The notes below the pieces were generated by a model. The model did not search any database. It worked only from the letters and a program-made list of their open reading frames with translations, and was not told where the DNA came from. A stretch of 64,000 bases of DNA, taken from Escherichia phage vB_EcoM_005. How positions within the stretch are numbered: position 1 is the first letter of the stretch; each line of letters starts with the position of its first letter. The DNA is taken from the sequence record MK295203. One strand, 5' to 3'. Positions 1 through 64,000 of the stretch are shown one piece after another. Made by a program: the position numbers and the translations under genes.

Positions 1-1
1 T

Positions 2-847
2 ATGTCACAGGCAATTAATCAAATTCGTTCTGAAGTTAAAAAAGTTATTAAATTTGGTCGTATTCCACTGAATAAAGAAGTGGTTGAAAAGGTTTTGGCC
101 ATGATGTGGGAAAAGTTTGAAGTTTGTATTTCTGTAGATGAATTCACTAAAATCTTTGACAAGACTAAAGGTTTGTTTACGTTAGAAGACCGAGTCATGA
201 AATCTCTTCACAGGGCCGGTATGTTGACTCGTGCTAACGCCAGAATTATTCTTAGAAATTATAACAAAGGCTATGACCTCTACGGTCGTTTAATCCCGGC
301 GATGTCATTTGATGAAGTTGTTAAAGACCTTAATGCCAACCAACGACGTCTACTGGCTCTTGGCGCTCGCCTTGCAAAAGGTCTTGATAAACAAATGACC
401 TTTAAGACCAATGGTTCAGGCGATTGGATTATCTTTAGTATTGTTAACCACCCCAGAAATGAAAATGAGTATACTATTTCCCATTACAGTGGATGTCAAT
501 ACGACAACTGGAAGTTCCATCTGCGCTTAGCCCTGTCTGAATTAGAACAGCATGGTGTTCTTAGTTTTGGTGATGCCGAAACTGGAGTGGGTCAGCGTAT
601 TAAACTTTATAAAATTAAAGACCTGGCTGAAGAGCCTTCAGAACAAGCTCCTAAACCGGAACCTGTGCCAGTGCGCAGCAATGAGAAGCATCAATCCCAG
701 ATTGAGTATTTTAGCAATTTGCTTACTTGCTTGAATGTTACAATCCAACAACAAGATGATGAGATTTTCCGACTCTCTGGTCTGAATGCTAAAGCTAAGG
801 CTGAACGTCAAAAATATATCGATATCCTAAATCTTCTTAAGGATTAA
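2..847 (+). CDS. hypothetical protein (may be truncated at window edge)
   Basis: 281-aa ORF in the same orientation as the early gene block; no recognisable motif. Confidence 0.4.
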   Translation: MSQAINQIRSEVKKVIKFGRIPLNKEVVEKVLAMMWEKFEVCISVDEFTKIFDKTKGLFTLEDRVMKSLHRAGMLTRANARIILRNYNKGYDLYGRLIPAMSFDEVVKDLNANQRRLLALGARLAKGLDKQMTFKTNGSGDWIIFSIVNHPRNENEYTISHYSGCQYDNWKFHLRLALSELEQHGVLSFGDAETGVGQRIKLYKIKDLAEEPSEQAPKPEPVPVRSNEKHQSQIEYFSNLLTCLNVTIQQQDDEIFRLSGLNAKAKAERQKYIDILNLLKD

Positions 848-848
848 T

Positions 849-1064
849 ATGGCTACTTTAATTATTGGTTCTATTTTTGGATACCTTGTGATAGGATTCA
901 TTACTACCGTATTAATCCATAAATTCGATGGCCATTTTGAAAGAGGTGACAAGTATGATGCAGTATTCACTACCCTTGCATGGCCTATATTCTGGATTGT
1001 ATGTATTGTTTTGGTAGTAGTGTGGCCTATGGCTAAATTCTATGAAAAATTATTTGGACTTTAA
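849..1064 (+). CDS. small membrane protein
   Basis: 71 aa with two hydrophobic segments; ATG 1 nt after the upstream stop. Confidence 0.4.
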   Translation: MATLIIGSIFGYLVIGFITTVLIHKFDGHFERGDKYDAVFTTLAWPIFWIVCIVLVVVWPMAKFYEKLFGL

Positions 1065-1065
1065 T

Positions 1066-1848
1066 ATGAACATTAAAACACGTAAAGAATATTCTCGATA
1101 TGATTTTGATACCACACGTCGTATCGCTATTGACCGTCTGGCAGACTTTGGCCATATTTGTAATGGTAATTATACTTATGGTGTAGGTCGTAAAGGAACT
1201 TATATTGGTTCTTTGAACGATTATTGCCGTTGCCCGGCCCACCTGTTTGGTGCAACATTGCGAGCTAATATCAAAGACCTCTTGGCTACAGCAGGGCGTA
1301 TTTCTACGGTTCCTGTTAATATCAAAAATATTAATTTTACAGCTCGTAACCTGGTCATTAATATTTTGGCAGACGGTATTCAAGTTCGTTTCCGTCCTAC
1401 CTCAAAAGGTAATAAAGCCCTTCGTGAAGCATTTGAAACCGTTAATGTTAAACTAACTCGCGAATATCTTTTGTCTTACGCCCCTTATCAATCCCAACAA
1501 AAGGAACCACAAATGGAACGTCGTATCTCTATCTCTACATCTGCGGTATCATGTGACAGCGTAGGCCAGTATGCAGCCTATGACAAATTCAAAACCACCG
1601 CTGTGCCGAGTCCATTCAATTCCAAACCGTATCATTGGAAAATTGCACCTGATAATTCTATGGTGGTTACTAACCCTACGATGAAACCTATCGAGAAGTA
1701 TCATGAGGACTACATCCAGGAATCAATCCACCGTTTAAACGGTCAAATCGAAGATGAGAAAAAGAGTATCCAAGACGTATTGATTCGTATCAAGAACATG
1801 GAACTCCAGCGTGACAAGCTCCGCGCGGCAGTATTAGCTCTAAAATAA
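1066..1848 (+). CDS. hypothetical protein
   Basis: 260-aa ORF; ATG immediately after upstream stop (track ORF 1042 uses an earlier in-frame start). Confidence 0.45.
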   Translation: MNIKTRKEYSRYDFDTTRRIAIDRLADFGHICNGNYTYGVGRKGTYIGSLNDYCRCPAHLFGATLRANIKDLLATAGRISTVPVNIKNINFTARNLVINILADGIQVRFRPTSKGNKALREAFETVNVKLTREYLLSYAPYQSQQKEPQMERRISISTSAVSCDSVGQYAAYDKFKTTAVPSPFNSKPYHWKIAPDNSMVVTNPTMKPIEKYHEDYIQESIHRLNGQIEDEKKSIQDVLIRIKNMELQRDKLRAAVLALK

Positions 1849-1849
1849 T

Positions 1850-1879
1850 GTTTACATCCAAGGATGGATGGAGTATAAT
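1850..1879 (+). promoter_or_regulatory. T4-type early promoter (GTTTAC -35, 18-nt spacer, TATAAT -10)
   Basis: GTTTAC at 1850-1855, TATAAT at 1874-1879, followed by leader and GAGGAG RBS before ATG 1908. Confidence 0.5.
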
Positions 1880-1907
1880 CCTTTTATCAACTACTGAGGA
1901 GAATATC

Positions 1908-2819
1908 ATGACTCGTACTGAATACATCAATGCCTTTACTACGTATATCACTGCTGCCACCCCTCCATTAACCCCATACGAGGTAATAGTTTCTAATATC
2001 AATAAATGGGTAGACCAAATTGATGAAGCACTATCTGGTTGTTTCAAAGATGAAATCGAAAAGATTGCGAGTCGTTTGTTTATTTCTGATATCACGGAAA
2101 CTTTTAAAGGTTCTCGTTTGCTTTCACGCCTGGTCAATAAGGACATCCTTTCAGAGTTTGGCAAAGAGAAACATCCAGGTTCCAGCCATGTTGTTAGCTA
2201 TCAATGGTTTGGTGACGTTTTAAAAAGCTATGTCAAAATTAAAGGTGCCGATCCTAGTGGCCTATTTCCACAACGTTGGGCTGGTGAATTTAAGGCTAAC
2301 TCCGCATTAATTCTAAAAGCAGCAACCAAAACCTTTGTAAAGGGTGATTGTCGTACTATCCACCCTATGGCTAATTGCATGATTAAAACAAACAGCTATA
2401 AAGGGAAGGTACTTATTTCTATTATTTGGTCGCCTAGTCGGAAACCTAAAGAAGTTGAAGTTTCGAAATACCACGATATTTCCTACAATACCCTGAATAT
2501 GGTAGAACAGGCTTTAGCTTTGATGGATACAGTAGAGAAATATGAGATTCAAGAAATCAAACACCACTTAGGCTGGAAAGGATATGAAGTTTTAGTAACA
2601 GTTCGCGAAATCAAATGCCCTGTTCCAAAAACCGACGCTGAAATTTATCAAGAAAAATGTGAGGAAATTGTGAACACTGATAAAGAGCCTGCAACCTTAG
2701 AAGACCTGATTGATGAGCTGAATAGCCCGAGGCTATTGGCCTGTGCACAAATTACTAAATCCAAGTTACCAGAAGTCGTTGCGGACCGTCTTGAACAGGC
2801 TCTGGAGCTGCTGAAATGA
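1908..2819 (+). CDS. hypothetical protein
   Basis: 303 aa; start set at ATG preceded by GAGGAG RBS and early promoter. Confidence 0.5.
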   Translation: MTRTEYINAFTTYITAATPPLTPYEVIVSNINKWVDQIDEALSGCFKDEIEKIASRLFISDITETFKGSRLLSRLVNKDILSEFGKEKHPGSSHVVSYQWFGDVLKSYVKIKGADPSGLFPQRWAGEFKANSALILKAATKTFVKGDCRTIHPMANCMIKTNSYKGKVLISIIWSPSRKPKEVEVSKYHDISYNTLNMVEQALALMDTVEKYEIQEIKHHLGWKGYEVLVTVREIKCPVPKTDAEIYQEKCEEIVNTDKEPATLEDLIDELNSPRLLACAQITKSKLPEVVADRLEQALELLK

Positions 2820-3148
2820 AACAACGTTTAGCTGAAGATATTGCTTCAACAACCAATACAGGTTTATTGGAATTTATTAAAGCCGAGGATGTTGAAGCTG
2901 AATTGGTTGGTAAGATTCATGGTGATGAGTATAGTGATGTCGTTAATTGGGACGCTGTGATGGCCATGGTTGAACGTCGTGAAAAAGCTTCTAAGAACGT
3001 TCCGAACTGTCCTATGTGTGGAACTGAACAGGTCCAGTTGGTTCAATGGCGGCATAATCCACTTCAGTATAAATGTCGCATGTGTAAACACAAATTTGAG
3101 CGAGACGAAAATGGCAAAGCGCAAAGAATATGTAGAGGCGGCCGATAA
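2816..3148 (+). CDS. zinc-ribbon protein
   Basis: CPMCG...CRMCKHKF cysteine pairs; ATGA overlap with upstream gene. Confidence 0.45.
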
Positions 3149-3347
3149 GGCGGTCCGCGAACTTACTCTAGCTTATTATAAAGAGCACGGTAAATTTCCT
3201 GACAGTTATTCAGTTTTAAAATCTGCTTTAACTCGCTCGTATAATAATATACTATCTGATGTGTATGATTTAAAATATGAGCACATGGAAAAATATGGAA
3301 CAGAACTTGACCGTTCTGAAGCATTCAAACAAATATTAGGAATTTAA
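3111..3347 (+). CDS. hypothetical protein
   Basis: 78-aa ORF from internal ATG of track ORF 2970-3347. Confidence 0.4.
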
Positions 3348-3348
3348 A

Positions 3349-3513
3349 ATGGATGTGATGCCGGAAAAAGGTGTATTTGATGATGAGAAGATTGCTGAAC
3401 TCCTGGCTTCTCTTGGACGTGAATCTCAGGTAGGTTTGACTATGCCTCAGGTATTTGCTCCGGACGGAACTTCTATTGGTGGCTTTGACCAATTGCGAGC
3501 ATATTTCAAATGA
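3349..3513 (+). pseudogene. nrdC: thioredoxin NrdC, C-terminal remnant lacking the CxxC half
   Basis: 54-aa ORF MDVMPEKGVFDDEKIAELL...TMPQVFAPDG..IGGFDQLRAYFK matches my recollection of the C-terminal two thirds of T4 NrdC; no N-terminal CxxC segment in any frame upstream. Confidence 0.5.
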
Positions 3514-3800
3514 TTGAATTAAATGAACAGACTATTTTTCTAGGTGATGGTACCGAAGATGACCTGGAATATAAACTATACGAATATATGGTTTGGCTGG
3601 CTAAAGCAGAAGGTATTGACTTTGCTGTAGCTCACCCGTATGGCGAGAACACCGTTGTAATCGGTGGCACTGCTTATGAAGTCCAATGGCAATACGTTGG
3701 GCTTGAATCCGAAGAATTTGAAGAAGATGAACACGGTGATTGGCACCCAGTCGGCCCTTGGTACTGGGAAGATGGTGAACCCGATTTTGAAGTAGCATAA
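3510..3800 (+). CDS. hypothetical acidic protein
   Basis: 96-aa ORF, ATGA start/stop overlap. Confidence 0.45.
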   Translation: MIELNEQTIFLGDGTEDDLEYKLYEYMVWLAKAEGIDFAVAHPYGENTVVIGGTAYEVQWQYVGLESEEFEEDEHGDWHPVGPWYWEDGEPDFEVA

Positions 3801-3941
3801 AGGCCGTCTGATTGAACATTCGCTTTATGAACTTTCGGATTCAGGTTCTTTACCTGACCTAGAATCCGATTTGATTAAAGCTGCTGCTGACTATATCCAT
3901 TGGCTTGAAGCTCAACTTCGCTTTGCTGATAAGGCGTTCTG

Positions 3942-4118
3942 ATGAAAACTAAATTAGTCTATACCGAAAAGTTGGATGGCAGTAAGGTCTGGAAACTTCT
4001 TATCAAAGGAAGTCCTACCGACCAGTTTATGGCCACCTGTGTAGGATTGTATACTCGCCCTACCAAAAAGATGATTCGTCAATTTAAACGGTTGCATCGT
4101 TCGTTCTATAATGTTTAA
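3942..4118 (+). CDS. hypothetical protein
   Basis: 58-aa ORF (below track cutoff), TGATG overlap with preceding reading frame. Confidence 0.3.
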   Translation: MKTKLVYTEKLDGSKVWKLLIKGSPTDQFMATCVGLYTRPTKKMIRQFKRLHRSFYNV

Positions 4119-4156
4119 TAAATACCTATATCTAATTATTATTAAAGGTATAGGTC

Positions 4157-5131
4157 ATGCAAGATTTCGGACATTGGGCGGTATTTGAAGAAACCGATAT
4201 TAAAAACCATATTGGATTTGTATACGTAATCACTTTTGAAGATGGCAAAAAATATGTAGGTGCTAAAAAGATTTGGAAACGAATTAAAGCTGCACCTTGC
4301 ACATTTAAACGCGGCCCTAAAAAAGGATTTGAAGAATCTGATTGGAAAACCTATACCTCATCATCTAATGAACTAAACGCAATGATAGAAAAGGGTATAA
4401 GTCCTAAAGAGTACCTTATTGTAGGATGGTATCCTACTTGGGGTAAAACTCTTATGGCAGAAATGGAAATGCAATTAGCCAATGATGTTTTACGAGACCC
4501 TATGTGGCTTAACAAGCAAATTGGCGGACATTTCAACCCTAACTGCTTTGACGATTTAACCGCTGACGAAGTTGGCAAGTATATTAAATCTGGGTGGCAA
4601 TTTGGTCGTTCTAAAACAGAAAAACATTCTGTTACCTATAATTGCTCTAAATTTACTATATGGGACTATCAAGAAAATAAAGCAGTGGAAGTTCTAAATC
4701 AAAATGAGTTTGCTCGTAATAATGATTTAAGTAGCAACCATCTAACTAGACTACTTCAAGGAACTCTCGACCTTATTAAAGATCGCTGGGGACTTCCACC
4801 AGATATTGCTCGTCAGCGTTATAAATTTCAGGACGTTTCTTCAGGAACAAAATTTTTATCTAATTCTGAGTTAGAAGAATTTTACGGTATGACTCGCGGT
4901 CAGGCTAACAAAGCCGTTAAAGATGGAAGAGCCGTTAAATTGGTAGTCGAAAGCAAAGAAGACCACATTAAAAAACTTGGCTCTATCGAATTGGTAAAAA
5001 CCGAAAAGACAAAAGTTACGTCTCAAGTAATGCTTAACAGTTTTAAAGATATAGTTAATCCTATGACCACTGCCGAAAAATCAGAAATGATTGAATGGTT
5101 GGAAAGTTATATAACTTATTTGAAATCTTAA
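4157..5131 (+). CDS. GIY-YIG homing endonuclease (seg-like)
   Basis: N-terminal GFVYVITFEDGKKYVGAKK (GIY...YVG) motif; 324 aa typical of free-standing T-even seg genes. Confidence 0.6.
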   Translation: MQDFGHWAVFEETDIKNHIGFVYVITFEDGKKYVGAKKIWKRIKAAPCTFKRGPKKGFEESDWKTYTSSSNELNAMIEKGISPKEYLIVGWYPTWGKTLMAEMEMQLANDVLRDPMWLNKQIGGHFNPNCFDDLTADEVGKYIKSGWQFGRSKTEKHSVTYNCSKFTIWDYQENKAVEVLNQNEFARNNDLSSNHLTRLLQGTLDLIKDRWGLPPDIARQRYKFQDVSSGTKFLSNSELEEFYGMTRGQANKAVKDGRAVKLVVESKEDHIKKLGSIELVKTEKTKVTSQVMLNSFKDIVNPMTTAEKSEMIEWLESYITYLKS

Positions 5132-5260
5132 TGAGGAAATCGCTTAAATGATTAATTTTTATGGCTATACATTTTATGCTTTAGCCGAATCTCTGAACGA
5201 TGCGGTTCGTATTATGGGTGTTGAGTATCCTGCTCAATGGATATTTGTTGTAACTAATAC

Positions 5261-5488
5261 ATGGACTATCGTATGAACAAATTTCGTAATGCCGTTTCCG
5301 ATATCCTGGCTAATATCACATTAGTTCTGTTTATCGTATGCCTTTTAATCCTGGCTATTCCGTTTGGATTGCTGTTCATGATTATTGGTGCTCTGAGTAC
5401 TGAAAAAGGTCTTGAAGGGTCCGAGTTCGACAAACGAATCCAGGCTGTTCATAGTGTTATTTCTAAAATGATGAAGGTGAAAGAATGA
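5261..5488 (+). CDS. small membrane protein
   Basis: 75 aa with one long hydrophobic stretch. Confidence 0.4.
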   Translation: MDYRMNKFRNAVSDILANITLVLFIVCLLILAIPFGLLFMIIGALSTEKGLEGSEFDKRIQAVHSVISKMMKVKE

Positions 5489-5784
5489 AACGTTTTGAAG
5501 AATATGTAGCTACTAATTGGACCGCATGGGACAAGTTTGGTGATGATTGGTACTTCCATGACTGTGACCTGAACCCGGAATTCTTTGTCGATAAGGAAGA
5601 AGACCTTAAAGACATCTATGCTCTGTCAGAGATTCATGGTATTAAACCAACCGTTTATTTCTCTTTCGATGACACAGGTTTTCTTGTACAGGTTTACGTC
5701 CCATACAACACTAATGATGACGAAGAAGTTATCAAAACTTGGGACTACCAAGGAGTTATTTCCTATGGACCAAAAGTTAACTAA
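5485..5784 (+). CDS. hypothetical acidic protein
   Basis: 99-aa ORF with ATGA overlap. Confidence 0.45.
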   Translation: MKRFEEYVATNWTAWDKFGDDWYFHDCDLNPEFFVDKEEDLKDIYALSEIHGIKPTVYFSFDDTGFLVQVYVPYNTNDDEEVIKTWDYQGVISYGPKVN

Positions 5785-5983
5785 AATCGAAATCTACGGT
5801 ATCCCTGAGACAGTCATGGATGACAAGCCTCTTATAGTATCATTGGCCAAACGTGCCGGCTTCAAGAGCTTAGCGATACGCTATCCTGTCATATTTGTCG
5901 ATAATAAGAAAATAGAAAATATTCCTGCCTTTAAGTCACTTTTGATTGAACTTGGTTATGACCGAGATTTAATTGAAGATTAG
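5765..5983 (+). CDS. hypothetical protein
   Basis: 72-aa ORF starting MDQKLTK inside track ORF 5585-5983. Confidence 0.35.
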   Translation: MDQKLTKIEIYGIPETVMDDKPLIVSLAKRAGFKSLAIRYPVIFVDNKKIENIPAFKSLLIELGYDRDLIED

Positions 5984-5984
5984 T

Positions 5985-6013
5985 GTTTACTTCCTCTCCT
6001 CACGTGTTATAGT
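5985..6013 (+). promoter_or_regulatory. T4-type early promoter
   Basis: GTTTAC 5985-5990, 17-nt spacer, TATAGT 6008-6013, then CCTATCAAC leader and GAGGAG RBS. Confidence 0.5.
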
Positions 6014-6042
6014 CTATCCTATCAACACATGAGGAGAACATT

Positions 6043-6219
6043 ATGACTATCCAAGATAAAGAAATTAAAGTCAACCAGTATTATTCAATCAACGGCAAAG
6101 CTGTTCTAGTAACTGAAATATCTAGCCTGGATGTGTGGTATACCATAATTGACCTTAATATTAAAATGATTTGTGACCGTGGTGTATTTTGTTCGATAGC
6201 TAAGGAAATCAAATTATGA
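6043..6219 (+). CDS. hypothetical protein
   Basis: 58-aa ORF directly downstream of early promoter and RBS. Confidence 0.35.
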   Translation: MTIQDKEIKVNQYYSINGKAVLVTEISSLDVWYTIIDLNIKMICDRGVFCSIAKEIKL

Positions 6220-6470
6220 GCCTGAAATTACATTCAATGAAAAATGTCGTCACCCTTAATCTTGATGATGAACGTTTGATTTTTATCACCACCACAGATA
6301 AAAATATTGAAATCGCTAACGGCCCGAAAACTTATTGCTGTCCTGTTAAGAATTGGAAACGCGTAACATTTCTTACTCTGGCCGAACGCCTGAAAGATAT
6401 TAAGTTAGATTTGGATGTCAAAGATGTCCAATATATTAAAAATCTTATTGGATACAAACTGCTGAGGTAA
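6216..6470 (+). CDS. hypothetical protein
   Basis: 84-aa ORF, ATGA overlap. Confidence 0.45.
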   Translation: MSLKLHSMKNVVTLNLDDERLIFITTTDKNIEIANGPKTYCCPVKNWKRVTFLTLAERLKDIKLDLDVKDVQYIKNLIGYKLLR

Positions 6471-6472
6471 CT

Positions 6473-6766
6473 ATGGGTAAAACTATTCGTCGTAAAGAAT
6501 TGTCTGTAAAAGATTTTTATTATTCTGGACGCCGTAAAGCACCGGACGGCGTAAGTCAGGATTTGGTTGAAGAAAATATCTTCCGTTCTGACAAGTGGAA
6601 ACGTATGAGAGGCGTTGATTCCGAAGTTAAGAATGAAATGAACCGCCAACTTCGTAAAGAAGTGAGAAAGCTGAAAAAAGATGTTTACAACGACGATGAA
6701 CCTGATTACAATACTTCTCATCGAGTTGCAAAACGTAAATCAAACGAGTGTTATCGTTACAGCTGA
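6473..6766 (+). CDS. hypothetical basic protein
   Basis: 97 aa, Lys/Arg-rich. Confidence 0.45.
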   Translation: MGKTIRRKELSVKDFYYSGRRKAPDGVSQDLVEENIFRSDKWKRMRGVDSEVKNEMNRQLRKEVRKLKKDVYNDDEPDYNTSHRVAKRKSNECYRYS

Positions 6767-6773
6767 GGAAAAT

Positions 6774-6905
6774 ATGAATATTAAACGAATGCTTTTTAAG
6801 CAAGGGTTATATACTTTAAATTCTGCTCCAAAAGGCGATACAACCAAGGGGTCAGTAAATGACTGGGTTAAATTCATTGATGAAAATGGCAATTGGAAAA
6901 TTTAA
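6774..6905 (+). CDS. hypothetical protein
   Basis: 43-aa ORF with GAGGAA RBS. Confidence 0.3.
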   Translation: MNIKRMLFKQGLYTLNSAPKGDTTKGSVNDWVKFIDENGNWKI

Positions 6906-7106
6906 ATGAATCCTGAATCTAAATTATCACAGCGAATTGCTGAAGCTCGTCGTCAGTTCTTTGAAAATATGATGGCTCAAGGTATTGATGACGAAGTTTT
7001 TCTGAACTGGTTTTGGAATCACAAATATTCAGCTTGTTCAGGCGCTTTGTTAATTTCCGCAGCAATGATGTATGAAGGCTGGAAAGGTGCTAAAGCACAA
7101 AAATAG
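6906..7106 (+). CDS. hypothetical protein
   Basis: 66-aa ORF. Confidence 0.4.
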   Translation: MNPESKLSQRIAEARRQFFENMMAQGIDDEVFLNWFWNHKYSACSGALLISAAMMYEGWKGAKAQK

Positions 7107-7135
7107 TTTACAAACTCTTGGGACCAGAGTATAAT
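7106..7135 (+). promoter_or_regulatory. T4-type early promoter
   Basis: GTTTAC 7106-7111, TATAAT 7130-7135. Confidence 0.5.
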
Positions 7136-7174
7136 GGTCCTACGGATTATAACTTTAAAACTGAGGAAATTATT

Positions 7175-7504
7175 ATGTCACAAGCTATTAAAAACGTACT
7201 GAACTCTTTCGCTTTCGATAAAGTAAACGAACTGATGAAAACTGGTTTTGTAACTCCTCAGGTTCTTGACCAATGGGTTGCTGAACTGTTACCAATCATG
7301 CACTCTAAAGACCAGAAAATTGGTAAGAATGGTATTCGTGAAATCCTGGTTCAATATATCCTTGATGAATTCGATGTCGCAGCCTTTGGTGTCGAATCTA
7401 AAGCTTGGGCCCCTGGTGAAATCTCTGATAAAACTATCCGTCGTATGAAGAACCAGCGTAAGAAAAAATTCGTTGACCTTAAAATTGTTAAGGCGGCGAA
7501 ATGA
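7175..7504 (+). CDS. hypothetical protein
   Basis: 109 aa; start at ATG after GAGGAA RBS. Confidence 0.5.
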   Translation: MSQAIKNVLNSFAFDKVNELMKTGFVTPQVLDQWVAELLPIMHSKDQKIGKNGIREILVQYILDEFDVAAFGVESKAWAPGEISDKTIRRMKNQRKKKFVDLKIVKAAK

Positions 7505-7767
7505 TTAAAATAAAACTCTCTAATTACGATAAAAACTTGGAAATGATTGCTATGAAAGAAGAACTCCTGAATGATGTCCGCTTTACAGGTTATGCAGTTC
7601 AATTTAATGGTGATGGGGTTCTTCAAATTGAAGGCGACCACTTTATTATTGAATACGAATTTAAACAGTATTGGCTTTACGCGAAGGACGAAGTTGGCGG
7701 TGTTGATTACGTCGACGAGTTCGATAACCTAGATGATGCCTTGGAAGGAGCTCGATTCCTACAATGA
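7501..7767 (+). CDS. hypothetical protein
   Basis: 88-aa ORF, ATGA overlap. Confidence 0.45.
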   Translation: MIKIKLSNYDKNLEMIAMKEELLNDVRFTGYAVQFNGDGVLQIEGDHFIIEYEFKQYWLYAKDEVGGVDYVDEFDNLDDALEGARFLQ

Positions 7768-8027
7768 AACCCATATCCACCACCCTCGCCTACGAAGGTC
7801 TCGGATTTTTCTTAATAGATAACTGTATGGATGTTGAGTTTGTTTGTGGTGAGACTTCTTTAGTATGGAAGTCTCATATTTCCAAATACAACCATCGTGA
7901 ATATCCAGGTCTTTTTAAAGAATTTTGTGGATATATGTCTGAACACGGGTGTACTGATACAATTTCTTATTCCGAGTTCATACAAATCCTTGAAACAGTA
8001 TTTCAGGCTTATTGCTTACTCCGTTGA
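7764..8027 (+). CDS. hypothetical protein
   Basis: 87-aa ORF, ATGA overlap. Confidence 0.45.
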   Translation: MKPISTTLAYEGLGFFLIDNCMDVEFVCGETSLVWKSHISKYNHREYPGLFKEFCGYMSEHGCTDTISYSEFIQILETVFQAYCLLR

Positions 8028-8054
8028 TGCTTTAAAAGGGTCTTCAAATACTAT
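8028..8054 (+). promoter_or_regulatory. possible middle promoter (MotA-box-like TGCTTTA plus -10)
   Basis: TGCTTTA at 8028-8034, TACTAT at 8049-8054, upstream of gene 55. Confidence 0.3.
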
Positions 8055-8093
8055 GATATAATAGACCTATGATTTGAGTTATCTGAGGTAACA

Positions 8094-8651
8094 ATGACCA
8101 AAATTAAACTGACTAAAAATAATTATGTAAATAACAAGGAGCTTCTTAAAGCTATTACAAGTTGGAAGCAGGAATTATATGCTAATACCGACCCTAATAA
8201 AATCATTAGACAAAATGATACTATAGGATTGGCTATTATGCTTATAGCAGAAGGCCTCAGCAAGCGTTTCAACTTCTCAGGATATACCCAATCTTGGCGG
8301 CAGGAAATGATAGCTGATGGAATCGAAGCTTCGATTAAAGGTCTTCACAACTTCGACGAAACAAAATATGACAACCCACATGCATATATCACTATGGCTT
8401 GTTTTAATGCCTTCGTTCAGCGTATCAAAAAAGAACGTAAAGAAATGGCAAAGAAATATAGCTACTTCGTCCATAATGTCTATGACAGCAATGATGACGA
8501 CATGGTAGGTATTGCAGATGAAACCTTTATCCAAGATATCTACGACAAAATGACTCAGTATGAAACCTCTTTAACTAAAGCACCAGGGTCTGATAAGAGT
8601 GCCGAACCTAAAGTTGGTGAACTGGATTTTTTATATGGAACATCAGATTAA
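8094..8651 (+). CDS. 55: late-transcription sigma factor gp55
   Basis: 185 aa; long blocks ([51 protein letters not shown]) match my recollection of T4 gp55. Confidence 0.9.
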
Positions 8652-8865
8652 TATCACTCCACTTTTAGATGGAATGGAAGACTTCGAAGCACTCCCTTAT
8701 TTTATTAAATTGATATTACGGGATGTTAAAGGCCTTCCTATTGATATTGACCCACTTAACGTCAGGAATATTGAATTCACTTCTCCTGACAATAACGTAG
8801 ATTATCGTTATCATGTTGAGAACGCTAATTTCTACTTCACTATTGAATTGACTCCAAAGGATTAA
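8635..8865 (+). CDS. hypothetical protein
   Basis: 76-aa ORF overlapping the end of gene 55. Confidence 0.35.
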
Positions 8866-8866
8866 T

Positions 8867-9178
8867 ATGCAAAGCCATGACATTTCTCAATTGACTGATG
8901 AGCAAATTGAAGAAGCCCAGCAACGTTTAGAAGAGCACAATATTAAAGAAGCTAATTCTCAAGCGGCTAAGATTCTTAAGAAGAATGCTCGTGAAATCCG
9001 TCGTTTAAATCTCCATGCCCAAGGCGCTGTACTTGAAAACAACTTTGAAGCATATAAGTACGCTTTAATTAAATTACGTGGTATTTACCGTCAACCTGTT
9101 ACTGATGAACTTGTTCAATTGATGTGGGAATCTACCCGCAAACAAATTTGGGAAATCGTCAATGGCTCTAGTAAATAA
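8867..9178 (+). CDS. hypothetical protein
   Basis: 103-aa ORF. Confidence 0.45.
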   Translation: MQSHDISQLTDEQIEEAQQRLEEHNIKEANSQAAKILKKNAREIRRLNLHAQGAVLENNFEAYKYALIKLRGIYRQPVTDELVQLMWESTRKQIWEIVNGSSK

Positions 9179-9362
9179 ACCCTTTAAACGGCTTCTTATT
9201 GGAGCCGCCTTTAGACTTCGCTCATACGGTAATATCTGTATTAAGCAGTCCGAAACCGAATACAAAATGATGGGCCAATATTCTGATGGTATTTTTAAGA
9301 TTGAGCCTGTAGCCAAGGTTTGGGTAGATTCGCACCAACTTAAGAAATGGTGGCAACGATGA
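9162..9362 (+). CDS. hypothetical protein
   Basis: 66-aa ORF. Confidence 0.35.
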   Translation: MALVNKPFKRLLIGAAFRLRSYGNICIKQSETEYKMMGQYSDGIFKIEPVAKVWVDSHQLKKWWQR

Positions 9363-9420
9363 TAACATGGACAGGTGGCTAATGAAAGACGAATACGAAA
9401 AAGTTTAAGAGGTTGTATGA

Positions 9421-9594
9421 ATGACGAATTCGATGGATTTTGATAAGATTAAATCTGACAAAAACGAGATGATTCTTCAATTTGAAGCCGCTCGTATTAA
9501 AGCAGAAAACGAAGGTACTATTACATATAAGCCTATCAAGTTCAGGTCTTCTCATGAACCTCTGTATGGTGTATTAGTTGGTAAAGGAGCTTAG
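9421..9594 (+). CDS. hypothetical protein
   Basis: 57-aa ORF followed directly by a terminator hairpin. Confidence 0.3.
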   Translation: MTNSMDFDKIKSDKNEMILQFEAARIKAENEGTITYKPIKFRSSHEPLYGVLVGKGA

Positions 9595-9605
9595 GCTCCT
9601 TTTTT
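9586..9605 (+). terminator. rho-independent terminator
   Basis: GGAGC-TTAG-GCTCC hairpin followed by TTTTTT. Confidence 0.5.
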
Positions 9606-9634
9606 GCTTTCTGAATGGATGATAAAATAAATCT

Positions 9635-10390
9635 ATGAAATACATCACATACCTGACAATATATTCCGGGACTAAGCTTCCACCGTTTTATATAGGGTCT
9701 ACCACTTTGGAGAAGCATTTAAAAGGATACCACGGGAGTGTCCTTTCTAAAGCATATAAAGAAATCTATAAAAATGAGCTTTTAGAGCACCCAGAATTAT
9801 TTGACTCATGTATTGTAAGTGAACACCCTACAAGAGAAGAGGCTTTAGAAGCTGAAAGAATGTACCAGTTAAGAACCGATGCGGCCCAAAATCCTCTATT
9901 CTTTAATAGGGCTGTCGCAGCTCCTAAAGGATTCTTTGGGCTTTCGCTACCTAAAGAGCAACACCCTCTTTACGGCTCTCATAATGCTAAAGGGTATATT
10001 CATTCCTATAATCCTGTTACATTGGAACAAACCTTTGCACCTACAGTCCCCGAAGGATATGTAGAAGGTCGTTCACCTAATTATAAAGCATCTAGTCATA
10101 ATAAGGGCAGGAAGTGGTATAACAATGGTGTTGACAAAGGATTATTTGTAGAAGGAAAACAACCCGAATCTTGGGTTCTTGGTGGTTTTCTAACCGATGA
10201 GCATAAGAAAAACTTGAAAAGAACTGATGGGATATATGACGGCAATTATCACAATTTAGTTTATAAAATTTTTAAGCCTACCGTTACAATTGTTAGACCT
10301 AAGAAAATCTGGGTTAATGACGGCATAAAAAGCTTTATGATTTCTGAGATAGAATTTAATAGTGAAATACATTATAAAGGTAGATTATGA
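9635..10390 (+). CDS. GIY-YIG homing endonuclease
   Basis: N-terminal YITYLTIYSGTKLPPFYIGST motif; NUMOD-like H/S-rich linker repeats; sits where T4 has alpha-gt. Confidence 0.6.
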   Translation: MKYITYLTIYSGTKLPPFYIGSTTLEKHLKGYHGSVLSKAYKEIYKNELLEHPELFDSCIVSEHPTREEALEAERMYQLRTDAAQNPLFFNRAVAAPKGFFGLSLPKEQHPLYGSHNAKGYIHSYNPVTLEQTFAPTVPEGYVEGRSPNYKASSHNKGRKWYNNGVDKGLFVEGKQPESWVLGGFLTDEHKKNLKRTDGIYDGNYHNLVYKIFKPTVTIVRPKKIWVNDGIKSFMISEIEFNSEIHYKGRL

Positions 10391-11409
10391 AAATTTTGAA
10401 TATAGGCGATTTGCATATCGGAGTAAAAGCCGACGACCCCTGGATTCAAGAAATCCAGCTTAACGGTATTAAACAGGCGGTAGAATATTCTAAAGCAAAC
10501 AATATTGATACGTGGATTCAATATGGTGATTGGTTCGATGTACGCAAGGCTATCACCCATAAATGTATGGAATTTAATCGTGGTCTAGTGGAAATTATCA
10601 GTGATGCAGGTATTAAAGTCCACGTTATAATTGGCAACCACGATGCAACGTTTAAAAATAGCATAACTCCTAATGCGGTTTCTGAACTTCTTACTCAGTA
10701 TGAAAATTTTACTATTTACGAGAAACCTACTACGGTTAACTTTGATGGCACTGAAATTGATTTGATTCCATGGATGTGTGAAGAAAACACGACTGATATC
10801 ATGGACCATATCAAAAATACTACTGCAGATTTCTGTATAGGTCACTGGGAATTAAATGGTTTCTATTTCTATAAAGGAATGAAATCTCACGGTTTAGAAC
10901 CTGATTTCCTTAAGAAGTATAAGCAAGTATGGTCTGGCCACTTCCACACCATTTCCGATGCAGCAAACGTTAAGTATATTGGTACGCCATGGACCCTGAC
11001 TGCAGGTGATGAAAATGACCCTCGCGGCTTCTGGATTTTCGATACAGAAACTCATAAGATGGATTTTGTCATCAATGAAACCTGTTGGCACCGTAAGATT
11101 CATTATCCTAACGCGACTATCGATTACAAAGATTTTACAAATATCGCAGTTCGTGTTATAGTCGATAAAATCGATGACGGGCTTACTAAGTTCGAATCTG
11201 AACTTGAAAAGGTTGTCCACTCTTTACGTATTGTGTCTAAGGTAGATAACAGTGTTGATATCGATGATTCTGAAGAGGAAGATGAAGTCAAGTCCCTCTT
11301 GGACATGATGTATGATTATATCGATGCCCTTCCTGACGGCCACACTGAAGACGATGTTAAAGCCCTTAAGACTATGGCTGCACAACTTTATAATGAGGTT
11401 ACACGATGA
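10387..11409 (+). CDS. 47: recombination nuclease subunit gp47 (Mre11-like)
   Basis: 340 aa; phosphoesterase motifs DLHIG, GNHD, GHWE, GHFH; synteny with 46. Confidence 0.9.
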   Translation: MKILNIGDLHIGVKADDPWIQEIQLNGIKQAVEYSKANNIDTWIQYGDWFDVRKAITHKCMEFNRGLVEIISDAGIKVHVIIGNHDATFKNSITPNAVSELLTQYENFTIYEKPTTVNFDGTEIDLIPWMCEENTTDIMDHIKNTTADFCIGHWELNGFYFYKGMKSHGLEPDFLKKYKQVWSGHFHTISDAANVKYIGTPWTLTAGDENDPRGFWIFDTETHKMDFVINETCWHRKIHYPNATIDYKDFTNIAVRVIVDKIDDGLTKFESELEKVVHSLRIVSKVDNSVDIDDSEEEDEVKSLLDMMYDYIDALPDGHTEDDVKALKTMAAQLYNEVTR

Positions 11410-11669
11410 CTTTAGACGAATTCAAAAAATCAGGCCTCGAACTAGAACACGACTGTATCGTTATTGATGACGATGGACAGCCTAGTACAATCAAGTTCTG
11501 GTTCGAGGCCGTGAGCACCCGTGATACCAACGAGCTTATTAAAGTCTATGTTGCCACCGATTGGGCTGTGGAATTTAGCTTTAATGTAATGGTAGATGAT
11601 ACTCCAGAAACATTAATCCATATGGCTGAATCATGCATCAAGGATGCTTATAACGATGAAGACTTTTAA
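11406..11669 (+). CDS. hypothetical acidic protein
   Basis: 87-aa ORF between 47 and 46. Confidence 0.4.
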   Translation: MTLDEFKKSGLELEHDCIVIDDDGQPSTIKFWFEAVSTRDTNELIKVYVATDWAVEFSFNVMVDDTPETLIHMAESCIKDAYNDEDF

Positions 11670-13140
11670 GTTAAAGAAAGTAACGTATAAAAATATTATG
11701 TCGGTAGGCCAGCAACCTATTACAATCCAACTTGATAAGGTCCAAAAGACCTTAGTCACCGGTAAAAATGGCGCTGGGAAATCTACGTTCCTTGAAGCCG
11801 TTACATTTGCTCTGTTCGGTAAGCCTTTTCGTGATGTTAAGAAAGGGCAATTAATTAACTCAAGTAATAAGAAAGACCTTTTGGTCGAACTGTGGATGGA
11901 ATATGATGGCAAAGAATACTACATCAAACGTGGGCAAAAACCCAACGTTTTTGAAATCTCTTGTGACGGTGAACGTCTTGATGAATCTGCCAGCAGTAAA
12001 GACTTCCAAGCGGAATTTGAACAGCTTATCGGAATGTCCTACACAAGCTTCAAACAGATTGTCGTACTTGGTACAGCAGGGTATACCCCTTTCATGGGTT
12101 TGTCGACCCCTGCGCGAAGAAAGCTCGTCGAAGACCTCTTAGAGGTTTCTGTATTAGCGGATATGGATAAGCTGAACAAATCTTTGATTCGTGAGACTAA
12201 TAGCCAAATCCAAGTAATCGACGTTAAACAGGATTCTATTACCCAGCAAATTAAAATTTATAATGACAACGAAGAACGTCAGCGTAAATTATCCGGGGTC
12301 ATCGTCGATGATGACCCTAGCGACTCTATGAGTGACCTGAGTAATAAAGGATTTGCAATCAAGAATGATATGGCAACCTTTACTAAGGTCGTGAAATTAT
12401 ACGAAACCGGCGGTAGTTGTCCTACATGTATGCAAGGATTGGAAGAGCACGGAAATATCCTTACTAAAATTAAGGATAAGAATTTTGAGCTTCAAAAATC
12501 TTTGGATAAGATTAATGAGCAGTACCAAGAACTCAAGCTCATTAAGGACCAAGTAACCGAACAACGTAATAAAGCGTTGGCTATTAAATCTCAGATAGCT
12601 ACTCATAAGCAACAAGCCATTACTGCCGTAGAGAAAGCTAAAAAAGTTAAAGTATTAATCGACCAAGCAGCTGCTGAGTTCGTAAGTAATGCCGAAGAGA
12701 TTGCCGCGCTTCAAGCAGAGCTTGATAAAATCGTCTCTACCAAATCGTCCTTAGTAATGGAAAAATATCATCGTATTATGGAAGCCGACTACGTCTTTAC
12801 ACTGGACGAAGAGTTCAATGAGACGATTAAATCACGTGGACGTGAAGACTTTAGTTATGCTTCATTTTCACAGGGTGAGAAAGCACGTATTGATATCGCA
12901 CTACTTTTTACATGGCGTGATATTGCTTCTAAGGTATCAGGTGTTAATATCAGCACGTTAATTCTTGATGAGGTATTTGACAGTGCTACTGACGCTGAAG
13001 GCGTTAAGACCATTGCAACCATCTTGAATAGCCTTGAGGATACGAACGTGTTCATTATTTCTCACCGAGACCATGACCCACAAGCTTATGGCCAGCATCT
13101 TCAAATGAAGAAAGTTGGACGATTCACGGTGATGGAATGA
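11656..13140 (+). CDS. 46: recombination ATPase gp46 (Rad50-like)
   Basis: Walker A GKNGAGKST, signature SFSQGEKARI, Walker B TLILDEVFD, H-loop FIISHRDH; coiled-coil middle. Confidence 0.9.
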   Translation: MKTFKLKKVTYKNIMSVGQQPITIQLDKVQKTLVTGKNGAGKSTFLEAVTFALFGKPFRDVKKGQLINSSNKKDLLVELWMEYDGKEYYIKRGQKPNVFEISCDGERLDESASSKDFQAEFEQLIGMSYTSFKQIVVLGTAGYTPFMGLSTPARRKLVEDLLEVSVLADMDKLNKSLIRETNSQIQVIDVKQDSITQQIKIYNDNEERQRKLSGVIVDDDPSDSMSDLSNKGFAIKNDMATFTKVVKLYETGGSCPTCMQGLEEHGNILTKIKDKNFELQKSLDKINEQYQELKLIKDQVTEQRNKALAIKSQIATHKQQAITAVEKAKKVKVLIDQAAAEFVSNAEEIAALQAELDKIVSTKSSLVMEKYHRIMEADYVFTLDEEFNETIKSRGREDFSYASFSQGEKARIDIALLFTWRDIASKVSGVNISTLILDEVFDSATDAEGVKTIATILNSLEDTNVFIISHRDHDPQAYGQHLQMKKVGRFTVME

Positions 13141-13328
13141 GTGATTTTATAACAGGCCAGCATCTGTTGGCCGTTCCTGAACTAAAGCGGTATGTTTTAG
13201 TTAATAACTTCTCTGGAGACGAACATCTTGTTACTGAAGATTATCTCCGAAATGCTTTTAAGTCAGAGTATGATAGAATCATGTCGAACAGGAACCCTGC
13301 CTGGTTCGTTTATGAATACTTTGATTAA
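13137..13328 (+). CDS. hypothetical protein
   Basis: 63-aa ORF, ATGA overlap with 46. Confidence 0.4.
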   Translation: MSDFITGQHLLAVPELKRYVLVNNFSGDEHLVTEDYLRNAFKSEYDRIMSNRNPAWFVYEYFD

Positions 13329-13336
13329 ACGTTAAG

Positions 13337-13360
13337 TGCTTTAAAATATTGATTTATAAT
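13337..13360 (+). promoter_or_regulatory. middle promoter (MotA box plus -10)
   Basis: TGCTTTA at 13337-13343 about 18 nt upstream of TATAAT 13355-13360. Confidence 0.45.
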
Positions 13361-13390
13361 ACATCTACCAACCAAATGAGAGAAAATATT

Positions 13391-13804
13391 ATGTTTGCCA
13401 ACGCTATTACTGTTAAAGATATCCAAGTTAAAACCATTCGTACTGATTCCAACCCACATAATCAAAACCGTATCCGTAAATCATGGGTACTGAATATTGA
13501 TACCAACTCTGCACGTCGCCTGCAATCTCTTCCACAAGAAACTAAGTTCATGCTCTACGGTATCATTGATAACGACGTATCCGATAAGTGGGTAGAAATT
13601 ATGCGTCGCCACTATAATGATTCACTGGCCGCAGGTGCTAAACTGGTTATCGACCGTGATGGTTCTGAACGTCTCGAAGATGATTATTGCGTAGATTTTG
13701 ACGAACAACTGCTTGAAGCTGGTGCTATTGTTGCTTCCCAGATTCCAGAGTATATTGAATCTCTGCCTGAATCCATTCGTAAACAAATGATCGTTATTGC
13801 TTAA
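13391..13804 (+). CDS. hypothetical protein at the T4 rpbA position (RpbA-like by synteny only)
   Basis: 137-aa ORF between 46 and 45 downstream of a middle promoter; no sequence-level confirmation. Confidence 0.4.
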   Translation: MFANAITVKDIQVKTIRTDSNPHNQNRIRKSWVLNIDTNSARRLQSLPQETKFMLYGIIDNDVSDKWVEIMRRHYNDSLAAGAKLVIDRDGSERLEDDYCVDFDEQLLEAGAIVASQIPEYIESLPESIRKQMIVIA

Positions 13805-13832
13805 TTAATTTTTGACTTGATAAGGAAACATT

Positions 13833-14531
13833 ATGAAATTCTCTAAAGAAACTCTGAACATTCTGAAAAACTTCTCCGGTATTAACCCAGGTATCATGCT
13901 TAAACCTGGTAACACTATTCTAACTCGTTCAGTAACGGGTGCAAGTTATGGTGAAGCTACTGTAAATGACACCTTTGATATCGAAGCCGCAATTTATGAT
14001 TTGAACGGCTTCTTAAGTATTCTGTCATTGGTATCTGATAGTGCTGAAGTTTCGGTAAGTGAAGACCAAACCACTTTAATTATTAAAGACCAACGTTCAA
14101 CTATTAAGTGGCCTATTGCCGACCCAAGCACAATTGCATTCCCAAGCAAAGCTATTCCGTTCCCAGTGGCTGAAGTTATTTTTGACCTTAAAGCTGAAGA
14201 TTATCAACAGTTGATGCGGGTGTCCTCTGGACTGAGTATTGATACATTTGCTATTACTGTAGACAATGGTAAAATTGTAATCAATGGTTACAAACAAGTT
14301 GATGATAAGGACCTGGCACGCCCATTGTATTCCTTAGTGGTTGCAGACCATGATGGCCCTGAATTCAAATTCATTATTAACAAAACTAATATGAAAATGA
14401 TGCCGGCCGATTACCATGTTCTGTTATGGGCACGCGGTGAAGGTCAGGACGCTCGTTTCGCTGCTAAGTTTGAAGGTTCACAAGCTTCTTACGTATTAGC
14501 TATGGAAGCAGGCTCAAGCCACTCGTTCTAA
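13833..14531 (+). CDS. 45: sliding clamp gp45
   Basis: 232 aa; near-colinear with my recollection of T4 gp45 (SGINPGIML, AAIYDLNGFL, NKTNMKMMPADY, LLWARGEG). Confidence 0.92.
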   Translation: MKFSKETLNILKNFSGINPGIMLKPGNTILTRSVTGASYGEATVNDTFDIEAAIYDLNGFLSILSLVSDSAEVSVSEDQTTLIIKDQRSTIKWPIADPSTIAFPSKAIPFPVAEVIFDLKAEDYQQLMRVSSGLSIDTFAITVDNGKIVINGYKQVDDKDLARPLYSLVVADHDGPEFKFIINKTNMKMMPADYHVLLWARGEGQDARFAAKFEGSQASYVLAMEAGSSHSF

Positions 14532-14995
14532 TGTATATATGTTATCATAATACGATAACCAACACTAAAACCAAGTGTGTCTATCATTATTTTGGTAGAC
14601 ACCGTGTTACTGCTGAAGAATACTACGGTACAGGTAAGTTTGTTAAGAAATGCAAACGAGAAAATGCTATTACTCCAGGTCTTTGGGAGTTTTGTGTTGA
14701 AGTTATCCATACAGTGGATACGTTTAAAGAAGCCAAGATTATTGAAGAAGAGCTTGTTAAAGAAGGCATATCAAAATATGGTATCCTTTGTGTTAATAAG
14801 AATCCTGGTGGTGATGGCGGTGTGGATTACCACACCGAAGAATCTAAACGTAAAATGTCAGAAACTAGAACAGGAAAATCAAGAATATTTTCCGAAAGTC
14901 ATAAAGAAAATTTAAGTAAACGAGCCAGAAAATACTCTGATGTTTGGTCCGAACCTGTATATTCAAATCTTAAAACCATTTGGCTGGAAACAGGT
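14531..14995 (+). CDS. degenerate GIY-YIG/NUMOD endonuclease-like module, in frame with gene 44
   Basis: 155 codons with no stop before the gp44 Met; VYHYFG...YYGTGK (GIY-YIG-like) and HTEESKRKMSE / SESHKENLSK (NUMOD3-like); start overlaps gene 45 stop (TAATG). Confidence 0.45.
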
Positions 14996-15967
14996 ATGTT
15001 ATTAAATGGTTTAACTATTAATGAAAACGACTTCATGTGGGAACAGAAATATCGTCCAGGTACTTTATCTGAGTGTATTCTGCCTGCGCATGATAAAGAA
15101 ACCCTCCAAGCCATTGTTAATAAGGGCCTAATCCCTAACATTATCCTAGTCTCTGCTTCACCAGGCACAGGTAAAACTACCGTAGCTAAAGCATTGTGTG
15201 CTGATACAAATTCAGATATGCTGTTTGTTAACGGTTCTGACTGCCGTATTGATTTCGTTCGTAACGAACTTACTCGTTTTGCATCTTCTAAATCTATCGA
15301 AGGTAAGCGTAAGGTAATTGTTATCGACGAATTCGACCGCGCTGGTGTTGCTGAAGCTCAACGTCACCTTCGTTCGTTCTTAGAAGCCTATTCCTCAAAC
15401 TGTTCTGTAATTATTACAGCAAACAATATTGATGGTATTATCGGTCCACTTCAATCCCGTTGTCGTGTTATTAAATTTGGTGAAGCCACTCCAGCCGACC
15501 AAACATCCATGATGAAAGAAATGATTCATCGTGCTGTAGCAATCTGTAAAAACGAAAATATCGAAGTCGAAGACCTTAAAGTTATTGCCGCTTTAGTTAA
15601 ACAAAACTTTCCTGACTTCCGTAAAACAGTTAACCAACTGGACCGTTACTCATCCAGTGGTAAAATCGATACAGGCATTTTGAGTATTGTAATGAATACC
15701 AATTCGCCTATCGATGAAGTAGTGGCTGCACTTAAAGATAAAAACTTTAAAGAACTCCGTGCATTAGCTCCACGCCATGTCAATGACTATTCCAACTTTA
15801 TTATGTCACTGGCTAACGAACTCTATGGTAAATTGCCTGGACCAAGCATTGTTAGAATGTATGAAATTGTCGGTGAAAATAACCAATACCACGGTATTGC
15901 GGCTAACCCAGAAATTCACATGACTTATCTGTTCATCCAACTTGCTCTGGAGCTCCAATGGCTATAA
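14996..15967 (+). CDS. 44: clamp-loader large subunit gp44
   Basis: AAA+ Walker A SPGTGKTT, Walker B VIVIDEFD, sensor IITANN; high identity to my recollection of T4 gp44 from MLLNG..EQKYRPG onward. Confidence 0.9.
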   Translation: MLLNGLTINENDFMWEQKYRPGTLSECILPAHDKETLQAIVNKGLIPNIILVSASPGTGKTTVAKALCADTNSDMLFVNGSDCRIDFVRNELTRFASSKSIEGKRKVIVIDEFDRAGVAEAQRHLRSFLEAYSSNCSVIITANNIDGIIGPLQSRCRVIKFGEATPADQTSMMKEMIHRAVAICKNENIEVEDLKVIAALVKQNFPDFRKTVNQLDRYSSSGKIDTGILSIVMNTNSPIDEVVAALKDKNFKELRALAPRHVNDYSNFIMSLANELYGKLPGPSIVRMYEIVGENNQYHGIAANPEIHMTYLFIQLALELQWL

Positions 15968-16530
15968 GTCTTTTTGATGATGACGTTGAACTGAACGAAC
16001 ATGAAGTTGCTTGGAAACAACGTAACGATGCTGCTATTCAAGCCTTGGCCGATTCATTTAAAGAAAAGGCTGAAAACGAATTGTTTGCCATTATGAACGA
16101 TATCACATATGGTAAGAACCAACGTAACTTGGCTCAGTCGGAAAACTACAATCAATTTTGGCTCGATAATAGTTTGAGCCAACATGTGGATTGCATTATG
16201 CAGGCTGCAATGGTTAACTGTTTGAAACTTGATGACCAAAGTCATTTCAACTATCTTTTACATGCCGTTCCTAAGGGTAAGAGATTTGGTAAATGGGCTA
16301 AGGCCCATGATGATGAAGTTAGTGTAGTTTTTATTACTCGTTTATTGATGAAATACCATTCAATTAATAATGATGACGCTTATCGTTATCTCGAGACTTA
16401 TAAAATTAAAGGCCATCTTCCGGCAGTGCTTAAGAAGATGAAAGGGTTGGTTACTGACGAATTCCTGAAATCCGTAACCAAAAATGTTAAAGAACAAAAA
16501 GACTTGAAAAAGAAAGCATTGGAATGGTAA
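15958..16530 (+). CDS. 62: clamp-loader small subunit gp62
   Basis: 190 aa between 44 and regA; start overlaps 44 stop. Confidence 0.85.
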   Translation: MAISLFDDDVELNEHEVAWKQRNDAAIQALADSFKEKAENELFAIMNDITYGKNQRNLAQSENYNQFWLDNSLSQHVDCIMQAAMVNCLKLDDQSHFNYLLHAVPKGKRFGKWAKAHDDEVSVVFITRLLMKYHSINNDDAYRYLETYKIKGHLPAVLKKMKGLVTDEFLKSVTKNVKEQKDLKKKALEW

Positions 16531-16536
16531 ATTAAA

Positions 16537-16899
16537 ATGATTGAAATTACTCTGAAACAACCTGAAGACTTCTTGAAAGTGAAAGAGACCCTAACTCGTA
16601 TGGGTATCGCTAATAATAAAGAAAAGAAACTATATCAATCCTGCCACATTCTGCAAAAGCAAGGGCTATATTATATCGTCCACTTTAAAGAGATGTTGCG
16701 TATGGACGGCCGTCAAGTTGATATCGATGGTGAAGACTACCAACGTCGTGATTCAATTGCCCAGCTTCTTAAGGAGTGGGGACTGATTGATATTGTAGAT
16801 GAATCTGAACTGTTCGAAATCACCAATAACTTCCGTGTCATTTCCTTTAAGCAGAAAAATGACTGGGAACTACTGTCTAAGTACACCATTGGTAATTAA
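16537..16899 (+). CDS. regA: translational repressor RegA
   Basis: 120 aa; MIEITLK.PEDFLKVKETLTRMGIANNK...FRVISFKQK matches my recollection of T4 RegA. Confidence 0.92.
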   Translation: MIEITLKQPEDFLKVKETLTRMGIANNKEKKLYQSCHILQKQGLYYIVHFKEMLRMDGRQVDIDGEDYQRRDSIAQLLKEWGLIDIVDESELFEITNNFRVISFKQKNDWELLSKYTIGN

Positions 16900-17022
16900 T
16901 ATGATTCTTGAAATTTATAAGTTACTACATCCGGGACAGCAAGTCTTCCAGGCTATGATTAGAACTAAAGACGAATATGGCAATCCGTCTATTAAACGTT
17001 TTACAATAGAAATTTAAGCAAA

Positions 17023-17040
17023 GGGACTTCGGTCCCTTTT
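17023..17040 (+). terminator. rho-independent terminator
   Basis: GGGAC-TTCG-GTCCC hairpin followed by TTTT. Confidence 0.5.
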
Positions 17041-17098
17041 GGAGTATAATGATTCATCAACAAACAAAAGACAATCACTCGTCTATAAAGGAAATGAA

Positions 17099-19711
17099 AT
17101 GCAAGAATTCTATTTGACAGTCGAACAAATCGGTGATAATATTCTCGAACGTTACATCGATAAAAATGGTAACGAACGTAGTCGTGAAGTTCCTTACAAG
17201 CCTACAATGTTTATGCATGCTAATCCAGAGCAAGCCGTAAAATACATTGATATCTATGGTAAGGGTTGTGTTAAGAAAGAATTCGACTCTATGCGTGATG
17301 CATCCCAATGGATGAAACGTATGGACGATATGGGTCTCGAAGCCCTGGGTATGGACGACTATAAATTAGCCTATTTGTCTGATACCTATCGTAAAGAAAT
17401 CAAATACGATTCTTCTAAGATTCGTATTGCTAACTTCGACATCGAGGTAACATCTCCTGATGGATTCCCTGAACCAGCTCAGGCTAAACATCCTATCGAT
17501 GCCATTACCCACTACGACTCGATTGACGATAAATTCTATGTATTCGACCTTTTAGTTTCACCTTATGGTACCGTTGAAGAGTGGTCTATTAAAATCGCTG
17601 AGAAACTCCAAGAAGAAGGTGGTGACGAAGTTCCACAAGAAATCATTGACAAAATCGTTTATCTTCCGTTTAATTCCGAAGAAGAAATGATGCTTGAGTA
17701 TCTGAATTTCTGGCAGCAGAAAACTCCTGTTATTTTGACTGGTTGGAACGTTGAGTCGTTTGACGTACCATACGTTTATAACCGTCTGAAAAATCTGTTT
17801 GGTGAGAACACTGCTAAGCGATTAAGCCCACACCGTAAGACTCGTGTTAAAGTTATCGAGAACATGTATGGTGCTCGTGAAATTATTACACTGTTCGGTA
17901 TCTCTGTTCTGGATTATATCGACCTTTATAAAAAATTCAGCTTTACCAACCAGCCTTCTTATTCTTTGGATTATGTTTCTGAATATGAATTGAAAGTAGG
18001 TAAGTTGAAATATGATGGTCCAATCTCCAAGTTACGTGAGACGAACCACCAACGATATATTTCCTATAACATTATCGACGTATATCGTGTAGTGCAGATT
18101 GATATGAAACGCCAGTTCATTCTTCTGAGTTTGGACATGGGTTATTATGCTAAGATGCAGATTCAGTCGGTGTTCAGTCCAATTAAGACTTGGGACGCTA
18201 TTATCTTTAATAGCCTTAAAGAACAAGGCAAGGTCATTCCACAAGCTCGTTCACACGTGGTCCAACCTTATCCTGGTGCTTTCGTTAAGGAACCTATTCC
18301 TAACGCATACAAATATGTAATGAGTTTTGACCTTACATCTCTGTACCCGAGTATTATTCGACAAGTGAATATAAGCCCAGAGACCATCGCAGGCACATTC
18401 GCTAATGCACCGATACATGAATATATTGCCGGAACAGCTCCGCGTCCTAGCGACGTCTACAGTTGCTCTCCTAACGGCATGATGTACTATAAAGACCGTG
18501 ATGGTGTGATTCCTACAGAAATCACTAAGGTGTTCTTACAACGTAAAGAACATAAAGGTTATATGCTTGCAGCTCAACGTAATGGCGAGTTAATTAAAGA
18601 AGCATTAGAAAATCCTAATCTGTCAGTTGATAGTCCACTGGATATCGATTATCGTTTTGACTTCTCTGACGAAATCAAAGCCAAGATTAAAACGCTGTCA
18701 GCACCTTCTTTAAAAGAAATGTTGTTCAGAGCCGAACGTACTGAAGTCGCAGGTATGACTGCTCAGATTAACCGTAAGTTGCTTATCAACTCCCTTTATG
18801 GTGCACTTGGTAACGTATGGTTCCGTTACTATGACCTCAGGAACGCAACTGCAATCACACTGTTTGGTCAAATGGCCCTCCAATGGATTGAACGTAAGGT
18901 TAACGAATATCTGAACAGCGTGTGTAAGACTGAAAATCAGAAGTTCGTGCTCTATGGTGATACTGACTCCATTTATGTTAAGGCAGATGCAATCATCAAT
19001 AAAGTAGGCGAAGATAAATTCCGTGACACTAACCACTGGGTCGACTTCTTAGATAAATTTGCACGTGAACGTATGGAACCGGCTATTGATGCAGGCTTCC
19101 GTGAGATGTGCGAGTACATGAACAACAAACAACACTTGATGTTCATGGACCGAGAAGCTATCGCAGGTCCTCCACTTGGTTCTAAAGGTCTTGGTGGATT
19201 CTGGACAGGCAAGAAACGTTATGCACTTAACGTTTGGGACATGGAAGGCACTCGTTATGCCGAACCACACTTGAAAATCATGGGTCTCGAAACTCAGAAA
19301 TCAAGTACACCTAAAGCGGTTCAGAAAGCTCTGAAAGAATGTATCCGTCGTATGCTTCAGGAAGGCGAGGCATCTTTGCAAGAATATTTCAAACAGTTTA
19401 ATAAGGAATTTAACGAACTGGACTATGTAAGCATTGCAGCAGTATCCAGTGCTAACAACATCGAGAAATATAATGAAGGCGGATTGGTATATGTACTGCC
19501 ACTTAAAGAAGGCAACCCATTCGGTGAAGCCTGTATGGCATGGCCGTCAGGTATTGAACTTCCGATTCAGATTCGTGACCAAGTCCTCCGTTGGATGGAC
19601 TACAACGTACTGTTCCAAAAGACCTTTATCAAGCCTCTGACTGGTTTTACCGAGTCTGCTAAAATCGACTACGAGAAAAAAGCAACATTATTTGACATGT
19701 TTGACTTTTAA
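17099..19711 (+). CDS. 43: DNA polymerase gp43 (family B)
   Basis: 870 aa from MQEFYLTVEQIG; exonuclease FDIEV, pol motifs SLYPSII, NSLYG, YGDTDS; closest in my recollection to the RB69 polymerase. Confidence 0.95.
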   Translation: MQEFYLTVEQIGDNILERYIDKNGNERSREVPYKPTMFMHANPEQAVKYIDIYGKGCVKKEFDSMRDASQWMKRMDDMGLEALGMDDYKLAYLSDTYRKEIKYDSSKIRIANFDIEVTSPDGFPEPAQAKHPIDAITHYDSIDDKFYVFDLLVSPYGTVEEWSIKIAEKLQEEGGDEVPQEIIDKIVYLPFNSEEEMMLEYLNFWQQKTPVILTGWNVESFDVPYVYNRLKNLFGENTAKRLSPHRKTRVKVIENMYGAREIITLFGISVLDYIDLYKKFSFTNQPSYSLDYVSEYELKVGKLKYDGPISKLRETNHQRYISYNIIDVYRVVQIDMKRQFILLSLDMGYYAKMQIQSVFSPIKTWDAIIFNSLKEQGKVIPQARSHVVQPYPGAFVKEPIPNAYKYVMSFDLTSLYPSIIRQVNISPETIAGTFANAPIHEYIAGTAPRPSDVYSCSPNGMMYYKDRDGVIPTEITKVFLQRKEHKGYMLAAQRNGELIKEALENPNLSVDSPLDIDYRFDFSDEIKAKIKTLSAPSLKEMLFRAERTEVAGMTAQINRKLLINSLYGALGNVWFRYYDLRNATAITLFGQMALQWIERKVNEYLNSVCKTENQKFVLYGDTDSIYVKADAIINKVGEDKFRDTNHWVDFLDKFARERMEPAIDAGFREMCEYMNNKQHLMFMDREAIAGPPLGSKGLGGFWTGKKRYALNVWDMEGTRYAEPHLKIMGLETQKSSTPKAVQKALKECIRRMLQEGEASLQEYFKQFNKEFNELDYVSIAAVSSANNIEKYNEGGLVYVLPLKEGNPFGEACMAWPSGIELPIQIRDQVLRWMDYNVLFQKTFIKPLTGFTESAKIDYEKKATLFDMFDF

Positions 19712-19713
19712 GT

Positions 19714-19743
19714 GTTTACATACCACATGGAACGTGGTAGTAT
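19714..19743 (+). promoter_or_regulatory. T4-type early promoter
   Basis: GTTTAC 19714-19719, TAGTAT 19738-19743, CCTATCAAC leader. Confidence 0.5.
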
Positions 19744-19774
19744 CCTTCCTATCAACTACTTAGAGGAAATTACA

Positions 19775-20011
19775 ATGGAAGCTTTAATCGTTAGTGCTGG
19801 TGTTTTAGGATTCGGTTCTCTGGCTATTATGTTCATTGGTTACTTTTTACCATGGATTTTAGCTCTTCTGCGAGGCACTCGTAGTAATGTAGGAATTTTC
19901 TTCCTTAATCTCCTGTTAGGTTGGACGATGATTGGTTGGGTAGTGGCTTTAATCTGGGCTATCGCTGCTGAACGTAAATCAAATGCACAAATCATTATTG
20001 TTAAACAGTAA
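19775..20011 (+). CDS. small two-TM membrane protein at the T4 imm position (Imm-like by synteny)
   Basis: 78 aa, two hydrophobic helices, directly downstream of gene 43. Confidence 0.5.
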   Translation: MEALIVSAGVLGFGSLAIMFIGYFLPWILALLRGTRSNVGIFFLNLLLGWTMIGWVVALIWAIAAERKSNAQIIIVKQ

Positions 20012-20020
20012 GGGAATCCA

Positions 20021-20521
20021 ATGAAAAAGTTAATTATCGCAATGAGTATGCTCCTATCAGGTTGCGCAGTCCAATATGGTGATGCAGTTTCGGCCGATGA
20101 AGTTGGTAAAGCTCGTATCGCAGCTGAACAGAAACAATTCGATGGCGAAATGAAATTCCGTGCAGGTTCAGGACTTGTGTATACCCGAGCTAATAATCAA
20201 TGTGGTAATAACTGTGCAAAATATGCTCAACATGAAATCGAATTCCAACGTGAACAAGAGTCCAAGCGTGAAGCGGTACTAGCCAAACACCAGGCAGAAA
20301 TGAAGCGCCAAGATGATTTGTATAAAAAGCAGAAATTGTATGCGATGTGCGTAAACCATATCAATCTACAGATTTCTATCCATGAGGCCCGTTATTACGA
20401 AATGCTCGAAACCGAGAGCTTTGATAAGGCCCGTGATTATAAGAAACAAATCAATAAGCTCAAGACCAAAGTGCCGGCAGCAATAGAACAGTGTATCGAA
20501 ATCGGTAAAGATAAGATTTAA
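20021..20521 (+). CDS. predicted lipoprotein
   Basis: signal peptide with lipobox LLSGC; 166 aa. Confidence 0.5.
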   Translation: MKKLIIAMSMLLSGCAVQYGDAVSADEVGKARIAAEQKQFDGEMKFRAGSGLVYTRANNQCGNNCAKYAQHEIEFQREQESKREAVLAKHQAEMKRQDDLYKKQKLYAMCVNHINLQISIHEARYYEMLETESFDKARDYKKQINKLKTKVPAAIEQCIEIGKDKI

Positions 20522-20581
20522 GCAGTATCAATTTATTAAAAATAGTGTATAATGTACCTACATTCACTTGAGGAACAGATA

Positions 20582-22255
20582 ATGAAAAAGGTTGTTATTT
20601 TAGGCGCAGGTCTTGGCTCACGGTTGTATCCAATTACTAACGAAATCCCGAAGGTATTGGTTAACTACAAACAACATACAGTACTAAAACATTTATATGA
20701 TTTGTATAGTAACCAATCAGATGAAATTATTCTGGTTATTCACAGCAAATTTAACGACCTCGTTAAAGGCTATATTAAATCCATTAACATGATTAATAGT
20801 GATAAGCCTAAATTCACTATTCGTAACGTAGATGTGGCCAATGGTTCAGCTCATGCTATCGATTGCATTGCTGAAGATATCATTGGCCATAACGTCCTGT
20901 TTAACTGGTGTGACATCATTCCTGAGGGTCATAAAGTTGAGTGGGATAACGACTACTGTTATACCTACGGGACTGACTGTCGTTTTACATTTGAAGAACC
21001 GTACTTGCGTGAAATTGGTACTGGCGGTGGCGTGGTTGGTTTGTATCAGGTGGCTAATTGGACAGGTTTCGACCGTTCTAATTATGGTGAAGACCTTGCC
21101 GATAACCTAGATTCAATGGTCTATTTGACTGAACGTAAGCTAGACTTTGTAGTTGATGTCGGTGACAAATTGAAACTGGCTAAGGCCCATGAAGAATCCG
21201 AAATTAACCGTGAATTTAATAAATTAGAGTTCACTGAGAATCTGGCTATTAAAGTACCAACTAACGAATTAGGTAAAGAAATCCAATCTAAAGAAATCAA
21301 TTGGTATAATTCTATTGATTCTGAATTTGTTCCGAGCATTGTAGACTTTGCTCCAGGCGAATTCATTAAAATGGAACGTATCTTTGGTCGCACCATGGCA
21401 GATGCCTACCGGTTTATGTCTAAAGAAACTAAAGTCCTCATGGTTTATAAGGTCATTAGTGCATTACGTTCATTCGGTGGAACTATCGATAACCCATCTG
21501 ATGAGCAATGGTATTCCGATGTTAAGAAAGAAGTATTGGACAAGGTCCTGATTCGTAATGCTTCTATTGCCGGATTGATTGAAGGCTTTGCTCCACAGGG
21601 TATTACCCATGTCAATGACTTTAAGGTAGGCGACCCTGAAAAACTTCTTCGTCATGCACTAGAAATTCTGTCTGAACATAAAGAACCGTACCAACTTATT
21701 CATGGCGACCCGCACTACAGTAATATTATGTTGTCTGACGAAGGTGATATTAAAATCATCGACCCACGTGGTTATTTTGGTAATAGTTCTAAAGGCCCTG
21801 CGATTTATGATGAAGCTAAGGTGCTTTATTCTATCGATGGTTATGACAAATTTAACTCTGACCCTCTATGGGGTGGCTTAACCCGTAACGGAACTCGTGT
21901 ATTCGTTGATATTGAAAAGGTCATGCCTTTAGACGATATTCCGATGTGTACATTTAAGCACAAGCTCTGGATTGCTGTTATCTGGATGGCATTGGCAGGT
22001 TACTTTAAAAATAACCCTCTGAAAGCTCTGGGTGCTTATTACAATGGGCTATATCAACTGAGCGTGCTGCTGAAGCGGCATCCTCGTAAGCGTAAGCTTA
22101 TCACAGGTGAATTTGTCGATGAAGTTCGTGACCCTATTACGGCTCAAATTATCACTCGTTGTCCTGATAAGTGGGTTTTGCTTGACCAAGAAACTGGTGT
22201 AAAATATAAACCTACAGGTTCTACTGAACTCCACAAACAATGGAAGAAAATTTAA
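20582..22255 (+). CDS. bifunctional sugar-1-phosphate nucleotidyltransferase / APH-family kinase
   Basis: N-terminal ILGAGLGSRLYPIT...PK (sugar nucleotidyltransferase signature); C-terminal HGDPHYSNIML...IIDPRGYFG (aminoglycoside/choline-kinase-like catalytic loop). Confidence 0.6.
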   Translation: MKKVVILGAGLGSRLYPITNEIPKVLVNYKQHTVLKHLYDLYSNQSDEIILVIHSKFNDLVKGYIKSINMINSDKPKFTIRNVDVANGSAHAIDCIAEDIIGHNVLFNWCDIIPEGHKVEWDNDYCYTYGTDCRFTFEEPYLREIGTGGGVVGLYQVANWTGFDRSNYGEDLADNLDSMVYLTERKLDFVVDVGDKLKLAKAHEESEINREFNKLEFTENLAIKVPTNELGKEIQSKEINWYNSIDSEFVPSIVDFAPGEFIKMERIFGRTMADAYRFMSKETKVLMVYKVISALRSFGGTIDNPSDEQWYSDVKKEVLDKVLIRNASIAGLIEGFAPQGITHVNDFKVGDPEKLLRHALEILSEHKEPYQLIHGDPHYSNIMLSDEGDIKIIDPRGYFGNSSKGPAIYDEAKVLYSIDGYDKFNSDPLWGGLTRNGTRVFVDIEKVMPLDDIPMCTFKHKLWIAVIWMALAGYFKNNPLKALGAYYNGLYQLSVLLKRHPRKRKLITGEFVDEVRDPITAQIITRCPDKWVLLDQETGVKYKPTGSTELHKQWKKI

Positions 22256-22638
22256 TGTCGCATCGAGTAGAAAATAAGCCCCATTTATGTTTTGACATCG
22301 ATAATACAATCACGGTTTGGAACCATGACCGTGATTACGAAAACTTTAAACCGGACACCGAAATGGTGTCCATGATTAATAAGCTTTATGATGAAGGGTA
22401 CGAGATTACATTGTTCACTGCTCGTGGTATGACTTCATGTGGCCCTGGTCGAATCTTGGTTGAAGTAGTTCCTGCATTGGTTAAGAACCTTGAAAAGATT
22501 GGATTGAAATATCATAATCTGCTTACACATAAGCCGAGTTATACTTTTATCATCGATGACCGAGCAATCCGTCCTGACCACTTTAAAGAAATGGTTCGTG
22601 AAGGAACTCTTGAAACCTATAAGGCATATCATCCATGA
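22255..22638 (+). CDS. small HAD-superfamily phosphatase
   Basis: motif I FDIDNTIT (DxDxT), motif II TLFTARG, C-terminal IIDDR; 127 aa. Confidence 0.5.
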   Translation: MSHRVENKPHLCFDIDNTITVWNHDRDYENFKPDTEMVSMINKLYDEGYEITLFTARGMTSCGPGRILVEVVPALVKNLEKIGLKYHNLLTHKPSYTFIIDDRAIRPDHFKEMVREGTLETYKAYHP

Positions 22639-23171
22639 AACCAAAAATCATTGTTATCGACGGCCCGGATAATTCCGGGAAGTCCACTTTAATTGAATCA
22701 CTTTTATCTGATAAGAAATATCGTCTTATTGATTTTCCTAAAAAGATTAACGGTAAATGCATTTCATTAGGGACCGATAATGACAAGGCTTTAGTCGAGA
22801 CGTTGTATAAGTTTTTAGACCCTAATTTTGTCTACATCTTAGACCGTGGGTATCCTAGTAATATTGTTTACTCGGGATTCCTTCGTGGTGAAATGGACCC
22901 TTATGTAGAACTGGAAGATTGGAAAGGGTTTAAATCTGAATTCAATATTATTGAGGTTATTTTAACCCGTAACCCATTAGATGAAGACTTCGAAGATGAC
23001 CTTATTAAATTAACCAAAGATGAGTTCAACCTAACTATCCGGCAGTATGAAACATGTTTTGAAAACGTGTTTAAAATCTTAAATCACGACGGCCATAATA
23101 ATTTGCTTAATGTTGATATGGTAGAATTAAAACGTCTGAATGAATATATTGAAAATAAGGTGAATAAATGA
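22635..23171 (+). CDS. P-loop kinase (dNMP/thymidylate-kinase-like)
   Basis: N-terminal Walker A IVIDGPDNSGKST; 178 aa. Confidence 0.5.
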   Translation: MKPKIIVIDGPDNSGKSTLIESLLSDKKYRLIDFPKKINGKCISLGTDNDKALVETLYKFLDPNFVYILDRGYPSNIVYSGFLRGEMDPYVELEDWKGFKSEFNIIEVILTRNPLDEDFEDDLIKLTKDEFNLTIRQYETCFENVFKILNHDGHNNLLNVDMVELKRLNEYIENKVNK

Positions 23172-23866
23172 AACACATTACCGCTGTTAGTTTTGAAAAC
23201 GCGTTTAAGCAAATGAACGAAGAAATCCTGGAAGCTCCACAGTTTGCAGTTGATTCTCGTATCGGCCGTTGTTATGAAATTGGTTCTGCTTCGGTAGAAG
23301 TACTGGATGCAAGCACCTATAAATTCACCGACCCTCGTATTAATCGTATCAACTATGATTATGCCGAATCTTTCTGGAAATTTATGATTTCTGGTGGTAC
23401 TGATGCCGCCGAAGCATTTAAGGAATACCCTAATGTTGCTAAGTTCATTGATAAGCCGAAAAGTGACGTATTGCCTGCAAACTTCAACACTTTCTATGGA
23501 CCTCGAATTGTGGCCCAACTCCCAGCCCTACTTAAAGAGCTTAAAGAAAAGCCTAACTCGAGACGAGTTGTGTTCCAAATTCTCCAAGAACAAGACCAAG
23601 CTCTCCTTGATTCTGACGAATCCTTAGAATATCCGTGTACCGATTCGGTAACATATTATATTCGTGATGGACGTCTGTATGCACACACTCATATGCGTTC
23701 ACAGAACTGTGCTATCGTTATGCAGCTGGATTTCTATCTGCAGGGTAAACTGATGGCCTTTATTGCTGAACAGTGTGGTGTTGGTCTGGGTACGTATTCC
23801 CATACTATGGTTAGTGCACACGTGTTTGAACGTGATTTTGACTACGTTCGAGGATTCCTGAAATGA
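23168..23866 (+). CDS. thymidylate-synthase-fold pyrimidine hydroxymethylase (gp42-like)
   Basis: catalytic Cys context EYPCTDSVTYYIRD and MRSQN..D align with my recollection of T4 gp42 (FMCTNTVQYLIRD / MRSND); much more divergent from T4 than neighbouring core genes. Confidence 0.6.
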   Translation: MKHITAVSFENAFKQMNEEILEAPQFAVDSRIGRCYEIGSASVEVLDASTYKFTDPRINRINYDYAESFWKFMISGGTDAAEAFKEYPNVAKFIDKPKSDVLPANFNTFYGPRIVAQLPALLKELKEKPNSRRVVFQILQEQDQALLDSDESLEYPCTDSVTYYIRDGRLYAHTHMRSQNCAIVMQLDFYLQGKLMAFIAEQCGVGLGTYSHTMVSAHVFERDFDYVRGFLK

Positions 23867-24657
23867 GTCTGTTTATCGTTCCTATTTTCAGTATGCGTAG
23901 TTACGAAACAGGTGAATATGCCGTCCTTAAGGACGGTAATTTTCAACTCCATTTAAACCGTGCTCGCCCAGGTGATTATCTGGCTTATCCTAGAAATTCG
24001 AGCGATATCAAAGAATGTATTGAATTGTTTCCTGAACTGAATTTTGTGCCACTTTGGTATAAAGAAAATGCTTATGAAACTCGTAAACATTTTTGGTCTG
24101 AAAATGAGTTCGTCGTTGATTCATTAATTGAATACTATGACTGTTCAGGCTTAGTAACCGATATCACAGGTTATGATGGCACTCAGACTGTACAATTCAA
24201 CTTTAACATTACAATGGACCCTGAAGTTCCTCGTTATTATATCGATGAGTTTATTGATATCGACGTGTCTTCAGTTGAACGTTCGATTTATACTACAGTC
24301 CTGAATCAATGCCAGAAAGACGTCCTGGTGTCACGAGGTGCGTCCTCTGATAAGATTTTTGTAGACCAAAAGGTAATTAATCCCGCAGTAATTGAGCGTT
24401 ACTCTGAAGGTCTAGCGCCTATTAAAATTGATGGTATTTTCCATCCATTCCGTATCTCAGATAAATGCTACCAATTCGAAAGAGTTGTAGACCAAGCTGC
24501 GGCCGTATATTATCAGATTCTGAAATCAAGACCTCATATCATTTATCATGAGAATCCTGGTTTAGTATTCCATCCTGGTCTGGCTGAATTCATTTATTTC
24601 GGTGCCCACATCCATTCTGAGCACGAAATGCCAAGTTATGAGGACGTAGTATGCTAG
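23863..24657 (+). CDS. hypothetical protein at the T4 beta-gt position (candidate DNA glycosyltransferase)
   Basis: 264-aa ORF between gp42-like gene and uvsX; contains a DxD-like FIDIDVSS motif; no confident fold assignment. Confidence 0.45.
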   Translation: MSLFIVPIFSMRSYETGEYAVLKDGNFQLHLNRARPGDYLAYPRNSSDIKECIELFPELNFVPLWYKENAYETRKHFWSENEFVVDSLIEYYDCSGLVTDITGYDGTQTVQFNFNITMDPEVPRYYIDEFIDIDVSSVERSIYTTVLNQCQKDVLVSRGASSDKIFVDQKVINPAVIERYSEGLAPIKIDGIFHPFRISDKCYQFERVVDQAAAVYYQILKSRPHIIYHENPGLVFHPGLAEFIYFGAHIHSEHEMPSYEDVVC

Positions 24658-24782
24658 GTCCTTTATTGCTTTTTATAATTTTGTTATTATTCTCTTTCGG
24701 AGCCTTGTTATTATTATGCTGGCTCGAGAAACGAGAAGTCCGGAAGATAGTCGATAAGGCTATCAACCGAGGAATAAAATAA
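24651..24782 (+). CDS. small membrane peptide
   Basis: 43-aa hydrophobic ORF below track cutoff. Confidence 0.3.
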   Translation: MLGPLLLFIILLLFSFGALLLLCWLEKREVRKIVDKAINRGIK

Positions 24783-24859
24783 CGCTGTAAATGTGAAGTG
24801 ATATAATTACCCTATCTTAAAACGTGAGTAAAATATAATGGTGCCTATGGAAAAATATA

Positions 24860-26032
24860 ATGTCCGATTTAAAATCCCGTTTGATTAAAGCTTCTACTTC
24901 TAAAATGACTGCCGACCTGACCAAATCTAAATTGTTTAATGGTCGTGACGAAGTTCCTACTCGTATCCCTATGCTGAATATTGCATTAGGTGGTGCGTTG
25001 AATGCAGGCTTACAATCAGGTTTGACAATCTTTGCTGCTCCATCTAAACACTTTAAAACGTTGTTTGGACTTACCATGGTTGCGGCATATATGAAGAAAT
25101 ATCCAGACGCAATTTGTTTGTTCTATGACTCTGAGTTCGGTGCTTCAGAATCTTATTTCCGTTCGATGGGTGTTGATTTGGAACGTGTGGTTCATACACC
25201 AATCCAGTCGGTCGAACAGCTTAAAGTTGATATGACTAACCAGTTAGAAGAAATTACTCGTGGCGAAAAGGTTATTATCTTTATCGACTCCATTGGTAAT
25301 ACTGCTTCTAAGAAAGAAACCGAAGATGCTTTGAACGAGAAAGTTGTAGGTGATATGACTCGTGCTAAGTCACTGAAATCTCTGTTCCGTATCGTAACAC
25401 CTTATCTGACCATCAAGGATATCCCTTGTGTAGCAATTAACCACACTGCTATGGAAATTGGTGGAATGTATCCTAAAGAGATTATGGGTGGCGGTACTGG
25501 TATTCTGTACTCTGCTTCTACCGTGTTCTTTATCTCTAAACGTCAGGTTAAAGATGGTACTGAGCTCACTGGTTATGACTTCACACTGAAGGCTGAGAAA
25601 TCTCGTACGGTTAAAGAGAAGTCAACGTTCCCTATCACCGTTAACTTCGAAGGTGGCATTGACCCGTTTAGTGGATTGCTTGAAATGGCTACTGATATCG
25701 GCTTTGTCGTGAAACCTAAAGCAGGTTGGTATAATCGTGCATTCCTTGACGAAACCACGGGTGAAATGGTTCAAGAAGAAAAAGCATGGCGTGCTAAAGC
25801 TACCGATTGTGTTGAGTTCTGGGGACCGCTGTTTAAACATGCTCCGTTCCGTGAAGCAATCGAGAATAAGTATAAGCTTGGTGCAATTAATTCTATTAAA
25901 GAAGTTGACGATGCAGTGAACGACCTTATTAACTCTCGTGTCTCTAAGAACGTTGCTGTTAAATTAGGTGGAAATACCCAAAGCGCCGCTGATATCGAAA
26001 ACGATTTAGAAGAGATGGATTTAGATGACTGA
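24860..26032 (+). CDS. uvsX: recombinase UvsX (RecA-like)
   Basis: 390 aa; MSDLKSRLIKASTSK, Walker A AAPSKHFKT, near-colinear with my recollection of T4 UvsX. Confidence 0.95.
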   Translation: MSDLKSRLIKASTSKMTADLTKSKLFNGRDEVPTRIPMLNIALGGALNAGLQSGLTIFAAPSKHFKTLFGLTMVAAYMKKYPDAICLFYDSEFGASESYFRSMGVDLERVVHTPIQSVEQLKVDMTNQLEEITRGEKVIIFIDSIGNTASKKETEDALNEKVVGDMTRAKSLKSLFRIVTPYLTIKDIPCVAINHTAMEIGGMYPKEIMGGGTGILYSASTVFFISKRQVKDGTELTGYDFTLKAEKSRTVKEKSTFPITVNFEGGIDPFSGLLEMATDIGFVVKPKAGWYNRAFLDETTGEMVQEEKAWRAKATDCVEFWGPLFKHAPFREAIENKYKLGAINSIKEVDDAVNDLINSRVSKNVAVKLGGNTQSAADIENDLEEMDLDD

Positions 26033-26354
26033 TTTATCTGATTTAGATAATTTCGTTAAAGATACCGAAGAGGGTCCTAGTGACCCTCGGTATTATGAGA
26101 AATCATTAGATATAATCCGTAAGTCAATGGGTTCTGTTAAGCAGGAAATTATGCTTACTTTACCCGATGGCACTGCTCACATCGTTTATGTGATGAATAT
26201 TGTTATTGAGAAAGATGGAAAAGTGTCGGTTGATTTCGGAACACCTTCCGAAGACCGAAAAGAAGAGCTAGCGCTTCATGTAGAAAAATGTGTTACAATG
26301 CAAATACAAGAAGAACTGGATAAAATTAAATCTAAGAGGTGGTGGAAATGGTAG
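26025..26354 (+). CDS. hypothetical protein at the T4 gene 40 position
   Basis: 109-aa ORF between uvsX and 41; synteny only. Confidence 0.4.
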   Translation: MTDLSDLDNFVKDTEEGPSDPRYYEKSLDIIRKSMGSVKQEIMLTLPDGTAHIVYVMNIVIEKDGKVSVDFGTPSEDRKEELALHVEKCVTMQIQEELDKIKSKRWWKW

Positions 26355-27780
26355 AAACTATTTTGGCTCAACTGCTAGGCAATAGTGATTATTTCACTAA
26401 GGTCTGGCCTTATATGAATGATTCTTATTTTGACCAGGGTCCTGCAAAGACCCTTTTCAAAGAAATTAAAAAACACGTCAATGAATATAATGCAGTGCCT
26501 TCTAAGAACGCATTGAGCATTGCATTAGATAACAGTACGCTTTCAGAAGTTGAACATCAGGGCGCTAAAGAGCTTTTAAGTTCACTGAATGCCGGACCTG
26601 AAGACCAAGAATGGTTGGTTAAAGAGACGGAGAAATACGTTCAGAAAGCAGCGATGTATAATGCAACTTCAAAAATCATTGAAATCCAAACTAATGCCGA
26701 CCTTCCGGTTGAGCAACAAAATAGAAAACTTCCAGGTATTGGTGCTATTCCTGGATATCATGCGTGATGCATTATCGATTTGTTTCGATTCTGAATTAGG
26801 TCATGACTGGATGGATGACTATGAAGAACGATTCAAAAGTTATTCCGATAAAGCACGTAAGGTTCCGTTCCGTCTTAATATTCTGAATAAGATTACCAAG
26901 GGTGGTGCCGAGTTTGGTTACTGAAAACGTATTGTTGGCAGGAACAAACGTAGGTAAGTCTCTTGGCCTGTGTTCATTGGCTGCTGATTACCTTCAATCA
27001 GGTTACGATGTTCTTTATATCTCCATGGAGATGGCAGAGGAAGTATGTGCTAAGCGTATAGATGCCAACCTTCTGGATGTATCGCTGGATGATATCGATG
27101 ATGGTCATGTCTCTTGGCCTGAATATAAAGCTAAGATGGATAAATGGCGTTCAACTGCTACCTTAGGTCGTTTAAAGATTAAACAGTATCCTACTGGTGG
27201 TGCTAATGCCGATACCTTCCGTGCATTATTAAACGAATACAAGCTCAAACAAAACTTTGTGCCGCAGGTCGTTATCGTCGACTACTTGGCCATTTGTGCA
27301 TCGTCTCGTACTAAAGTTTTCTCTGAAAACAGTTACGGATTGATTAAGATGGTAGCCGAAGAACTACGTGGACTGGCAGTAGAGAAGAAATTATTGTTGT
27401 GGACAGCAGCCCAGACTACTCGTGGTGCGAACGTTGCGGCCGAAATCGATATGGCTGATATTGCTGAATCATTTGGTATTGCACATACTGCAGACTTCAT
27501 GTTAGGTGTGGTCGAGACAGAAGAGTTTGCTCAGATGGGTATGCAAATGGTTAAGCAGCTTAAATCTCGTTACGGCGATAAGAGCTACTACAACAAATTT
27601 AAGATTGGCGTTAAGAAAGGAAACCAACGTTGGTATGAAGTTGAAGACGATTCCAACCCAGGCCCGGTGAACACTGTTCGTGAGGCTACAGGTGAGATGA
27701 ATCGTCAAGCCGAGGTCAATCGTCAGACGCGTGTTAATAGAAGTGATTTAGACGATTTAGCAGCATCTATCAAATTTTAA
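26348..27780 (+). CDS. 41: replicative DNA helicase gp41 (DnaB-like), interrupted by two apparent +1 indels
   Basis: three consecutive ORFs in three frames (to 26767, 26589-26924, 26902-27780) together colinear with my recollection of T4 gp41; Walker A GTNVGKS; frame changes near 26754 and 26918. Confidence 0.85.
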
Positions 27781-27800
27781 GGAGCTTCGGCTCCTTTTTT
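27781..27800 (+). terminator. rho-independent terminator
   Basis: GGAGC-TTCG-GCTCC hairpin followed by TTTTTT. Confidence 0.6.
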
Positions 27801-27809
27801 GTTTTAAGG

Positions 27810-27838
27810 GTTTACATCTCCTATAGGCATGATACTAT
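27810..27838 (+). promoter_or_regulatory. T4-type early promoter
   Basis: GTTTAC 27810-27815, 17-nt spacer, TACTAT 27833-27838, AGACCTATCAAC leader. Confidence 0.55.
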
Positions 27839-27862
27839 AGACCTATCAACTTGGAGAACAAA

Positions 27863-28180
27863 ATGAAAACCATCGATTGCAAAGCAGAACATAAAGTGTA
27901 TTACCATGGAAGTTGTAGTGTTGCTAATATCGGTAATATGCTTTGTCCTCCTGAGGAAACAGGAGTTCTGTCTGAAACCGGTCGTAAGAAAAACCTAAAT
28001 CGTGTGTTCTTTACTGAAGATATCGGTTTGGCTAAGATTTATGCAGGACGCGCAGCTCGTTCAGTGGGAGGAGAACCTCGTCTTTATCGTGTAATTGCTC
28101 CGGTAGATGTGGTTTGTTTAAATGATACTAAAGGCGCCACAGTTTATCATGCTGAATGGGCCTTCTGTGAGGAAATCTAA
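27863..28180 (+). CDS. hypothetical protein
   Basis: 105-aa ORF downstream of early promoter. Confidence 0.45.
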   Translation: MKTIDCKAEHKVYYHGSCSVANIGNMLCPPEETGVLSETGRKKNLNRVFFTEDIGLAKIYAGRAARSVGGEPRLYRVIAPVDVVCLNDTKGATVYHAEWAFCEEI

Positions 28181-28375
28181 ATGCCCGAATCAATTAAAGT
28201 AAAATTTGTCGGCCATTTCGCCAACGGTGATACTGCTACCAAAGAAGTTTCAGTACGTGAAAATGATATTGTGTGGGTGGCCACTCAATTCGCTGAAGTC
28301 AATGGCATTCTAGTCAAGGCCTACGTCGACGACGTAGAAGTTTATGAACACGATGCTCGCATTGAGGAAATCTAA
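28181..28375 (+). CDS. hypothetical protein
   Basis: 64-aa ORF. Confidence 0.4.
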   Translation: MPESIKVKFVGHFANGDTATKEVSVRENDIVWVATQFAEVNGILVKAYVDDVEVYEHDARIEEI

Positions 28376-28516
28376 ATGGAAGAATTTGAATGTGTAGTAT
28401 GTGGCTGTTCAGTCTATGAAGACCAAGCGGTATTTGATGCTTGGGATAACGCAACCTGTTTAGACTGTGACGGCGAATTCGAAGAAATTGCCCATAAACA
28501 TGAAGGTGAGGAATAA
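28376..28516 (+). CDS. small zinc-ribbon protein
   Basis: 46 aa with CVVCGC...CLDCDG cysteine pairs. Confidence 0.35.
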   Translation: MEEFECVVCGCSVYEDQAVFDAWDNATCLDCDGEFEEIAHKHEGEE

Positions 28517-28756
28517 ATGAATATTACCTTAATGAAACCAACTCCCAGTTCTTTTTGGAACAAATCTTTTGGTAAGCATAATATGTTTATCCAACGTACT
28601 GTAAGCAACTGGGAACTGGTTCTTTCAGTCGGTCACAACGATTATGAACAAGAATACGTAGAGTTCTTCGAATTTCCTGTGAAGCCTACTAAGCGTCAGA
28701 TTCGTCAGACAAAACGTAAATTCCGTAAAATTTATTTGGAAGATTCGTTAAAATAA
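28517..28756 (+). CDS. hypothetical basic protein
   Basis: 79-aa ORF, ATGA overlap. Confidence 0.4.
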   Translation: MNITLMKPTPSSFWNKSFGKHNMFIQRTVSNWELVLSVGHNDYEQEYVEFFEFPVKPTKRQIRQTKRKFRKIYLEDSLK

Positions 28757-28757
28757 A

Positions 28758-28787
28758 GTTTACAACGGTCTATGGTAGTGATACTAT
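28758..28787 (+). promoter_or_regulatory. T4-type early promoter
   Basis: GTTTAC 28758-28763, TACTAT 28782-28787, AGACCTATCAAC leader, GAGGAG RBS. Confidence 0.55.
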
Positions 28788-28815
28788 AGACCTATCAACT
28801 AACGAGGAGTTAAAA

Positions 28816-29109
28816 ATGAAAAAGTTATTAATCGCAGCAATCCTTACAGTAGCATCATGTGGCACGGCTCCAGTAACTGCCGGATTGGATAAAGACCTTT
28901 GTGAATGGTCTATGACTGCAGACCAAGAATCGGTTGAACATCAGATTTATGCCGATATCATGAACATCACTAAACGCGACCGCCCTGATATGGCTAAAGA
29001 AGTGTCAGACCAATTAGCTTCAGGTGGTGTTATGCAATATAACTATGTTTTGTATTGCGATGCCAATTTCGATAACAAAAATATCGTTAAAGAGGTGACA
29101 GATGAATAA
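28816..29109 (+). CDS. predicted lipoprotein
   Basis: signal peptide with lipobox VASC; 97 aa. Confidence 0.5.
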   Translation: MKKLLIAAILTVASCGTAPVTAGLDKDLCEWSMTADQESVEHQIYADIMNITKRDRPDMAKEVSDQLASGGVMQYNYVLYCDANFDNKNIVKEVTDE

Positions 29110-29542
29110 GATTAACAGAAATTTAGTTATCAAAAAACTTTGTTGTAAAAATCCAAATGCACAAGCATACAGGATGTTTTGGAGCGACGACCACCAATAC
29201 CTGGGTTATTTTCTTGTTGATAGTGATGATAGAATTACAATGGCCCATAAACTTCTTAACAGAGAATTAAACCATTGGCAAGAACTTATTGCGGTGAGGT
29301 CTAAATTATTTTCATGTAATGCAATGCATCAATTGGTTTATTTTTTCGCTGAAGGTATTCCTGACAAGGTTGAGTTTGATGGATTCGAATTTAAAGATAT
29401 CTTCCCGGACAACGAATTGAACGACTGCGTTAATATGGATATCCCTAGCAAGTACATCAAAAATAGTCTGTTGAAAATTCTGGAAGCCCCGGTTTATTCA
29501 ATTGATGACCAAATTTTTAATGCTTTTATGAATCGAGGTTAA
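29102..29542 (+). CDS. hypothetical protein
   Basis: 146-aa ORF. Confidence 0.45.
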   Translation: MNKINRNLVIKKLCCKNPNAQAYRMFWSDDHQYLGYFLVDSDDRITMAHKLLNRELNHWQELIAVRSKLFSCNAMHQLVYFFAEGIPDKVEFDGFEFKDIFPDNELNDCVNMDIPSKYIKNSLLKILEAPVYSIDDQIFNAFMNRG

Positions 29543-29543
29543 T

Positions 29544-29765
29544 ATGTTTGTCTTAACTCAATTCTCTAAAGCAGTGTATAGTTACTCTTGTCAATGGGAA
29601 GTCTTTATCGATTCTCCTTCACCTAAGTACGGTGTTTTTGGACGAGTAACTACTCAAGCTTATGTTGCACGGCCTACTAAGCGTCAGATTCGTAAACTTA
29701 AAAAGGCTCATCGCCAACTGATTAAAAGAAGGGAACAATATGAGTGCAATGTGTACGGGCTCTAA
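29544..29765 (+). CDS. hypothetical protein
   Basis: 73-aa ORF. Confidence 0.4.
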   Translation: MFVLTQFSKAVYSYSCQWEVFIDSPSPKYGVFGRVTTQAYVARPTKRQIRKLKKAHRQLIKRREQYECNVYGL

Positions 29766-29931
29766 GATTTCTGTATTCGAGTTATTCGAAGAATATGAAA
29801 TCGTATCAAAAGACCAAGAAGCTATCCATATTATTGCTGGTGATGGTGTGACTTGGATTATTCCACTGTACCACGAAGATACCTATGAAGTCACTGATGC
29901 AAATGGTGATAAAGCTATTTTCGTAATATAA
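29740..29931 (+). CDS. hypothetical protein
   Basis: 63-aa ORF. Confidence 0.4.
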   Translation: MSAMCTGSKISVFELFEEYEIVSKDQEAIHIIAGDGVTWIIPLYHEDTYEVTDANGDKAIFVI

Positions 29932-29947
29932 ATAAGGCCAGGAGCCT

Positions 29948-30109
29948 ATGAAATCTTTTAAAGAAGTTATGAACGAAGATATGGTCGCAGGCGATGCAGG
30001 TGGTAATCCTACTGCTATTGCCTCCGGAACTACCTCAGGCGCAGTCGTCAACAAAGGGCCTGAACAAATCCCATCTAAAAAGCGTAAAGAAAAATCCGAA
30101 AACGAATGA
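29948..30109 (+). CDS. hypothetical protein
   Basis: 53-aa ORF; same frame as the downstream endonuclease remnant, separated by a TGA. Confidence 0.3.
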   Translation: MKSFKEVMNEDMVAGDAGGNPTAIASGTTSGAVVNKGPEQIPSKKRKEKSENE

Positions 30110-30145
30110 TATAATGGCTCTATTAATTTAGAGTATGATAAGTAC

Positions 30146-30676
30146 ATGGGTTCAGGAGGGCCTTTAAGTAGGGCAAAGGAAAAATACGGGCTGGAAAATT
30201 TCGAAAGAGAAATTCTAGAGTTTTTCCCTAATGAAGACCTAATGAACGAAGCTGAGGCAGCTATAGTAACTAAAGAATTTATTAAAAGACCCGATGTTTA
30301 TAATGCTGTGCCGGGCGGCAGAAGTTTTAGAGTAGGCCCGACGGAAAATTATGATTCTAAACGGCATTCAGAAGTCCAGATAAAAAGCTGGGATAATCCT
30401 GAAAAAAGGGCCAAGCAAGCCAAAACTATAAAAGCTATCGCATGGAAAGAATGGGATAATTTAGAGGAAGTAAAAATCCGACATAAAGAATCCTGCAGTA
30501 AAGCACAAAGAAAACATAAAGCCTGGAAAGATTATAATGTATTAAAAGAGATTTGGGTTAAATTAGGAAAACCTGGATACGGTAGGTTTAATAATGAATT
30601 AATTAAGCTTGGTTACGAAAAAAGAAATTACCAAAGAATGGTAGATGCTTTTAATAAAGAGGAAGAACTAGTATGA
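30146..30676 (+). pseudogene. GIY-YIG homing endonuclease remnant (N-terminally truncated)
   Basis: begins inside the catalytic domain (KYMGSGG...KEKYGLENFEREILE); NUMOD-like linker; C-terminal module shared with the two HNH ORFs downstream. Confidence 0.5.
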
Positions 30677-30927
30677 GTTTTGTAGACAGAGAATTTGCTT
30701 TAAGAGCTTTTCAAACACTGCCAAAATTTAGACAAGTTACCGGAAGCGATTTTAAGCTTAACGCAAGGTGCCCTATTTGTGGTGACTCACAGAAAGACGA
30801 ACATAAAGCTCGTTTTTGGGCTTATCCTGTGAATGATGGTGGCATTATGTTGCACTGCTTCAATTGCGATGCTAGTTTAGGAATTAAGAAGTATCTATAC
30901 GAATACGAGCCTGATTTATATCGTTAA
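30673..30927 (+). CDS. 61: DNA primase gp61, N-terminal zinc-binding domain as a separate ORF
   Basis: FKLNARCPICGDSQKDEHKARFW...HCFNC matches my recollection of the T4 gp61 zinc ribbon; ORF stops after EPDLYR. Confidence 0.8.
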   Translation: MSFVDREFALRAFQTLPKFRQVTGSDFKLNARCPICGDSQKDEHKARFWAYPVNDGGIMLHCFNCDASLGIKKYLYEYEPDLYR

Positions 30928-30940
30928 GATGCCTGTCATC

Positions 30941-31144
30941 GAAAAGCTTAATTTCTGTGAACGATTAGATAGAATGCCAAACGACCATCCTATTATCAAA
31001 TATGTGACACTACGTTGCATTCCTGAAAACAAATGGAATCGTGAAAAGCTTAATTTCTGTGAACGATTAGATAGAATGCCAAAGGACCATCCTATTATCA
31101 AATATGTAACACTACGTTGCATTCCTGAAAACAAATGGAATCGC
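30941..31144. repeat. tandem duplication, 2 x 102 bp (in frame) within primase
   Basis: two copies differing at 3 positions. Confidence 0.8.
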
Positions 31145-31496
31145 TTATGGTTTACTAAAGAATGGCCGGCATTGGTGAACTCTGTCAATCCAGGGACCTA
31201 TTCTAAATTGAAATGCCTGAGCCTCGTTTGGTTATTCCAATTTTCAATAAGAATAAACAAATTGAAAGTTTTCAGGGTCGAGCCTTACGTAAAGATGCTC
31301 CACAAAAATATATTACAATACGTTGTGGTTTACTAAAGAATGGCCGGCATTAGTTAACTCTGTGAATCCAGGGACCTATTCTAAAGAAATGCCTGAACCT
31401 CGTTTGGTTATTCCAATTTTCAATAAGAATAAACAAATTGAAAGTTTTCAGGGTCGAGCCTTACGTAAAGATGCTCCACAAAAATATATTACAATA
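31145..31496. repeat. tandem duplication, 2 x about 178 bp within primase
   Basis: copies nearly identical; copy 1 carries a small indel and the period is not a multiple of 3. Confidence 0.8.
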
Positions 31497-31592
31497 AGTT
31501 GGTGTGGGTAATGGAAGGCCCTATTGACTCTTTGTTTGTTCCGAATGCAATAGCAATTACTGGCGGGTCGTTGGACTTGGCTATGGTTCCAT

Positions 31593-31690
31593 GTAAAGAA
31601 ACTCGTGCCTGGGTAATGGACAATGAACCCCGCCATCCGTTGTAAAGAAACACGTGCCTGGGTAATGGACAATGAACCCCGCCATCCTGA
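31593..31690. repeat. tandem duplication, 2 x 49 bp within primase
   Basis: GTAAAGAAAC(T/A)CGTGCCTGGGTAATGGACAATGAACCCCGCCATCC repeated. Confidence 0.8.
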
Positions 31691-31719
31691 CACAATTAAG
31701 CGTATGCAACGATTAGTTG

Positions 31720-32370
31720 ATGCTGGCGAAAGGGTTCTATTCTGGGACAAGAGGAAAATTAAGAGGTTCTAAGCGGTCTTTATCATATTATACGGAAGAA
31801 CACCATGTTATACCTAGATGTATGAATGGTTCTGATGATAAAAACAATTTAGTTGCTTTATTGCCAAGAGAACACTTTGTAGCTCATAGGCTTTTAACAA
31901 AAATATATCCCGAAGTAAAAGGTCTACATTATGCTGTTAATTTAATGAGATATAATAAAGGAGTTAAATTAACTAGTAGAACTATAGCCACGTTAAGAGA
32001 AAATAACGCTAAAGCATTTTCAGGAAAAAATAACCCGATGTTTGGTAAACCTTCCTGGATTAGAGGGATGAAAACTCCTGAAGAAACTAAAGCCAAAATG
32101 CGCCTGGCTCATAAAGATAAAATTATATCTGATGAAGCCAAGGCCAATATGAGTAAAGCTAGAAAAGGAAGATTTAGTGGTAAAGATTCCCCTAGATATG
32201 GTTTGCCAAATCCTAGGCGTGGAGAAATATGGAATAGTTACGATATGCTTTATGAATTATGGGTTTACAATAATAAACCTAAACGCACCAAATTTAATAA
32301 AATAGCTGTTGATAATGGATATCCTGATATTTGTTATCGACGAATGATAGAAAACTTTAATAGGAAATAA
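31720..32370 (+). CDS. HNH homing endonuclease
   Basis: EEHHVIPRCMNGSDDKNNLVALLPREHFVAH (HNH motif); NUMOD-like repeats; first ATG lies inside the last codons of the primase fragment in another frame. Confidence 0.65.
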   Translation: MLAKGFYSGTRGKLRGSKRSLSYYTEEHHVIPRCMNGSDDKNNLVALLPREHFVAHRLLTKIYPEVKGLHYAVNLMRYNKGVKLTSRTIATLRENNAKAFSGKNNPMFGKPSWIRGMKTPEETKAKMRLAHKDKIISDEAKANMSKARKGRFSGKDSPRYGLPNPRRGEIWNSYDMLYELWVYNNKPKRTKFNKIAVDNGYPDICYRRMIENFNRK

Positions 32371-32374
32371 TATA

Positions 32375-32512
32375 ATGGCATTTTTTAACGAATGTAGTGG
32401 TTTGATTTCTGGTGTTGATAAAGCTGAGGAAGCTTATTTTAATGCTCTGATTCACGAAGATAATTTATTTATTCGCTTTAATCTAACAGTTTATAATTAT
32501 CTAACTTATTAA
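32375..32512 (+). pseudogene. dCTPase gp56 N-terminal fragment (diverged partial duplicate)
   Basis: MAFFNECSGLISGVDKAEEAYFNALIHED then out-of-family tail; 52 bp identical to the start of the next copy. Confidence 0.5.
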
Positions 32513-32535
32513 TGAATTGAAAAAGGAAAAATATA

Positions 32536-32955
32536 ATGGCACACTTTAACGAATGCGCAAACCTGATTGCTGGTGTTGATAAAGCTGAGGAAGCTTATTT
32601 TAATGCTCTGATTCACGAAGATAAGGACCCTCTGCAGGTTATGTTGCGTGAACAGAAAGATTGTATTGACGATGAATTCCGTGAACTTCTGACTTCCCTC
32701 GGTGAAATGTCTAAAGGTGAGAAAGATGCATCTGCTGTATGGAAAAAATGGAAAGCCCGTTACCCGGAAGCACAAGCCAAACCTATTTCAGAAATGTCTC
32801 CTGAAGACCAGCTTGAAATTAAATTTGAACTCATTGATATTATGCACTTCGTATTCAATATGGCTATTGGCTTGAATATGTCGGCTGAAGAAATGTTTAA
32901 ACTTTATTACCTGAAAAATAAACACAACTTTGAACGCCAGGACAATGGATATTAA
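32536..32955 (+). CDS. 56: dCTP pyrophosphatase gp56 (MazG-like), copy 1
   Basis: 139 aa; MAHFNECA..., KDCIDDEFRELLTSLGEMS, EDQLEIKFELIDIMHF, KLYYLKNKHNF match my recollection of T4 gp56; lacks about 32 internal residues relative to T4. Confidence 0.8.
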   Translation: MAHFNECANLIAGVDKAEEAYFNALIHEDKDPLQVMLREQKDCIDDEFRELLTSLGEMSKGEKDASAVWKKWKARYPEAQAKPISEMSPEDQLEIKFELIDIMHFVFNMAIGLNMSAEEMFKLYYLKNKHNFERQDNGY

Positions 32956-33379
32956 TTTCAAATCCGTTCTTAAAGAAAAGTTCCCGCAATGGGAACTTTT
33001 AGAAGATAAACCTGAATATAACCGTCATCCTGATGACTTGGCTACTGCAGGTGAAGTTGTTGATTGGTTGCGCAATCAGAAAGATTATATTGATGATGAA
33101 TTCCGCGAACTTCTGACTTCTCTTGGTGGCATGAGCAATGGCGAAAAAGATGCGAGCGCTGTATGGAAGCCTTGGAAAGCTCAACATGCTGAACGTCGTG
33201 AAACCCTGATTAACGATTTGTCTCCTGAAGACCAGCTCGAAATTAAATTCGAAATGATTGATATTCTGCACTTTGTTCTGAATATGTTCCAAGGTCTTGG
33301 ACTGACTGCTGAAGAAATCTTTAAACTGTATTACCTGAAAAATAAACACAACTTTGAACGCCAGGACAATGGATATTAA
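32945..33379 (+). CDS. 56: dCTP pyrophosphatase gp56 (MazG-like), copy 2 with a different N-terminus
   Basis: 144 aa; carries the HPDDLATAGEVVDWLRNQKDYIDDEF segment missing from copy 1 but lacks the MAHFNEC N-terminus; last 90 nt identical to copy 1. Confidence 0.7.
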   Translation: MDINFKSVLKEKFPQWELLEDKPEYNRHPDDLATAGEVVDWLRNQKDYIDDEFRELLTSLGGMSNGEKDASAVWKPWKAQHAERRETLINDLSPEDQLEIKFEMIDILHFVLNMFQGLGLTAEEIFKLYYLKNKHNFERQDNGY

Positions 33380-33412
33380 TTTCAAATCCGTTCTTAAAGA
33401 AAAGTTCCCGCA

Positions 33413-34210
33413 ATGGGAACTTTTAGAGGTCATGATTACTTAAAAATTATAGATAAGTATAAACTAAACGTCCATACCAAATCTAAAACTGAAGCTCATC
33501 ATATACTTCCGAAGTGTGCATTTCCAGAATACAGCGATTTTAAAATCTCTCCTTGGAATAGGGTGTATCTTCCTATATACCAACACATATATGTTCATTA
33601 TCTTTTGTGCTCAACTAAGGTGTCGGGTTTGCTTAATGCATTCCAGAGAATGACACTAACAAATAGTGCCCAGTTTAAGAAGCTTTCTGATTTAGAGAAA
33701 GACCTTACTATTAAGTTATGGGCCGATAAACGTGGGGAGTGGATAGAGCAAGACATTCTCCGTAAAAGAAAATCCTTTATGTATTCTAATTTTGATTTCT
33801 GGTATAATGACTGGATTTCGCGGGATATGCCTCGCTATCGAAGATATTGGGGAGTTTTGGTTGAAGAAAATAATCCGGAAGTTTTAGGTACCCACAAAAA
33901 TAGTTTATTGACAGTGGTAAAAGATTTTTGTTTGAGATACGCAGAAGAACATAATTTATCTGAAGAAGAAGTTTTGAGTCTTCAAAAATTAAAACAGTCT
34001 TCAGAAAAAGCTTTAAAAGATAAAGGAAAAACTTTAAGTAAAACTGCTAGAGGCAATCAACTCAAATGGAATTATGAAACTGAGCTTAGGAATTTATGGA
34101 TTGCTAATAACAAACCAAAATATGTGAATTTCAGAAAGCTAGTGGTTAGCTTAGGCTACCCGGATGAAAATTATATAAACATGATAAAGAGGTTTGAAAA
34201 TGGGTTCTGA
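33413..34210 (+). CDS. HNH homing endonuclease
   Basis: TEAHHILPKCAFPEYSD...NRVYLP...HIYVH (HNH motif); start codon lies within a 92-bp repeat derived from gene 56. Confidence 0.65.
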   Translation: MGTFRGHDYLKIIDKYKLNVHTKSKTEAHHILPKCAFPEYSDFKISPWNRVYLPIYQHIYVHYLLCSTKVSGLLNAFQRMTLTNSAQFKKLSDLEKDLTIKLWADKRGEWIEQDILRKRKSFMYSNFDFWYNDWISRDMPRYRRYWGVLVEENNPEVLGTHKNSLLTVVKDFCLRYAEEHNLSEEEVLSLQKLKQSSEKALKDKGKTLSKTARGNQLKWNYETELRNLWIANNKPKYVNFRKLVVSLGYPDENYINMIKRFENGF

Positions 34211-34316
34211 GATGTTGCTTTGGGCCATAGTCTTCCTTTTATTCTTAATTGGGTTGGGGATTTATAGAATTACTGGCCTATTAGAACGACAGTTTAAAGA
34301 TGGCCAGTAATTAAGT

Positions 34317-34324
34317 TATAAATA
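34317..34324 (+). promoter_or_regulatory. T4 late promoter (TATAAATA)
   Basis: exact TATAAATA 32 nt upstream of the soc start. Confidence 0.55.
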
Positions 34325-34355
34325 CACCTGTAATTAAACAACAAAGGAGTTAATT

Positions 34356-34589
34356 ATGGGTGGTTTCGTTAATATCAAAACCTTTACGCATCCGGCCGGT
34401 GAAGGTAAAGAAGTTAAAGGTACCGAGGTTTCTGTCCCGTTTGAGATTTATTCAAACGAGCACCGTATTGCAGACTCTCATTATCAGACTTTCCCTTCAG
34501 CCGTTGCAGCCTACTCAACCGTAGTGACTGATGCTGCTGACTGGAAGACCAAAAACGCGGCGATGTTTACGCCAACTGATATTGTTTAA
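34356..34589 (+). CDS. soc: small outer capsid protein Soc
   Basis: 77 aa; GFVNIKTF, HYQTFPSAVAAYSTV match my recollection of T4 Soc. Confidence 0.8.
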   Translation: MGGFVNIKTFTHPAGEGKEVKGTEVSVPFEIYSNEHRIADSHYQTFPSAVAAYSTVVTDAADWKTKNAAMFTPTDIV

Positions 34590-34595
34590 TTATAA

Positions 34596-34618
34596 GGAAC
34601 CTTCGGGTTCCTTTTTTT
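34596..34618 (+). terminator. rho-independent terminator
   Basis: GGAACC-TTCG-GGTTCC hairpin followed by TTTTTTT. Confidence 0.6.
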
Positions 34619-34628
34619 GGTTTTAAGG

Positions 34629-34660
34629 GTTTACTTTTTAGGAAGGTTGTGTTAAGATGG
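34629..34660 (+). promoter_or_regulatory. possible early promoter
   Basis: GTTTAC 34629-34634 with a weak -10 candidate downstream. Confidence 0.35.
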
Positions 34661-34684
34661 TATTATCTTATAGAGGAGAACACT

Positions 34685-34894
34685 ATGTTAAATCGTTGGA
34701 TTAAACCAAATAAAACTTTGGATGAAATTATCGCTAATCATGTATTGAAAAAGTACTTTTATACTCCTTGGTATACCGAAGTTATTGTCCATTCATTTAT
34801 GATGCATGAAGACGGTTCTATCGAATTTAATGCCGAAATCCGTCACGAGACTGATGATATTGATAAGGTTGAATTTAAACGAGGTTTCTTATGA
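34685..34894 (+). CDS. hypothetical protein
   Basis: 69 aa; ATG after AGAGGAG RBS. Confidence 0.4.
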   Translation: MLNRWIKPNKTLDEIIANHVLKKYFYTPWYTEVIVHSFMMHEDGSIEFNAEIRHETDDIDKVEFKRGFL

Positions 34895-35220
34895 TTCGTT
34901 GGCTTAAGAATTTTTTCAAGATTACCCCTGGCGAAGGGCCGGTTCCTATTAGTCCATCAGACGTTAAGTTAAGGGAATATGTTTATGTGGGCGATGGTAT
35001 GATGGAAGAAGTTATCCGTCAACCTGAAAAAGCCGGTAATGTAGGCCCGGGTGCCCTTCCTTTGAATTCTAAAAAGTTTAAAGAGCATCTAGAAGCTCGT
35101 CGCACAAGCCATATTGATACTACTCCTATTATGGTTGCGGCTGCTGTCAGTTCTTGGACCGGTGATTCGTCTTATTCTGACTCAGGAAGCTGTGGCTCAT
35201 CGTCCGGCTCGTGTGATTAA
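34891..35220 (+). CDS. hypothetical protein with Ser/Gly/Cys-rich tail
   Basis: 109-aa ORF. Confidence 0.45.
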   Translation: MIRWLKNFFKITPGEGPVPISPSDVKLREYVYVGDGMMEEVIRQPEKAGNVGPGALPLNSKKFKEHLEARRTSHIDTTPIMVAAAVSSWTGDSSYSDSGSCGSSSGSCD

Positions 35221-35420
35221 TGAAACCTTTATCATGGCTTAAAGATTGGCTAGACCGTCCTGGCGATTATCTTGATGACGGGTGGTTAGACCAAGCCAAT
35301 GCAGAAATGAAACGTGACTCCGAAGAATGGATTCTTAAAGGTATCCGTGAAGAACGTGAAAAGAAATTAGAACGCGAAGCCCTTAGGATTATGCGTGATA
35401 TCTATGGGGATAAATCATGA
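35220..35420 (+). CDS. hypothetical protein
   Basis: 66-aa ORF. Confidence 0.4.
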
Positions 35421-35584
35421 CTATTAAAGAGGCTGAAGAACGTGCTAAAGAGGCATTGGATTTGCTTCTTAAAATCGGTAGTAAAATGATGGAAGAAAAC
35501 GAGAAATACATCCAAGAAAATAAAATTCCGGATGGCCCTTTAGTAGGTAAACTAAGAAGAGGAAAACATAATGAAAGTCTATGA
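35417..35584 (+). CDS. hypothetical protein
   Basis: 55-aa ORF below track cutoff. Confidence 0.3.
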
Positions 35585-35963
35585 ACTAGAATTCTTTGTT
35601 CGTGATTCTGCCAGACAAACACGTCCTTATGATGCTACGCCGTGTCTTATCCTTGTCGATAATGGTACGAATTCTATAACCCAGTTAGAAACACGATTAA
35701 AAGATATTTGTTATCGTTATCCGGCAGACCCATATACCGAAGGAACAATGGACCTTTTCTATAAAGATACCGATAGAATGTCCAATGAACGTCTTAAAGG
35801 CCGTACTTATCTGATTTCCGCTACCGAAGACCTTACTGAAGTCGAACGTCAGATTTGGAAACACTTTGATATTGGATTGCGCTTTACCATGACTGAAGAC
35901 GCTATTTTTGATGCTAAGGTACGAGCTCGTATGTACGAATACGGTCCTATCGGTGGTTACTAA
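35571..35963 (+). CDS. hypothetical protein
   Basis: 130-aa ORF. Confidence 0.45.
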
Positions 35964-36151
35964 TGGACTTATTTGATATGTTTGTCATTCCGGACCCTGA
36001 GCCTGAAACAACTCAGGAGCCGCCTGTTGACCTTGTCAACGAACTTGATATTATTATACAGAAGCATGGTTTTAAGTTGCCTAAAGATGCTCTTAGCGAC
36101 CTAGCTTCTTATTACTTAGACCCTCCACCCTGGGCCCCTTGGGTAAAATAA
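35963..36151 (+). CDS. hypothetical acidic protein
   Basis: 62-aa ORF. Confidence 0.4.
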   Translation: MDLFDMFVIPDPEPETTQEPPVDLVNELDIIIQKHGFKLPKDALSDLASYYLDPPPWAPWVK

Positions 36152-36152
36152 A

Positions 36153-36182
36153 GTTTTACACCTCCTCCCTTCATGTTATAAT
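36153..36182 (+). promoter_or_regulatory. early promoter (GTTTTAC variant)
   Basis: GTTTTAC 36153-36159, TATAAT 36177-36182. Confidence 0.45.
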
Positions 36183-36206
36183 GACCTCTAAATCACTGGA
36201 GGTCAT

Positions 36207-36776
36207 ATGAACATCGAACAAAAATGTCTTTATCAAGACCGAATCAATTCCAAATTCTCAAAACACGAACAGAATCTTTTAGAAAAATGTCTGGATGCTA
36301 AAAAGGACCCTAACTTCCATTACGACCTTGATAAGCTAGTTCGTAAGCATGTTACTTCAGCGGTTCCGGTAGAGCTTTATCGTGGGATTACCCCTATGGA
36401 ACTTGAGCAACTTGAAGTTCTTTCTGTTGGGTGTCAGTGGTCTCCTGGCCGGGTTACTTCTTTTAGTACACAATACTCTCAGGCTCGTCAGTTCGCAGGG
36501 GCATGGGAATATGGAACCAGAACCATTTTAAGTCTCAGGAATGCTCCATTCATTTTTGACTACTATAACCATGCTATCGACCTTGTTCTTGCAGGGAATG
36601 TGGATGAGCTTGAAATAGATGAAACCCGTATCGACCTCTACGATATGGTAGAAACTGAATGTGAGTTCATGGTCTCTAGCCTATCACGATTTGAGATTGT
36701 TGAAATCGAAACCATCAAAAGAGACCCGTACGAAATCGAGTACAAAACAATTCATTTAAAAATGTTGAATTTTTAG
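36207..36776 (+). CDS. ADP-ribosyltransferase (ModA/ModB family), paralogue 1
   Basis: R-S-ExE pattern: LYRGI, SFSTQYSQA, ETECEF; 189 aa; sits at the T4 modB/modA position. Confidence 0.5.
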   Translation: MNIEQKCLYQDRINSKFSKHEQNLLEKCLDAKKDPNFHYDLDKLVRKHVTSAVPVELYRGITPMELEQLEVLSVGCQWSPGRVTSFSTQYSQARQFAGAWEYGTRTILSLRNAPFIFDYYNHAIDLVLAGNVDELEIDETRIDLYDMVETECEFMVSSLSRFEIVEIETIKRDPYEIEYKTIHLKMLNF

Positions 36777-36805
36777 TTTACAGGCAAGGAAGCTTGTGGT
36801 ACTAT
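36776..36805 (+). promoter_or_regulatory. T4-type early promoter
   Basis: GTTTAC 36776-36781, TACTAT 36800-36805, CTATCAAC leader, GAGGAG RBS. Confidence 0.5.
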
Positions 36806-36830
36806 CTTTCTATCAACTGAGGAGAATAAT

Positions 36831-37445
36831 ATGTTATATCCAAGCCATAAATTAGCAGAATTTATCAACAACGCCAAATGCGACGATTTCCGTGAGAATA
36901 CTCAGATAGAAATTGATGAGGTGTATTCTGATTTAGAACAGAGCACTCTCTGGCAGTGTATGGAAAATAAACCGGATACTATCCAGGAAACTCTGAACAA
37001 AATTATTCGTAAGAACCTGACTTCTGTAGTGCCCGACAAATTGTACCGTGGGATTTCTAAGAAGACTATGGCATATCTTGAATCTACGATGTGCGTAGGC
37101 GCCGTAATTGAATTCGACCGAGTAATGAGCTTCTCAAAAGATTTCAATGTGGCTCGTAACTTCGCATCTTATAACTTCTACGGCACATTTAATATCTTTT
37201 GTATTAATGATGCACCGTTTGTGTACAATTATCAGGAAGAAATCTTTAAAATGTTATGTGCCGCGCCCCCTGAAGAGTTCCCGGGAGCATTTCCTGAATC
37301 TACCCGTGTAGCAAACTTACAATTAATAAATGATGAAGATGAGATGATGTTCCCTGCGGGAACTACGCTGCGCGTAGACTCTATTGAGAGAAATCCTAAA
37401 TGGAATAATTACACCATTTGGAATCTTTCCGTTCTTTCTTACTGA
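36831..37445 (+). CDS. ADP-ribosyltransferase (ModA/ModB family), paralogue 2
   Basis: LYRGIS, SFSKDFNVA, DEDEMMF; 204 aa. Confidence 0.5.
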   Translation: MLYPSHKLAEFINNAKCDDFRENTQIEIDEVYSDLEQSTLWQCMENKPDTIQETLNKIIRKNLTSVVPDKLYRGISKKTMAYLESTMCVGAVIEFDRVMSFSKDFNVARNFASYNFYGTFNIFCINDAPFVYNYQEEIFKMLCAAPPEEFPGAFPESTRVANLQLINDEDEMMFPAGTTLRVDSIERNPKWNNYTIWNLSVLSY

Positions 37446-37514
37446 ACCACCCGGTTTAATTGAAAGGCAAAGTCCTTGATTCATTATACCGTCGAAAATT
37501 TAAAGCAAAAAAGT

Positions 37515-37543
37515 GTTTACTTTATCAAGCAACGTGATACTAT
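37515..37543 (+). promoter_or_regulatory. T4-type early promoter
   Basis: GTTTAC 37515-37520, TACTAT 37538-37543, AGACCTATCAAC leader. Confidence 0.55.
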
Positions 37544-37582
37544 AGACCTATCAACTAATCGTCCGTAAGATGAGAAAAAATT

Positions 37583-38317
37583 ATGACTACTGAATTTGAT
37601 TTAAAAGTTTACAAACGTCGCGAACATACTAAAGCCTCTGCCAAGAAACGCGGTAAGGACTTTAACCTATCTAGCAAGTACATTCGTAGACTTCTTGAAC
37701 AAAAAGTGTGTGCATATTCAGGCGAGCGCTTTGATGAGAATTCGGATAGTGATAAGATTTCGTTTGAACGCTTTAACAACGATATAGGTTATATCGAAGG
37801 TAATGTAATCCCAGTTAAAGTTAAGTACAACTGGTTGCGCGCTGATTTGTCTTTAGATGAATTGAAACGTGCACAGACTCGTTTAGCGTCCCGTATTTCA
37901 GGTAGTTCTAAAATGCCTAATAGTTTTAAAGTTACCCCCGATAATTATTATAAAATTCGTAAAATCGTTAAAAATATTAAAGATACCCAAAGAGGCCTTA
38001 AAAAGCGTGAAAAACGTCTTAAGGACCTTATTAAATCAGGAGCCACTGATAATACCCCTTCTGTCATCGCGGTTAAGGCTCGTATCCATGGTTCTAACGC
38101 TTCAATCGGTACTATGGAAAAAGGCCTTAAATCTTTAATTGGTGGACCTGATTGGCGTGTCAAGTTTAAATTGTCTGAAGCAGAAACGCGTTACGATATG
38201 TATGATAAAATTATTCAAGGTCTGGAGCGTTTAGAACACCTTTCTTTTATTGACAAAATGAAGTTGAAAAAAGGTCTTCCGCTGAATGCTTCAATTTTTT
38301 CACTGATTAGAGGTTAA
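37583..38317 (+). CDS. hypothetical basic protein at the T4 srd position
   Basis: 244-aa ORF between the ADP-ribosyltransferases and dda; synteny only. Confidence 0.35.
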   Translation: MTTEFDLKVYKRREHTKASAKKRGKDFNLSSKYIRRLLEQKVCAYSGERFDENSDSDKISFERFNNDIGYIEGNVIPVKVKYNWLRADLSLDELKRAQTRLASRISGSSKMPNSFKVTPDNYYKIRKIVKNIKDTQRGLKKREKRLKDLIKSGATDNTPSVIAVKARIHGSNASIGTMEKGLKSLIGGPDWRVKFKLSEAETRYDMYDKIIQGLERLEHLSFIDKMKLKKGLPLNASIFSLIRG

Positions 38318-38318
38318 C

Positions 38319-38618
38319 GTGATGTACTATGCATACGTATTAGTTCACAAGGACAAAGATGGGTATGAAATTCCATTGGAATATGAAGGAAAGGTGACCT
38401 TATATTCCACAAAAGCCGCTGCTGATTTCGAATGTGCTGGGTATTCATACACTACAAAACAATATTTAAGTAAGGGACGCATTGAAACAGTGTACACACC
38501 TAGAAAATGGTGGTTTGATAAGCGGGAAACAAAAACCGTATATCCTACTGAAGAACGGGCCCGAGAACTTAAATTAGTTTTAGACACTTTATATGTTAAG
38601 CGAGTAAAATTGGCATGA
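38319..38618 (+). CDS. hypothetical protein
   Basis: 99-aa ORF. Confidence 0.45.
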   Translation: MMYYAYVLVHKDKDGYEIPLEYEGKVTLYSTKAAADFECAGYSYTTKQYLSKGRIETVYTPRKWWFDKRETKTVYPTEERARELKLVLDTLYVKRVKLA

Positions 38619-39819
38619 TTACATTTGAAGACTTGAACATCGGCCAGAGGACGGCTTTTAAAGAAATCATTGAAGCTATTAAACGACGTAAGGGTGAATG
38701 GATTACATTGAACGGCCCTGCTGGTACGGGTAAAACAACCCTTACCAAATTTATTCTTGACCATCTAGTCAAGAATGGTGAACTCGGTAACAACGCGAAG
38801 CTCCTGACTTGAGCAAATGTAATGTGCTGGTTGTTGATGAAGGCTCGATGATTGACGGTAAGCTGTTTAAGATTATCGAATCTTCCGTGCCTCCATGGTG
38901 TACTGTATTAGGGATTGGCGACAGAGCTCAGCTACAGCCAGTGGAACCGGGAAGTGATGGTAGTCCACAGTTGTCTCCGTTCTTTACTCATCCAAAAATC
39001 AAGCAATTGCATTTGACCGAAGTAATGCGTAGTAATGCTCCTATTATTGAGGTGGCTACGGAAATCCGTAATGGTGGATGGTTTAGAGATTGTGTATTCG
39101 AAGGACACGGTGTCCATGGCTTTAAATCTCAAACTGCTTTAAAAGATTTTATGATGAATTATTTTTCCATCGTAAAAGACGCGGATGCCTTATTTGAAAA
39201 TAGGATGTTTGCTTATACAAATAAATCGGTTGAAAAGCTGAATAGCATTATTCGTAAAAAGCTTTATGAAACCGATGCACCTTATATCAAGGGTGAAATC
39301 CTAGTGATGCAAGAGCCTTTTATTAAGGAACTTGAATACGACGGTAAGAAATTCTCTGAAACCATTTTTAATAACGGCCAAATGGTTCGTATTCTGGATG
39401 TGAACCACACCTCATTGTTCTTGTCTGCCAAGGATGTAGGCACCCGTCAAATGATTAATTACTGGGACCTGCAAGTAGAATCCGTTGATGAAGACGACGA
39501 GTACTACGTAGAGCATTTAAAGGTTATCGATGAGGCTTCGGTTGAGAAGTTCCATTATTTCTTGGCTAAGGTTGCTACTGAGTACAAAGCCATGCGTGGT
39601 AGTGGTAAGAAACCTAAGTGGGCCGATTTTTGGAAAGCTAAGAGAATGTTCACTAAGGTTCGAGCTCTTCCTGTGAGCACTGTTCATAAATCGCAGGGCC
39701 TCACAGTCCAGAACAGTTTCATCTATACACCGTGTATGCATATGGCTGATGTGAGTTTAGCTTCACAGCTAGCTTATGTTAGTATTACTCGTGCTCGTAC
39801 TGATGCTTATTACGTTTGA
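38615..39819 (+). pseudogene. dda: DNA helicase Dda, split by internal deletion and frame change
   Basis: N-terminal ORF with Walker A NGPAGTGKTTLTKFI stops at 38812; second ORF from 38809 resumes at APDLSKCNVLVVDEGSM (Walker B); about 43 residues including motif Ia are missing. Confidence 0.75.
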
Positions 39820-39826
39820 GGAAAAT

Positions 39827-40066
39827 ATGATTAAAGTAACTAAAGACCAATTTTATAAGTTGAAATTTGAAACTGAATATATTATTAAGGTCAACCAAGA
39901 CGATACCAATATCAGTGGCAAGGCTCATAAGGTCTTGCATTCTCTTAAAGAGATTGAAAGTGATTTTATTGCAATACAAAAACTGATGGACGACAATATC
40001 TCTTCGGTTTATATTGAAGACTACACCGTCGGCCAAATCCGAGACCTTATGAGGTATGTTAAATGA
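39827..40066 (+). CDS. hypothetical protein
   Basis: 79-aa ORF from internal ATG with RBS. Confidence 0.4.
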   Translation: MIKVTKDQFYKLKFETEYIIKVNQDDTNISGKAHKVLHSLKEIESDFIAIQKLMDDNISSVYIEDYTVGQIRDLMRYVK

Positions 40067-40482
40067 AAGATATAATTATTGACTTTGAAACCTTTGCCAC
40101 TACCCAAAATGCAGCGGTTATCGACCTCGCCGTAATTGCTTACGACCCTAATCCAGCCTTTGACTTTCCTATCTTAGTCGACCTAATCCGTGATGCTTAT
40201 CGTTCTGAAGGTGTTCCTGAGAATGAAATTGATACCAGTAAATTAGAACCGGTTAAATTCTGGAACCAACGCGATATCCGTACAGCCATTGAAGCATATT
40301 CACTAACTCGTGGATTGAGCATGTGTCCTCTGCCTAACGGAACATTGAAGGGCTTTGTTGCTCATGACTCCATCCATGACTGTGCTAAGGATATCTTGAT
40401 GCTGAAATATGCCCAACGATACGCCTTGAGCCTGGAAGATGTCCCTGAGAATCCAGACCCATTAAGTATAAAAAATCGATAA
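40063..40482 (+). CDS. dexA: exonuclease A DexA (DEDDh), with large internal in-frame deletion
   Basis: IIIDFET (motif I) and HDSIHDCAKDILML (motif III) match my recollection of T4 DexA; 139 aa versus about 227 aa in T4. Confidence 0.7.
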   Translation: MKDIIIDFETFATTQNAAVIDLAVIAYDPNPAFDFPILVDLIRDAYRSEGVPENEIDTSKLEPVKFWNQRDIRTAIEAYSLTRGLSMCPLPNGTLKGFVAHDSIHDCAKDILMLKYAQRYALSLEDVPENPDPLSIKNR

Positions 40483-40486
40483 AAGT

Positions 40487-40515
40487 GTTTACTTCTCCTC
40501 ATGACATGATATTAT
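40487..40515 (+). promoter_or_regulatory. T4-type early promoter
   Basis: GTTTAC 40487-40492, 17-nt spacer, TATTAT 40510-40515, CCTATCAAC leader, GAGGAG RBS. Confidence 0.55.
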
Positions 40516-40542
40516 CTACCCTATCAACATGAGGAGAACAAA

Positions 40543-41052
40543 ATGAAAATTTATCGAGTGGAGTCATCGTTCAGTATCTTAGATAACAGCGATGTTATAG
40601 CAATCACTCACCAACAGTGCCGCCAATTAACACCGTATAGAGGCTCGTTTGATGAATGGAGCGAAGGTTGGTTATTAGAAGTAGGTTTCGACAAACCTAA
40701 TTTTAGACACCACCATACCAATAATAAAAATATTCCGCTACCAGGTCAAGACAAGTTGTTGGTGGAAAATTCTAATAAAACCATTCGAACTAAGTGGAAC
40801 CAGCCTGATTATGAAGGCTGTGATGATTATATTCCAGGTTGGTTTGTTAATCTCTACCATTTTGCTTTTGCCAGTGAGTATGATATGATGCGCTGGTTCA
40901 CTCGTGAAGAGCGTGAAGAATTATCTTCTAAAGGATTCTATCTTGCTGTTTACGAAATACCTGAAGATGAGGTTGTCATTGGTGGCCGTCAAGTAATGTT
41001 CCGCAAATCCTATGCCGAACTCGTAGATTTTATTGAAATGAGAAAATTATGA
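40543..41052 (+). CDS. hypothetical protein
   Basis: 169-aa ORF. Confidence 0.45.
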   Translation: MKIYRVESSFSILDNSDVIAITHQQCRQLTPYRGSFDEWSEGWLLEVGFDKPNFRHHHTNNKNIPLPGQDKLLVENSNKTIRTKWNQPDYEGCDDYIPGWFVNLYHFAFASEYDMMRWFTREEREELSSKGFYLAVYEIPEDEVVIGGRQVMFRKSYAELVDFIEMRKL

Positions 41053-41594
41053 AATTTAATTACAACCCTAAATATACCTCAAATCCAGCAGCTAAGCTGA
41101 TTGATTTTGATGTTTTAAGCACATATGTATGCCCTGTTAAACCACTGGAAATTAAGGAAACCGCTATGACTACCACTATTGAAATCGGCAAAACCTACAA
41201 ACTGGTTGAACCTGAAATTAAAACTAAGGCCATGATTTCCGGCCATAAAACTCTGACTGATGTTTTTGGCGAAGGCGAATTTATTGTTGAAGAATTTGCC
41301 AAAAGTGAGTGGTTCTCTAAAGCCTATATTCTCCACGGCCGTCGATTAGATAATAACAAAATAGAGAAAATCTTGGTTTATGAAGCAGAGTTCATCCTGT
41401 TCCAAGAAGTTGAAGAACAAGGCCCTACCGACCTGCTGTGTGCTGCTGTGTCTATCCGTCGTCCTTTTGATAATCCTATCTGTGGTTGGGTAACAGACCA
41501 GTGGGTTGAAGACGGTGTTGAGCTGCTGAACGTTGTACATGCTGGTGATTTTAGCGTAGTACCTCGTAGTGCAGTGGTTAATGTATTGAATTAA
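41049..41594 (+). CDS. hypothetical protein (paralogue of 41667-42233)
   Basis: C-terminal GWVTDQWVEDGVELLNVVHAGDFSVVP shared with the next gene. Confidence 0.45.
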   Translation: MKFNYNPKYTSNPAAKLIDFDVLSTYVCPVKPLEIKETAMTTTIEIGKTYKLVEPEIKTKAMISGHKTLTDVFGEGEFIVEEFAKSEWFSKAYILHGRRLDNNKIEKILVYEAEFILFQEVEEQGPTDLLCAAVSIRRPFDNPICGWVTDQWVEDGVELLNVVHAGDFSVVPRSAVVNVLN

Positions 41595-41596
41595 TA

Positions 41597-41625
41597 GTTT
41601 ACTTTATCGAGAGCCATGTTATAAT
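41597..41625 (+). promoter_or_regulatory. T4-type early promoter
   Basis: GTTTAC 41597-41602, 17-nt spacer, TATAAT 41620-41625. Confidence 0.55.
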
Positions 41626-41666
41626 GGCTCTCATGGAGAATAAACCTTTAACCAAGAGAGAAAATT

Positions 41667-42233
41667 ATGATTACTATTTCCGATATCGGCGGTATTGTTC
41701 GTGTATCCAAAAAGTCTCGTTCAAAAGCCGCGGGCTGTTTAGTTGAAGTTGTTAGCATCCAACTTAAAGAAGGTGTCAGTGAAGAAAATTCTGAAGTAAA
41801 AGTGCGTATCATTCCTAAAAATGGCCAGACTGAAACTCAATTCGCTTATGTGCGTGCTAAATTCTTGGAATCGACTGAATTTACCGGATACATCGCTCCT
41901 GTTGTTGAAGAAGTTGAATCTCACGATGGGTATGTATGTGAAAGCAATGATATCCGTGGCGTAGTAGCTCAAGACGTTGAAACTATTGACCAATCTCATG
42001 TGGGTGTAGATTTCAAATGGAAATTAGGCTCGGGTGTCTTTTTCGTTTCTCCTAAGCCGTTTAAATATTATGACGAACCTTTCGGTACTTACGAAACTAC
42101 TAGCATGTCCGGTTATATCACAGACCAATGGGTTGAAGAAGGTGTTAAACTCTATAACATCGTATTCCTTGGAACCTTTAAGGTTGTCCCTGAAAGCTTT
42201 ATTGTTGAATATGCCAATATTCATCGTGCATAA
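41667..42233 (+). CDS. hypothetical protein (paralogue of 41049-41594)
   Basis: C-terminal GYITDQWVEEGVKLYNIVFLGTFKVVP. Confidence 0.45.
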   Translation: MITISDIGGIVRVSKKSRSKAAGCLVEVVSIQLKEGVSEENSEVKVRIIPKNGQTETQFAYVRAKFLESTEFTGYIAPVVEEVESHDGYVCESNDIRGVVAQDVETIDQSHVGVDFKWKLGSGVFFVSPKPFKYYDEPFGTYETTSMSGYITDQWVEEGVKLYNIVFLGTFKVVPESFIVEYANIHRA

Positions 42234-42309
42234 AGTTTTAAAAAAACAGTATACAATATGGTAGGGTAGTGATAAGATTACCCTATCAACAAATGAGAGG
42301 AAAATAAAA

Positions 42310-42429
42310 TGGCTAAAGCTACTGTGAACTCGACTCGTGAAGAATTTGAAGATGTTCTGTTCAACCCTGATTTAATTGAAATCACTGCTGAAGGCACCGA
42401 CTTCTGGAAGGAAACTTATAATGTCTAAT
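42310..42429 (+). CDS. hypothetical small protein
   Basis: 39-aa ORF with RBS. Confidence 0.25.
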
Positions 42430-42630
42430 GAAGCTAAATTTGAACCAAGCGATTTCCCTTTGACTAAAATCACTATGGAAATGGGTTTAGTTGGCAGTGA
42501 AGACGAAGACCAGTCTGAAGATGCCGCCCCATCTGAACCTAGTGATTTCCCTTTGACTAAAATCACTATCTCTAATAATTCTGAAGCCTGGACTGTTTAC
42601 CAGATGTTGAAAGCTCACTTTAAGGAATAA
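42421..42630 (+). CDS. acidic protein with internal EPSDFPLTKIT repeat
   Basis: 69 aa; 11-residue motif occurs twice. Confidence 0.4.
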   Translation: MSNEAKFEPSDFPLTKITMEMGLVGSEDEDQSEDAAPSEPSDFPLTKITISNNSEAWTVYQMLKAHFKE

Positions 42631-42631
42631 T

Positions 42632-42808
42632 ATGCCACTTTATGATTATAAATGCCAATCTGAAGACTGTGCAAAAGAATACGAAAAAATCAAGAAAATC
42701 TCTGAAAGAGATAATGATGTTTGTCCTGATTGCCATCGGCTGGCTGTTCGGTTAGTCTCGGCTCCTAAACATGTTAATGGCGGTTTTTACGACCTGCTGA
42801 CTAAGTGA
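42632..42808 (+). CDS. zinc-ribbon protein
   Basis: 58 aa; YKCQSEDC...CPDC cysteine pairs. Confidence 0.4.
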   Translation: MPLYDYKCQSEDCAKEYEKIKKISERDNDVCPDCHRLAVRLVSAPKHVNGGFYDLLTK

Positions 42809-42814
42809 GAAATT

Positions 42815-43075
42815 ATGAAATATATTAATCGTTCTATTGCAGCTCTCGTATTAGCAGTTTCGTTGGTTGGATGTACTGATGCTGATAATGCTACCCGTGT
42901 ATTGGATGCAAATGGCTACGAACAAATCCAAATCACAGGATACAACCTATTCGGCTGTTCTGAAGATGATTTCCAACGTACAGGCTTTATTGCTGTGGGT
43001 CCGACAGGTAAAAGGGTTGAAGGAACTGTTTGTTCTGGATTATTCTTTAAAAAGTCGACCATTCGATTTGATTAA
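42815..43075 (+). CDS. predicted lipoprotein
   Basis: signal peptide with lipobox LVGC; 86 aa. Confidence 0.5.
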   Translation: MKYINRSIAALVLAVSLVGCTDADNATRVLDANGYEQIQITGYNLFGCSEDDFQRTGFIAVGPTGKRVEGTVCSGLFFKKSTIRFD

Positions 43076-43091
43076 GGGCTTCGGCCCTTTT
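43076..43091 (+). terminator. rho-independent terminator
   Basis: GGGC-TTCG-GCCC hairpin followed by TTTT. Confidence 0.5.
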
Positions 43092-43141
43092 ATGCTTTAA
43101 GTGAAATGGGATAATATTCTCCTACTACATGAGGAAATAAC

Positions 43142-44989
43142 ATGATTAAGAATGAAATTAAAGTACTGTCCGACATTGAACATATCAAAAAACGTAGTGG
43201 GATGTATATTGGCTCCAGTGCTAATGAAGCTCACGGTCGATTCCTGTTTGGTAATTTTACACAGGTAAACTATGTTCCTGGACTGGTTAAATTAATTGAC
43301 GAAATCATTGATAACTCTGTCGATGAAGCTATTCGTACCAATTTTAAATTCGCAAACAAAATTGATGTTCAAATTAAGAATAACCAGGTTTCGGTTTCTG
43401 ATAATGGTCGTGGTATTCCACAAGCAATGGTTACCGACCAAAACGGTGAACAGATTCCAGGTCCTGTAGCCGCATGGACTATTCCAAAGGCAGGTGGTAA
43501 CTTTGGAGATGACGCTGAGCGTAAGACAGGTGGCATGAATGGTGTCGGTAGTAGTTTAACTAATATCTTCTCTGTTTTGTTCACAGGCATCACCTCTGAT
43601 GGTGAGAATGAGATTACTGTCAACTGTTCCAATGGAATGGAAAACAAAGGTTGGTCTACTAAGAAATCTAAAGGTAAGGGTACTTCGGTTATATTCACTC
43701 CGGACTTTAATCATTTCGAAGAAAATAGCCTGTCACAAATTTATCTGGATATTACATTAGACCGATTGCAAACTCTGGCCGTAATTTATCCTGATATTCA
43801 ATTTACTTTTAATGGTAAAAAAGTAGATGGCAACTTTAAAAAGTATGCTAAGCAATTTGGTGAAGACTTTGTAATCCAAGAAACTGATAACGTTTCGATG
43901 GCATTTACTCCTTCTCCGGATGGGTTCCGTCAACTGACTTATGTAAACAATATCCACACCAAGAATGGCGGTCACCACGTTGAATGCGTATTCGATGATA
44001 TCTGTGAGCACCTTCTGCCAGGTATTAAAAAGAAATACCGTGGAATTGAAGTGACTAAAGCTCGTGTTAAAGAATGCCTTACGATGGTGATGTTCATTCG
44101 TGATATGAGCAACATGCGTTTTGATTCACAGACTAAAGAGCGCTTAACATCTCCTTTTGGTGAGATTCGTAATCATATCCAAATTGATGCTAAGAAAATT
44201 GCCACAGCTATTCTTAAGGTCGATGGGTTGATTATGCCTATCGTTGAAGCCGCTTTAGCACGTAAATTAGCAGCTGAAAAGGCCGCCGAAACTAAAGCCG
44301 CTAAGAAAGCTTCTAAAGCCAAGGTCCATAAGCATATTAAAGCTAACTTATATGGCAAAGATGCTGATACAACCCTGTTCCTAACCGAAGGTGATTCCGC
44401 TATGGGTCCTTTCATTGAAGTTCGTAATAAAGACCTTCAAGGCGGTTACCCATTACGTGGTAAGGTTATGAATACCTGGGGAATGACAGCAACAGATATC
44501 ATGAAGAACAAGGAACTATTTGATATCTGTGCAATCACTGGATTGGTTATTGGTGAACCTGCAGAGAAAACCAACTATCGTAATATCGCCATCATGACCG
44601 ATGCCGATGTGGATGGTACTGGTTCGATTTATCCATCATTGCTAGCCTTCTTTAGTCAATGGCCTGAATTGTTCGAACAAGGCCGAGTACGATTCTGTAA
44701 AACTCCGGTGATTATTGCTCAGGTTGGTAAAGAACAAGAATGGTTCTATGATGTGCCTAGTTATACCAAAGCTAAGGACTCTCTACCAAAACACTCCATT
44801 CGTTATATCAAAGGACTAGGTTCTCTTGAGAAGGCTGAATACCGTCGAATGATTCAAGACCCTAAATTTGATGTTGTTCAATTACCTGAAGATTGGAAAG
44901 AACAGTTTGAAATGCTCCTTGGTAATGACCCTCAACTCCGCACGGTTATATCTGGACTGATACTAGACCTCAGTTTGCAGAATACGTGA
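43142..44989 (+). CDS. 39: topoisomerase II ATPase subunit gp39 (GyrB-like), continuous ORF
   Basis: 615 aa; ATPase and TOPRIM-region motifs; covers the region split into 39 and 60 in T4. Confidence 0.9.
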   Translation: MIKNEIKVLSDIEHIKKRSGMYIGSSANEAHGRFLFGNFTQVNYVPGLVKLIDEIIDNSVDEAIRTNFKFANKIDVQIKNNQVSVSDNGRGIPQAMVTDQNGEQIPGPVAAWTIPKAGGNFGDDAERKTGGMNGVGSSLTNIFSVLFTGITSDGENEITVNCSNGMENKGWSTKKSKGKGTSVIFTPDFNHFEENSLSQIYLDITLDRLQTLAVIYPDIQFTFNGKKVDGNFKKYAKQFGEDFVIQETDNVSMAFTPSPDGFRQLTYVNNIHTKNGGHHVECVFDDICEHLLPGIKKKYRGIEVTKARVKECLTMVMFIRDMSNMRFDSQTKERLTSPFGEIRNHIQIDAKKIATAILKVDGLIMPIVEAALARKLAAEKAAETKAAKKASKAKVHKHIKANLYGKDADTTLFLTEGDSAMGPFIEVRNKDLQGGYPLRGKVMNTWGMTATDIMKNKELFDICAITGLVIGEPAEKTNYRNIAIMTDADVDGTGSIYPSLLAFFSQWPELFEQGRVRFCKTPVIIAQVGKEQEWFYDVPSYTKAKDSLPKHSIRYIKGLGSLEKAEYRRMIQDPKFDVVQLPEDWKEQFEMLLGNDPQLRTVISGLILDLSLQNT

Positions 44990-45074
44990 CTATTACAGTC
45001 GAAACATGGGACGGCGAAGTTTACCAAACCCGCGGACAAGTCTATAAGGTCGATTCAAGTAACTAAACTAATAA

Positions 45075-45092
45075 GGGCCTTCGGGCCCTTTT
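45075..45092 (+). terminator. rho-independent terminator
   Basis: GGGCC-TTCG-GGCCC hairpin followed by TTTT. Confidence 0.5.
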
Positions 45093-45096
45093 CGGG

Positions 45097-45126
45097 GTTT
45101 ACAAAGACCTGTGGTTATGATAGGAT
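45097..45126 (+). promoter_or_regulatory. possible early promoter
   Basis: GTTTAC 45097-45102 with TATGAT/TAGGAT -10 candidates. Confidence 0.35.
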
Positions 45127-45143
45127 TATCTAGAGGTGAGAAT

Positions 45144-45467
45144 ATGATTATGCAAGATAACAGTATAGTAAACACGGACAACCTGGCTTTATCCTTTATG
45201 GAAACTGCCATACGAAATTGTAAGGATGAAGGAATAGTGACTACAAGCGGTAAGGGACTTGAATACCTTAAGGCTGTAAAATCTATTGCCTTAAAGATTA
45301 AAGATAACCAGGCGCTCTCTCCTGTGGTCCAGGAAAAGGTTTTAGAGATAATGTATCGCCATCGGGAGCACAAGAGTACAATGGGTGCTATGAGAAGAAT
45401 TCTGGCTGAACTGGGTTCTACCAGAGAATATGTTCAACATGAGATAGTTAAAAATGACAAACTTTAA
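45144..45467 (+). CDS. hypothetical protein
   Basis: 107 aa; ATG after AGAGGTGAG RBS. Confidence 0.4.
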   Translation: MIMQDNSIVNTDNLALSFMETAIRNCKDEGIVTTSGKGLEYLKAVKSIALKIKDNQALSPVVQEKVLEIMYRHREHKSTMGAMRRILAELGSTREYVQHEIVKNDKL

Positions 45468-45657
45468 AGTCAATATCGATTTGTTCGATAAAGCTGTTCA
45501 TAAAGAATTCCGGCTAATCCAGCGATTTTTTGATATCAATGCGGCTGAGGATTTTAAAGAACGCTTTAAAGAAATTAGATATAAAATACTCAACGACATC
45601 GCTACTAAGGACGAGCTCCTTGAAGTGGCAGATATTTTTAAACGTAACCTGAATTGA
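45454..45657 (+). CDS. hypothetical protein
   Basis: 67-aa ORF. Confidence 0.4.
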   Translation: MTNFKVNIDLFDKAVHKEFRLIQRFFDINAAEDFKERFKEIRYKILNDIATKDELLEVADIFKRNLN

Positions 45658-45664
45658 GAAAAAT

Positions 45665-47677
45665 ATGATTATTGAAACCGAAAAAGAACAAATCATTGGT
45701 AATGGCGCTAAGTCCACAGGCTTTACTATCCAGGCATCGCCTAAGGTCTTTAAAATTCTGTCATCAGACCTTTATAGTAATAAAGTACGTGCTGTAGTAC
45801 GCGAACTGATTACTAACATGATTGATGCTCATATTCTGAATGGTAATAAAGAACGTTGGAAAGTACAGGTTCCTGGTAAACTGGACCCACGTTTCGTATG
45901 CCGTGATTTCGGTCCGGGCATGAGTGATTTCCAGATTCGTGGTAATGATGAAGAACCGGGGCTGTATAATTCTTATTTTGCTTCTTCTAAAACCTCTTCT
46001 AACGATTTCATCGGTGGATTTGGACTTGGTTCAAAATCTCCATTCAGTTATACGGAAACGTTTAATATCACGTCATGGCATAACGGTGACACAGTTCCTG
46101 TAGATGAGTCAGATTTCCGTAAGTTTGAAACCGAAATTCGTTATATCATGCGCCCATTTGTTGGTCTTGGGGATGTTGACGGTGTTGAAGTTAATTATTT
46201 CCCTGAATTCGAAGACTACTACCCAGTAACTGATACAGGTTATGGCGATTTCGAACGTTCAGGTCTTTATGCTGTTTATGGTGGTATTGTCTACCCATTA
46301 GATTCAGCTTATAATAAAGGCACATGGATGCGTACTCGTCACGATGTAGTTTATATTAAGTTCCCTATGGGTTCACTGGATATTGCTCCGTCTCGTGAAG
46401 TGCTGTCTCTTGATAAACGCACGATGGAAAATATTGCAACCCGTATCGAAGCACTGGATGCAGTGGTCTTTAAAAATGATACTAAGGAATGGGTTGAATC
46501 CGATAATCCACGTCATGTTTATCGTGACCTCTCTAACCTTGGTTATAGTGCTCGTGATTATCTTTCTAAAAGAGGTATTACTAAACAGTTCACAACTGAA
46601 AAATTAACATACGAGAAATTATACCAGCGTTATACACTTCAAAACGACCTTCTTAATTTAGGCGTTGTTTACGAAGTTTGTATGGACCCACGTTTGAAAC
46701 GAATTAAGTCGAGTGGTAATACTTCTTCAGTAGCAGGACTTAGTAATTCTGCTTCAGCCAAGAAAATTGTTAAAGAGCACAATATTCCTAAATACGGAAC
46801 TGACCTTATTTTCGTCGACCCTAATTCAATGTTGCAAATGCAGCAGCTTGAAAAGGTTAAAGAACTTTTTAAAGGTGATACAATTCATTTTTATAAAGTC
46901 TCTGAACTGAATAAAATTGTTAAGCCATGGATTCCGGTTACTGTTCGTTCATCAGAACCTCGGCCTAAAACACCAAGTGCTTATCGTTGGTTCATTAAAG
47001 ATGGGCGCTGGCAAACCGAGACCATGTATTTGACCGCTGCAGAAGCAGAAGAAATTACAGGTTATGTGCTGTTCGGCAGCCGTTCTGATATCATGGGAAT
47101 GGATGAAGCTTATGGTATCTTTGACATCAATACCACTACCATGTGCCGTATGGCCAATTTGATTGGTGCTACCGAATTCCATATCATTCGCCCTCAGATT
47201 GCCAAAAAGATTAAAAAGTTAGGCCAGTGCGAATGCTTGATGGAAACCACGTTAGAAGCTTATGCCGAAGCATTAGATGCTGTAGATATTGATGATTATA
47301 TTGGCAGTAATACCCGTGCAAGGTATTATCTTGAAATCATCGCTAAGTTCCCTGAGCTTGGTTTCATGACTAAGTATTTCAGTGACAAGCCAGTGTCTGA
47401 AACATATACTCGTCTGAGCAATTTCTATGATATATTCCGTTATATGAATTTCCATGGTTATATCACTGATGATAAATTGAATATCACCAAGAGAATTTGT
47501 AACAATACGTTTAATACGTTAACCAATAATGCTTCAAGCAACAATGATAAAATGACTGTACAGTTTGAATCCGATTACCATTTAGTTTCGGACTACATGT
47601 ATCGTCGTGGAACATCCATTACCGAGGCTTCTGTAGCTCAAATCGTTAAATTCATGAAAGCCGTGGAAGCGGCTTAA
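45665..47677 (+). CDS. rIIA: RIIA protein
   Basis: 670 aa; N-terminal IGNGAKSTGF, LYSNKVRA..RELITN, RFVCRDFGPGMS, IGGFGLGSKSPFSY match my recollection of T4 rIIA. Confidence 0.9.
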   Translation: MIIETEKEQIIGNGAKSTGFTIQASPKVFKILSSDLYSNKVRAVVRELITNMIDAHILNGNKERWKVQVPGKLDPRFVCRDFGPGMSDFQIRGNDEEPGLYNSYFASSKTSSNDFIGGFGLGSKSPFSYTETFNITSWHNGDTVPVDESDFRKFETEIRYIMRPFVGLGDVDGVEVNYFPEFEDYYPVTDTGYGDFERSGLYAVYGGIVYPLDSAYNKGTWMRTRHDVVYIKFPMGSLDIAPSREVLSLDKRTMENIATRIEALDAVVFKNDTKEWVESDNPRHVYRDLSNLGYSARDYLSKRGITKQFTTEKLTYEKLYQRYTLQNDLLNLGVVYEVCMDPRLKRIKSSGNTSSVAGLSNSASAKKIVKEHNIPKYGTDLIFVDPNSMLQMQQLEKVKELFKGDTIHFYKVSELNKIVKPWIPVTVRSSEPRPKTPSAYRWFIKDGRWQTETMYLTAAEAEEITGYVLFGSRSDIMGMDEAYGIFDINTTTMCRMANLIGATEFHIIRPQIAKKIKKLGQCECLMETTLEAYAEALDAVDIDDYIGSNTRARYYLEIIAKFPELGFMTKYFSDKPVSETYTRLSNFYDIFRYMNFHGYITDDKLNITKRICNNTFNTLTNNASSNNDKMTVQFESDYHLVSDYMYRRGTSITEASVAQIVKFMKAVEAA

Positions 47678-47691
47678 TCTAAGGAAATATT

Positions 47692-48660
47692 ATGTACAAT
47701 ATTAAATGTCTGGCTAAATCTGAACAAGAGAAAGTAGTTTCCCTCTATAAATCCGGTAATTATACCCAGCAAGAACTAGCTGACTGGTATAGTGTTTCGG
47801 TTGATACCATTCGTAAAGTCCTGAAAAATGCTAATGGAGCTGGACAGGCCCAGGTAGTTATTACCGGAAATATCAAAGTAACGGTTCCTAACGAGCCTCG
47901 TGTAGTTCCTGTTGAAGTTACTATTGGCGGCTCTCGCCCTGAAATTATTTGGAATGCTAGTTCTAAATTCGTGTCCATCACTGAAGGTCGTACAGTATGG
48001 AACACCACTAATAAGAACAAACATTTTGATGCCATCGTACAGGCTCTTAAAGAATCCCGTTTTGATGACGCGATTAAACTGATTTCTATTAAAGAAGCCG
48101 TTAAGGCATTTGTTAAAGGCAACGTTCGTATTGAAGGTGGACGTCTGGTTTACCAAGGCGTTGAATTGCGTTCAGGGTTGATTGACCGTATTATTGCTTC
48201 AATGGAAAATGGCGAAGACTTTGAATTCTACCTGCCTTTCCTTGAAAACCTGTTAGAAAACCCAAGCGAAAAAGCTGTACAACGTTTGTTCGACTTCCTG
48301 GTTGCAAACGACATCAAAATTACTGAAGATGGTCACTTTATTGCGTGGAAGGTGGTTAACTCTGATTACACCGACTGCCGTACCGGTACGTTTGATAACT
48401 CACCAGGCAAACCGGTTAAAATGCCTCGTTCACGTGTAAATAACGACGACACAGTAACTTGTTCAAGCGGTCTGCACGTTTGCTCTCGTAGCTATATCGG
48501 TCATTTTGGTAACTCAAGCTGTAAAGTAGTATCATGTAAAGTTAACCCACGTGATGTTGTTAGTATTCCGGTCGATTACGGTGATGCTAAAATGCGTGTA
48601 TGTTATTATGAAGTTCTGGAAGACGTCACTGAACAGTTCGCAAACGAATACAAATACTAA
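47692..48660 (+). CDS. rIIB: RIIB protein
   Basis: 322 aa; MYNIKCL, SGNYTQQELADW, FEFY.PFLENLLENPS.KAV, CSSGLHVCS match my recollection of T4 rIIB. Confidence 0.9.
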   Translation: MYNIKCLAKSEQEKVVSLYKSGNYTQQELADWYSVSVDTIRKVLKNANGAGQAQVVITGNIKVTVPNEPRVVPVEVTIGGSRPEIIWNASSKFVSITEGRTVWNTTNKNKHFDAIVQALKESRFDDAIKLISIKEAVKAFVKGNVRIEGGRLVYQGVELRSGLIDRIIASMENGEDFEFYLPFLENLLENPSEKAVQRLFDFLVANDIKITEDGHFIAWKVVNSDYTDCRTGTFDNSPGKPVKMPRSRVNNDDTVTCSSGLHVCSRSYIGHFGNSSCKVVSCKVNPRDVVSIPVDYGDAKMRVCYYEVLEDVTEQFANEYKY

Positions 48661-48670
48661 ATCAATAAAC

Positions 48671-48686
48671 GGAGGCTTCGGCCTCC
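48671..48686 (+). other. stable RNA hairpin without U-tract
   Basis: perfect GGAGGC-TTCG-GCCTCC stem-loop just after rIIB. Confidence 0.35.
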
Positions 48687-48698
48687 TAAGAGGAAATT

Positions 48699-48896
48699 AT
48701 GTTAGATTACCAAGCACGTGTAATTGATGAATACGCCCAACTGGTTTTGAAAATTAATGCTCTCGAAGAGTTTATTAAAGGCAGTGTTTTTGAAACTCTT
48801 GATATCCGTCAACAAGGGTTACTGATTGCGCAACTGGACGCGATGGGTGCTTATGCTCATTGTTTAGAAGTTCGTATTTCTTATTTCGGTGAGTAA
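48699..48896 (+). CDS. hypothetical protein
   Basis: 65-aa ORF. Confidence 0.4.
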   Translation: MLDYQARVIDEYAQLVLKINALEEFIKGSVFETLDIRQQGLLIAQLDAMGAYAHCLEVRISYFGE

Positions 48897-48897
48897 A

Positions 48898-49197
48898 ATG
48901 ATTAATTACCTGAATGTCGGTGAACGTGATATCAAGATTTCTAATTTGCGTGGGTTCCATAAAGCAGGTACTGTTTATTGTGCTAAGCTCGTTAAACATC
49001 CTGGTGATGTTCATTACGCTTTTTTAGAATGCGATGAGGTGGTCGAAGGTGAATTTCCTTTAGCAGATTCTGATACTTTAGAACCCGACGACCGAATTTA
49101 TTACGGTGAACTTCATATTCGAGGCATTTATGGTGAAGACGAACCCGGGACTACTCCGATTGGCAGCGATGCCGACATTTACCCTGAAGACATCTGA
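48898..49197 (+). CDS. hypothetical acidic protein
   Basis: 99 aa from ATG (track ORF starts at upstream GTG). Confidence 0.4.
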   Translation: MINYLNVGERDIKISNLRGFHKAGTVYCAKLVKHPGDVHYAFLECDEVVEGEFPLADSDTLEPDDRIYYGELHIRGIYGEDEPGTTPIGSDADIYPEDI

Positions 49198-49210
49198 TTT
49201 AACAGGTGAA

Positions 49211-49687
49211 ATGAAGGTCAAGATTAAGGATACCGTATTGTATTCCTTAAGCCAAGACCCGTCCCAAGATAAGAAAGAAGTATTGACTCGGTGTGTAATT
49301 GCAACGTATGCCGAGTACATGGTTGCTGATTGGTTGAAAGGATACGTTAACAGTGGTCTGGAAGACCATGACGACCCTTATACCTATGCATGGGATGTTT
49401 TAGCTCATCCTATGTATTGTGGACTTCGTGTAGAGGTCAAGACCCATCAATCAGATTCTAAGTGGATTTCCTGCACCACAGGATACTCGGGTGACTTCCC
49501 TTATGGAACAGGGATTAACCTGGGTCCGCTCTTGAATCATAAAGTTGCAGACTGTATAATCATATTCGACACTTCAGTAAATGAGGCAGGCGATGTCCTG
49601 TTCACTCCTAAGTTCTCTGGTGACAGAGAAGCCATCAAAAAGCTAGTCCGTAAGAGCAATTACAACGGCTGGTATCTCGCCTTATAA
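49211..49687 (+). CDS. possible PD-(D/E)xK nuclease at the T4 denB position
   Basis: 158 aa; D...EVK-like signature (WDVLAHP...LRVEVKTHQ); position after rIIB corresponds to denB in T4; weak. Confidence 0.35.
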   Translation: MKVKIKDTVLYSLSQDPSQDKKEVLTRCVIATYAEYMVADWLKGYVNSGLEDHDDPYTYAWDVLAHPMYCGLRVEVKTHQSDSKWISCTTGYSGDFPYGTGINLGPLLNHKVADCIIIFDTSVNEAGDVLFTPKFSGDREAIKKLVRKSNYNGWYLAL

Positions 49688-49699
49688 TTTAAAATAAGT

Positions 49700-49729
49700 G
49701 TTTACATACGCCATGGATGGTGTTACTAT
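49700..49729 (+). promoter_or_regulatory. T4-type early promoter
   Basis: GTTTAC 49700-49705, TACTAT 49724-49729, CCTATCAAC leader. Confidence 0.55.
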
Positions 49730-49757
49730 CTTCCTATCAACTAATGAGGAAAACAAA

Positions 49758-50024
49758 ATGGATATCAAATTATATTACGCTAAACACAAAGTTACAGGTA
49801 TGGTTGTTGCCGCTATGTATGACGCGTCAGGTGAAGGTGATGATGTTACTACAGAGTTATCTCTTTCTGAATGTAAATTTCTCCGTCCCTTAATCGCATC
49901 AAAGGAAGATTTACAAAAACTTATCGACGGTAAACTAGATAATGTTGACGGCATAGATATTCTTTATGACCTCCGCACTGCATTGTACAGGGGATTGATT
50001 GAGATAAAAGAGGTGGTGTTTTGA
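49758..50024 (+). CDS. hypothetical protein
   Basis: 88-aa ORF. Confidence 0.45.
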   Translation: MDIKLYYAKHKVTGMVVAAMYDASGEGDDVTTELSLSECKFLRPLIASKEDLQKLIDGKLDNVDGIDILYDLRTALYRGLIEIKEVVF

Positions 50025-50114
50025 GTAGCAAAACGTGGTGCCTTATTTGGATGGCCTGTATCCCAGTGATCTGTGTATGTTTTAGTTTATTGTTGTGGAA
50101 ATTGGCATAAATCA

Positions 50115-50143
50115 GTGTACATCTCCATTAATCATGATACTAT
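50115..50143 (+). promoter_or_regulatory. early promoter (GTGTAC -35 variant)
   Basis: GTGTAC 50115-50120, 17-nt spacer, TACTAT 50138-50143, AGACCTATCAAC leader. Confidence 0.45.
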
Positions 50144-50169
50144 AGACCTATCAACTAATGGAGATGATT

Positions 50170-50280
50170 ATGAAAAACTTACTTAAAGCAATTTGGAACA
50201 TGTTTGTGTTGTTAATGGTATTGAGCATTTTCCCAATCGTTTTTATGATTGACCATGTACGTGTATTCTTTAACTTCTGA
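50170..50280 (+). CDS. small membrane peptide
   Basis: 36-aa hydrophobic ORF after the promoter. Confidence 0.3.
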   Translation: MKNLLKAIWNMFVLLMVLSIFPIVFMIDHVRVFFNF

Positions 50281-50290
50281 GGAAAATATT

Positions 50291-50503
50291 ATGAAACTTT
50301 TTAAAGATGTTGCAGTTGGTGAGAGCTTTGTATTGCATAACGGCCAACAACTGATTCGCATTTCTCCTTTGCAAGTTGGGACCGAATTACAACCTGTTAA
50401 TGCTACAGACCTTTATGATTCGACTAAGCGTTTTTGTGTAGGTCCTAGTGTACAGTGCCTTACTGTTGATGAGTTGATGGCTATTTCTGTTGACGCTGAA
50501 TAA
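50291..50503 (+). CDS. hypothetical protein
   Basis: 70-aa ORF with RBS. Confidence 0.4.
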   Translation: MKLFKDVAVGESFVLHNGQQLIRISPLQVGTELQPVNATDLYDSTKRFCVGPSVQCLTVDELMAISVDAE

Positions 50504-50513
50504 GGAAATTATC

Positions 50514-50858
50514 ATGTCTAAAATCTTTTTTGGTAATGCTAAGGTAATGTTCTTTAAACAACTCAGCCTTCAGGATGCATCGCTGGCATTCAATCAAAGT
50601 ATGATTCCTGGTGTAGATTCAAAAATTATGATGGGCGCCGATTTCGTTTTCGTTCAAGACCCGGAAACAGGCTTTTATCGGTTCATTAAATTTCGTATGA
50701 GTATGGACCCGTATTATCATAGCGGCTATTATGTAAGCTATGAAAATGTTATCAAAGAACTACGTGATACTTATGGACAGGCTTTGAATCCACTGAACAA
50801 GGTTTATAATGCTACCTTTTATACGAGCGGATTTATTTTAGAACAGCTACAAAAATAG
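50514..50858 (+). CDS. hypothetical protein
   Basis: 114-aa ORF with RBS. Confidence 0.4.
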   Translation: MSKIFFGNAKVMFFKQLSLQDASLAFNQSMIPGVDSKIMMGADFVFVQDPETGFYRFIKFRMSMDPYYHSGYYVSYENVIKELRDTYGQALNPLNKVYNATFYTSGFILEQLQK

Positions 50859-50886
50859 TTTACAACCTCGAGAATCATGTTATAAT
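50858..50886 (+). promoter_or_regulatory. T4-type early promoter
   Basis: GTTTAC 50858-50863, 17-nt spacer, TATAAT 50881-50886. Confidence 0.55.
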
Positions 50887-50935
50887 GGTTCTCGTTGACT
50901 GGATAACAAAACATTAATCTACTGAGGAAATTGAT

Positions 50936-51385
50936 ATGAATACTTATATGACTCGCCGTAACGTTCTGTCTGCTGGTGCTACTACTGTTGCTTATGTTAA
51001 GAACGGTGAATACCAAAATGGTAAACCTTCTAAAGAAATCTCTGCTCAGCCAGGCTTCTACTTCTTTGTTAAAGGTGGAGCTGATTCTCGTGTCGTAGCG
51101 GCTCGTTTTTATGTCGGTAATCAACGTTCTGCTCAAGGCCTCGATGGTATCGTGGCTAACATTCGTAAGAAACGTTCTCAATCAGCTCGCACTATGGCAG
51201 TGAACGGTGTGGTGTATGAAGTTCTTTATGTACCGGCTTCTAAAATGAAACCTCTGACTACCGGTTTTGGTAAGGGTCAAATTGCAATGGCTTTCACTCG
51301 CAATCATAGTTCCGATCTCCAGACACTGGAAGAAATGAACCGTATGTTGGCTGATAACTTTAAATTCATTCTGCAGGCGTACTAA
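50936..51385 (+). CDS. hypothetical protein (T4 ndd region)
   Basis: 149-aa ORF between rIIB and 52; synteny only. Confidence 0.35.
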
Positions 51386-51472
51386 TGAGCAATTTCCATA
51401 ACGAACATGTGATGCAGTTCTATCGTAACAATCTTAAAACTAAAGGCGTCTTCGGACGCTAATGAGGAAAAT

Positions 51473-51685
51473 ATGATTATCCTAGTTTTTATTGAACTTA
51501 TTATGGCTATTGTCTGTTCAGTTTGCTTCTTTTTAGGTGTGTGGACCCCTGGTCCGGTATTCTTAAGTTTTCTGTTTATTGGCTGGATTCTTTCTACTTC
51601 TGCCGGTTTACTTAAGATGATTAAAAATCTCCGATGTTATTATGGCTATTCATTCACTAGTATGGTAAAATTATGGCTGATGTAA
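51473..51685 (+). CDS. small membrane protein
   Basis: 70 aa, two hydrophobic segments, immediately upstream of 52. Confidence 0.4.
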   Translation: MIILVFIELIMAIVCSVCFFLGVWTPGPVFLSFLFIGWILSTSAGLLKMIKNLRCYYGYSFTSMVKLWLM

Positions 51686-52860
51686 TTGATACCCTTTTTA
51701 AACAGGCTTTAGATGTTTACGATGATTCTTTCACTCGTCGTGACTTAAAAAGTATTATCGACAATGAAGCATTGGCTTATGCAATGTATACTGTCGAAAA
51801 CCGAGCCATTCCAAATATGATTGATGGCTTTAAACCTGTACAACGTTTTGTGGTTGCTCGTTGTCTTGATATGGCTCGTGGTAATAAAGAAAAATTCCAC
51901 AAACTCGCTTCTATTGCTGGTGGCGTAGCCGACCTTGGATATCACCATGGTGAAGGTTCTGCTCAGGAAGCAGGGGCTTTGATGGCTAACACATGGAACA
52001 ACAACTATCCATTGTTAGATGGTCAGGGTAACTTTGGTTCCCGATTGGTTCAAAAAGCTGCAGCCTCTCGTTATATTTTTGCTCGTATCGGAAGTAACTT
52101 TGCAAAAGTTTATAAGGACACAGAATATGCTCCGGTTCATGCGGATGTCGAACATAAGCCACCGGCTTTTTATCTGCCTATTATTCCTACTGTTCTTCTT
52201 AATGGCGTTTCCGGTATTGCAACTGGTTATGCAACTAATATTCTTCCTCATAGTTTTGATTCTGTTAAGAAAGCTGTATTGCAAGTTCTTCAGGAAAAAC
52301 GAGTAACCAAACCCAAAGTGGCTTATCCGGAATTCCGCGGTGAAGTTGTTGAAATTGAACCGGGTAGTTATGAGATTCGTGGAACGTATAAGTTCACATC
52401 TCGAACCCAAATGCATATCACGGAAATCCCGTACAAATATGACCGTGAAACATATGTGGCCAAGATATTAGACCCTCTGGAAGACAAAGGGTATATCACA
52501 TACGATGATGATTGTGATGAGAATGGTTTCGGCTTCAAGGTTAAGATTCGTAAAGAATATGAATTGCCTACTGATGAAGATAAGAAACACGAAAAACTCA
52601 TGAAGGACTTCGGGTTAATCGAACGTCGTTCACAAAACCTGACCGTCATTAATGAAAAAGGTAAACTTAAGGTTTACGAAGATGCAGTTGAACTGATTCG
52701 TGATTTCGTTGAGGTCCGTAAGACCTTTGTACAAAAACGTATTGATGGTAAAATCATCGAAACCGAAGAAGCTTTTAAACTGGCATTGGCTAAAGCCACA
52801 TTCATCAAAGATGTTATTGATGGCGTAGTGGTTATCCAAGGTAAGACCGAAAACCACTGA
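51673..52860 (+). CDS. 52: topoisomerase II medium subunit gp52 (GyrA-like)
   Basis: 395 aa; DGFKPVQRFV, LDGQGNFGS, active-site region AASRYIFAR; shorter than the roughly 440 aa I recall for T4, and a +1 frame continues briefly past the stop. Confidence 0.85.
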   Translation: MADVIDTLFKQALDVYDDSFTRRDLKSIIDNEALAYAMYTVENRAIPNMIDGFKPVQRFVVARCLDMARGNKEKFHKLASIAGGVADLGYHHGEGSAQEAGALMANTWNNNYPLLDGQGNFGSRLVQKAAASRYIFARIGSNFAKVYKDTEYAPVHADVEHKPPAFYLPIIPTVLLNGVSGIATGYATNILPHSFDSVKKAVLQVLQEKRVTKPKVAYPEFRGEVVEIEPGSYEIRGTYKFTSRTQMHITEIPYKYDRETYVAKILDPLEDKGYITYDDDCDENGFGFKVKIRKEYELPTDEDKKHEKLMKDFGLIERRSQNLTVINEKGKLKVYEDAVELIRDFVEVRKTFVQKRIDGKIIETEEAFKLALAKATFIKDVIDGVVVIQGKTENH

Positions 52861-53001
52861 TGTTGTAACTGAGTATGTTAAAGATTTGGAGGCTCTATGA
52901 GCCTTGGAGTCGAGTTCTTGTTACTCTGTATCTTTGCTGTTATCCTAGGCCTGGCGACAGGCTTAGCTATAGGTTTAATAGCAGCCCACTTTAAAAAGTA
53001 A

Positions 53002-53024
53002 GGAACCTTCGGGTTCCTTTTTTT
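53002..53024 (+). terminator. rho-independent terminator
   Basis: GGAACC-TTCG-GGTTCC hairpin followed by TTTTTTT. Confidence 0.6.
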
Positions 53025-53043
53025 GGGTTTAGTGCAAAAAAGT

Positions 53044-53072
53044 GTTTACATCTGCTTTAAACATGATACTAT
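53044..53072 (+). promoter_or_regulatory. T4-type early promoter
   Basis: GTTTAC 53044-53049, 17-nt spacer, TACTAT 53067-53072, AGACCTATCAA leader. Confidence 0.55.
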
Positions 53073-53110
53073 AGACCTATCAAATAAATGAACTGAAACG
53101 GAGATACAAA

Positions 53111-53743
53111 ATGTCTAAAATTACTTATATCATCAAAGCTTCTGAAGACGTCCTGAATGAAAAAACTGCTTCGATCTTAGTACATATCATCAAGCATAAC
53201 TTCATCACTTCAGGCGAAGTCCGTGAAGCCCTGAGTGAGCAATTTAGTGCAGCAGTGGTTAACTCTAACATCGGTGTATTGATTAAGAAAGGATTCATCG
53301 AAAAATCTGGTGACGGTTTAGTGGCTACAGGTGAAGCAATGGACCTGGTTCAAAAAGCTGCTGACCTGTTCGCTTCTGAAAATGCTCCAGAGATGTTGGA
53401 AAAACGTAAAACGCGTAGTTCACGTGGTGTTACTCCTGAAATGGTAACACTGGCTGATGAAGTTAAAGCTTTATTAGAAGACCGTATCGAGATTCGTGAA
53501 ATTGCTGAAAACCGTAGCAACCTTGAAGTTCGATTCGCTAAACGTACCAATGGTATTCGTCAAATTGAAGTCCGTCGTGATGGCATGATGCGCATCTTCG
53601 GTTATAATATGACCGATAAAGAAAAACAAGTGTTTACTTCCTTGAATCTTGATGTTAAGATTAAGACCGGTGGTAAGAATACTTATATCGACTTCCAAAA
53701 CGTATCATCTGAAGTTATCAAAATCGTAACCAACGCAATTTAA
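53111..53743 (+). CDS. motA: middle-transcription activator MotA
   Basis: 210 aa; MSK.TYIIKAS.DVLNEKTA, VVNSNIGVLIKKG..EKSGDGL, KRTNGIR, MRIFGY match my recollection of T4 MotA. Confidence 0.9.
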   Translation: MSKITYIIKASEDVLNEKTASILVHIIKHNFITSGEVREALSEQFSAAVVNSNIGVLIKKGFIEKSGDGLVATGEAMDLVQKAADLFASENAPEMLEKRKTRSSRGVTPEMVTLADEVKALLEDRIEIREIAENRSNLEVRFAKRTNGIRQIEVRRDGMMRIFGYNMTDKEKQVFTSLNLDVKIKTGGKNTYIDFQNVSSEVIKIVTNAI

Positions 53744-53761
53744 CTGACTGAGGAAATTATT

Positions 53762-53977
53762 ATGAACAAGCTGAATATTGTTAATGAACTTCGTCGTTGT
53801 GCAGAACCTACTCAAGAAGGTTGGGACATTTGGTACCATGGCGCTTATCTCGGCACTATTGTTAAGATTAAAGCAGGTAAATACTTAATCATCCGTGGTG
53901 GTTCTGAAGCTTCTATGGGAATTCGCAAGAACTTCATGGCGGCAATCAGCACCTTTGTCTTTATGGCAGCGTATTAA
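53762..53977 (+). CDS. hypothetical protein
   Basis: 71-aa ORF. Confidence 0.4.
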   Translation: MNKLNIVNELRRCAEPTQEGWDIWYHGAYLGTIVKIKAGKYLIIRGGSEASMGIRKNFMAAISTFVFMAAY

Positions 53978-53989
53978 AGGATGGTTCAA

Positions 53990-54328
53990 ATGATTCCGAT
54001 GGAACTTAACTGGGACGGTGAAGGTCATTCCCTTAAATTGATTGAAGAACAACGTAATGATTGGGACGAGCGTGTAGCTTTGGTAAGCGGTATTAAGAAA
54101 ATTTACCAACTCGATCTCCAGATTGATAACGTTTATCTTGAATTTGGTATGCAGTTATTACGATTTCTTGAGATTATTTTTATTGAAAAGGTAAATATAA
54201 CTTCGTATGGCGAGGGCCAAACAGTTAATATTAAATTATCATCCTATTATAAAGGCGAGTTAATTGAAACTGCCACCAAAATTCAAGAATTTGCTAAAGA
54301 TAACGGCCATAAGGTGATTTTCAAATGA
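53990..54328 (+). CDS. hypothetical protein
   Basis: 112-aa ORF with AAGGA RBS. Confidence 0.4.
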
Positions 54329-54813
54329 ATCCATTAAAAGGTAAAGCATTATCCTTTAAAGACCGTATGGCTTTATTAGATAAAGCTCTTTCTCGTGAGA
54401 CGCCTGAAAGTCTAGCAGCTAAATTACGGGCATATGGTGATTACACCGAATATACAGAAGAGGATGTTTTAGAAGAGGTTCCTGAAATCTGTTGGCAAAT
54501 CGCTCATTGGAACAATAATGAAAAATATCAGCGCAGGATTGTGTGCGCAGCCAACCGCTTTAAGTTAAAAGACGGTGGGACTCTGGTTATTCCTGGCGCT
54601 CGTCATTATTCTAAAGATATGGCTGAAGTTCTCGACCAGGTAAGTGATAAACTTGTATCAGACCATGTTTGTGGTGATGACCAAGGATTTATTGACCAAT
54701 ATTCAAACTATTGGACTCGCGAAGAAGCAATGATTATTGCGACTTATGCTAATCAAGTTCGTATTGAACGTGGTGGCAGTGAAAAAGAACTTTACTCTGA
54801 GGACCTTTACTAA
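54325..54813 (+). CDS. hypothetical protein, tandem paralogue A
   Basis: 162 aa; [31 protein letters not shown]...[20 protein letters not shown]. Confidence 0.5.
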
Positions 54814-54907
54814 TGAATCTTAAACAACTCCAGATTGATGCAATCGAAGCCCATATTAATCATGTTAAACGTCTTACCCTCTGGCAACGTGTTAAAGGAT
54901 GGTTCAA

Positions 54908-55396
54908 ATGAATCCATTAAAAGGTAAAGAATTATCCTTTAAACACCGTTTGGCTTTATTAGATAAAGCTCTTTCTCGTGAGACGCCTGAAAGTCTAGCA
55001 GCTAAATTACAGGCCTATGGTGATTACACCGAATATACGGAAGAGGATGTTCTAAAAGAAGTCCCTGAAATCTGTTGGCAAGTGGCCCATTGGTGTGAAG
55101 ACCAAAAATTCCAGCGTCGAATTGTATGTGCTGCAAACCGTTTTAAGTTAAAAGATGGTGGAACTCTGGTTATTCCTGCGACACGTCATTACTCTAAAGA
55201 TATGGGTGCGGTTATCAAGGCAGTTGAAGATAAATTGGTAACACGATTTGTCTGTGATGATGACCAAGGCTTTGTCGACCAATATGGTAATTATTGGACT
55301 CGTGAAGAAGCAATGATAATTGCAACATATGCTAATCAGGTTCGTATTGAACGTGGTGGTAGTGAAAAAGAACTTTACTCTGAGGACCTTTACTAA
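54908..55396 (+). CDS. hypothetical protein, tandem paralogue B
   Basis: 163 aa; same domain as 54325-54813, mosaic of identical and diverged blocks. Confidence 0.5.
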
Positions 55397-55417
55397 TGAA
55401 TCTTAAACAACTCCAGA

Positions 55418-55678
55418 TTGATGCAATCGAAGCCCATATTAATCATGTTAAACGCACTGAATGCCACGGTGGAAGATAATTGGGGAACTTATGTAAACCA
55501 ACCGGCTTGGGATGCTTTAGACCACGAATATATAAAGAATATTAGTTCTAAGACAATCCACGGGAATATGGAAGGGTTGAAGCCATTCCTACGTGATATG
55601 TATATTGCAACTAATAAAGAAATTATCAGCTCTCTTGAATATCAATTAAGGAAATTACGTGAACAATCTGGTAGCTAA
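55418..55678 (+). CDS. hypothetical protein (second copy at 56899-57111)
   Basis: 86-aa ORF; C-terminal 70 residues repeated nearly identically 1.4 kb downstream. Confidence 0.4.
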   Translation: MMQSKPILIMLNALNATVEDNWGTYVNQPAWDALDHEYIKNISSKTIHGNMEGLKPFLRDMYIATNKEIISSLEYQLRKLREQSGS

Positions 55679-55800
55679 GCACGACTCATAAGGACAAGAA
55701 GAAAAACTTTAAAGAGTCTAAACGTAAACAGAAACATAAGGGTAAAGGCTATGAGTCATAACTTAGAGAATACCGTAACAGGCATGCGTACACGGGACAT

Positions 55801-55829
55801 GTTTACAATCCCTAAGGATATGTTAGTAT
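55801..55829 (+). promoter_or_regulatory. T4-type early promoter (copy 1)
   Basis: GTTTAC 55801-55806, 17-nt spacer, TAGTAT 55824-55829. Confidence 0.5.
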
Positions 55830-55870
55830 AGCCCTATCAGATAATGACGTACTGAATTGAAGAGAATATT

Positions 55871-56005
55871 ATGACTAAAATTGAAATCGTTTCCGAAATT
55901 GCCACTATTGTTTCCATTTTGATTAAAACGGATTGTGAAGACATCATGCAACGTCGTGATGAGTTTATGAACATGTTTACAATCCCTAAGGATATGTTAG
56001 TATAG
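55871..56005 (+). pseudogene. asiA 5' duplicate, truncated at the repeat junction
   Basis: MTKIEIVSEIATIVSILIKTDCEDIMQRRDEF then reads into the repeated promoter sequence and stops. Confidence 0.5.
55975..56003 (+). promoter_or_regulatory. T4-type early promoter (copy 2)
   Basis: identical to the 55801-55829 promoter. Confidence 0.5.
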
Positions 56006-56044
56006 CCCTATCAGATAATGACGTACTGAATTGAAGAGAATATT

Positions 56045-56320
56045 ATGACTAAAATTGAAATTGTTTCCGAAATTGCTACTATTGTTTCCATTTTGATTAA
56101 AACGGATTGTGAAGACATCATGCAACGTCGTGATGAGTTTATTGCCTTTTTGAATGAGTTGGGTATTCGTAATGAACATGGAAAGGAACTTAATGGTTTG
56201 TCTTATAACAAATTATTTAAGTCTTTAACTGAAGATGAACGTGACACTCTTATTGAGCAATTTAATGAAGGATATGAAGATATACACCGTTATTTAATGA
56301 TGTATACCTCCAATTTCTAA
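56045..56320 (+). CDS. asiA: anti-sigma-70 factor AsiA
   Basis: 91 aa; TIVSILIK...FIAFLNE.G..HEG..LN..S..K....LTE...TLIEQFNEGYE..HRYL.MYT matches my recollection of T4 AsiA. Confidence 0.85.
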   Translation: MTKIEIVSEIATIVSILIKTDCEDIMQRRDEFIAFLNELGIRNEHGKELNGLSYNKLFKSLTEDERDTLIEQFNEGYEDIHRYLMMYTSNF

Positions 56321-56643
56321 CGTGTTCGACCTAATGTCCTTCCGGCTTGACCGCACATAGACGAAAGTCTAGGAAATCCTAAATCCGGTTTGGCGCCTTT
56401 TTGAATGAGTTAGGTATTCGTAATGAACATGGAAAGGAACTTAATGGTTTGTCTTATAACAAATTATTTAAGTCTTTATCTGAAGATGAGCGTGAAACTC
56501 TTATTGAGCAATTTAATGAAGGATATGAAGATATACACCGTTACTTAATGATGTATACCTCCAATTTCTAACGTGTTCGACCTAATGTCCTGCCCGGCTT
56601 GACCACACATAGACGAAAGTCTAGGAAATCCTAAATCCGGTTT
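56144..56643. repeat. tandem duplication, 2 x about 250 bp (asiA 3' half plus the convergent holin 3' end)
   Basis: copy 1 56144-56392, copy 2 56395-56643, about 97% identical. Confidence 0.8.
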
Positions 56644-56907
56644 GATATCATACCAGTACAACGATATCGAGCCGGCGTAGACGTTATCCAAATTAAAAAA
56701 CGGGCATGAAAACATATACGTGAATTGTGTTTTCTTCTTTGTAGGAAGGAATACAGTTTCAGTACTTGATTCAAAGATATCATACCAGTACAACGATATC
56801 GAGCCGGAGTAGACGTTATCCAAATTAAAAAACGGGCATGAAAACATATACGTGAATTGTGTTTTCTTCTTTGTAGGAAGGAATACAGTTTCGATGTCAT
56901 GGTGGAA
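56644..56907. repeat. tandem duplication, 2 x 132 bp (in frame, 44 codons of holin)
   Basis: copies differ at one position. Confidence 0.8.
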
Positions 56908-57111
56908 GACAACTGGGGAACTTATGTCAACCAACCGGCTTGGGATGCCTTAGACCACGAATATATAAAGAATATTAGTTCTAAGACAATCCATGGTAAT
57001 ATGGAAGGGTTGAAGCCGTTCCTACGTGATATGTATATTGCAACTAATAAAGAAATTATCAGCTCTCTTGAATATCAATTAAGGAAATTACGTGAACAAT
57101 CTGGTAGCTAA
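56899..57111 (+). CDS. duplicate copy of the 55418-55678 ORF, embedded within the holin region
   Basis: 70-aa ORF about 93% identical at DNA level to 55469-55678. Confidence 0.35.
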   Translation: MVEDNWGTYVNQPAWDALDHEYIKNISSKTIHGNMEGLKPFLRDMYIATNKEIISSLEYQLRKLREQSGS

Positions 57112-57133
57112 GCACGAGGGTACTTGATTCAAA

Positions 57134-57339
57134 ATAGTTCCCGTTAACTCCCGCCATATATTCTACTGACGTTTTGTCAATTGGAAACCCTCCCGTATTT
57201 TTTGCGTCTACCGTTTCCGGTAATTTACCCTCGTAGATAGTTCCCGTTAACTCCCGCCATATATTCTATTGACGTTTTGTCAATTGGAAACCCTCCCGTG
57301 TTTTTTGCGTCTACCGTTTCCGGTAATTTACCCTCGTAG
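57134..57339. repeat. tandem duplication, 2 x 103 bp within holin
   Basis: copies differ at 2-3 positions; period not a multiple of 3. Confidence 0.8.
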
Positions 57340-57343
57340 GCCA

Positions 57344-57461
57344 CCATATCCACAAAATAATTCATGTTGGTTGGTCTAAAAGAATATATTGCTGTGAAGG
57401 AGCAACCATATCCACAAAATAATTCATGTTGGTTGGTCTAAAAGAATATATTGCTGTGAAG
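57344..57461. repeat. tandem duplication, 2 x about 62 bp within holin
   Basis: 56 bp identical in both copies; creates the stop ending the N-terminal holin ORF. Confidence 0.8.
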
Positions 57462-57763
57462 TCTGCGCCTGAAGAAGAATGCACTATTCGGAGCTGCTCG
57501 ATAGCCGCAATTTTAAATCTATTGTCCTGGTCTTGTCTAATCATTTCAGTATAAGAGGCATAAGTTGTCTCTTTATAAAAGTTTAGAATATACTCGCCTT
57601 TATACCAAACCAATGCCATAAAGAACAATAATATCACGACTAGGACCCGGGAAAAAACTACTTTCCCGGAAGAAGTATCTTTAAAAATTCTATCAAGAAG
57701 TCCAAAAAGTAGGTCTGATAATGATATTCCTACTTTTGGTTCCATACTTTTCTCCTTTAAAGA

Positions 57764-57771
57764 TATTTATA
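57764..57771 (-). promoter_or_regulatory. T4 late promoter (TATAAATA) for holin
   Basis: minus-strand TATAAATA followed by AAGGAG RBS and the holin ATG. Confidence 0.55.
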
Positions 57772-57787
57772 ATTTAATACTTTCGTA

Positions 57788-58561
57788 TTATAACCAAGAG
57801 CCGTAGATAGTGCCTGTAGCGCCCCATGAAGGAGAACTTCCGAATACCGCTCTACCAGGAGCACCACCACCCGACCTGGATAAGTTATTACCCCATCCAT
57901 TGCCACCAGCGCCTCCAGCATCACCGCCATTGCCACCGCCAAATTGGCTTGTATTACCACCGCCACCTGGACCATCATAACTAGCATTGCCGCCTGGCCA
58001 ATTAACACCACCGCCGCCGAGACCAAATGGTCGACCGCCTCCACCACCTGCTGTAGAATTTGCAGGCCAACTATTCTGTAATGATACGGCACCACCGCCA
58101 CCACCACCGGAGGCTATCACACCATAATTCCAAATGCGAAGTCGTCCACCAATATCATTTTGGATTACGTCACCACCATTAGTGCCTGGGCTTCCATTTA
58201 CTGTACCGTTGCCACCTCGGCCCCACATATGAACACCACCATGAATATTCAAAGTAACATATTCGTTAGGGGTATCACCGTACATAAAGAACAATGGAAC
58301 ATCTTTAGTATATGATACTAAGTTGCCTGTGATATTAAACACTATAGGAGCACCACCGGCTTCAAAACAACGGTCACGAAACCATTGACCGTTAAAGTTA
58401 TGGTCTGCGCCAAGGGTATGAATAACCTCAACAGAACGGCCTATCATATTACTCATCCAAAACGGAGCGCCCATTCTCAATCGCTGGGCGGCGCCGCCCA
58501 TCCAATTTTGTCCTGTATTAACTACTGCAGACCATCCTACCCACGGTCCTTCAACTGCCAT
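57788..58561 (-). CDS. 38: tail-fibre adhesin gp38 (T2-type, glycine-rich)
   Basis: 257 aa with multiple polyglycine stretches (GGGGGG, GGGGG) typical of T2-like gp38 receptor-recognition adhesins; directly downstream of 37. Confidence 0.8.
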
Positions 58562-58573
58562 ATAAACCTCCAA

Positions 58574-58587
58574 GGGGCCGAAGCCCC
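58574..58587 (-). other. GC-rich hairpin between 37 and 38
   Basis: GGGGC-TTCG-GCCCC on the minus strand, no U-tract, immediately before the gp38 RBS. Confidence 0.3.
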
Positions 58588-58592
58588 TCTTA

Positions 58593-61316
58593 TTATTTTA
58601 ACAATGATTTAATTAATGCTTTAAGTTCTTCAATCTCTGATTTCAATTCTGCTATTTCTGCAGTGTGCTCATTGATTGCAGCCGTATTTAAACCAATTAC
58701 ACCGTTATAGTTTAAACGAAGTAAAGCTTCACCATTGGGGTCGCCTTCAACCAATTCAGGTAAAATAGCTTGAACTTCTTGAGCAATTAAACCAGCGTTA
58801 GGTTCCCATTTCTGATTACCTTCTTCGTCAGTTCCAGCGTTTCTGCATATAAGTGTAACCGTTAATTTTAGAAAGCTTCTGGGAAGCATTTTCAAATTTA
58901 ACAAGGTCTTTTTTAACACGAATATCAGAACGGACATAAACATCTCGAACATACGTAGAATAGGCATCGCTTTGTTGGACTAAATGGCCAAAAGAAATAA
59001 TAGCCCTTCCTGTTTCAGTCCACAAAGCACCATGGGTATCCCAAAGACCTTCTATTGAACATCGCAACACCTTGTGGAGATAAAATTAACCTCGCCATTA
59101 GGGTTAATATTAATACCGCCTTGGGATTGGAAGCTCCAGAAGGCTAAACCGTTATCAGCACCACCATTACCTACATACCAGTTATCAACGCCACCTTTTT
59201 TACCCTTAACATAACCTGCTTCATCTGCTGGATAATCAATAACAACAGCATCCGAGTTGGTTTTAAGAGTTAAGCGGCCGGTCATCGTGTCGCCTTCTTT
59301 AGAAACACGAGTAGCAATGGCATCGCGAATATTAGTTACGTCGCCTGCTGAAGTAAATGTTTTCCAGATATCAGAGAAAATATTACCATTTCGGGCAATA
59401 GTAGCTTCACCACCACCGATCTGTACGTTATCCGGGAAGTTAACTGTACCATCAGCATTAAATCTTGAGGTATGACCTCCGGTCCCGTCTTCTTTAAGAT
59501 GGTGTAAAACAAAAGTACCAGATTCTATTTCAGTACCTAAAGACCAAACAGCTTTTCCTTGTAAGAATTTTTGCTTAACGATAGGATAATATTTACTTAC
59601 AGCGTCATCATCAATTTCTTGGAAAACAGGAGCGGCTTGTGCATATTGAATATCATAACCACCTGCACCTGCACCATGTCCACTGAATTTAATATAACCG
59701 TTTGCCGCAAAAGAAGCATAACTCAAATCTAGGTCAGGGCTTTCTTCTGAACGGCGGAAAATAGCACCGTAGTCATCGTTCCAAATTCTAAGGGCATTGA
59801 CAGCATTACCAGCAATAGTGCCAGAGGCGTTAACTTCTTTACCGACGTTGATGCTTTCGTTTACATTCATGCCACCATTTAAATGGGCTTCGACGTTATT
59901 ATCAGTCTTACGCTGAATATAATGCATCCAACCAACGTCATCAGATATTTCCATTACGTTTTTGCGGTCACCGGCGACATTAGTAAAGGTGTTACCCCAA
60001 ACGTTGATAGTCATGTTATCAACTGAACTATTTCCTGTAGTATTTCCTCTGAACATCAGAGTAGATGCATTGTTGCGGCCGTCAATATTAACCGAACCAC
60101 CAACAACATCAATATTACCAGGAGTAACTAACAAACCACCGTGAGTATTAACGTTTGTCGTGCCCTTACCACGGAAATAGTGATGATAATTTCCACCTTG
60201 ATAATAACCTAAAAGAGTTTGACCGTCGCCATACGCGTTATTATCATGATAAGTGACAACCGTCGCCAAAGCATAGTTTTCCGACGGAGGAGTGGTTAAA
60301 TCGGTACCGTTTACAGAATAACCCATAACCATTTTTCTAAGACTGGTGGTTTCTGCCGGGCCGTTCAGGAAAGTTCTTGTTCCGTTGTTTACATTAAAGA
60401 AATATCCGTCTTGGTACCATTGTAAGCCGGTATCATTATCGCCAAGAGCAATTGAAGCTGTTCCTAATTCAGAATATCCTTTAGAACCGTTCGGAAGACC
60501 GACCGACATGGAATGACCAGCTTTCAATCCACCAGACCATGTAAATGACCAAAGGTAGGCGTCTAATCCATCGCCTGCATACCAGGTTATCCCATCATTG
60601 TCTTTAACTTCATGGAATATACCTGCTCCTACAGCATTTCGCATAACACGAAGGTGGTTAATAGCCGTTTCACTTTCTGCCAATGGGCTATTATCGGCCA
60701 TTGAATAGATATCATAATCGCCAGCCTTCTTCCCGTTTGTAATAACTTTATCGGTCAGAATTTGTGGAGACGAAATAGATTTCCATGCTGATACTTCGGG
60801 CGAAGTAAATAGGCCGCTGCCTGAAAATGCATAAGTGCTTTCGCTACCAGCGGCGTAGTCTTGAACCCTGATATTAACTACCTGAGTTGTCAAACCTGCA
60901 TTATTAGGAGAAAAGATAATACCACGTTCACGTGATGCACCGTCAAAGAATCTCAAATGAGAAGTTGAAGCACTCTTAGAAATAAGTTCTCCGCCTTCAG
61001 TCATTATCTGACCTGCAGCAATAATATCACGAGTTACACGAGCAATACCGGTTAAATTAAAATCACCTGTTTGGGTAAAGGTACCATTTAGGGTATAATC
61101 ACCGGTTTGATTGTAGTTACCGTTATGAATAACGTTTCCGTCGATATTACCACCTTTAGCAAAGCCAAGGTCGATGATGGCACCGGTATCGTCTTTAGTA
61201 AAAAGTAATCGGTCCTTTAAGTTAATAGCCAGTTCGCCTTCAGCCAACTGGGCCGGTGTTGGACGTACACCGGCCACTTTACTTCTTTTAAATTGGATTT
61301 GCTTTAAAGTAGCCAT
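58593..61316 (-). CDS. 37: long tail fibre distal subunit gp37 with C-terminal S74-type intramolecular chaperone domain, two apparent frameshifts near the C-terminus
   Basis: N-terminus [17 protein letters not shown]...[13 protein letters not shown] matches my recollection of T4 gp37; main ORF 59052-61316; chaperone domain (RSDIRVKKD autocleavage-type motif, [17 protein letters not shown]) continues in two other frames (58828-59070, 58593-58967). Confidence 0.8.
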
Positions 61317-61324
61317 AATGCCTC

Positions 61325-61972
61325 TTAATAATAACCAAAATCTTGAATAGAATCTTTAATAACAATCTGGTCAAAACGAGGAACGTGTCCTGCGTCAGAG
61401 GCCGGATTCAGCGAAATAAAGTTAGGAGCAGCAAGTACTCCGGTCATTGTTTGCATGTTAGTATTATTTATTTGGACCTGTTTTGCGTTATCTACTAACG
61501 ATAATCCTACTTGAGCTTTAGTAGGGGTGTTCCCTGGGCTGAATACGCGACCTGATTCGTCATATACTTGGCGGAATAATGAATCACCCATTACTATAAG
61601 GCGTTTAGCACCTACTGCCGTATTTGGGTCGAATATCACGAACGGCGTACCATCTTCCGTTTCATATCCAAAAGCACCTTTAATACGGAAAGAAGCTGTG
61701 AACGGGGCTCCGCCAGTTCTTGCTCCTAATTTAATACCGTATCCATTAGTATCATTAAAGGTCAAACCTTTTTCAAAATACACGTTATTCTGGTAATTGC
61801 CACCATTTGCTTTTGAAACAAAGTCGTTATCAGCAGCTTGTGGTTTATTATATTCGGTGTAAACTTTATATGTTTTGTAAAGAAGGTCGTTTGATACAGG
61901 CGTTAAGGGAAAATTACCTTGGTGCCATAATACTGAACCTCCTGCTGTAGAACCTAATTTTAAATCTGCCAT
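61325..61972 (-). CDS. 36: tail fibre subunit gp36
   Basis: 215 aa; MADLK.GST.GGSV.WHQGNFPL, YNKPQAADNDFVSKANGG, HVPRFDQIVIKDS.QDFGYY match my recollection of T4 gp36. Confidence 0.85.
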   Translation of the reverse strand: MADLKLGSTAGGSVLWHQGNFPLTPVSNDLLYKTYKVYTEYNKPQAADNDFVSKANGGNYQNNVYFEKGLTFNDTNGYGIKLGARTGGAPFTASFRIKGAFGYETEDGTPFVIFDPNTAVGAKRLIVMGDSLFRQVYDESGRVFSPGNTPTKAQVGLSLVDNAKQVQINNTNMQTMTGVLAAPNFISLNPASDAGHVPRFDQIVIKDSIQDFGYY

Positions 61973-62003
61973 TTGAGTTTCCTTTGGGAGTTATAGCCTT
62001 TTA

Positions 62004-62013
62004 TATATTTATG
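62004..62013 (-). promoter_or_regulatory. possible late promoter (CATAAATATA)
   Basis: near-consensus late box about 40 nt upstream of gene 36. Confidence 0.3.
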
Positions 62014-62020
62014 GTCGTAG

Positions 62021-62047
62021 AAAACGAAAAAGGAACCCGAAGGTTCC
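62021..62047 (-). terminator. rho-independent terminator after gene 35
   Basis: minus-strand GGAACC-TTCG-GGTTCC hairpin followed by a T-rich run. Confidence 0.5.
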
Positions 62048-63169
62048 TTAATATTTTTCTCTAAATTCAGCGACCCAAACCTGGCCAGGTTTAGTGCCTG
62101 TTTTATCATATAGCTGGGCTATGGTAGTACCCATATTTTTAGTTTCCGTACCAAAGTTCATACGAATACCATTAACACCAAATTCAGCAGGTTTTGGCTG
62201 AGGTTCTGATTCAGATATCTCACCGAACATAACATTTCGAACTCCGCCTTGGCCAGCCGAAGCTGTTTTTCTGGCATAAATGGTAAAGTCTGTAGTACCT
62301 TCAGGGACCATTACTACCCGTTCAAATGTCATCCATGCACCAGCAGGAACGTTGGAAGGAACTTCCATATTAACTGTCCCGGTTAAAGCACCTGAGGCAT
62401 TAAAAAATCTAACAGACATCTGAGAGGTCCCGACGTCTTTTAAAGCTTGGTCACACATTAATTGAAACTTAAGGTAAAAGAATTCGCCTGGTTTCATATT
62501 ATAATCTGTTAATGGGGTAGTAGGAGATTCTGTAGGAAATCGCTTAATTTCATCTCCCTCATTGCTTAGATAAGTGTTTTCATCTTCAACAATTCTGACA
62601 GGATATCCTGTACCGCCAACATCACTGATATCGTCAAATACCACTTCTAATGGAGTAGAAACATCTTCGACAAGCACCCCATCATTATAAAGCACATGTT
62701 CCATTACTATAGCATTCCTTCCTGAAACATAAAATGCTGAATAAGACGGCTCAAAACGGTCTATTAGCCATTTAGTCGGGAATGCAGTGCTTCCTGCTGC
62801 ACGGAACCAATCAATAAGTTTTTGTGAAGCATTTAATCTACCTGAGGATATTAAACAAACTATTCTATTGGCTGGTATAGAATTTATATACGTTATAAAA
62901 GCTTCAGATATAACATCAAAATCTTTTGTAAAACTATAAGTTTTGTTAGCAACTATTTTAGGTTCGGTGCTAACATCGATTTCTATAAGGTTTAATCCAT
63001 TTTGAAAATTCTGGGAACCGAAGTTCCCATCTTGAAATTTAACATATGCTTTTGTGGTAGACTTAGTACAACTACCCGCTATACTAAGTTTATACCTTAC
63101 AGCATTGTTTTCAGATAATGTAGGAACCTGGACATATCCTTGTCCAAATTCTGCCATAAATCTTTCCAT
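62048..63169 (-). CDS. 35: tail fibre hinge protein gp35
   Basis: 373 aa, same size as T4 gp35, between 34 and 36; assignment mainly by synteny. Confidence 0.7.
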   Translation of the reverse strand: MERFMAEFGQGYVQVPTLSENNAVRYKLSIAGSCTKSTTKAYVKFQDGNFGSQNFQNGLNLIEIDVSTEPKIVANKTYSFTKDFDVISEAFITYINSIPANRIVCLISSGRLNASQKLIDWFRAAGSTAFPTKWLIDRFEPSYSAFYVSGRNAIVMEHVLYNDGVLVEDVSTPLEVVFDDISDVGGTGYPVRIVEDENTYLSNEGDEIKRFPTESPTTPLTDYNMKPGEFFYLKFQLMCDQALKDVGTSQMSVRFFNASGALTGTVNMEVPSNVPAGAWMTFERVVMVPEGTTDFTIYARKTASAGQGGVRNVMFGEISESEPQPKPAEFGVNGIRMNFGTETKNMGTTIAQLYDKTGTKPGQVWVAEFREKY

Positions 63170-63177
63170 AATACCTC

Positions 63178-64000
63178 TTATTCAATCCACTCAAACTTAA
63201 CGGATTTAGTGACCGGGTCAGGAATAATACGAACGTTACCAATACGTAACCAATCAAGGATTGTAATGTTACCCATTGTAGCGTTATCGGCAGGCAATGC
63301 ACCAACATCTTCAGCGGAAGGAGGGTTATCCGCTGTATAGACCATAGAGAACGTAGTCCACGCGTTTTTATTCTTCTGCCAGGTACGTGTATAACGAATA
63401 GTACCGCCATTCAGTCCTGTAGGATAGCACACCCAATCCTGATAACATGAATCCAATGTATTACCAAACTGGGTTAACGTACCAGGATATTTAACTTCCT
63501 TATCACGAACAGAATAATCAAACCAAGTACCACGTAATTTCTGACCTGACGTACCGAGAACCTCGTCACCAAAACTACCGTCTTCGTTACGATAACGAAT
63601 AGCCGGAGAACTAAATGCACCAGTTTCTGTTAACCAACCAGAAGCATTCCATACCTCATCAGAAACACCGGCAGGTTTAGATTGGGCCGTATCAATATTA
63701 ACCTGACGTTTAGTTTTCATCGTCCAATAACCCGGGAACAGGTTAAATGTGGCTGAATCATTGATATCGACAGACCAGAAGCCAACTGTTTCTGCAGTAG
63801 GAACCTGCGATGCTAATGTAGGCTTCGTACCAAATGCACGAACTGGAGCATTAACACGGAGAACACCTGTCATTGTGTCGCCGGCCTGGTTAACGAAGTT
63901 TCTATCTACAATTTCTACAGCGTTTTTCTCGGTCAGAACTTTATAAGCACCACCGCCATTAGCTATGATATTTCCTGCGTCTAATGTTTTGAGCACTAAA
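63178..64000 (-). CDS. 34: long tail fibre proximal subunit gp34, C-terminal part (continues beyond window)
   Basis: open frame runs to the window edge; position upstream of 35. Confidence 0.7.
   Translation of the reverse strand, partial: LVLKTLDAGNIIANGGGAYKVLTEKNAVEIVDRNFVNQAGDTMTGVLRVNAPVRAFGTKPTLASQVPTAETVGFWSVDINDSATFNLFPGYWTMKTKRQVNIDTAQSKPAGVSDEVWNASGWLTETGAFSSPAIRYRNEDGSFGDEVLGTSGQKLRGTWFDYSVRDKEVKYPGTLTQFGNTLDSCYQDWVCYPTGLNGGTIRYTRTWQKNKNAWTTFSMVYTADNPPSAEDVGALPADNATMGNITILDWLRIGNVRIIPDPVTKSVKFEWIE

What the first reader, a model, noticed from the sequence alone, without database searches (positions are those of the whole stretch)
38615..39819. Dda helicase gene split by an internal deletion that removes helicase motif Ia
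The Walker A-containing N-terminus stops at 38812; the rest of Dda resumes 1 nt out of frame at ...APDLSKCNVLVVDEGSM. Relative to my recollection of T4 Dda about 43 residues are missing, including the AAPTHAAK motif Ia region. Dda is non-essential in T4, so this may be real decay.
Basis: partly seen in the sequence, partly recalled or inferred. Interest (0 to 1): 0.45.

Follow-up and report, generated by a model that had tools for sequence, protein, structure and literature searches.

The report
Split dda helicase: sequence artefact
The phage helicase gene dda really is broken in this sequence, but the break is one of about twenty fixed-size block losses that also damage essential genes, so it is a fault of the sequence record and not gene decay.

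Summary
In this Dhakavirus (JS98/IME08-like T4-type coliphage) window, dda is split into a 65-aa Walker-A fragment (38615-38812) and an out-of-frame remainder (38791-39819). Exactly 128 nt present in every relative are replaced by one base, T at 38788. That removes about 42 codons: motif Ia and the 1B pin, T4 Dda residues 57-98.

The "real decay" reading is not supported.
- None of 49 Dhakavirus records shares the junction.
- The remnants carry 21 private substitutions, all synonymous.
- The junction has no microhomology.
- At least 17 other events in the window have the same format. Thirteen are exactly 100 nt replaced by one arbitrary base. The others are 255/256 nt (dexA), 153 nt (gp52), 94/95 nt and about 112 nt.
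- These events hit DNA polymerase gp43, gp46 (twice), gp39 and rIIA (twice).
- The essential helicase gp41 is also split into three frames by two single-base insertions.
- Chains of tandem duplications occur that no relative has.
- Three relatives compared with each other over the same region show only 2-6 block indels, of 51-439 nt.

Fixed block sizes plus a filler base are not biology. The dda split is best read as an assembly or processing artefact. Interest is low.

The parts
38615..38812 (+). dda 5' fragment: 58 native codons with Walker A (GPAGTGKTT), then 7 out-of-frame codons and a TGA stop
   Evidence: PIF1 and AAA_30 profile positions 2-46
38788..38788 (.). Junction: a single filler base T stands where all relatives have a 128-nt block (motif Ia plus 1B pin)
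   Evidence: 49 of 49 Dhakavirus records carry the block
38791..39819 (+). dda 3' remainder in the -1 frame relative to the 5' fragment: motif II (DEGSM), the rest of domain 1A/2A, the SH3 2B domain, and the natural stop
   Evidence: SH3_14 E=2.6e-34; AAA_30 positions 90-171
40063..40482 (+). dexA shortened to 139 aa: 255 (or 256) nt lost in frame at 40156|40157. Same type of event, 1.4 kb downstream of the dda junction
   Evidence: (all 49 Dhakavirus records span 255 nt more)
1441..1442 (.). Block loss of 99/100 nt inside a hypothetical gene
   Evidence: all three relatives
2783..2783 (.). Exactly 100 nt replaced by filler G
4559..4560 (.). Block loss of 99/100 nt (measured against S3 and E33)
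5819..5819 (.). Exactly 100 nt replaced by filler G (nrdH-like gene)
12297..12297 (.). Exactly 100 nt replaced by filler G inside gene 46 (recombination nuclease subunit)
12774..12775 (.). Second 99/100-nt block loss inside gene 46
19485..19486 (.). 99/100-nt block loss inside gene 43 (DNA polymerase). It removes 33 codons that align with RB69 polymerase residues about 796-829
   Evidence: (all 66 full-length matches span about 99 nt more)
24504..24506 (.). 102 nt replaced by CGT (net -99) in a hypothetical gene upstream of uvsX
35709..35709 (.). Exactly 100 nt replaced by filler T
44941..44941 (.). Exactly 100 nt replaced by filler C. It removes the 3' end and stop of gene 39 (topoisomerase large subunit), the intergenic spacer and the start of the next gene
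46089..46090 (.). 99/100-nt block loss in rIIA
46749..46749 (.). Exactly 100 nt replaced by filler C in rIIA
51626..51627 (.). 99/100-nt block loss (small genes upstream of gene 52)
52848..52848 (.). 153 nt replaced by filler C near the 3' end of gene 52 (topoisomerase medium subunit), with a frameshift
55794..55795 (.). 94/95-nt block loss in a small gene upstream of asiA

Best explanation
The split in dda is not a biological event in a living phage. It is one instance of a non-biological corruption of this sequence. Blocks of fixed, mostly round length (100 nt thirteen times, 128 nt in dda, 255/256 nt in dexA) were dropped and each replaced by one arbitrary base. The same sequence also carries single-base insertions and stutter-like tandem duplications. 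The underlying genome is an ordinary Dhakavirus whose dda was an intact SF1B helicase gene under purifying selection. Shown: the format, the sizes, that the events are private to the window, and the damage to essential genes. Inferred: that the cause is assembly, polishing or in-silico processing (for example masked or N-filled blocks collapsed to one base). Which of these it was cannot be decided from the sequence. Taken at face value, the locus would make only a 65-aa Walker-A peptide. The downstream part could be made only by reinitiation. Neither product would have a complete ATPase site (motif Ia absent; motifs I and II on different chains) or the strand-separating pin, so no helicase would be produced.
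For: 1. Against three relatives the window shows 22-25 clean block losses. Of these, 13 are seen in at least two relatives and are exactly 100 nt replaced by 1 nt (net -99). The other private events have the same format: 128 to 1 (dda), 255/256 (dexA), 153 to 1 (gp52) and 94/95.
2. A mismatching filler base is visible at 9-10 of 17 junctions, about 56%. That is what one random base predicts, because it is absorbed into a flank with probability 1-(3/4)^2 = 44%. Natural divergence of 3-7% would give far fewer.
3. Control: the relatives compared with each other over the same roughly 68 kb show only 2-6 block indels, of 51, 185, 209, 211, 230 and 439 nt, and none of 99/100.
4. Essential genes are hit. 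gp43 DNA polymerase lacks 33 codons that all 66 fully covering records keep, including phages only 78-80% identical, and that align with RB69 polymerase. gp46 is hit twice, gp39 loses its stop codon, and gp52 is frameshifted.
5. gp41 is split into three frames by two +1 insertions, while its amino-acid sequence is otherwise identical to a relative's.
6. Tandem duplications of 47-250 nt with 0-2 nt of filler occur at 30.9-31.7 kb and 55.8-57.5 kb. They are absent from all three relatives.
7. The dda remnants carry 21 private substitutions, all third-position and synonymous. Across 12 genes the counts by codon position are 30/12/210.
8. The dda junction has no microhomology and no slippery site.
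9. 0 of 49 Dhakavirus records share the junction, and it is absent from the IMG/VR, metagenome and GTDB contigs.
10. The lost blocks share no motif, have normal GC content and are irregularly spaced.
11. A further net 112-nt loss appears against Bp7 and PSD2002, which are 99.5% identical there.
Against: No reads and no original record were available, so the artefact is inferred from pattern and not seen directly. The dda block (128 nt) is not of the modal size (100 nt), so it could in principle be an independent event. dda and dexA are both dispensable in T4 (general knowledge), so a real loss there would be tolerated. Four of the block sizes (153, 95, about 112, and 102 replaced by 3) are not round numbers. 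The generating process is therefore not fully characterised.
Confidence: 0.9

Rival explanations
1. A real, very recent 127-nt deletion in a viable Dhakavirus. This would be a natural dda-null phage, possibly with a second deletion in dexA, onto which unrelated sequence artefacts are superimposed elsewhere in the record.
For: dda and dexA are non-essential in T4 (general knowledge; dda is listed among the quasi-core genes that become dispensable in some backgrounds, PMC2993671). The dda and dexA blocks (128 and 255/256 nt) differ in size from the modal 100 nt. Both reading frames are otherwise open.
Against: The junction has the same format as the other 17 events: one mismatching filler base, no microhomology, and round sizes of 2^7 and about 2^8. 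No nonsynonymous change, stop or further indel has accumulated in the remnants; 21 of 21 private substitutions are synonymous. None of 49 relatives shares it. The same record has lethal-looking lesions in gp43, gp46 and gp41, so it cannot be trusted for any single indel.
Confidence: 0.05
2. The record is a faithful consensus of a defective or mixed population. It could be a co-assembly of two or more Dhakavirus strains, or of deletion-bearing defective genomes, so the lesions exist in some molecules but not in one viable genome.
For: Two diverged tandem copies of one locus (54320-54871 and 54903-55454, 87% identical to each other) best match different relatives: 99.3% to ABTNLS3 and 94.9% to E33. 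That looks like two alleles placed side by side. Copies in the tandem duplications differ by 1-4%, similar to between-strain divergence.
Against: A strain mixture does not explain thirteen losses of exactly 100 nt, each with a filler base. Defective genomes with 33-codon holes in the polymerase would not dominate a consensus. In any case this is still an assembly artefact as far as dda is concerned.
Confidence: 0.04
3. A functional split helicase, or recoding: the two ORFs are joined by programmed frameshifting, or they act as two subunits.
For: The ORFs overlap by 4 nt (38809-38812), and a TTG or ATG start is available downstream.
Against: The downstream frame is closed by TGA (38779) and TAA (38788), so only 38791-38812 could host a shift, and there is no slippery heptamer there. 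Even a perfect fusion would lack the 42 residues that carry motif Ia and the pin. No relative has this arrangement.
Confidence: 0.01

Closest known systems
T4 Dda, SF1B (Pif1/RecD2-like) 5'-3' DNA helicase (PDB 3UPU), and its Dhakavirus orthologues (e.g. IME08 Dda, ADI55342.1, 443-445 aa)
   Same: The flanking sequence is an ordinary orthologue. IME08 Dda matches 3UPU at E=4.9e-176 over its full length. The window's fragments are 96-97% identical in DNA to IME08 dda. They carry Walker A, motif II, the SH3 2B domain and the C-terminal motifs. The gene order srd - dda.1 - dda - dexA.1 - dexA - motB.2 is as in the relatives.
   Different: 128 nt (T4 residues 57-98: motif Ia and the 1B pin) are missing and the frame is broken. 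No continuous ORF exists.
Spontaneous deletions in T4-type phages (illegitimate recombination or replication slippage between short direct repeats; general knowledge)
   Same: An internal loss of about a hundred bases within a dispensable early gene.
   Different: There is no direct repeat at the breakpoints and there is an untemplated filler base. The same format recurs at least 17 times with a fixed 100-nt size and hits essential genes. Natural indels among the relatives are whole-ORF-sized and of varied length.
Record-level artefacts: collapsed masked or N-filled blocks, mis-joined or wrongly 'fixed' assembly breaks
   Same: Fixed block lengths of 100, 128 and 256; a single placeholder base; placement indifferent to gene boundaries and function; companion single-base indels and stutter duplications.
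   Different: The exact tool or step responsible could not be identified. A few block sizes (95, about 112, 153) are not round.

Membership tests
Dda / SF1B helicase (functional gene) | Motif I (Walker A, GxxGxGKT) | tested here: met
   GPAGTGKTT is in the 65-aa ORF. It matches PIF1 and AAA_30 profile positions 2-46.
Dda / SF1B helicase (functional gene) | Motif Ia (AAPTHAAK in T4) within domain 1A | tested here: not met
   Absent. It lies within the 128-nt block that is missing at 38788. AAA_30 profile positions 47-89 are unmatched.
Dda / SF1B helicase (functional gene) | Domain 1B pin (beta-hairpin protruding from 1A; SF1B architecture as described in PMC4824106) | tested here: not met
   The residues that align with T4 Dda about 80-98 (…STIHRILKINPTTYEDQDIF) are in the lost block. 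That the pin tip is F98 in T4 is from my own knowledge of the 3UPU paper and was not checked here.
Dda / SF1B helicase (functional gene) | Motifs I and II and the 2A/2B domains on one continuous polypeptide | tested here: not met
   The frame is broken: the ORFs at 38615-38812 and 38791-39819 are in different frames, and there is no slippery site.
Dda / SF1B helicase (functional gene) | Dda-type SH3 2B domain and C-terminal helicase motifs | tested here: met
   PF18343 SH3_14 E=2.6e-34; UvrD_C_2 E=1.6e-5.
Genuine decaying pseudogene | Relaxed selection or further disabling mutations in the remnants | tested here: not met
   There are 21 private substitutions in the dda remnants. All are third-position and synonymous, with no stops and no further indels.
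Genuine decaying pseudogene | The lesion is inherited, meaning it is shared by at least one independent relative | tested here: not met
   0 of 49 Dhakavirus records share it. The junction 25-mer is absent from the IMG/VR, metagenome and GTDB contigs.
Genuine decaying pseudogene | The lesion is an isolated event in an otherwise intact genome | tested here: not met
   At least 17 further block losses of the same format, two +1 insertions in gp41, and private tandem duplications.
Sequence-record artefact | Recurrent events of fixed size and format, indifferent to function, including in essential genes | tested here: met
   13 events of exactly 100 nt replaced by 1 nt; 128; 255/256. gp43, gp46 (twice), gp39, gp52 and rIIA (twice) are hit. 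The control among relatives shows none.
Sequence-record artefact | Raw reads or the source record restore the missing blocks | not testable with these tools
   The source genome was not found in any collection. No reads were available.

The most novel reading that the evidence does not exclude
The 128-nt loss in dda, and perhaps the 255-nt in-frame loss in neighbouring dexA, is a true and very recent deletion in a viable JS98-group phage. That would be a natural dda-null Dhakavirus, showing that Dda is dispensable in this genus as it is in T4.
Probability: 0.04. Interest if true: 0.2.

Novelty: not a real feature. Interest (0 to 1): 0.05.

Why it matters
For biology it matters very little: there is no evidence here that any Dhakavirus has lost Dda. 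It matters for the scan. This window carries about twenty private block losses, two frameshifting insertions in gp41 and two clusters of stutter duplications. Any finding from this window that rests on an indel, a truncated gene, a gene fusion or a tandem repeat should be treated as suspect. Most of the block losses are net -99 nt and stay in frame, so a reader sees only the few that shift the frame. That explains why dda was flagged while the equivalent holes in DNA polymerase, gp46 and rIIA were not.

Tried and rejected
- **Looking for the same junction elsewhere.** I searched for the exact 25-mer in IMG/VR, metagenome and GTDB contigs and ran BLAST of the junction against 50,697 phage records. 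Nothing was found.
- **Looking for the source genome, to read its dda.**
  - A strain-specific 32-mer next to the junction found nothing in the three contig collections.
  - Exact-protein look-ups of both dda fragments, DexA, Srd, rIIB and a 567-aa protein were all not on record.
  - MotB.2 was found only in phage MX01, which has an intact 443-aa dda.
  - The E. coli genome and plasmid collections gave no match.
- **JS98 or JS10 as the source.** Rejected: both are in the collection at only 93-97% identity, and they carry the dexA and gp43 blocks that the window lacks. The JS98 genome paper is not held in the library.
- **Microhomology-mediated deletion.** Rejected: there is no repeat at the breakpoints.
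- **Programmed frameshift or a split functional helicase.** Rejected.
- **A common property of the lost blocks (motif, GC, regular grid).** None was found.
- **A layer of random point mutation over the whole window.** Rejected: private substitutions are 83% third-position and mostly synonymous.
- **De Bruijn k-mer-sized losses (99 or 127) without filler.** This fits the net sizes, but it does not explain the mismatching filler base at about 56% of junctions, or the 255, 152, 112 and 94 sizes.
- **The extra 5' part of the gene-44 ORF as a GIY-YIG endonuclease.** Pfam gave no such hit.

Full report
**What is in the sequence**

The ORF at 38615-38812 encodes 65 residues, MITFEDLNIGQRTAFKEIIEAIKRRKGEWITLNGPAGTGKTTLTKFILDHLVKNGELG followed by NNAKLLT and a stop. 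It contains a Walker A motif. The rest of a Dda-type helicase, QREAPDLSKCNVLVVDEGSM... to ...ARTDAYYV, reads in a different frame from 38791 to 39819. That frame is closed upstream by TGA at 38779 and TAA at 38788.

**Identity of the window and size of the loss**

The region is 90-97% identical to phages of the genus Dhakavirus (IME08, ABTNLsp5, AnYang, JS98, JS10, Bp7 and others). The gene order is the usual srd - dda.1 - dda - dexA.1 - dexA - motB.2.

Aligned with IME08, the window reads GAACTCGG-T-AACAACGCG where IME08 has 128 nt between the same flanks. ABTNLsp5, ABTNLS3 and E33 each have exactly 128 nt there, with no mismatch in 24 nt on either side. All 49 Dhakavirus records that match a 101-nt probe across the junction do so in two pieces spanning 127 nt more than the probe.

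The lost codons (VILTAPTHAAKKVLSKLAGQEASTIHRILKINPTTYEDQDIF in IME08) align with residues 57-98 of T4 Dda in PDB 3UPU. This segment holds motif Ia and the segment that forms the 1B pin of SF1B helicases (domain layout as summarised in PMC4824106). The detail that F98 is the pin tip is from my own knowledge.

Pfam agrees. AAA_30 profile positions 2-46 are in the first ORF and 90-171 in the second, while intact IME08 Dda covers 2-171 in one stretch.

**What the locus could do if taken literally**

The interval where both frames are open (38791-38812) has no slippery sequence. Even a perfect fusion would lack motif Ia and the pin. The locus would yield a 65-aa peptide. By reinitiation it might at best also yield a 323-336-aa protein without Walker A. 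It could not make a helicase.

**Test of the decay reading on the gene itself**

The window carries 21 substitutions in the dda remnants that are absent from three relatives. All 21 are third-position and synonymous, and there are no extra stops or indels. The gene was therefore under purifying selection up to the very tip of its lineage.

The breakpoints have no direct repeat and carry an untemplated base, unlike slippage or illegitimate-recombination deletions. The junction occurs in no other record or contig searched.

**The decisive context: the same event recurs across the window**

When the whole window is compared with about 68 kb from each of three relatives, the same kind of event appears again and again at the same window positions, whichever relative is used.

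- **Thirteen 100-nt events.** These junctions are seen in at least two relatives. Each is exactly 100 nt replaced by one base (net -99). They lie at about 1441, 2783, 4559, 5819, 12297, 12774, 19485, 24505, 35709, 44941, 46089, 46749 and 51626.
- **Other sizes, same format.** These are 128 to 1 in dda, 255/256 in dexA at 40156|40157, 153 to 1 in gene 52 at 52848, and 94/95 at 55794. A net 112-nt loss also appears against Bp7 and PSD2002, which are 99.5% identical there.
- **Filler base.** A filler base that matches neither end of the lost block is visible at 9-10 of 17 junctions. A random base would be absorbed into a flank 44% of the time and visible 56% of the time, which is what is seen. 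Natural divergence of 3-7% would give a mismatch next to a junction only rarely.
- **Control.** The three relatives compared with each other over the same region show only 2-6 clean block indels, of 51, 185, 209, 211, 230 and 439 nt, and none of 99 or 100.
- **No common property.** The lost blocks share no motif, have ordinary GC content and are irregularly spaced.

**Essential genes are hit**

- The block at 19485 removes 33 codons of DNA polymerase gp43. The window reads ...KYNEGG-L-VYVLPLKEG..., where the relatives read FPGSKCPYHIKGCLAYMRASAGDLTMPRIVDGEK between those flanks. This stretch aligns with RB69 polymerase residues about 796-829.
- All 66 records that cover that probe keep those 99 nt, including phages only 78-80% identical.
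- Gene 46 is hit twice and rIIA twice.
- Gene 39 loses its last codons and its stop, together with the intergenic spacer and the next gene's start.
- Gene 52 is frameshifted.
- The replicative helicase gp41 is split into three frames by two single-base insertions near 26751 and 26918, while its amino-acid sequence within each frame is identical to ABTNLsp5 gp41.

**Private duplications**

Two regions (30.9-31.7 kb in the primase gene and 55.8-57.5 kb around asiA and the holin gene) contain chains of tandem duplications of 47-250 nt with 0-2 nt between the copies. There is also a 224-nt dispersed copy. None of these exists in the relatives.

**The base genome is natural**

Apart from these lesions, the underlying genome looks natural and selected. 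Private substitutions fall 30/12/210 on codon positions 1/2/3 across twelve genes.

**Interpretation**

A living T4-type phage cannot plausibly carry 33-codon holes in its polymerase and a three-frame gp41. No mutational process makes thirteen deletions of exactly 100 nt, each patched with one arbitrary base. The events are therefore properties of the record and not of the phage.

The dda break has the same format. Its size (128) and that of its neighbour in dexA (255/256) are again round numbers. The best explanation, at about 0.9, is that the dda split is an artefact introduced during assembly, polishing or later in-silico handling, for example masked or N-filled spans collapsed to a single base.

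I cannot tell which step was responsible. The allele-like tandem copies at 54.3-55.5 kb best match different relatives, which hints at a mixed-strain assembly. That alone does not explain the fixed block sizes.

Most events are net -99 and stay in frame. This is why only dda stood out to a reader looking for broken frames.

**Rivals**

- A real, very recent dda deletion cannot be excluded without reads, because dda and dexA are dispensable in T4. It has nothing specific in its favour beyond the atypical block size (about 0.05).
- A mixed or defective population consensus (about 0.04) is still an assembly problem as far as this gene is concerned.
- Recoding or a two-chain helicase is excluded for practical purposes (about 0.01).

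**Comparison with known things, and verdict**

The gene is an ordinary orthologue of T4 Dda (SF1B). As written in this window it fails the membership tests for a functional member: no motif Ia, no pin and no continuous ORF. It also fails every test for a genuine pseudogene: no relaxed selection, not inherited and not isolated.

The finding is not novel and not a real biological feature. Its only value is as a warning about the quality of this window.

**What led nowhere**

The source genome could not be found in any collection, and the JS98 genome paper is not held. The decisive check therefore remains read-level or PCR verification.

Noticed in passing
window 40063-40482 (junction 40156|40157): dexA (exonuclease A) is only 139 aa. 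255 (or 256) nt are missing in frame relative to all 49 Dhakavirus records. T4 DexA, as I recall its sequence, also has this segment.
   Followed up: yes
window 19485|19486 (gene 43, ORF 17039-19711): DNA polymerase lacks 33 codons that every one of 66 covering records retains. They align with RB69 polymerase residues about 796-829.
   Followed up: yes
window 26348-27780 (about 26751 and 26918): gp41 replicative helicase is split into three reading frames by two private single-base insertions. The protein sequence within each frame is identical to ABTNLsp5 gp41.
   Followed up: yes
window 55797-57461: A chain of private tandem duplications: 172, 250, 117, 103 and 60 nt, with copies 97-99% identical and 0-2 nt (15 nt in one case) between them. 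There is also a 224-nt dispersed copy of 55461-55684 at 56894-57117. These scramble the region around asiA and the holin gene, and no relative has them.
   Followed up: partly
window 30941-31687: Private tandem duplications (101, about 187 and 47 nt) inside the primase (gene 61) region. There is also a stretch at 30134-30925 with no match in the three relatives.
   Followed up: partly
window 54320-54871 and 54903-55454: Two tandem copies of one locus, 87% identical to each other. The stretch holding the first copy (53959-54876) is 99.3% identical to ABTNLS3. The stretch holding the second (54903-55791) is 94.9% identical to E33. This looks like two alleles laid side by side and is a hint of a mixed-strain assembly.
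   Followed up: partly
window 14531-15967: A 478-aa ORF fuses about 160 unidentified N-terminal residues to clamp-loader gp44. Bp7 and PSD2002 match this stretch at 99.5% but span 112 nt more, so another block loss probably removed the end of a small upstream ORF and the gene-44 start. Pfam finds no domain in the extra part.
   Followed up: partly
window 44941 (ORF 43142-44989): A 100-nt block loss removes the stop codon of gene 39 (topoisomerase large subunit), the intergenic spacer and the start of the next small gene. The result is an extended 615-aa ORF.
   Followed up: partly
window 24652-24780: About 129 nt that are absent from the three relatives read as a small hydrophobic ORF (MLGPLLLFIILLLFSFGALLLLCWLEKREVRKIVDKAINRGIK, my own reading of the sequence). 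This looks like ordinary natural accessory-gene variation and not an artefact.
   Followed up: no
whole window: The underlying genome is a Dhakavirus not present in any searched collection. The best regional identities are 94-97%, locally 99%, and the best match changes from relative to relative along the window. Private substitutions are overwhelmingly synonymous.
   Followed up: partly

What the first reader, a model, noticed from the sequence alone, without database searches (positions are those of the whole stretch)
40063..40482. DexA exonuclease retains motifs I and III but lacks about 85 central residues
The ORF is in frame and begins and ends like T4 DexA (IIIDFET...HDSIHDCAKDILML), but is 139 aa against about 227 aa in my recollection of T4; the junction falls between DPNP(AF) and DFPILVDLIR. 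The deleted segment would include part of the DEDDh catalytic core.
Basis: partly seen in the sequence, partly recalled or inferred. Interest (0 to 1): 0.4.

Follow-up and report, generated by a model that had tools for sequence, protein, structure and literature searches.

The report
Truncated dexA: probable assembly artefact
The exonuclease gene dexA really is missing its central 85 codons, but the same GenBank phage record (Escherichia phage vB_EcoM_005) has about twenty similar clean-edged deletions, some in genes the phage cannot live without, so this is most likely an assembly error rather than a new short enzyme.

Summary
ORF 40063-40482 (+) encodes a 139-aa DexA. It lacks exactly 255 nt (residues E32-S117, replaced by one Ala) relative to the 224-aa DexA of four related Dhakavirus phages and the 227-aa T4 enzyme.

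The interpretation needs one correction. All five DEDDh catalytic residues survive (D7, E9, D34 = T4 D119, H101, D106). What is lost is about 40% of the fold and the tetramer contacts. AlphaFold confidence (pLDDT) falls from 93.5 to 59.

The window is part of the public record of Escherichia phage vB_EcoM_005. That record is 155,101 bp, against 168-172 kb for its relatives, and this product is annotated there as AZV01102.1.

The dexA lesion is not isolated:
- About 17 sharp deletions of net 98-101 nt (most exactly 99).
- One of 127 nt, which frameshifts the adjacent dda.
- One of 152 nt in gp52.
- Two uncompensated +1 insertions in gp41.
- Scrambled gp61, gp56 and holin regions.

These lesions hit DNA polymerase gp43, gp46, gp41 and rIIA. 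None occurs in the four relatives aligned or between them, and no listed database phage spans the dexA or dda junction.

The best explanation is an assembly or finishing artefact of the deposited genome (about 0.78). A real deletion of this conditionally dispensable gene remains possible (about 0.17). Interest is low.

The parts
40063..40482 (+). Truncated dexA ORF (139 aa plus stop). Identical to AZV01102.1 / YP_010100655.1, 'exonuclease [Escherichia phage vB_EcoM_005]'.
40063..40156 (+). Retained 5' part, DexA residues 1-31 plus the first base of codon 32. It covers strands beta1-beta2 with Exo I residues D7 and E9, and is 100% aa identical to IME08.
40156..40157 (.). Deletion junction. 255 nt present in IME08, VR5, MX01, AnYang and ABTNLS3 are absent here. 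There is no microhomology between the ends, and the fused codon GCC gives Ala32.
40157..40482 (+). Retained 3' part, DexA residues 117(part)-224. It holds Exo II Asp D34 (codon 40162-40164, = T4 D119) and Exo III H101 (40363-40365) and D106 (40378-40380). It is 98% aa identical to IME08.
38615..39819 (+). Neighbouring dda helicase gene, broken by a net 127-nt loss at 38788 (128 nt replaced by one T). The frameshift leaves a 65-aa fragment (38615-38812, annotated as AZV01099.1) and a 336-aa ORF (38809-39819). It has the same sharp junction style as dexA.
39776..40066 (+). dexA.1, intact. Its stop overlaps the dexA start (ATGA), as in relatives.
19485..19486 (.). Context: a 99-nt deletion inside DNA polymerase gp43. 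It removes the segment equivalent to RB69 residues about 797-829. The product is 870 aa; all 13 full-length orthologues listed in its cluster are 903 aa or more (903; 923 for IME08).
26753..26918 (+). Context: two uncompensated +1 insertions (G at 26753, T at 26918) split the replicative helicase gene 41 across three reading frames.

Best explanation
The 255-nt gap in dexA is most likely an assembly or finishing error in the deposited genome of Escherichia phage vB_EcoM_005, not a property of the living phage. The record carries a family of block losses with clean edges and stereotyped net lengths, together with small frameshifts and locally duplicated or scrambled stretches. The real phage most probably encodes an ordinary 224-aa DexA, a DEDDh 3'-5' exonuclease like that of T4. 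Shown: the lesions exist, they are specific to this record, they have stereotyped sizes, and they are present in the deposit. Inferred: that they arose during assembly. The exact computational cause is unknown. If the 139-aa product were ever made, it would most probably be misfolded and inactive.
For: (1) Source. The 139-aa product is an exact match to AZV01102.1 of vB_EcoM_005, on a 155,101-bp record; relatives are 168-172 kb.
(2) Record-wide pattern. Against IME08, AnYang, MX01 and ABTNLS3 the window shows about 17 sharp deletions of net 98-101 nt, most exactly 99, plus 127 (dda), 255 (dexA) and 152 (gp52).
(3) Control. The relatives compared with each other show no gap of 99, 127 or 255 nt.
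(4) Junction style. In well-conserved flanks, 6 of 10 junctions carry one unmatched base and 4 carry none. That is what 'L nt replaced by one arbitrary nt' predicts, with L = 100, 128 (dda) or 256 (dexA). It is not what a deletion plus an independent SNP predicts at about 4% divergence (my calculation). There is no microhomology at the dexA junction.
(5) The deleted segments are unrelated to one another, so they are not a mobile element.
(6) Essential or conserved genes are hit: gp43 loses 33 aa that are conserved in RB69 polymerase; gp46 has two deletions; gene 41 has two +1 frameshifts; gp61, gp56 and the holin region are scrambled with tandem duplications; gp52 loses its C-terminus; NrdC loses residues 2-34. 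By established T4 genetics, a plaque-forming phage cannot carry these together.
(7) The lesion-bearing products are all annotated in the deposit, and every full-length orthologue listed in their 90% clusters has the normal length.
(8) The retained dexA sequence shows no decay (98-100% aa identity), so the loss is 'fresh'.
(9) No phage record listed spans either junction in one piece: the top 30 nucleotide matches are split into three or four pieces, and the protein matches that cover both halves of DexA do so in two pieces.
Against: No reads or coverage data are available, so the artefact is inferred and not demonstrated. I could not identify the process that gives 99/100, 127/128 and 255/256. 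dexA and dda are adjacent and both dispensable in T4 under standard conditions, so real loss of both is biologically possible. The dexA loss is in frame. Its length (255) differs from the dominant 99-nt class, so it need not share their cause.
Confidence: 0.78

Rival explanations
1. This is a real, recent in-frame deletion in the phage. dexA, and the frameshifted dda next to it, are genuine pseudogene remnants of conditionally dispensable early genes, while the other lesions in the record are artefacts. The 139-aa product would be inactive, and the phage would fail on optA-type hosts.
For: T4 dexA is needed only on optA hosts, and deletion mutants are viable (PMC12153337 and its refs 11-12; T4 genetics from my own knowledge). 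The two odd-sized lesions (127 and 255 nt) lie 1.4 kb apart in neighbouring dispensable genes. The ORF and its translational coupling to dexA.1 are intact.
Against: The junction style is the same as in the 99-nt class: sharp, no microhomology, and a one-base filler in dda. From my own knowledge, spontaneous T4 deletions typically end in short direct repeats. The lengths 128 and 256 are round binary numbers. There is no secondary decay of the remnant. No other phage or contig shares the junction. The record is demonstrably unreliable elsewhere.
Confidence: 0.17
2. This is a functional minimal DexA. Because all five DEDDh residues are retained, the 139-aa protein might still fold, perhaps as a dimer, and act as an exonuclease or as a dominant-negative or regulatory partner.
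For: D7, E9, D34, H101 and D106 are all present. W152 and D169 of T4, implicated in 5hmC recognition, lie in the retained part.
Against: The deletion removes strand 45-49, the short strand residues at about 104-113 and four helices. It also removes near-invariant residues K48, Q54, R58, T64, W67, W68, Q71, D85, C113, R114 and G115. With the same alignment, AF2 mean pLDDT is 59.0 and pTM 0.37, against 93.5 and 0.90 for the full-length protein. The Pfam PF16473 score of 21 bits is below the 27-bit cut-off. No homologue of similar architecture appears among 176 hits.
Confidence: 0.03
3. The deletion was introduced when the 64-kb window was prepared (masking or editing) and is absent from the public record.
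For: The round lengths (100, 128, 256) look computational. The junction is absent from all contig collections scanned.
Against: The exact 139-aa product, including the junction residue Ala32, is an NCBI and RefSeq protein of vB_EcoM_005. Seven other lesion-bearing products are also exact matches to proteins of that record.
Confidence: 0.01

Closest known systems
T4 DexA (exonuclease A), 227 aa, PDB 8KEL/8KEN; Nucleic Acids Res 2025, PMC12153337
   Same: It is a clear orthologue. The full-length Dhakavirus protein matches T4 DexA at E = 1e-102, and its model superposes on 8KEN with TM 0.95. The window ORF keeps the same N- and C-termini and the catalytic residues D7, E9, D119, H186 and D191.
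   Different: It lacks residues 32-117, including tetramer contacts S72, S87 and D90 and the central strand 45-49 and four helices. It is 139 aa instead of 227.
Dhakavirus DexA (IME08 ADI55340.1, VR5 AIZ01800.1, MX01, ABTNLS3 WPJ21522.1), 224 aa
   Same: Same genus, and the same locus order srd-dda.1-dda-dexA.1-dexA-motB.2-motB.1-motB. The retained parts are 98-100% aa identical.
   Different: All are full length. Only the vB_EcoM_005 record has the 255-nt gap.
DEDDh / DnaQ-like 3'-5' exonucleases (RNase T, oligoribonuclease, ExoI, Rv2179c/RNase AS; Pfam PF16473)
   Same: The full-length relative has this fold, and Pfam PF16473 is precomputed on the full-length homologues. The Exo I, II and III residues are present in the window ORF.
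   Different: The window ORF scores below the family threshold (21 vs 27 bits, matching residues 3-30 only), and the fold is incomplete.
T4 deletion mutants of the 39-56 region lacking dexA and dda (classical genetics, my own knowledge; dexA is conditionally required on optA hosts)
   Same: They show that loss of dexA and dda is tolerated by a T-even phage on ordinary hosts, so a real deletion is not excluded.
   Different: Those are single larger deletions in otherwise intact genomes. Here the same record also has lesions in essential genes.

Membership tests
DexA / PF16473 DEDDh 3'-5' exonuclease | Significant sequence homology to T4 DexA | tested here: met
   tblastn E = 1e-67 to VR5 dexA, and 70.9% identity to T4 over residues 32-139. 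PHROG 255 'exonuclease' at E = 2.6e-44.
DexA / PF16473 DEDDh 3'-5' exonuclease | Exo I motif D-x-E | tested here: met
   D7 and E9 in IIIDFET. These columns are nearly invariant.
DexA / PF16473 DEDDh 3'-5' exonuclease | Exo II aspartate (T4 D119) | tested here: met
   D34 in AFDFPIL, two residues after the junction residue Ala32.
DexA / PF16473 DEDDh 3'-5' exonuclease | Exo III H-x4-D (T4 H186, D191) | tested here: met
   H101 and D106 in HDSIHD.
DexA / PF16473 DEDDh 3'-5' exonuclease | Complete DnaQ-like alpha/beta fold | tested here: not met
   Residues 32-117 are absent: helices 37-43, 62-69, 73-79 and 88-101, strand 45-49, and short strand residues at about 104-113. The truncated model has pLDDT 59.0 and pTM 0.37, against 93.5 and 0.90.
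DexA / PF16473 DEDDh 3'-5' exonuclease | Pfam gathering threshold for PF16473 | tested here: not met
   21 bits against a 27-bit cut-off, with only residues 3-30 matched.
DexA / PF16473 DEDDh 3'-5' exonuclease | Family-typical length (218-235 aa) and the conserved central residues | tested here: not met
   139 aa. K48, Q54, R58, T64, W67, W68, Q71, D85, C113, R114 and G115 are absent.
DexA / PF16473 DEDDh 3'-5' exonuclease | 3'-5' exonuclease activity; dimer/tetramer formation | not testable with these tools
   Tetramer-contact residues S72, S87 and D90 (PMC12153337) fall in the deleted part.
Record-specific block-deletion class (assembly artefact) | Sharp junction, no microhomology, 0-1 nt filler | tested here: met
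   dexA has 0 filler and no shared bases at the ends; dda has 1 filler base.
Record-specific block-deletion class (assembly artefact) | Present only in this record; the relatives agree with each other | tested here: met
   Four relatives give the same 255-nt gap, and the controls between relatives show none. No listed phage hit spans the junction in one piece.
Record-specific block-deletion class (assembly artefact) | Same stereotyped length as the main class (net 99 nt) | tested here: not met
   The dexA loss is 255 nt (or 256 replaced by 1), not 99. Only the style of the junction and the round length are shared.
Record-specific block-deletion class (assembly artefact) | Not supported by sequencing reads | not testable with these tools
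   No reads are available. The source contig is absent from the viral, metagenome and genome contig collections.

The most novel reading that the evidence does not exclude
The deletion is real, and the 139-aa protein, which keeps all five DEDDh catalytic residues on beta1-beta2 plus the Exo II and Exo III helices, is a naturally occurring minimal or regulatory DexA. A more extreme version is that vB_EcoM_005 truly tolerates many 33-codon deletions in core genes.
Probability: 0.03. Interest if true: 0.45.

Novelty: not a real feature. Interest (0 to 1): 0.1.

Why it matters
As biology it matters little. DexA is a well-characterised, structurally solved, conditionally dispensable T4-type exonuclease, and a broken copy would be an ordinary pseudogene. 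The practical value is curatorial. The vB_EcoM_005 record is in RefSeq (YP_0101006xx proteins) and bears the name of the ICTV species Dhakavirus ecom005. It appears to contain about twenty block deletions, plus frameshifts and local duplications. As a result, truncated 'exonuclease', 'DNA polymerase', 'thioredoxin', 'DNA helicase' and 'RIIA' sequences have entered NCBI nr and UniRef. Anyone using these proteins, or genome-wide identity to this record for species demarcation, should be aware of this.

Tried and rejected
1. Looked for the junction, and for window-specific non-junction k-mers, in IMG/VR, metagenome and GTDB genome contigs. All scans returned zero, so there was no independent copy of the allele or of the source.
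2. The look-up of encoding contigs for the exact 139-aa product returned nothing. For MotB.2 it returned only phage MX01, which has a full-length dexA.
3. Tested whether the deleted segments are copies of a mobile element or intron. They share no similarity, and the dexA segment is conserved coding sequence in T4 and the other full-length homologues aligned. Rejected.
4. Tested whether the deletions fall on a fixed 100-nt grid, as dropped FASTA lines or binned masking would. Restored coordinates of neighbouring events differ by non-multiples of 100 (for example 577), by my arithmetic. Rejected.
5. Considered that the window was edited by the pipeline. Rejected by the exact protein matches to the deposit.
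6. Considered natural strain variation. Some indels are natural and were set aside. They are seen against only one relative, or are shared with a relative, or are whole-gene differences with microhomology: 3510, 7500, 11656, 36150. Six homing-endonuclease insertions are also natural.
7. The last exact look-up, of gp41, dda, modA.3 and nrdH fragments, found nothing, probably because my guessed start codons differ from the annotation. It is uninformative, and one of the five queries was a guessed peptide that should be ignored.
8. A paper search for vB_EcoM_005 found nothing.
9. I could not explain why the losses are 99/100, 127/128 and 255/256 nt. From my own knowledge, 99 and 127 are the two largest default SPAdes k-mer sizes, which hints at a graph-stitching error, but this is untested.

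Full report
**1. What is in the sequence**

ORF 40063..40482 (+) starts with ATG and encodes 139 aa. The product reads MKDIIIDFETFATTQNAAVIDLAVIAYDPNPAFDFPILVDLIR...AHDSIHDCAKDILMLKYAQRYALSLEDVPENPDPLSIKNR. Its start overlaps the stop of the upstream dexA.1 ORF (ATGA).

The gene order is srd, dda.1, dda, dexA.1, dexA, motB.2, motB.1, motB. This is the T4-type early region. The nearest database genomes are Dhakavirus phages (IME08, AnYang, QL01, MX01, ABTNLS3, VR5) at about 91-95% nucleotide identity.

**2. The deletion**

dexA is 675 nt (224 aa) in IME08, VR5, MX01 and ABTNLS3. T4 DexA is 227 aa (PDB 8KEL/8KEN).
- A four-way nucleotide alignment shows one gap of exactly 255 nt after window position 40156.
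- BLAST against four relatives gives the same figure.
- Codon 32 (G|AG) is fused to codon 117 (T|CC), giving GCC. So E32...S117 is replaced by Ala32, a net loss of 85 residues.
- The ends share no microhomology.
- The retained parts are 100% and 98% identical in protein to IME08.

**3. What the deletion removes**

The T4 DexA structure paper (PMC12153337) labels the catalytic residues in its Figure 5 legend as D7, E12, D119, H186 and D191. I take its 'E12' to be E9 (position 12 of T4 DexA is Gly; E9 is nearly invariant), and this reassignment is my own reading. D119 lies in SFDFPIL, immediately 3' of the junction, so it is kept as D34. H186 and D191 become H101 and D106.

An AlphaFold2 model of the full-length Dhakavirus protein has pLDDT 93.5 and pTM 0.90. 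It superposes on 8KEN at TM 0.95, and on RNase T, Orn, ExoI and RNase AS. In that model, residues 32-117 comprise:
- helix 37-43;
- strand 45-49;
- helices 62-69, 73-79 and 88-101;
- short strand residues at about 104-113.

That is about 40% of the DnaQ-like core. The deleted part also holds near-invariant residues (K48, Q54, R58, T64, W67, W68, Q71, D85, C113, R114, G115) and the tetramer contacts S72, S87 and D90.

With the same alignment, the 139-aa sequence models poorly (pLDDT 59.0, pTM 0.37). It also falls below the Pfam PF16473 threshold (21 vs 27 bits). If the protein were made, it would most probably be misfolded and inactive. That last step is inference.

**4. Are there orthologues of this length?**

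A search of 5.8 billion proteins gave 176 hits. Of the 120 listed, all are 218-235 aa except two. One is a 117-aa protein from a 1,388-bp contig. The other is a 100% identical 139-aa entry: AZV01102.1 / YP_010100655.1, 'exonuclease [Escherichia phage vB_EcoM_005]', on a 155,101-bp record. The species is Dhakavirus ecom005.

So the window is part of that public record. The deletion is in the deposit and was not made when the window was cut.

**5. The lesion is not alone**

I aligned the whole window with IME08, AnYang, MX01 and ABTNLS3. This shows about 17 sharp deletions of net 98-101 nt, most exactly 99 and most confirmed by two to four relatives. The junctions are at about the following window positions:

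| Window position | Gene hit |
|---|---|
| 1442 | orf82 |
| 2783 | nrdC.4 |
| 3352 | nrdC |
| 4560 | SegE-like endonuclease |
| 5819 | nrdH |
| 12297 and 12775 | gp46 (both) |
| 16916 | orf47 |
| 19486 | gp43 |
| 24504 | orf39 |
| 32647 | gp56 |
| 35709 | modA.3 |
| 44941 | 3' end of gp39 |
| 46090 and 46749 | rIIA (both) |
| 53959 | ORF186 |
| 55792 | ORF183 region |

The record also shows:
- a net loss of 127 nt in dda (38788, with a frameshift);
- the 255-nt loss in dexA;
- a 152-nt loss at the end of gp52 (52848);
- two uncompensated +1 insertions that split gene 41 over three frames (26753 and 26918);
- scrambled, locally duplicated stretches in gp61/gp56 (30925-33400) and in the holin-asiA region (55797-57773), where duplicate copies are 96-99% identical and separated by 0-2 nt.

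As a control, the relatives compared with one another show no gap of 99, 127 or 255 nt. The deleted segments are unrelated to each other.

In well-conserved flanks, 6 of 10 junctions carry one unmatched base and 4 carry none. A model in which L nt are replaced by one arbitrary base predicts about 44% with no visible filler, which fits. A clean deletion plus an independent SNP predicts about 8% with filler, which does not fit. These are round numbers that point to a computational rather than a biological process. This is my inference.

**6. The lesions hit genes a T-even phage needs**

- gp43 loses 33 residues that align with RB69 polymerase residues about 797-829. Its product is 870 aa, whereas all 13 full-length orthologues listed in its cluster are 903 aa or more (903; 923 for IME08).
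- gp46 is 494 aa instead of 560.
- NrdC is 54 aa instead of 87.
- gp44 is fused to an upstream endonuclease fragment (478 aa instead of 319-330).
- Dda is reduced to a 65-aa fragment (orthologues are 443 aa).
- gp52 is 395 aa instead of 442-459.

These products, rIIA (670 aa) included, are annotated in the vB_EcoM_005 record.

Genes 41, 43, 44, 56 and 46 are essential or nearly so in T4 (classical amber-mutant genetics, my own knowledge). A phage that forms plaques cannot carry all these defects, so the record misrepresents the phage. By extension, the dexA gap is best read as one more assembly or finishing error. It shares the sharp, filler-type junction, it is unique to this record, and it shows no secondary decay.

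**7. What remains open**

Without reads I cannot prove the dexA gap is an artefact. dexA is required only on optA hosts. dda is also dispensable in T4 (my own knowledge). These two neighbouring genes carry the two odd-sized lesions, so a real loss is possible, and I give it about 0.17. A functional 'mini-DexA' is very unlikely (about 0.03).

I could not identify the mechanism behind the lengths. A fixed 100-nt grid is excluded. From my own knowledge, 99 and 127 equal the two largest default SPAdes k values, which is only a hint. PCR across dexA.1-motB.2, or read mapping, would settle the question.

**8. Comparison with known systems, and verdict**

[quoted passage not shown] The window copy fails the tests for fold completeness, family threshold and length. 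It passes the tests for homology and catalytic residues.

Nothing here is new biology. The finding is a correct observation of a defect in a public record, so interest is low. The useful by-product is a warning that the record of the phage after which Dhakavirus ecom005 is named, and the proteins derived from it, are unreliable.

Noticed in passing
window 38615-39819 (junction 38788): The dda helicase is broken by a net 127-nt loss (128 nt replaced by one T). This frameshifts the gene into a 65-aa Walker-A fragment and a 336-aa C-terminal ORF. The missing part covers roughly IME08 Dda residues 61-103. The 65-aa fragment is annotated as 'DNA helicase' AZV01099.1.
   Followed up: yes
window ~1442, 2783, 3352, 4560, 5819, 12297, 12775, 16916, 19486, 24504, 32647, 35709, 44941, 46090, 46749, 53959, 55792: About 17 sharp deletions of net 98-101 nt (mostly exactly 99) relative to two to four related phages. 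They hit orf82, nrdC.4, nrdC, a SegE-like gene, nrdH, gp46 (twice), orf47, gp43, orf39, gp56, modA.3, gp39, rIIA (twice) and two small ORFs. None occurs between the relatives themselves. The cause of the fixed length is unexplained.
   Followed up: yes
window 26339-27780: Gene 41 (the replicative helicase, essential in T4) is split over three frames by two single-base insertions: G at 26753 (making GG) and T at 26918 (making TT).
   Followed up: partly
window 30673-33400: The primase gp61 and dCTPase gp56 region is scrambled. It has tandem duplications of 47-173 nt whose copies are 94-99% identical and separated by 0-3 nt, a 438-nt loss at 31752, and two partial gp56 copies 424 nt apart (79-97% identical). 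It is flanked by homing-endonuclease genes: MobE-like at 31717-32370, and others at 30146-30676 and 33413-34210.
   Followed up: partly
window 54320-57773: The holin t / asiA / ORF183-184 region contains several direct duplications (103-300 nt, 87-99% identical) and relocated pieces. asiA is partly duplicated and the holin is fragmented over two frames.
   Followed up: partly
window 52848: The topoisomerase II medium subunit gp52 loses its C-terminal 47-64 residues (395 aa against 442-459 in orthologues) through a 153-nt-for-1-nt replacement.
   Followed up: partly
window 14531-15967: A 488-nt insertion between gp45 and gp44 encodes a homing-endonuclease fragment (PHROG 314) with no stop codon. 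It runs in frame into gp44, giving the annotated 478-aa 'clamp loader' AZV01061.1 (orthologues are 319-330 aa).
   Followed up: partly
window 4157-5131: A SegE-like GIY-YIG homing-endonuclease gene occupies the place where IME08 has gene 49 (endonuclease VII). The same arrangement is found in ABTNLS3, E33, 04086 and Bp7, so it looks natural. No gp49 homologue was found anywhere in the window.
   Followed up: partly
window 27800-27862, 37505-37567, 50105-50167, 53034-53096: Four copies of a conserved intergenic motif (GTTTAC...ATGATACTATAGACCTATCAAC) that look like T4-type early promoters.
   Followed up: no
whole window / public record: The source is Escherichia phage vB_EcoM_005. It is a RefSeq record of 155,101 bp, about 15 kb shorter than other Dhakavirus genomes. 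Its truncated proteins have entered nr and UniRef under normal functional names.
   Followed up: yes

What the first reader, a model, noticed from the sequence alone, without database searches (positions are those of the whole stretch)
56545..57745. Holin t cannot be translated as one protein in the sequence as given
The N-terminal 127 codons end at a stop created by a 62-bp duplication; the middle and C-terminal holin segments are present but displaced by a 103-bp duplication, a 359-bp inserted block and an in-frame 44-codon duplication. Holin is required for lysis, so either the assembly is wrong here or the sequence comes from a defective or heterogeneous population.
Basis: partly seen in the sequence, partly recalled or inferred. 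Interest (0 to 1): 0.55.

Follow-up and report, generated by a model that had tools for sequence, protein, structure and literature searches.

The report
Scrambled holin gene is an assembly artefact
The phage's lysis gene looks broken only because pieces of two closely related phage genomes were laid side by side when this sequence was built; each version alone gives a full-length holin reading frame (one identical to a known phage's), so this is a sequence-quality problem and not biology.

Summary
In this Dhakavirus (T4-like) window, holin t (minus strand) is split by a 62-bp, a 103-bp and a 132-bp (44-codon) duplication and a ~359-bp block, and the longest piece is a 127-codon N-terminal ORF.

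The cause is not a mutated holin. Blocks between 53.96 and 57.75 kb sort into two series, and each tiles intact reference phages contiguously:
- Series A is 99.9-100% identical to phage vB_EcoM_FB.
- Series B is a second natural lineage, closest to AnYang/IME08 at 98.5%.

Stitching either series restores a full-length holin frame and an intact AsiA. The A holin is identical to FB's; the B holin tail is altered by a 1-bp indel. The 224 bp "inserted" into t is the displaced next piece of the A series.

The damage is window-wide:
- A second cluster (30.1-34.4 kb) scrambles primase gp61 and dCTPase gp56 in the same way.
- Fifteen sites each lose exactly 99 bp net, including 33 residues of DNA polymerase.

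No public collection searched contains the junctions. Verdict: a sequence-construction artefact, most likely mis-assembly of a mixed phage population (a "false heterotype duplication"). It is not a real feature and interest is low.

The parts
57462..57745 (-). Single-copy 5' part of holin t (about codons 1-95: cytoplasmic N-terminus, transmembrane helix, start of the periplasmic domain); lineage A
   Evidence: 284/284 nt identical to vB_EcoM_FB. It is part of the 127-aa ORF that matches PF11031 positions 4-114.
57401..57461 (-). Block A6: t sequence equal to FB locus L002 4104-4164; second copy of the 62-bp repeat. The jump back from B4 to A6 shifts the frame and creates the stop after codon 127.
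   Evidence: one filler G at 57400.
57237..57399 (-). Block B4: lineage-B t sequence equal to FB 4002-4164
   Evidence: 97.5% to FB and 98.8% to PSD9. Its alleles at 57269, 57300 and 57342 are shared with AnYang/IME08.
57119..57235 (-). Block A5: lineage-A t sequence equal to FB 3987-4103; first copy of the 103-bp repeat
   Evidence: 117/117 identical to FB; filler G at 57236.
56894..57117 (+). Block A2: 224-bp fragment of the arn.2-like gene (FB_0254, FB locus 3001-3224), displaced into t. It is the exact continuation of block A1.
   Evidence: 224/224 identical to FB and PSD9, while the resident copy at 55461-55684 is only 96% identical to it. A1+A2 align to FB as one 1143-nt HSP at 99.91%.
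56776..56893 (-). Block A4: lineage-A t sequence equal to FB 3870-3987; second copy of the 44-codon repeat
   Evidence: 118/118 identical to FB.
56395..56775 (.). Block B3: lineage-B sequence equal to FB 3622-4001, holding the 3' part of asiA (+) and the 3' part of t (-). It carries a private 1-bp insertion at 56592 that shifts the last ~10 codons of the B holin.
   Evidence: 97.4% to FB; allele table; stitched B holin is 225 aa with an altered C-terminus.
55969..56392 (.). Block A3: lineage-A sequence equal to FB 3446-3870, holding a complete asiA (56045-56320, +) and the 3' end of t (-)
   Evidence: 99.8% to FB; the 91-aa ORF matches Pfam AsiA PF09010.
55797..55968 (+). Block B2: lineage-B asiA upstream region and first ~98 nt of asiA (FB 3448-3620)
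   Evidence: the 44-aa ORF 55871-56005 begins with the AsiA N-terminus.
54882..55797 (+). Block B1: lineage-B arn.4 end, arn.3 and arn.2-like genes (FB 2088-2121 + 2444-3354; lacks the FB_0256 gene)
   Evidence: 88.5% to FB, 94.2% to PSD2002.
53958..54876 (+). Block A1: lineage-A copy of the same arn region (FB 2082-3000), placed directly before B1; 5-nt filler CCCTC at 54877-54881
   Evidence: 918/919 identical to FB; junction sequence.

Best explanation
The holin locus is a construction artefact of the sequence, most likely a mis-assembly or mis-scaffolding of a sample holding at least two Dhakavirus lineages.

Fragments of an FB/WG01-like lineage (A) and of a second lineage (B, AnYang/IME08-like in this region) were both written into one linear sequence, roughly in order of their genome position, instead of being collapsed or separated. 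Every switch between lineages therefore looks like a jump back of 60-580 bp, that is, a tandem 'duplication'. One A fragment was also misplaced by about 2 kb.

Shown: the two-series tiling, the natural origin of both allele sets, restoration of full-length asiA and t frames when either series is stitched (the A holin identical to FB's), and the same damage elsewhere in the window.

Inferred: that the step at fault was assembly or scaffolding of mixed reads, and that the real phage or phages carry a normal ~218-aa T4-type holin (short cytoplasmic N-terminus, one transmembrane helix, periplasmic C-terminal domain that is the target of antiholin RI) and lyse normally.
For: (1) Mapped to vB_EcoM_FB, the blocks form two series that each abut exactly in reference coordinates. 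Series A covers 2082-3000 | 3001-3224 | 3446-3870 | 3870-3987 | 3987-4103 | 4104-4448 at 99.8-100% identity. Series B covers 2088-3354 | 3448-3620 | 3622-4001 | 4002-4164 at 88-98%.
(2) Stitched A gives single alignments to FB (1143 nt at 99.91%; 718 nt at 99.86%), a 217-aa holin identical to FB's and a 91-aa AsiA.
(3) Stitched B (717 nt) aligns in one piece over 100% of its length to 48 natural phages, best AnYang at 98.5%.
(4) 13 of 17 A/B substitution differences are alleles present in other Dhakaviruses, so the copies are two lineages and not a fresh duplication or noise.
(5) Both stitched holins match PF11031, A over the full profile (4-233) and B over 4-206.
(6) All 84 matching deposited phage records need several pieces to cover this stretch (6 in each of the best 15), and those whose annotation names the gene show one holin.
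(7) A second cluster at 30.1-34.4 kb has the same jump-back repeats and two tandem gp56 versions.
(8) Fifteen junctions each lose exactly 99 bp net with 0-3 filler bases. They include 33 residues of gp43 DNA polymerase and two sites in gp46. Such a fixed size points to software, not biology.
(9) The junction 40-mers are absent from the viral, metagenome and genome collections.
(10) The pattern matches the described class of 'false heterotype duplications' (PMC9516828).
Against: - No reads are available, so read depth and read-pair support for the junctions could not be examined.
- There are no N gaps between the duplicated copies, which are common in scaffold-level false duplications. Only 0-5 filler bases are present.
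- Blocks as short as 61-118 bp, and exact abutment within each series, are unusual for standard assemblers.
- I cannot name a program that produces net losses of exactly 99 bp.
- Identity to FB does not change at the 99-bp junctions significantly more than at random sites (P about 0.06-0.08), so those junctions are not shown to be joins between lineages.
- Neither the source record nor an undamaged parent could be found.
Confidence: 0.8

Rival explanations
1. The sequence was edited or generated computationally rather than mis-assembled from reads. Examples are a simulated or otherwise post-processed genome in which fixed-size 99-bp pieces were removed and fragments of a second Dhakavirus genome were inserted near their homologous positions. 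The holin disruption would again be non-biological.
For: - All fifteen losses are exactly 99 bp net, with 0-3 arbitrary filler bases, at irregular spacing of 478-12,990 bp.
- The lost segments are nowhere else in the window.
- The inserted A fragments are 99.9-100% identical to one deposited genome, FB.
- No proteins of the window, damaged or intact, are on record in the gene-position collection.
Against: - The backbone's divergence from known phages looks natural. gp43 shows 90 nucleotide mismatches against FB but only 13 amino-acid changes.
- Series B carries natural alleles.
- In cluster 1 the extra material is not FB-like, so more than one donor would be needed.
- Nothing in the sequence can separate this reading from a poor assembly pipeline.
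Confidence: 0.14
2. The rearrangement is real. This would be a packaged, lysis-defective genome produced by repeated template switching or illegitimate recombination between two co-infecting Dhakaviruses, and maintained by complementation from a helper phage in a mixed lysate.
For: - Two lineages evidently co-occurred in the source.
- T4-type phages recombine intensively during mixed infection (established knowledge).
- All fifteen 99-bp losses keep the reading frame.
Against: - It would need at least nine backward jumps within 3.8 kb, each resuming exactly where the same lineage had stopped, plus a second such cluster.
- It would also need fifteen deletions of identical size in essential genes such as gp43, gp46 and gp37.
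- There are no inversions.
- No biological process is known that removes exactly 99 bp at unrelated sites.
- Such a genome would lack working holin and primase genes and would carry 33-codon gaps in its polymerase, gp46 and tail-fibre genes.
Confidence: 0.03
3. These are genuine recent tandem duplications within a single phage genome, of the kind known from T4 rII-region duplications, that later diverged.
For: The repeats are direct, local and mostly adjacent.
Against: - The copies differ at sites where one copy carries FB alleles and the other carries AnYang/IME08/C6 alleles. Divergence after a duplication would give private changes, not alleles shared with other lineages.
- The copy of the arn.2-like fragment inside t is 100% FB-like, while the resident copy belongs to another lineage.
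- The duplications destroy an essential gene.
Confidence: 0.01

Closest known systems
False heterotype duplications in genome assemblies (Ko et al. 2022, Genome Biol 23:205, PMC9516828)
   Same: Two divergent haplotypes of one locus are both written into a single linear assembly, next to each other. This produces apparent tandem duplications, fragments of one gene inserted into another, and broken or falsely gained genes. The copies carry haplotype-specific alleles (for the definition; for the match).
   Different: That class was described for diploid vertebrate genomes, with haplotigs of kilobases to megabases that are often separated by N gaps. Here the 'haplotypes' are two phage lineages in one sample, the blocks are only 61-919 bp, they are interleaved many times, and there are no gaps. 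Read-depth criteria could not be applied.
Bacteriophage T4 holin T (gene t; Pfam PF11031 Phage_holin_T)
   Same: - All parts of the protein are present, and the stitched versions match the family profile (A over its full length).
- The gene lies between gp38 and asiA, convergent with asiA, as in related phages.
- The domain plan expected from T4 (cytoplasmic N-terminus, one transmembrane helix, periplasmic C-terminal domain bound by antiholin RI; PMC11413866) is recognisable.
   Different: As written in the window there is no single ORF. The longest piece stops after 127 codons, and the periplasmic domain is split and partly doubled.
Genuine tandem duplications in T4 (rII-region duplications from illegitimate recombination; own knowledge)
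   Same: Direct, local repeats in a T4-type genome.
   Different: True duplications start as identical copies from one genome with a single novel joint. Here the copies are different natural alleles, there are nine joints in 3.8 kb, and essential genes are destroyed.

Membership tests
T4-type holin T (PF11031) | Significant match to the Phage_holin_T profile | tested here: met
   The fragments score 120.7, 37.8 and 81 bits. Stitched A scores 220.3 bits over profile positions 4-233 and stitched B scores 213.5 bits.
T4-type holin T (PF11031) | One continuous ORF of about 218 codons | tested here: not met
   In the window as given, the ORF ends after 127 codons, and the remaining pieces lie in separate ORFs of 46 and 129 aa. 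The feature is met only after either block series is stitched.
T4-type holin T (PF11031) | Conserved position: downstream of gp38 on the same strand, convergent with and overlapping the end of asiA | tested here: met
   gp38-like ORF at 57788-58573(-), t start at 57745(-), asiA at 56045-56320(+). The order is the same as in EcWhh-1, FB, PSD9, AnYang and IME08.
T4-type holin T (PF11031) | Lysis function and regulation by antiholin RI | not testable with these tools
   Needs a lysis assay. The domain plan is taken from PMC11413866.
False heterotype duplication (assembly artefact) | Duplicated copies lie adjacent on the same sequence | tested here: met
   Eight direct-repeat families lie within 54.5-57.5 kb, with spacings of 62-1433 bp.
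False heterotype duplication (assembly artefact) | The copies carry haplotype-specific alleles rather than being identical or differing by random errors | tested here: met
   13 of 17 substitution differences are alleles found in other natural Dhakaviruses. One series is 99.9-100% FB-like and the other is closest to AnYang/IME08.
False heterotype duplication (assembly artefact) | Removing one haplotype restores a normal collinear locus | tested here: met
   Stitched A and stitched B each align to natural genomes as single HSPs, and each encodes an intact asiA and a full-length t frame; the B tail is altered by a 1-bp indel.
False heterotype duplication (assembly artefact) | About half read depth over the copies, with discordant or missing read pairs at the joints | not testable with these tools
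   No reads are available for this window.
False heterotype duplication (assembly artefact) | Assembly gaps (N runs) between the duplicated copies | tested here: not met
   The window holds no N. The joints carry only 0-5 filler bases. PMC9516828 lists this as a frequent feature and not an obligatory one.
Genuine tandem duplication by illegitimate recombination | Both copies derive from the same genome (identical at birth; later differences private) | tested here: not met
   The differences are shared with other lineages. The displaced 224-bp copy is 100% FB-like, while the resident copy is 96% identical to it and closest to AnYang.

The most novel reading that the evidence does not exclude
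The window is a faithful read-out of a real DNA molecule: a heavily rearranged, non-viable mosaic made by serial template switching between two co-infecting T4-like phages during recombination-dependent replication, packaged and carried along by helper phage. It would be a T4-type 'defective interfering' genome.
Probability: 0.02. Interest if true: 0.6.

Novelty: not a real feature. Interest (0 to 1): 0.08.

Why it matters
The finding matters as quality control only. This sequence should not be used to infer gene content, gene gain, holin variation or lysis phenotype for this phage. At least three regions are unreliable: 30.1-34.4 kb, 53.9-57.8 kb, and the fifteen sites of 99-bp loss. Automatic annotation would call false extra asiA, gp56 and arn genes, a truncated holin, and shortened polymerase, gp46 and gp37 proteins.

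It also shows that the source probably held at least two Dhakavirus lineages. That is useful to whoever owns the sample, who should plaque-purify and re-assemble. If the structure were real after all, it would be a remarkable record of recombination between co-infecting phages, but the evidence is strongly against that.

Tried and rejected
- I searched two junction 40-mers (57220-57259, and the t/arn.2 joint around 56893|56894) in viral contigs, the t/arn.2 joint also in genome contigs and metagenome contigs. There were no matches.
- I looked up the exact artefact-specific proteins: the 127-aa holin N-terminus, the 129-aa doubled C-terminus, and gp43 with the 33-aa gap. I also looked up intact backbone proteins (gp38, MotA) in the gene-position collection. 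None is on record.
- I searched a gp38-specific 34-mer in viral and metagenome contigs and found nothing. The best deposited relative around gp38 is at most 93% identical. The source and an undamaged parent therefore could not be recovered.
- I tested whether the 99-bp-loss junctions are joins between lineages, by looking for an abrupt change of identity to FB. The result is inconclusive: the mean shift is 0.065 against 0.042 at random sites, P about 0.06-0.08.
- I considered dropped text lines or fixed-size storage chunks as the cause of the 99-bp losses. I rejected this because the junction spacing is irregular, from 478 to 12,990 bp.
- I considered relocation of the lost segments. I rejected this because none of them is found anywhere in the window.
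- I considered noise or sequencing error as the source of the differences between copies. I rejected this for most sites because the alleles are shared with natural phages. It remains possible for the 4 private B changes, including the 1-bp insertion at 56592.
- Inverted repeats: none in 54.5-58.5 kb. The inversion-rich chimeras typical of whole-genome amplification are therefore unlikely (own knowledge of that artefact).

Full report
**What is in the sequence**

The window is a T4-like phage of the genus Dhakavirus (Straboviridae). Clean stretches are about 94% identical to the nearest deposited genomes. Holin t lies on the minus strand and starts at 57745, downstream of a gp38-like adhesin gene and convergent with asiA.

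- a 127-codon N-terminal ORF at 57362-57745 that ends in a frameshifted tail;
- a 62-bp repeat (57340-57399 / 57402-57461);
- a 103-bp repeat (57134-57236 / 57237-57339);
- a repeat spaced 132 bp, or 44 codons (56644-56760 / 56776-56892);
- a block of about 359 bp (56776-57134) separating the middle and C-terminal holin segments.

Pfam identifies the three ORF fragments as successive parts of Phage_holin_T.

**What the blocks are**

The 4 kb around t covers only about 3.16 kb of any intact relative. All 84 matching deposited records need several pieces to cover the finding's coordinates (6 in each of the best 15), and where the gene is named they show one holin.

I mapped the region block by block to vB_EcoM_FB (locus L002; t at 3795-4448, asiA at 3523-3798). 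The blocks fall into two series.

| Series A block | Window coordinates | FB coordinates |
|---|---|---|
| A1 | 53958-54876 | 2082-3000 |
| A2 | 56894-57117 | 3001-3224 |
| A3 | 55969-56392 | 3446-3870 |
| A4 | 56776-56893 | 3870-3987 |
| A5 | 57119-57235 | 3987-4103 |
| A6 and onward | 57401-57745 | 4104-4448 |

| Series B block | Window coordinates | FB coordinates |
|---|---|---|
| B1 | 54882-55797 | 2088-3354 (without one FB-specific gene) |
| B2 | 55797-55968 | 3448-3620 |
| B3 | 56395-56775 | 3622-4001 |
| B4 | 57237-57399 | 4002-4164 |

Series A is 99.8-100% identical to FB and series B is 88-98% identical. Within each series the blocks abut to the base. The order in the window is A1 B1 B2 A3 B3 A4 A2 A5 B4 A6. 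Every change of series therefore appears as a jump back, that is, as a tandem duplication. The joints carry 0-5 stray bases.

**Direct tests of the two-lineage reading**

- Stitching the A blocks gives single alignments to FB: 1143 nt at 99.91% for A1 plus the displaced A2, and 718 nt at 99.86% for A3-A6. It also gives a 217-aa holin identical to FB's and an intact 91-aa AsiA.
- Stitching the B blocks gives a 717-nt sequence that aligns in one piece over its full length to 48 natural phages. The best matches are AnYang, IME08 and C6 at 98.3-98.5%, closer than FB at 97.5%. It encodes an intact AsiA and a full-length holin.
- Of the 17 substitution differences between the overlapping A and B copies, 13 are alleles also present in other Dhakaviruses. 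B is therefore a second natural lineage and not a noisy or freshly duplicated copy of A.
- Four B changes are private. One is a 1-bp insertion at 56592 that alters the last ~10 codons of the B holin; it may be a sequencing error.
- The 224 bp 'inserted' into t is 100% FB-like and is the exact continuation of block A1. The resident copy of that gene, at 55461-55684, belongs to the other lineage.

No holin sequence is missing or mutated in a meaningful way. Two full-length alleles have been shuffled together.

**The damage is not specific to the holin**

A second cluster at 30.1-34.4 kb shows the same behaviour:
- primase gp61 is cut up by 102-, 178- and 49-bp jump-back repeats at 95-98% identity;
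- a 712-bp mobE block 99.5% identical to IME08/E33 is followed by a jump back into a mobE-less version of the same junction;
- two versions of dCTPase gp56, 81% identical to each other, sit in tandem.

Aligning the whole window to the FB genome also revealed fifteen places where the window is contiguous apart from 0-3 filler bases but 99-102 reference bases are missing. The net loss is exactly 99 bp every time. The missing stretches are ordinary coding DNA and occur nowhere else in the window. The loss at 35708|35710 is also seen against IME08, E33 and C6.

These losses fall in DNA polymerase gp43, where a clean 33-residue gap sits in a protein otherwise 95% identical to FB's. They also fall twice in gp46, in gp37 and in other genes. 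Further losses of 94-98 bp flank the holin region, at 53959 and 55797.

A fixed deletion size at unrelated sites is a signature of software and not of biology. By contrast, the backbone's substitutions look natural: gp43 has 90 nucleotide mismatches to FB but only 13 amino-acid changes.

**Most likely explanation**

The sequence was built from material holding at least two Dhakavirus lineages. Fragments of both were written into one linear sequence roughly in positional order, with one fragment (A2) misplaced. This is the phage-scale equivalent of the 'false heterotype duplications' documented in vertebrate assemblies, where divergent haplotypes are both retained side by side and create false gene gains and genes interrupted by pieces of neighbours (PMC9516828).

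I put about 0.8 on mis-assembly or mis-scaffolding of a mixed sample. I put about 0.14 on some other computational manipulation, because the exact 99-bp losses and the perfect FB identity of series A would also fit an edited or simulated sequence. I put about 0.03 on a real rearranged defective genome and about 0.01 on genuine duplications that later diverged.

Under all but the last two, the underlying phage or phages carry a normal T4-type holin. [quoted passage not shown]

**What I could not do**

- No reads are available, so depth and read-pair support were not testable.
- I could not find the source record, an independent occurrence of any junction, or an undamaged parent genome.
- I could not identify the program or step that yields net losses of exactly 99 bp.
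- The test of whether those junctions coincide with lineage switches was inconclusive.

**Verdict**

The holin defect is not a real biological feature. Interest is low, apart from flagging this sequence as unreliable in at least three regions.

Noticed in passing
window 1440|1442, 2782|2784, 3351|3355, 4562|4565, 5818|5822, 12296|12298, 12774|12775, 16915|16917, 19485|19486, 24503|24507, 35708|35710, 44940|44942, 46089|46090, 46748|46750, 59738|59740: At fifteen junctions the window lacks 99-102 bp of ordinary coding sequence present in FB, with 0-3 filler bases. The net loss is exactly 99 bp (33 codons, frame kept) every time. Genes hit include gp43 DNA polymerase (33-aa gap), gp46 (twice) and gp37. 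The lost segments are nowhere else in the window. The cause is unknown; the fixed size points to software.
   Followed up: partly
window 30134-34306: This is a second cluster of jump-back repeats. Primase gp61 is fragmented by 102-, 178- and 49-bp repeats. A mobE block (31752-32463) is 99.5% identical to IME08/E33. Two tandem gp56 dCTPase versions (32536-32955 and 32930-33379) are 81% identical to each other. Segments that are only 72-80% identical to the four references they were mapped to (FB, IME08, E33, C6) are mixed with ones at 95-97%.
   Followed up: partly
window 30146-30676 and 33413-34210: Two ORFs (176 aa and 265 aa) flank the gp61/gp56 region. They have no Pfam hit and no counterpart in FB, IME08, E33 or C6 at these positions. 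The 265-aa ORF has HNH-like and mob-like sequence motifs by eye. They may be free-standing homing endonuclease genes of the diverged lineage.
   Followed up: no
window 53959|53958 and 55797: Two further window-specific losses flank the holin region. One of 96-98 bp lies inside the arn.4-like gene, and one of 93-94 bp removes most of a small gene (the FB_0252 homologue). Both are seen against all four references used. They are close to 99 bp but not equal to it, and they do not preserve the frame.
   Followed up: partly
window 56592: A private 1-bp insertion (with an adjacent substitution at 56593) in the lineage-B copy changes the last ~10 codons of the B holin to ...GQAGQDIRSNTLEIGGIHH. None of the seven references has it. 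It may be a sequencing error.
   Followed up: partly
window 59052-59106: The gp37 distal tail-fibre gene lacks about 480 bp relative to FB, and about 460 bp relative to UPEC01, near its gp38-proximal end. This could be natural variation of the hypervariable tip or another artefactual loss.
   Followed up: no
window 38787|38789, 40156|40157, 52847|52849, 20007|20021: These are other clean junctions with net losses of 127, 255, 152 and 132 bp relative to FB. I did not check against other references whether they are natural indels or further artefacts.
   Followed up: no

Follow-up and report, generated by a model that had tools for sequence, protein, structure and literature searches.

The self-cleaving intramolecular chaperone (IMC) domain at the end of gp37 and its pairing with gp38 are already known, in T2 since the 1980s and in phage S16 from a solved structure. 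In T2 and T6, gp37 undergoes C-terminal proteolysis, after which a gp38 adhesin of approximately 260 aa caps the fibre (PMC3157838; Drexler et al. 1986 cited there). In S16, autocleavage of the IMC bares the gp38 docking site on gp37 (PMC7917993; PDB ID 6F45; Dunne et al. 2018 cited there), and the cleavage site before the Ser of the gp37 IMC motif has been described (PMC7917993). The C-terminal IMC domains of endosialidases and of T5 pb1 (Schulz et al. 2010, cited in PMC7917993) belong to the same Pfam family (PF13884) and carry a Ser-Lys motif at the domain start; their cargo is a tailspike rather than a fibre tip, whereas in gp37 a separate adhesin caps the fibre after cleavage.

Intact relatives of the gene studied here encode gp37 as one ORF of approximately 1100 aa ending in a Peptidase_S74 IMC of approximately 111 residues. 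The IMC nucleates trimerisation and folding of the gp37 fibre and, after trimerisation, cuts itself off at the Ser of the motif S-D-x-R-x-K by means of a Ser-Lys dyad. The cleavage bares the surface where the N-terminal domain of gp38 docks, and the glycine-rich domain of gp38 presents the receptor-binding loops. By analogy, an intact version of the gene would take the same route, releasing a 111-residue IMC and leaving a fibre that ends in ...DVYVR, with no difference in principle from T2 and T6.

The window (the whole stretch of DNA analysed, 64,000 nt) has the backbone of a Dhakavirus-like T-even phage, with approximately 94% nucleotide identity to WG01, PSD2002 and others, and its gene order 35-36-37-38-t is that of the Dhakavirus and Mosigvirus relatives. 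All genes of the gp37/gp38 region lie on the minus strand, as seen from the ORF list and the three-frame translation. At the 3'-end of gp37 the list contains ORFs at 59052..61316 (754 aa), 58828..59070 (80 aa) and 58593..58967 (124 aa), followed by the gp38 ORF at 57788..58573. The first of them (59052..61316, minus strand) is the truncated main ORF of gp37, the distal subunit of the long tail fibre. It corresponds to residues 1 to approximately 776 of WG01 gp37 minus 33 (in tblastn, WG01 residues 1–776 match window positions 61316–59088 with 86% identity), has weak Pfam matches to Gp34_trimer and gp37_trimer, and ends in a TAG stop at 59054–59052. The segment 58593–59070 is the 3'-end of an ordinary T2/S16-type gp37 gene of a Dhakavirus-like T-even phage. 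As written, translation of this gene ends at 59052 after 754 residues, with neither tip nor IMC, and a functional fibre could not form.

An earlier reading made from the sequence only had placed an S74-type intramolecular chaperone at the end of gp37 and had proposed a search with the Peptidase_S74 profile. The search gave a match above the gathering cut-off of 22 bits: the stitched C-terminus of 152 aa scores 52.3 bits against PF13884 (E=7e-14; profile positions 1–57 of 58). The same sequence aligns with the C-terminus of S16 gp37 (PDB 6F45_A) with E=3e-37 up to the last residue of the latter, the homologous part being approximately 150 aa long, and T5-like L-shaped fibre proteins match it at 40–42% identity. 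Judged by these scores, the S74 assignment is far beyond chance. Scanned singly, the ORFs score 21.7 bits (profile 1–28), just below the cut-off, and 25.3 bits (profile 32–57).

The segment 58838..59052 (minus strand) encodes the last 41 residues of mature gp37 (EGLWD...DVYVR) and the first half of the S74 IMC (profile 1–28). The second half (profile 32–57), the C-terminal coiled coil and the TAA stop are located at 58593..58836 (minus strand) in the main gp37 frame; the 6F45 alignment covers both segments. The catalytic-type motif S-D-I-R-V-K (codons 58929–58912) lies at the domain start and aligns with SDRRIK of S16 gp37, the conserved pattern being SD(I/R)R(V/I)KK. From the alignment of DVYVR^SDIRVKK in the window with VS^SDRRIKK in S16 (caret at the cleavage site), the predicted cleavage and catalytic residues are the Ser encoded at 58929–58927 and the Lys encoded at 58914–58912 (minus strand). 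The IMC is 111 aa long in the window and 113 aa in S16. Upstream of the cleavage site, the sequence of the mature fibre belongs to the Dhakavirus/Mosigvirus type and not to that of S16. In all relatives examined, the IMC is translated within one ORF as the C-terminal end of its fibre; in the window, the stop at 59052 precedes it and the domain is split at 58837.

The adjacent gene had been taken for a T2-type glycine-rich gp38, and this identification holds. The gp38 adhesin (57788..58561, minus strand; 257 aa) is intact and begins 32 nt past the gp37 stop. As in S16, it has an N-terminal gp37-docking domain and a polyglycine-rich receptor-binding domain. Both Pfam profiles are matched at full length (PF21721, Gp38_N, 1–40 of 40, E=1.3e-20; PF05268, GP38, 1–218 of 218, E=1.1e-81), and the protein is 95–96% identical to gp38 of UPEC01 and JS10 over residues 1–257. 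The resulting fibre tip had been called unusual. It is not: a gp37 with a cleaved IMC followed by a glycine-rich gp38 is the standard design of T2, T6 and S16, and a tblastn search with the stitched 152 aa matches at least 268 phage records at a coverage of 80% or more. Hundreds of sequenced T-even phages have this tip. The spacer that separates gp37 from gp38 contains a GC-rich hairpin, GGGGC TTCG GCCCC (58562–58592, minus strand), which adjoins the gp38 ribosome-binding site GGAGG and is kept in all six aligned relatives; possibly it is a terminator or a translational-coupling element.

The lesions in gp37 were located by alignment of the window with WG01, RB69, CEV1, MN04, AV111 and TH44. 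Four of them break the gene: a 99-nt deletion, an inserted A, a 482-nt deletion and an inserted C. The first removes exactly 99 nt (33 codons) without changing the frame and has its junction at 59738..59740 (59739, minus strand). The net 99 nt are absent relative to both WG01 and RB69; in the latter case window positions 59914→59711 align to 1888→2190 of the RB69 segment. This deletion shortens the Gp34_trimer-like Pfam match to profile positions 8–89 of 116, compared with 8–115 of 116 in WG01. The second lesion is a single A inserted at 59086..59087 (minus strand; GAGGTTAATTTTATC in the window and GAGGTTATTTTATC in TH44), which merely makes AA of a single A and sits 34 nt upstream of the third lesion. 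The latter, with the junction at 59052..59053 (between 59053 and 59052, minus strand), is the absence of 482 nt found in WG01, AV111, TH44, CEV1, MN04 and RB69. It takes out approximately 160 aa of the distal shaft and tip (residues ~783–948 of the relatives in WG01 numbering), and the TAG stop at 59054–59052 is formed across its junction. With these and the 33 upstream residues absent, the distal shaft and tip before the cleavage site are incomplete. The fourth lesion is a single C at 58837 (minus strand; CAGAAACG[C]TGGAACTGAC), which comes after ACG and is followed by TGG; it splits the S74 domain and yields a TGA at 58830–58828. Around this position CEV1 and AV111 are identical to the window except for the inserted C, which WG01, RB69, MN04 and TH44 do not have either. 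The S16 gene differs in having no such breaks, namely the large deletion with the loss of approximately 160 residues before the tip and the two 1-nt insertions.

The sequence-only reading described the first junction as a frameshift, whereas it is in fact the 482-nt deletion at 59053/59052 accompanied by the insertion at 59087/59086. The second junction was attributed to a homopolymer miscall in an A-run. The inserted C lies outside that run, and the AAA near 58837 has the same length in WG01, CEV1, AV111 and TH44; therefore the insertion at 58837 is not a homopolymer event. One might still suppose that base-calling errors are the whole story, that is, that a gp37-IMC ORF free of other damage was broken up by two homopolymer miscalls. 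Single-base insertions do account for two of the lesions, and gp41 has two of the same kind: this primase-helicase gene (26348–27777, plus strand), essential in T4, is split over three frames with 99–100% amino acid identity to WG01 (tblastn) by isolated insertions of one T at 26752 and at 26919. Yet none of the four inserted bases belongs to a homopolymer of 3 nt or longer, and those at 58837 and 26752 belong to no homopolymer of any length. Moreover, removal of both inserted bases leaves the gp37 ORF broken, since the 482-nt deletion is itself out of frame (482 mod 3 = 2), and the 99-nt deletion remains as well. All relatives have the 482 nt, which refutes base-calling as a complete explanation, and we regard it as highly unlikely.

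The chaperone domain had also been said to be spread over three reading frames, and the peptides quoted for it are recovered by three-frame translation. It is split among ORF pieces, but only two long frames are involved: the gp37 homology runs A-B-A through three ORF pieces, and the third frame holds it for 11 codons only (59054..59086, minus strand; compare ILSPQGTSIFSIN in WG01, ALNPEGSATFNFN in RB69 and CAAGGTGTTGCAATAGTCAATATA in AV111 and TH44). The main ORF and the last ORF share one frame (59052−58593 = 459 = 153×3), because the three frame-affecting lesions total −480 nt (160 codons). This return to the main frame is a 1-in-3 coincidence. It is also what could be cited for programmed recoding, in which ribosomal frameshifting would make a fused gp37-IMC protein or tune the amount of IMC-bearing fibre. 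Such recoding would, however, require three shifts, and one of these would have to cross the scar of a deletion. The contexts of the insertions, GUU AAU UUU at 59087 and CGC UGG AAC UGA at 58837, are neither slippery heptamers of the X XXY YYZ type nor known +1 motifs; like insertions occur in gp41; and the breaks are seen in none of approximately 200 DNA relatives and 268 protein-level relatives. Programmed frameshifting was therefore rejected, its probability being close to nil.

The relatives have an unbroken gene. In WG01 (KU878968) and RB69 (AY303349), gp37 is a single ORF of 1100 and 1103 aa, respectively, with the same C-terminus and with gp38 next to it, and the uninterrupted gp37 ORFs of the relatives range from 1100 to 1104 aa. 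Dhakavirus and Mosigvirus phages (WG01, JS10, MN04, RB69, vB_EcoM_RZ) are 87–95% identical to the window at the nucleotide level on both sides of the 482-nt junction, but their gp37 has the 99 and 482 nt that are absent here and does not have the two extra bases. All six aligned relatives have the 482 nt and neither inserted base. In a nucleotide search of a collection of 50,697 phage records, no record matched contiguously across the 482-nt junction; all 13 records covering both flanks need two pieces spanning 666–682 nt for the 201-nt query. The junction strings are absent from IMG/VR and from metagenome contigs, and an unbroken control string is likewise absent from IMG/VR, so this result has little weight. 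Look-ups of the exact gp38, gp35 and gp36 proteins likewise gave no source contig to compare with. A natural short-fibre variant was considered and rejected: the deletion shifts the frame, and among 118 phage records with matches not one reads through the junction.

The matches listed for the stitched C-terminus each align as one uninterrupted tblastn piece and hence in one frame; the top one, vB_EcoM_RZ, reaches 98% identity over 152 codons. On either side of the inserted C, the stitched frame differs from WG01, RB69, CEV1 and AV111 mainly at third codon positions and synonymously. For RB69, 30 of the 43 differences fall on position 3, with 28 codons changed synonymously and 9 non-synonymously. 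As the differences across the breaks are mostly synonymous, this DNA evolved as one coding frame. The stitched-frame codon comparison revealed no mutational decay of the gp37 fragments after the lesions. On this comparison of sequences, the breaks are either very recent or non-biological.

The rest of the window was surveyed by tblastn with all proteins annotated in the syntenic 68 kb of WG01, and 99-nt deletions were counted as net gaps between colinear BLAST blocks of the window and WG01. There are 15 deletions of net exactly 99 nt relative to WG01, with junctions near 1441, 2783, 3353, 5820, 12297, 12775, 16916, 19486, 24505, 35710, 44941, 46090, 46749, 51628 and 59739. They fall in the genes of gp43 DNA polymerase, gp46 (two), rIIA (two), gp37, nrdC, nrdH and others, and gp43, gp46 and rIIA are shortened in the window. 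The ends of these deletions are clean, with no microhomology at the breakpoints. Other lesions are a 127-nt deletion with a frameshift in dda (38788), a 255-nt in-frame deletion in dexA with the loss of 85 aa (40157), and a 152-nt deletion at the end of gp52, which is truncated (52848). The gaps are not peculiar to the comparison with WG01: gaps of 255, 99, 99 and 99 nt recur relative to PSD2002, an independent relative, and the 99-nt gap in gp37 recurs relative to RB69. At the same time, many proteins of the window are 99–100% identical to their relatives' at 93–97% nucleotide identity, and the point substitutions are natural.

Most of gp41, gp43, gp46, gp61, gp56, gp52, gp37 and holin t are essential in T4, and dda and dexA are dispensable. 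Fifteen deletions of one and the same length, of which several hit genes that T4 cannot do without, cannot have arisen naturally. On this picture, the window has a natural Dhakavirus backbone on which structural damage of a non-biological kind is superimposed; the sequence-only reading had missed that such damage runs through the whole window. The lesions in gp37 are a part of this window-wide damage, which comprises 99-nt deletions, 1-nt insertions and scrambled or duplicated blocks, and hence are artefacts: very probably they arose in sequence assembly, processing or generation and are neither a property of a living phage nor a recoding signal. The suggestion that the frame breaks are errors rather than biology is most likely correct in this respect, as no relative shares the lesions and the damage extends over the window. 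We infer that the process was non-biological, and of what kind it was, from the homology, the lesions, their uniqueness and their pattern, all of which were observed directly.

A different account is a genuine pseudogene, the window being a faithful copy of a defective T-even genome (such as a non-viable member of a mixed population, or a metagenomic molecule that had degraded) that has truly lost the gp37 tip and the IMC. The given sequence does contain the lesions, and those in dda and dexA affect genes that T4 can do without. Against this, gp41, gp43, gp46, gp61, gp56, gp52, gp37 and holin t are all damaged together, and a phage with this gene set could not grow or propagate; fifteen clean-ended 99-nt deletions have no biological mechanism; and the gp37 fragments lack decay. 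We consider the pseudogene unlikely. It is very improbable that the lesions exist in real DNA as a defective T-even genome in which the distal domain and the IMC of gp37 are lost and gp38 is intact, for example, one complemented by a co-infecting relative.

As for the origin of the artefact, an assembly that merged two co-occurring phages, or a stitching error in a de Bruijn graph, can be named as a speculation; tandem diverged copies of gp56 and ORF257 may be mentioned along with the former. Both 99 and 127 are common k-mer settings of de Bruijn assemblers, and the coincidence of the deletion sizes with these settings is a hint, and only a hint, at graph stitching. The 482-nt deletion, not being 99 nt long, may result from another process than the 99-nt class. 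A codon-aware process is not supported, as the 99-nt breakpoints in gp43 and rIIA fall within codons (computed by hand from the coordinates). Alternatively, the window may have been machine-generated or deliberately perturbed, in which case it informs on the data source only.

The biological weight of the IMC in gp37 is small, both the domain and its pairing with gp38 being textbook matter. The practical value of the finding is that of a data-quality warning: the window cannot be taken for a faithful phage genome, and other frameshifts, truncated genes and odd architectures in it need checking against relatives before they are interpreted.

Several further observations concern the arrangement of the window. 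At 30680–33400 the genes of gp61 primase and gp56 dCTPase are fragmented, and there are internal repeats, including a 49-nt insertion repeat at 31636. Two copies of gp56 of unequal divergence (62% and 92% amino acid identity to WG01) occupy a region of approximately 1000 nt, compared with one copy of approximately 590 nt in the relatives. Just downstream of gp38 there is a scrambled and duplicated block (54876–57400), where holin t is broken into three, with duplicated stretches of asiA and of WG01 ORF256/257 lying between its pieces; ORF257 is present in two tandem copies with 96% and 88% identity.

ORFs without a WG01 counterpart at the same position were found on the plus strand at 4157–5131, 9635–10390, 14531–15010, 30146–30676 and 33413–34210. 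One of them encodes a SegE-type GIY-YIG homing endonuclease (PF19835, E=8e-34) in the place where WG01 has gene 49, and gp49 has no tblastn match anywhere in the window. The remaining extra ORFs have no Pfam match or a weak match to NUMOD3 only. The extra ORF that starts at 14531 continues in frame into gp44.
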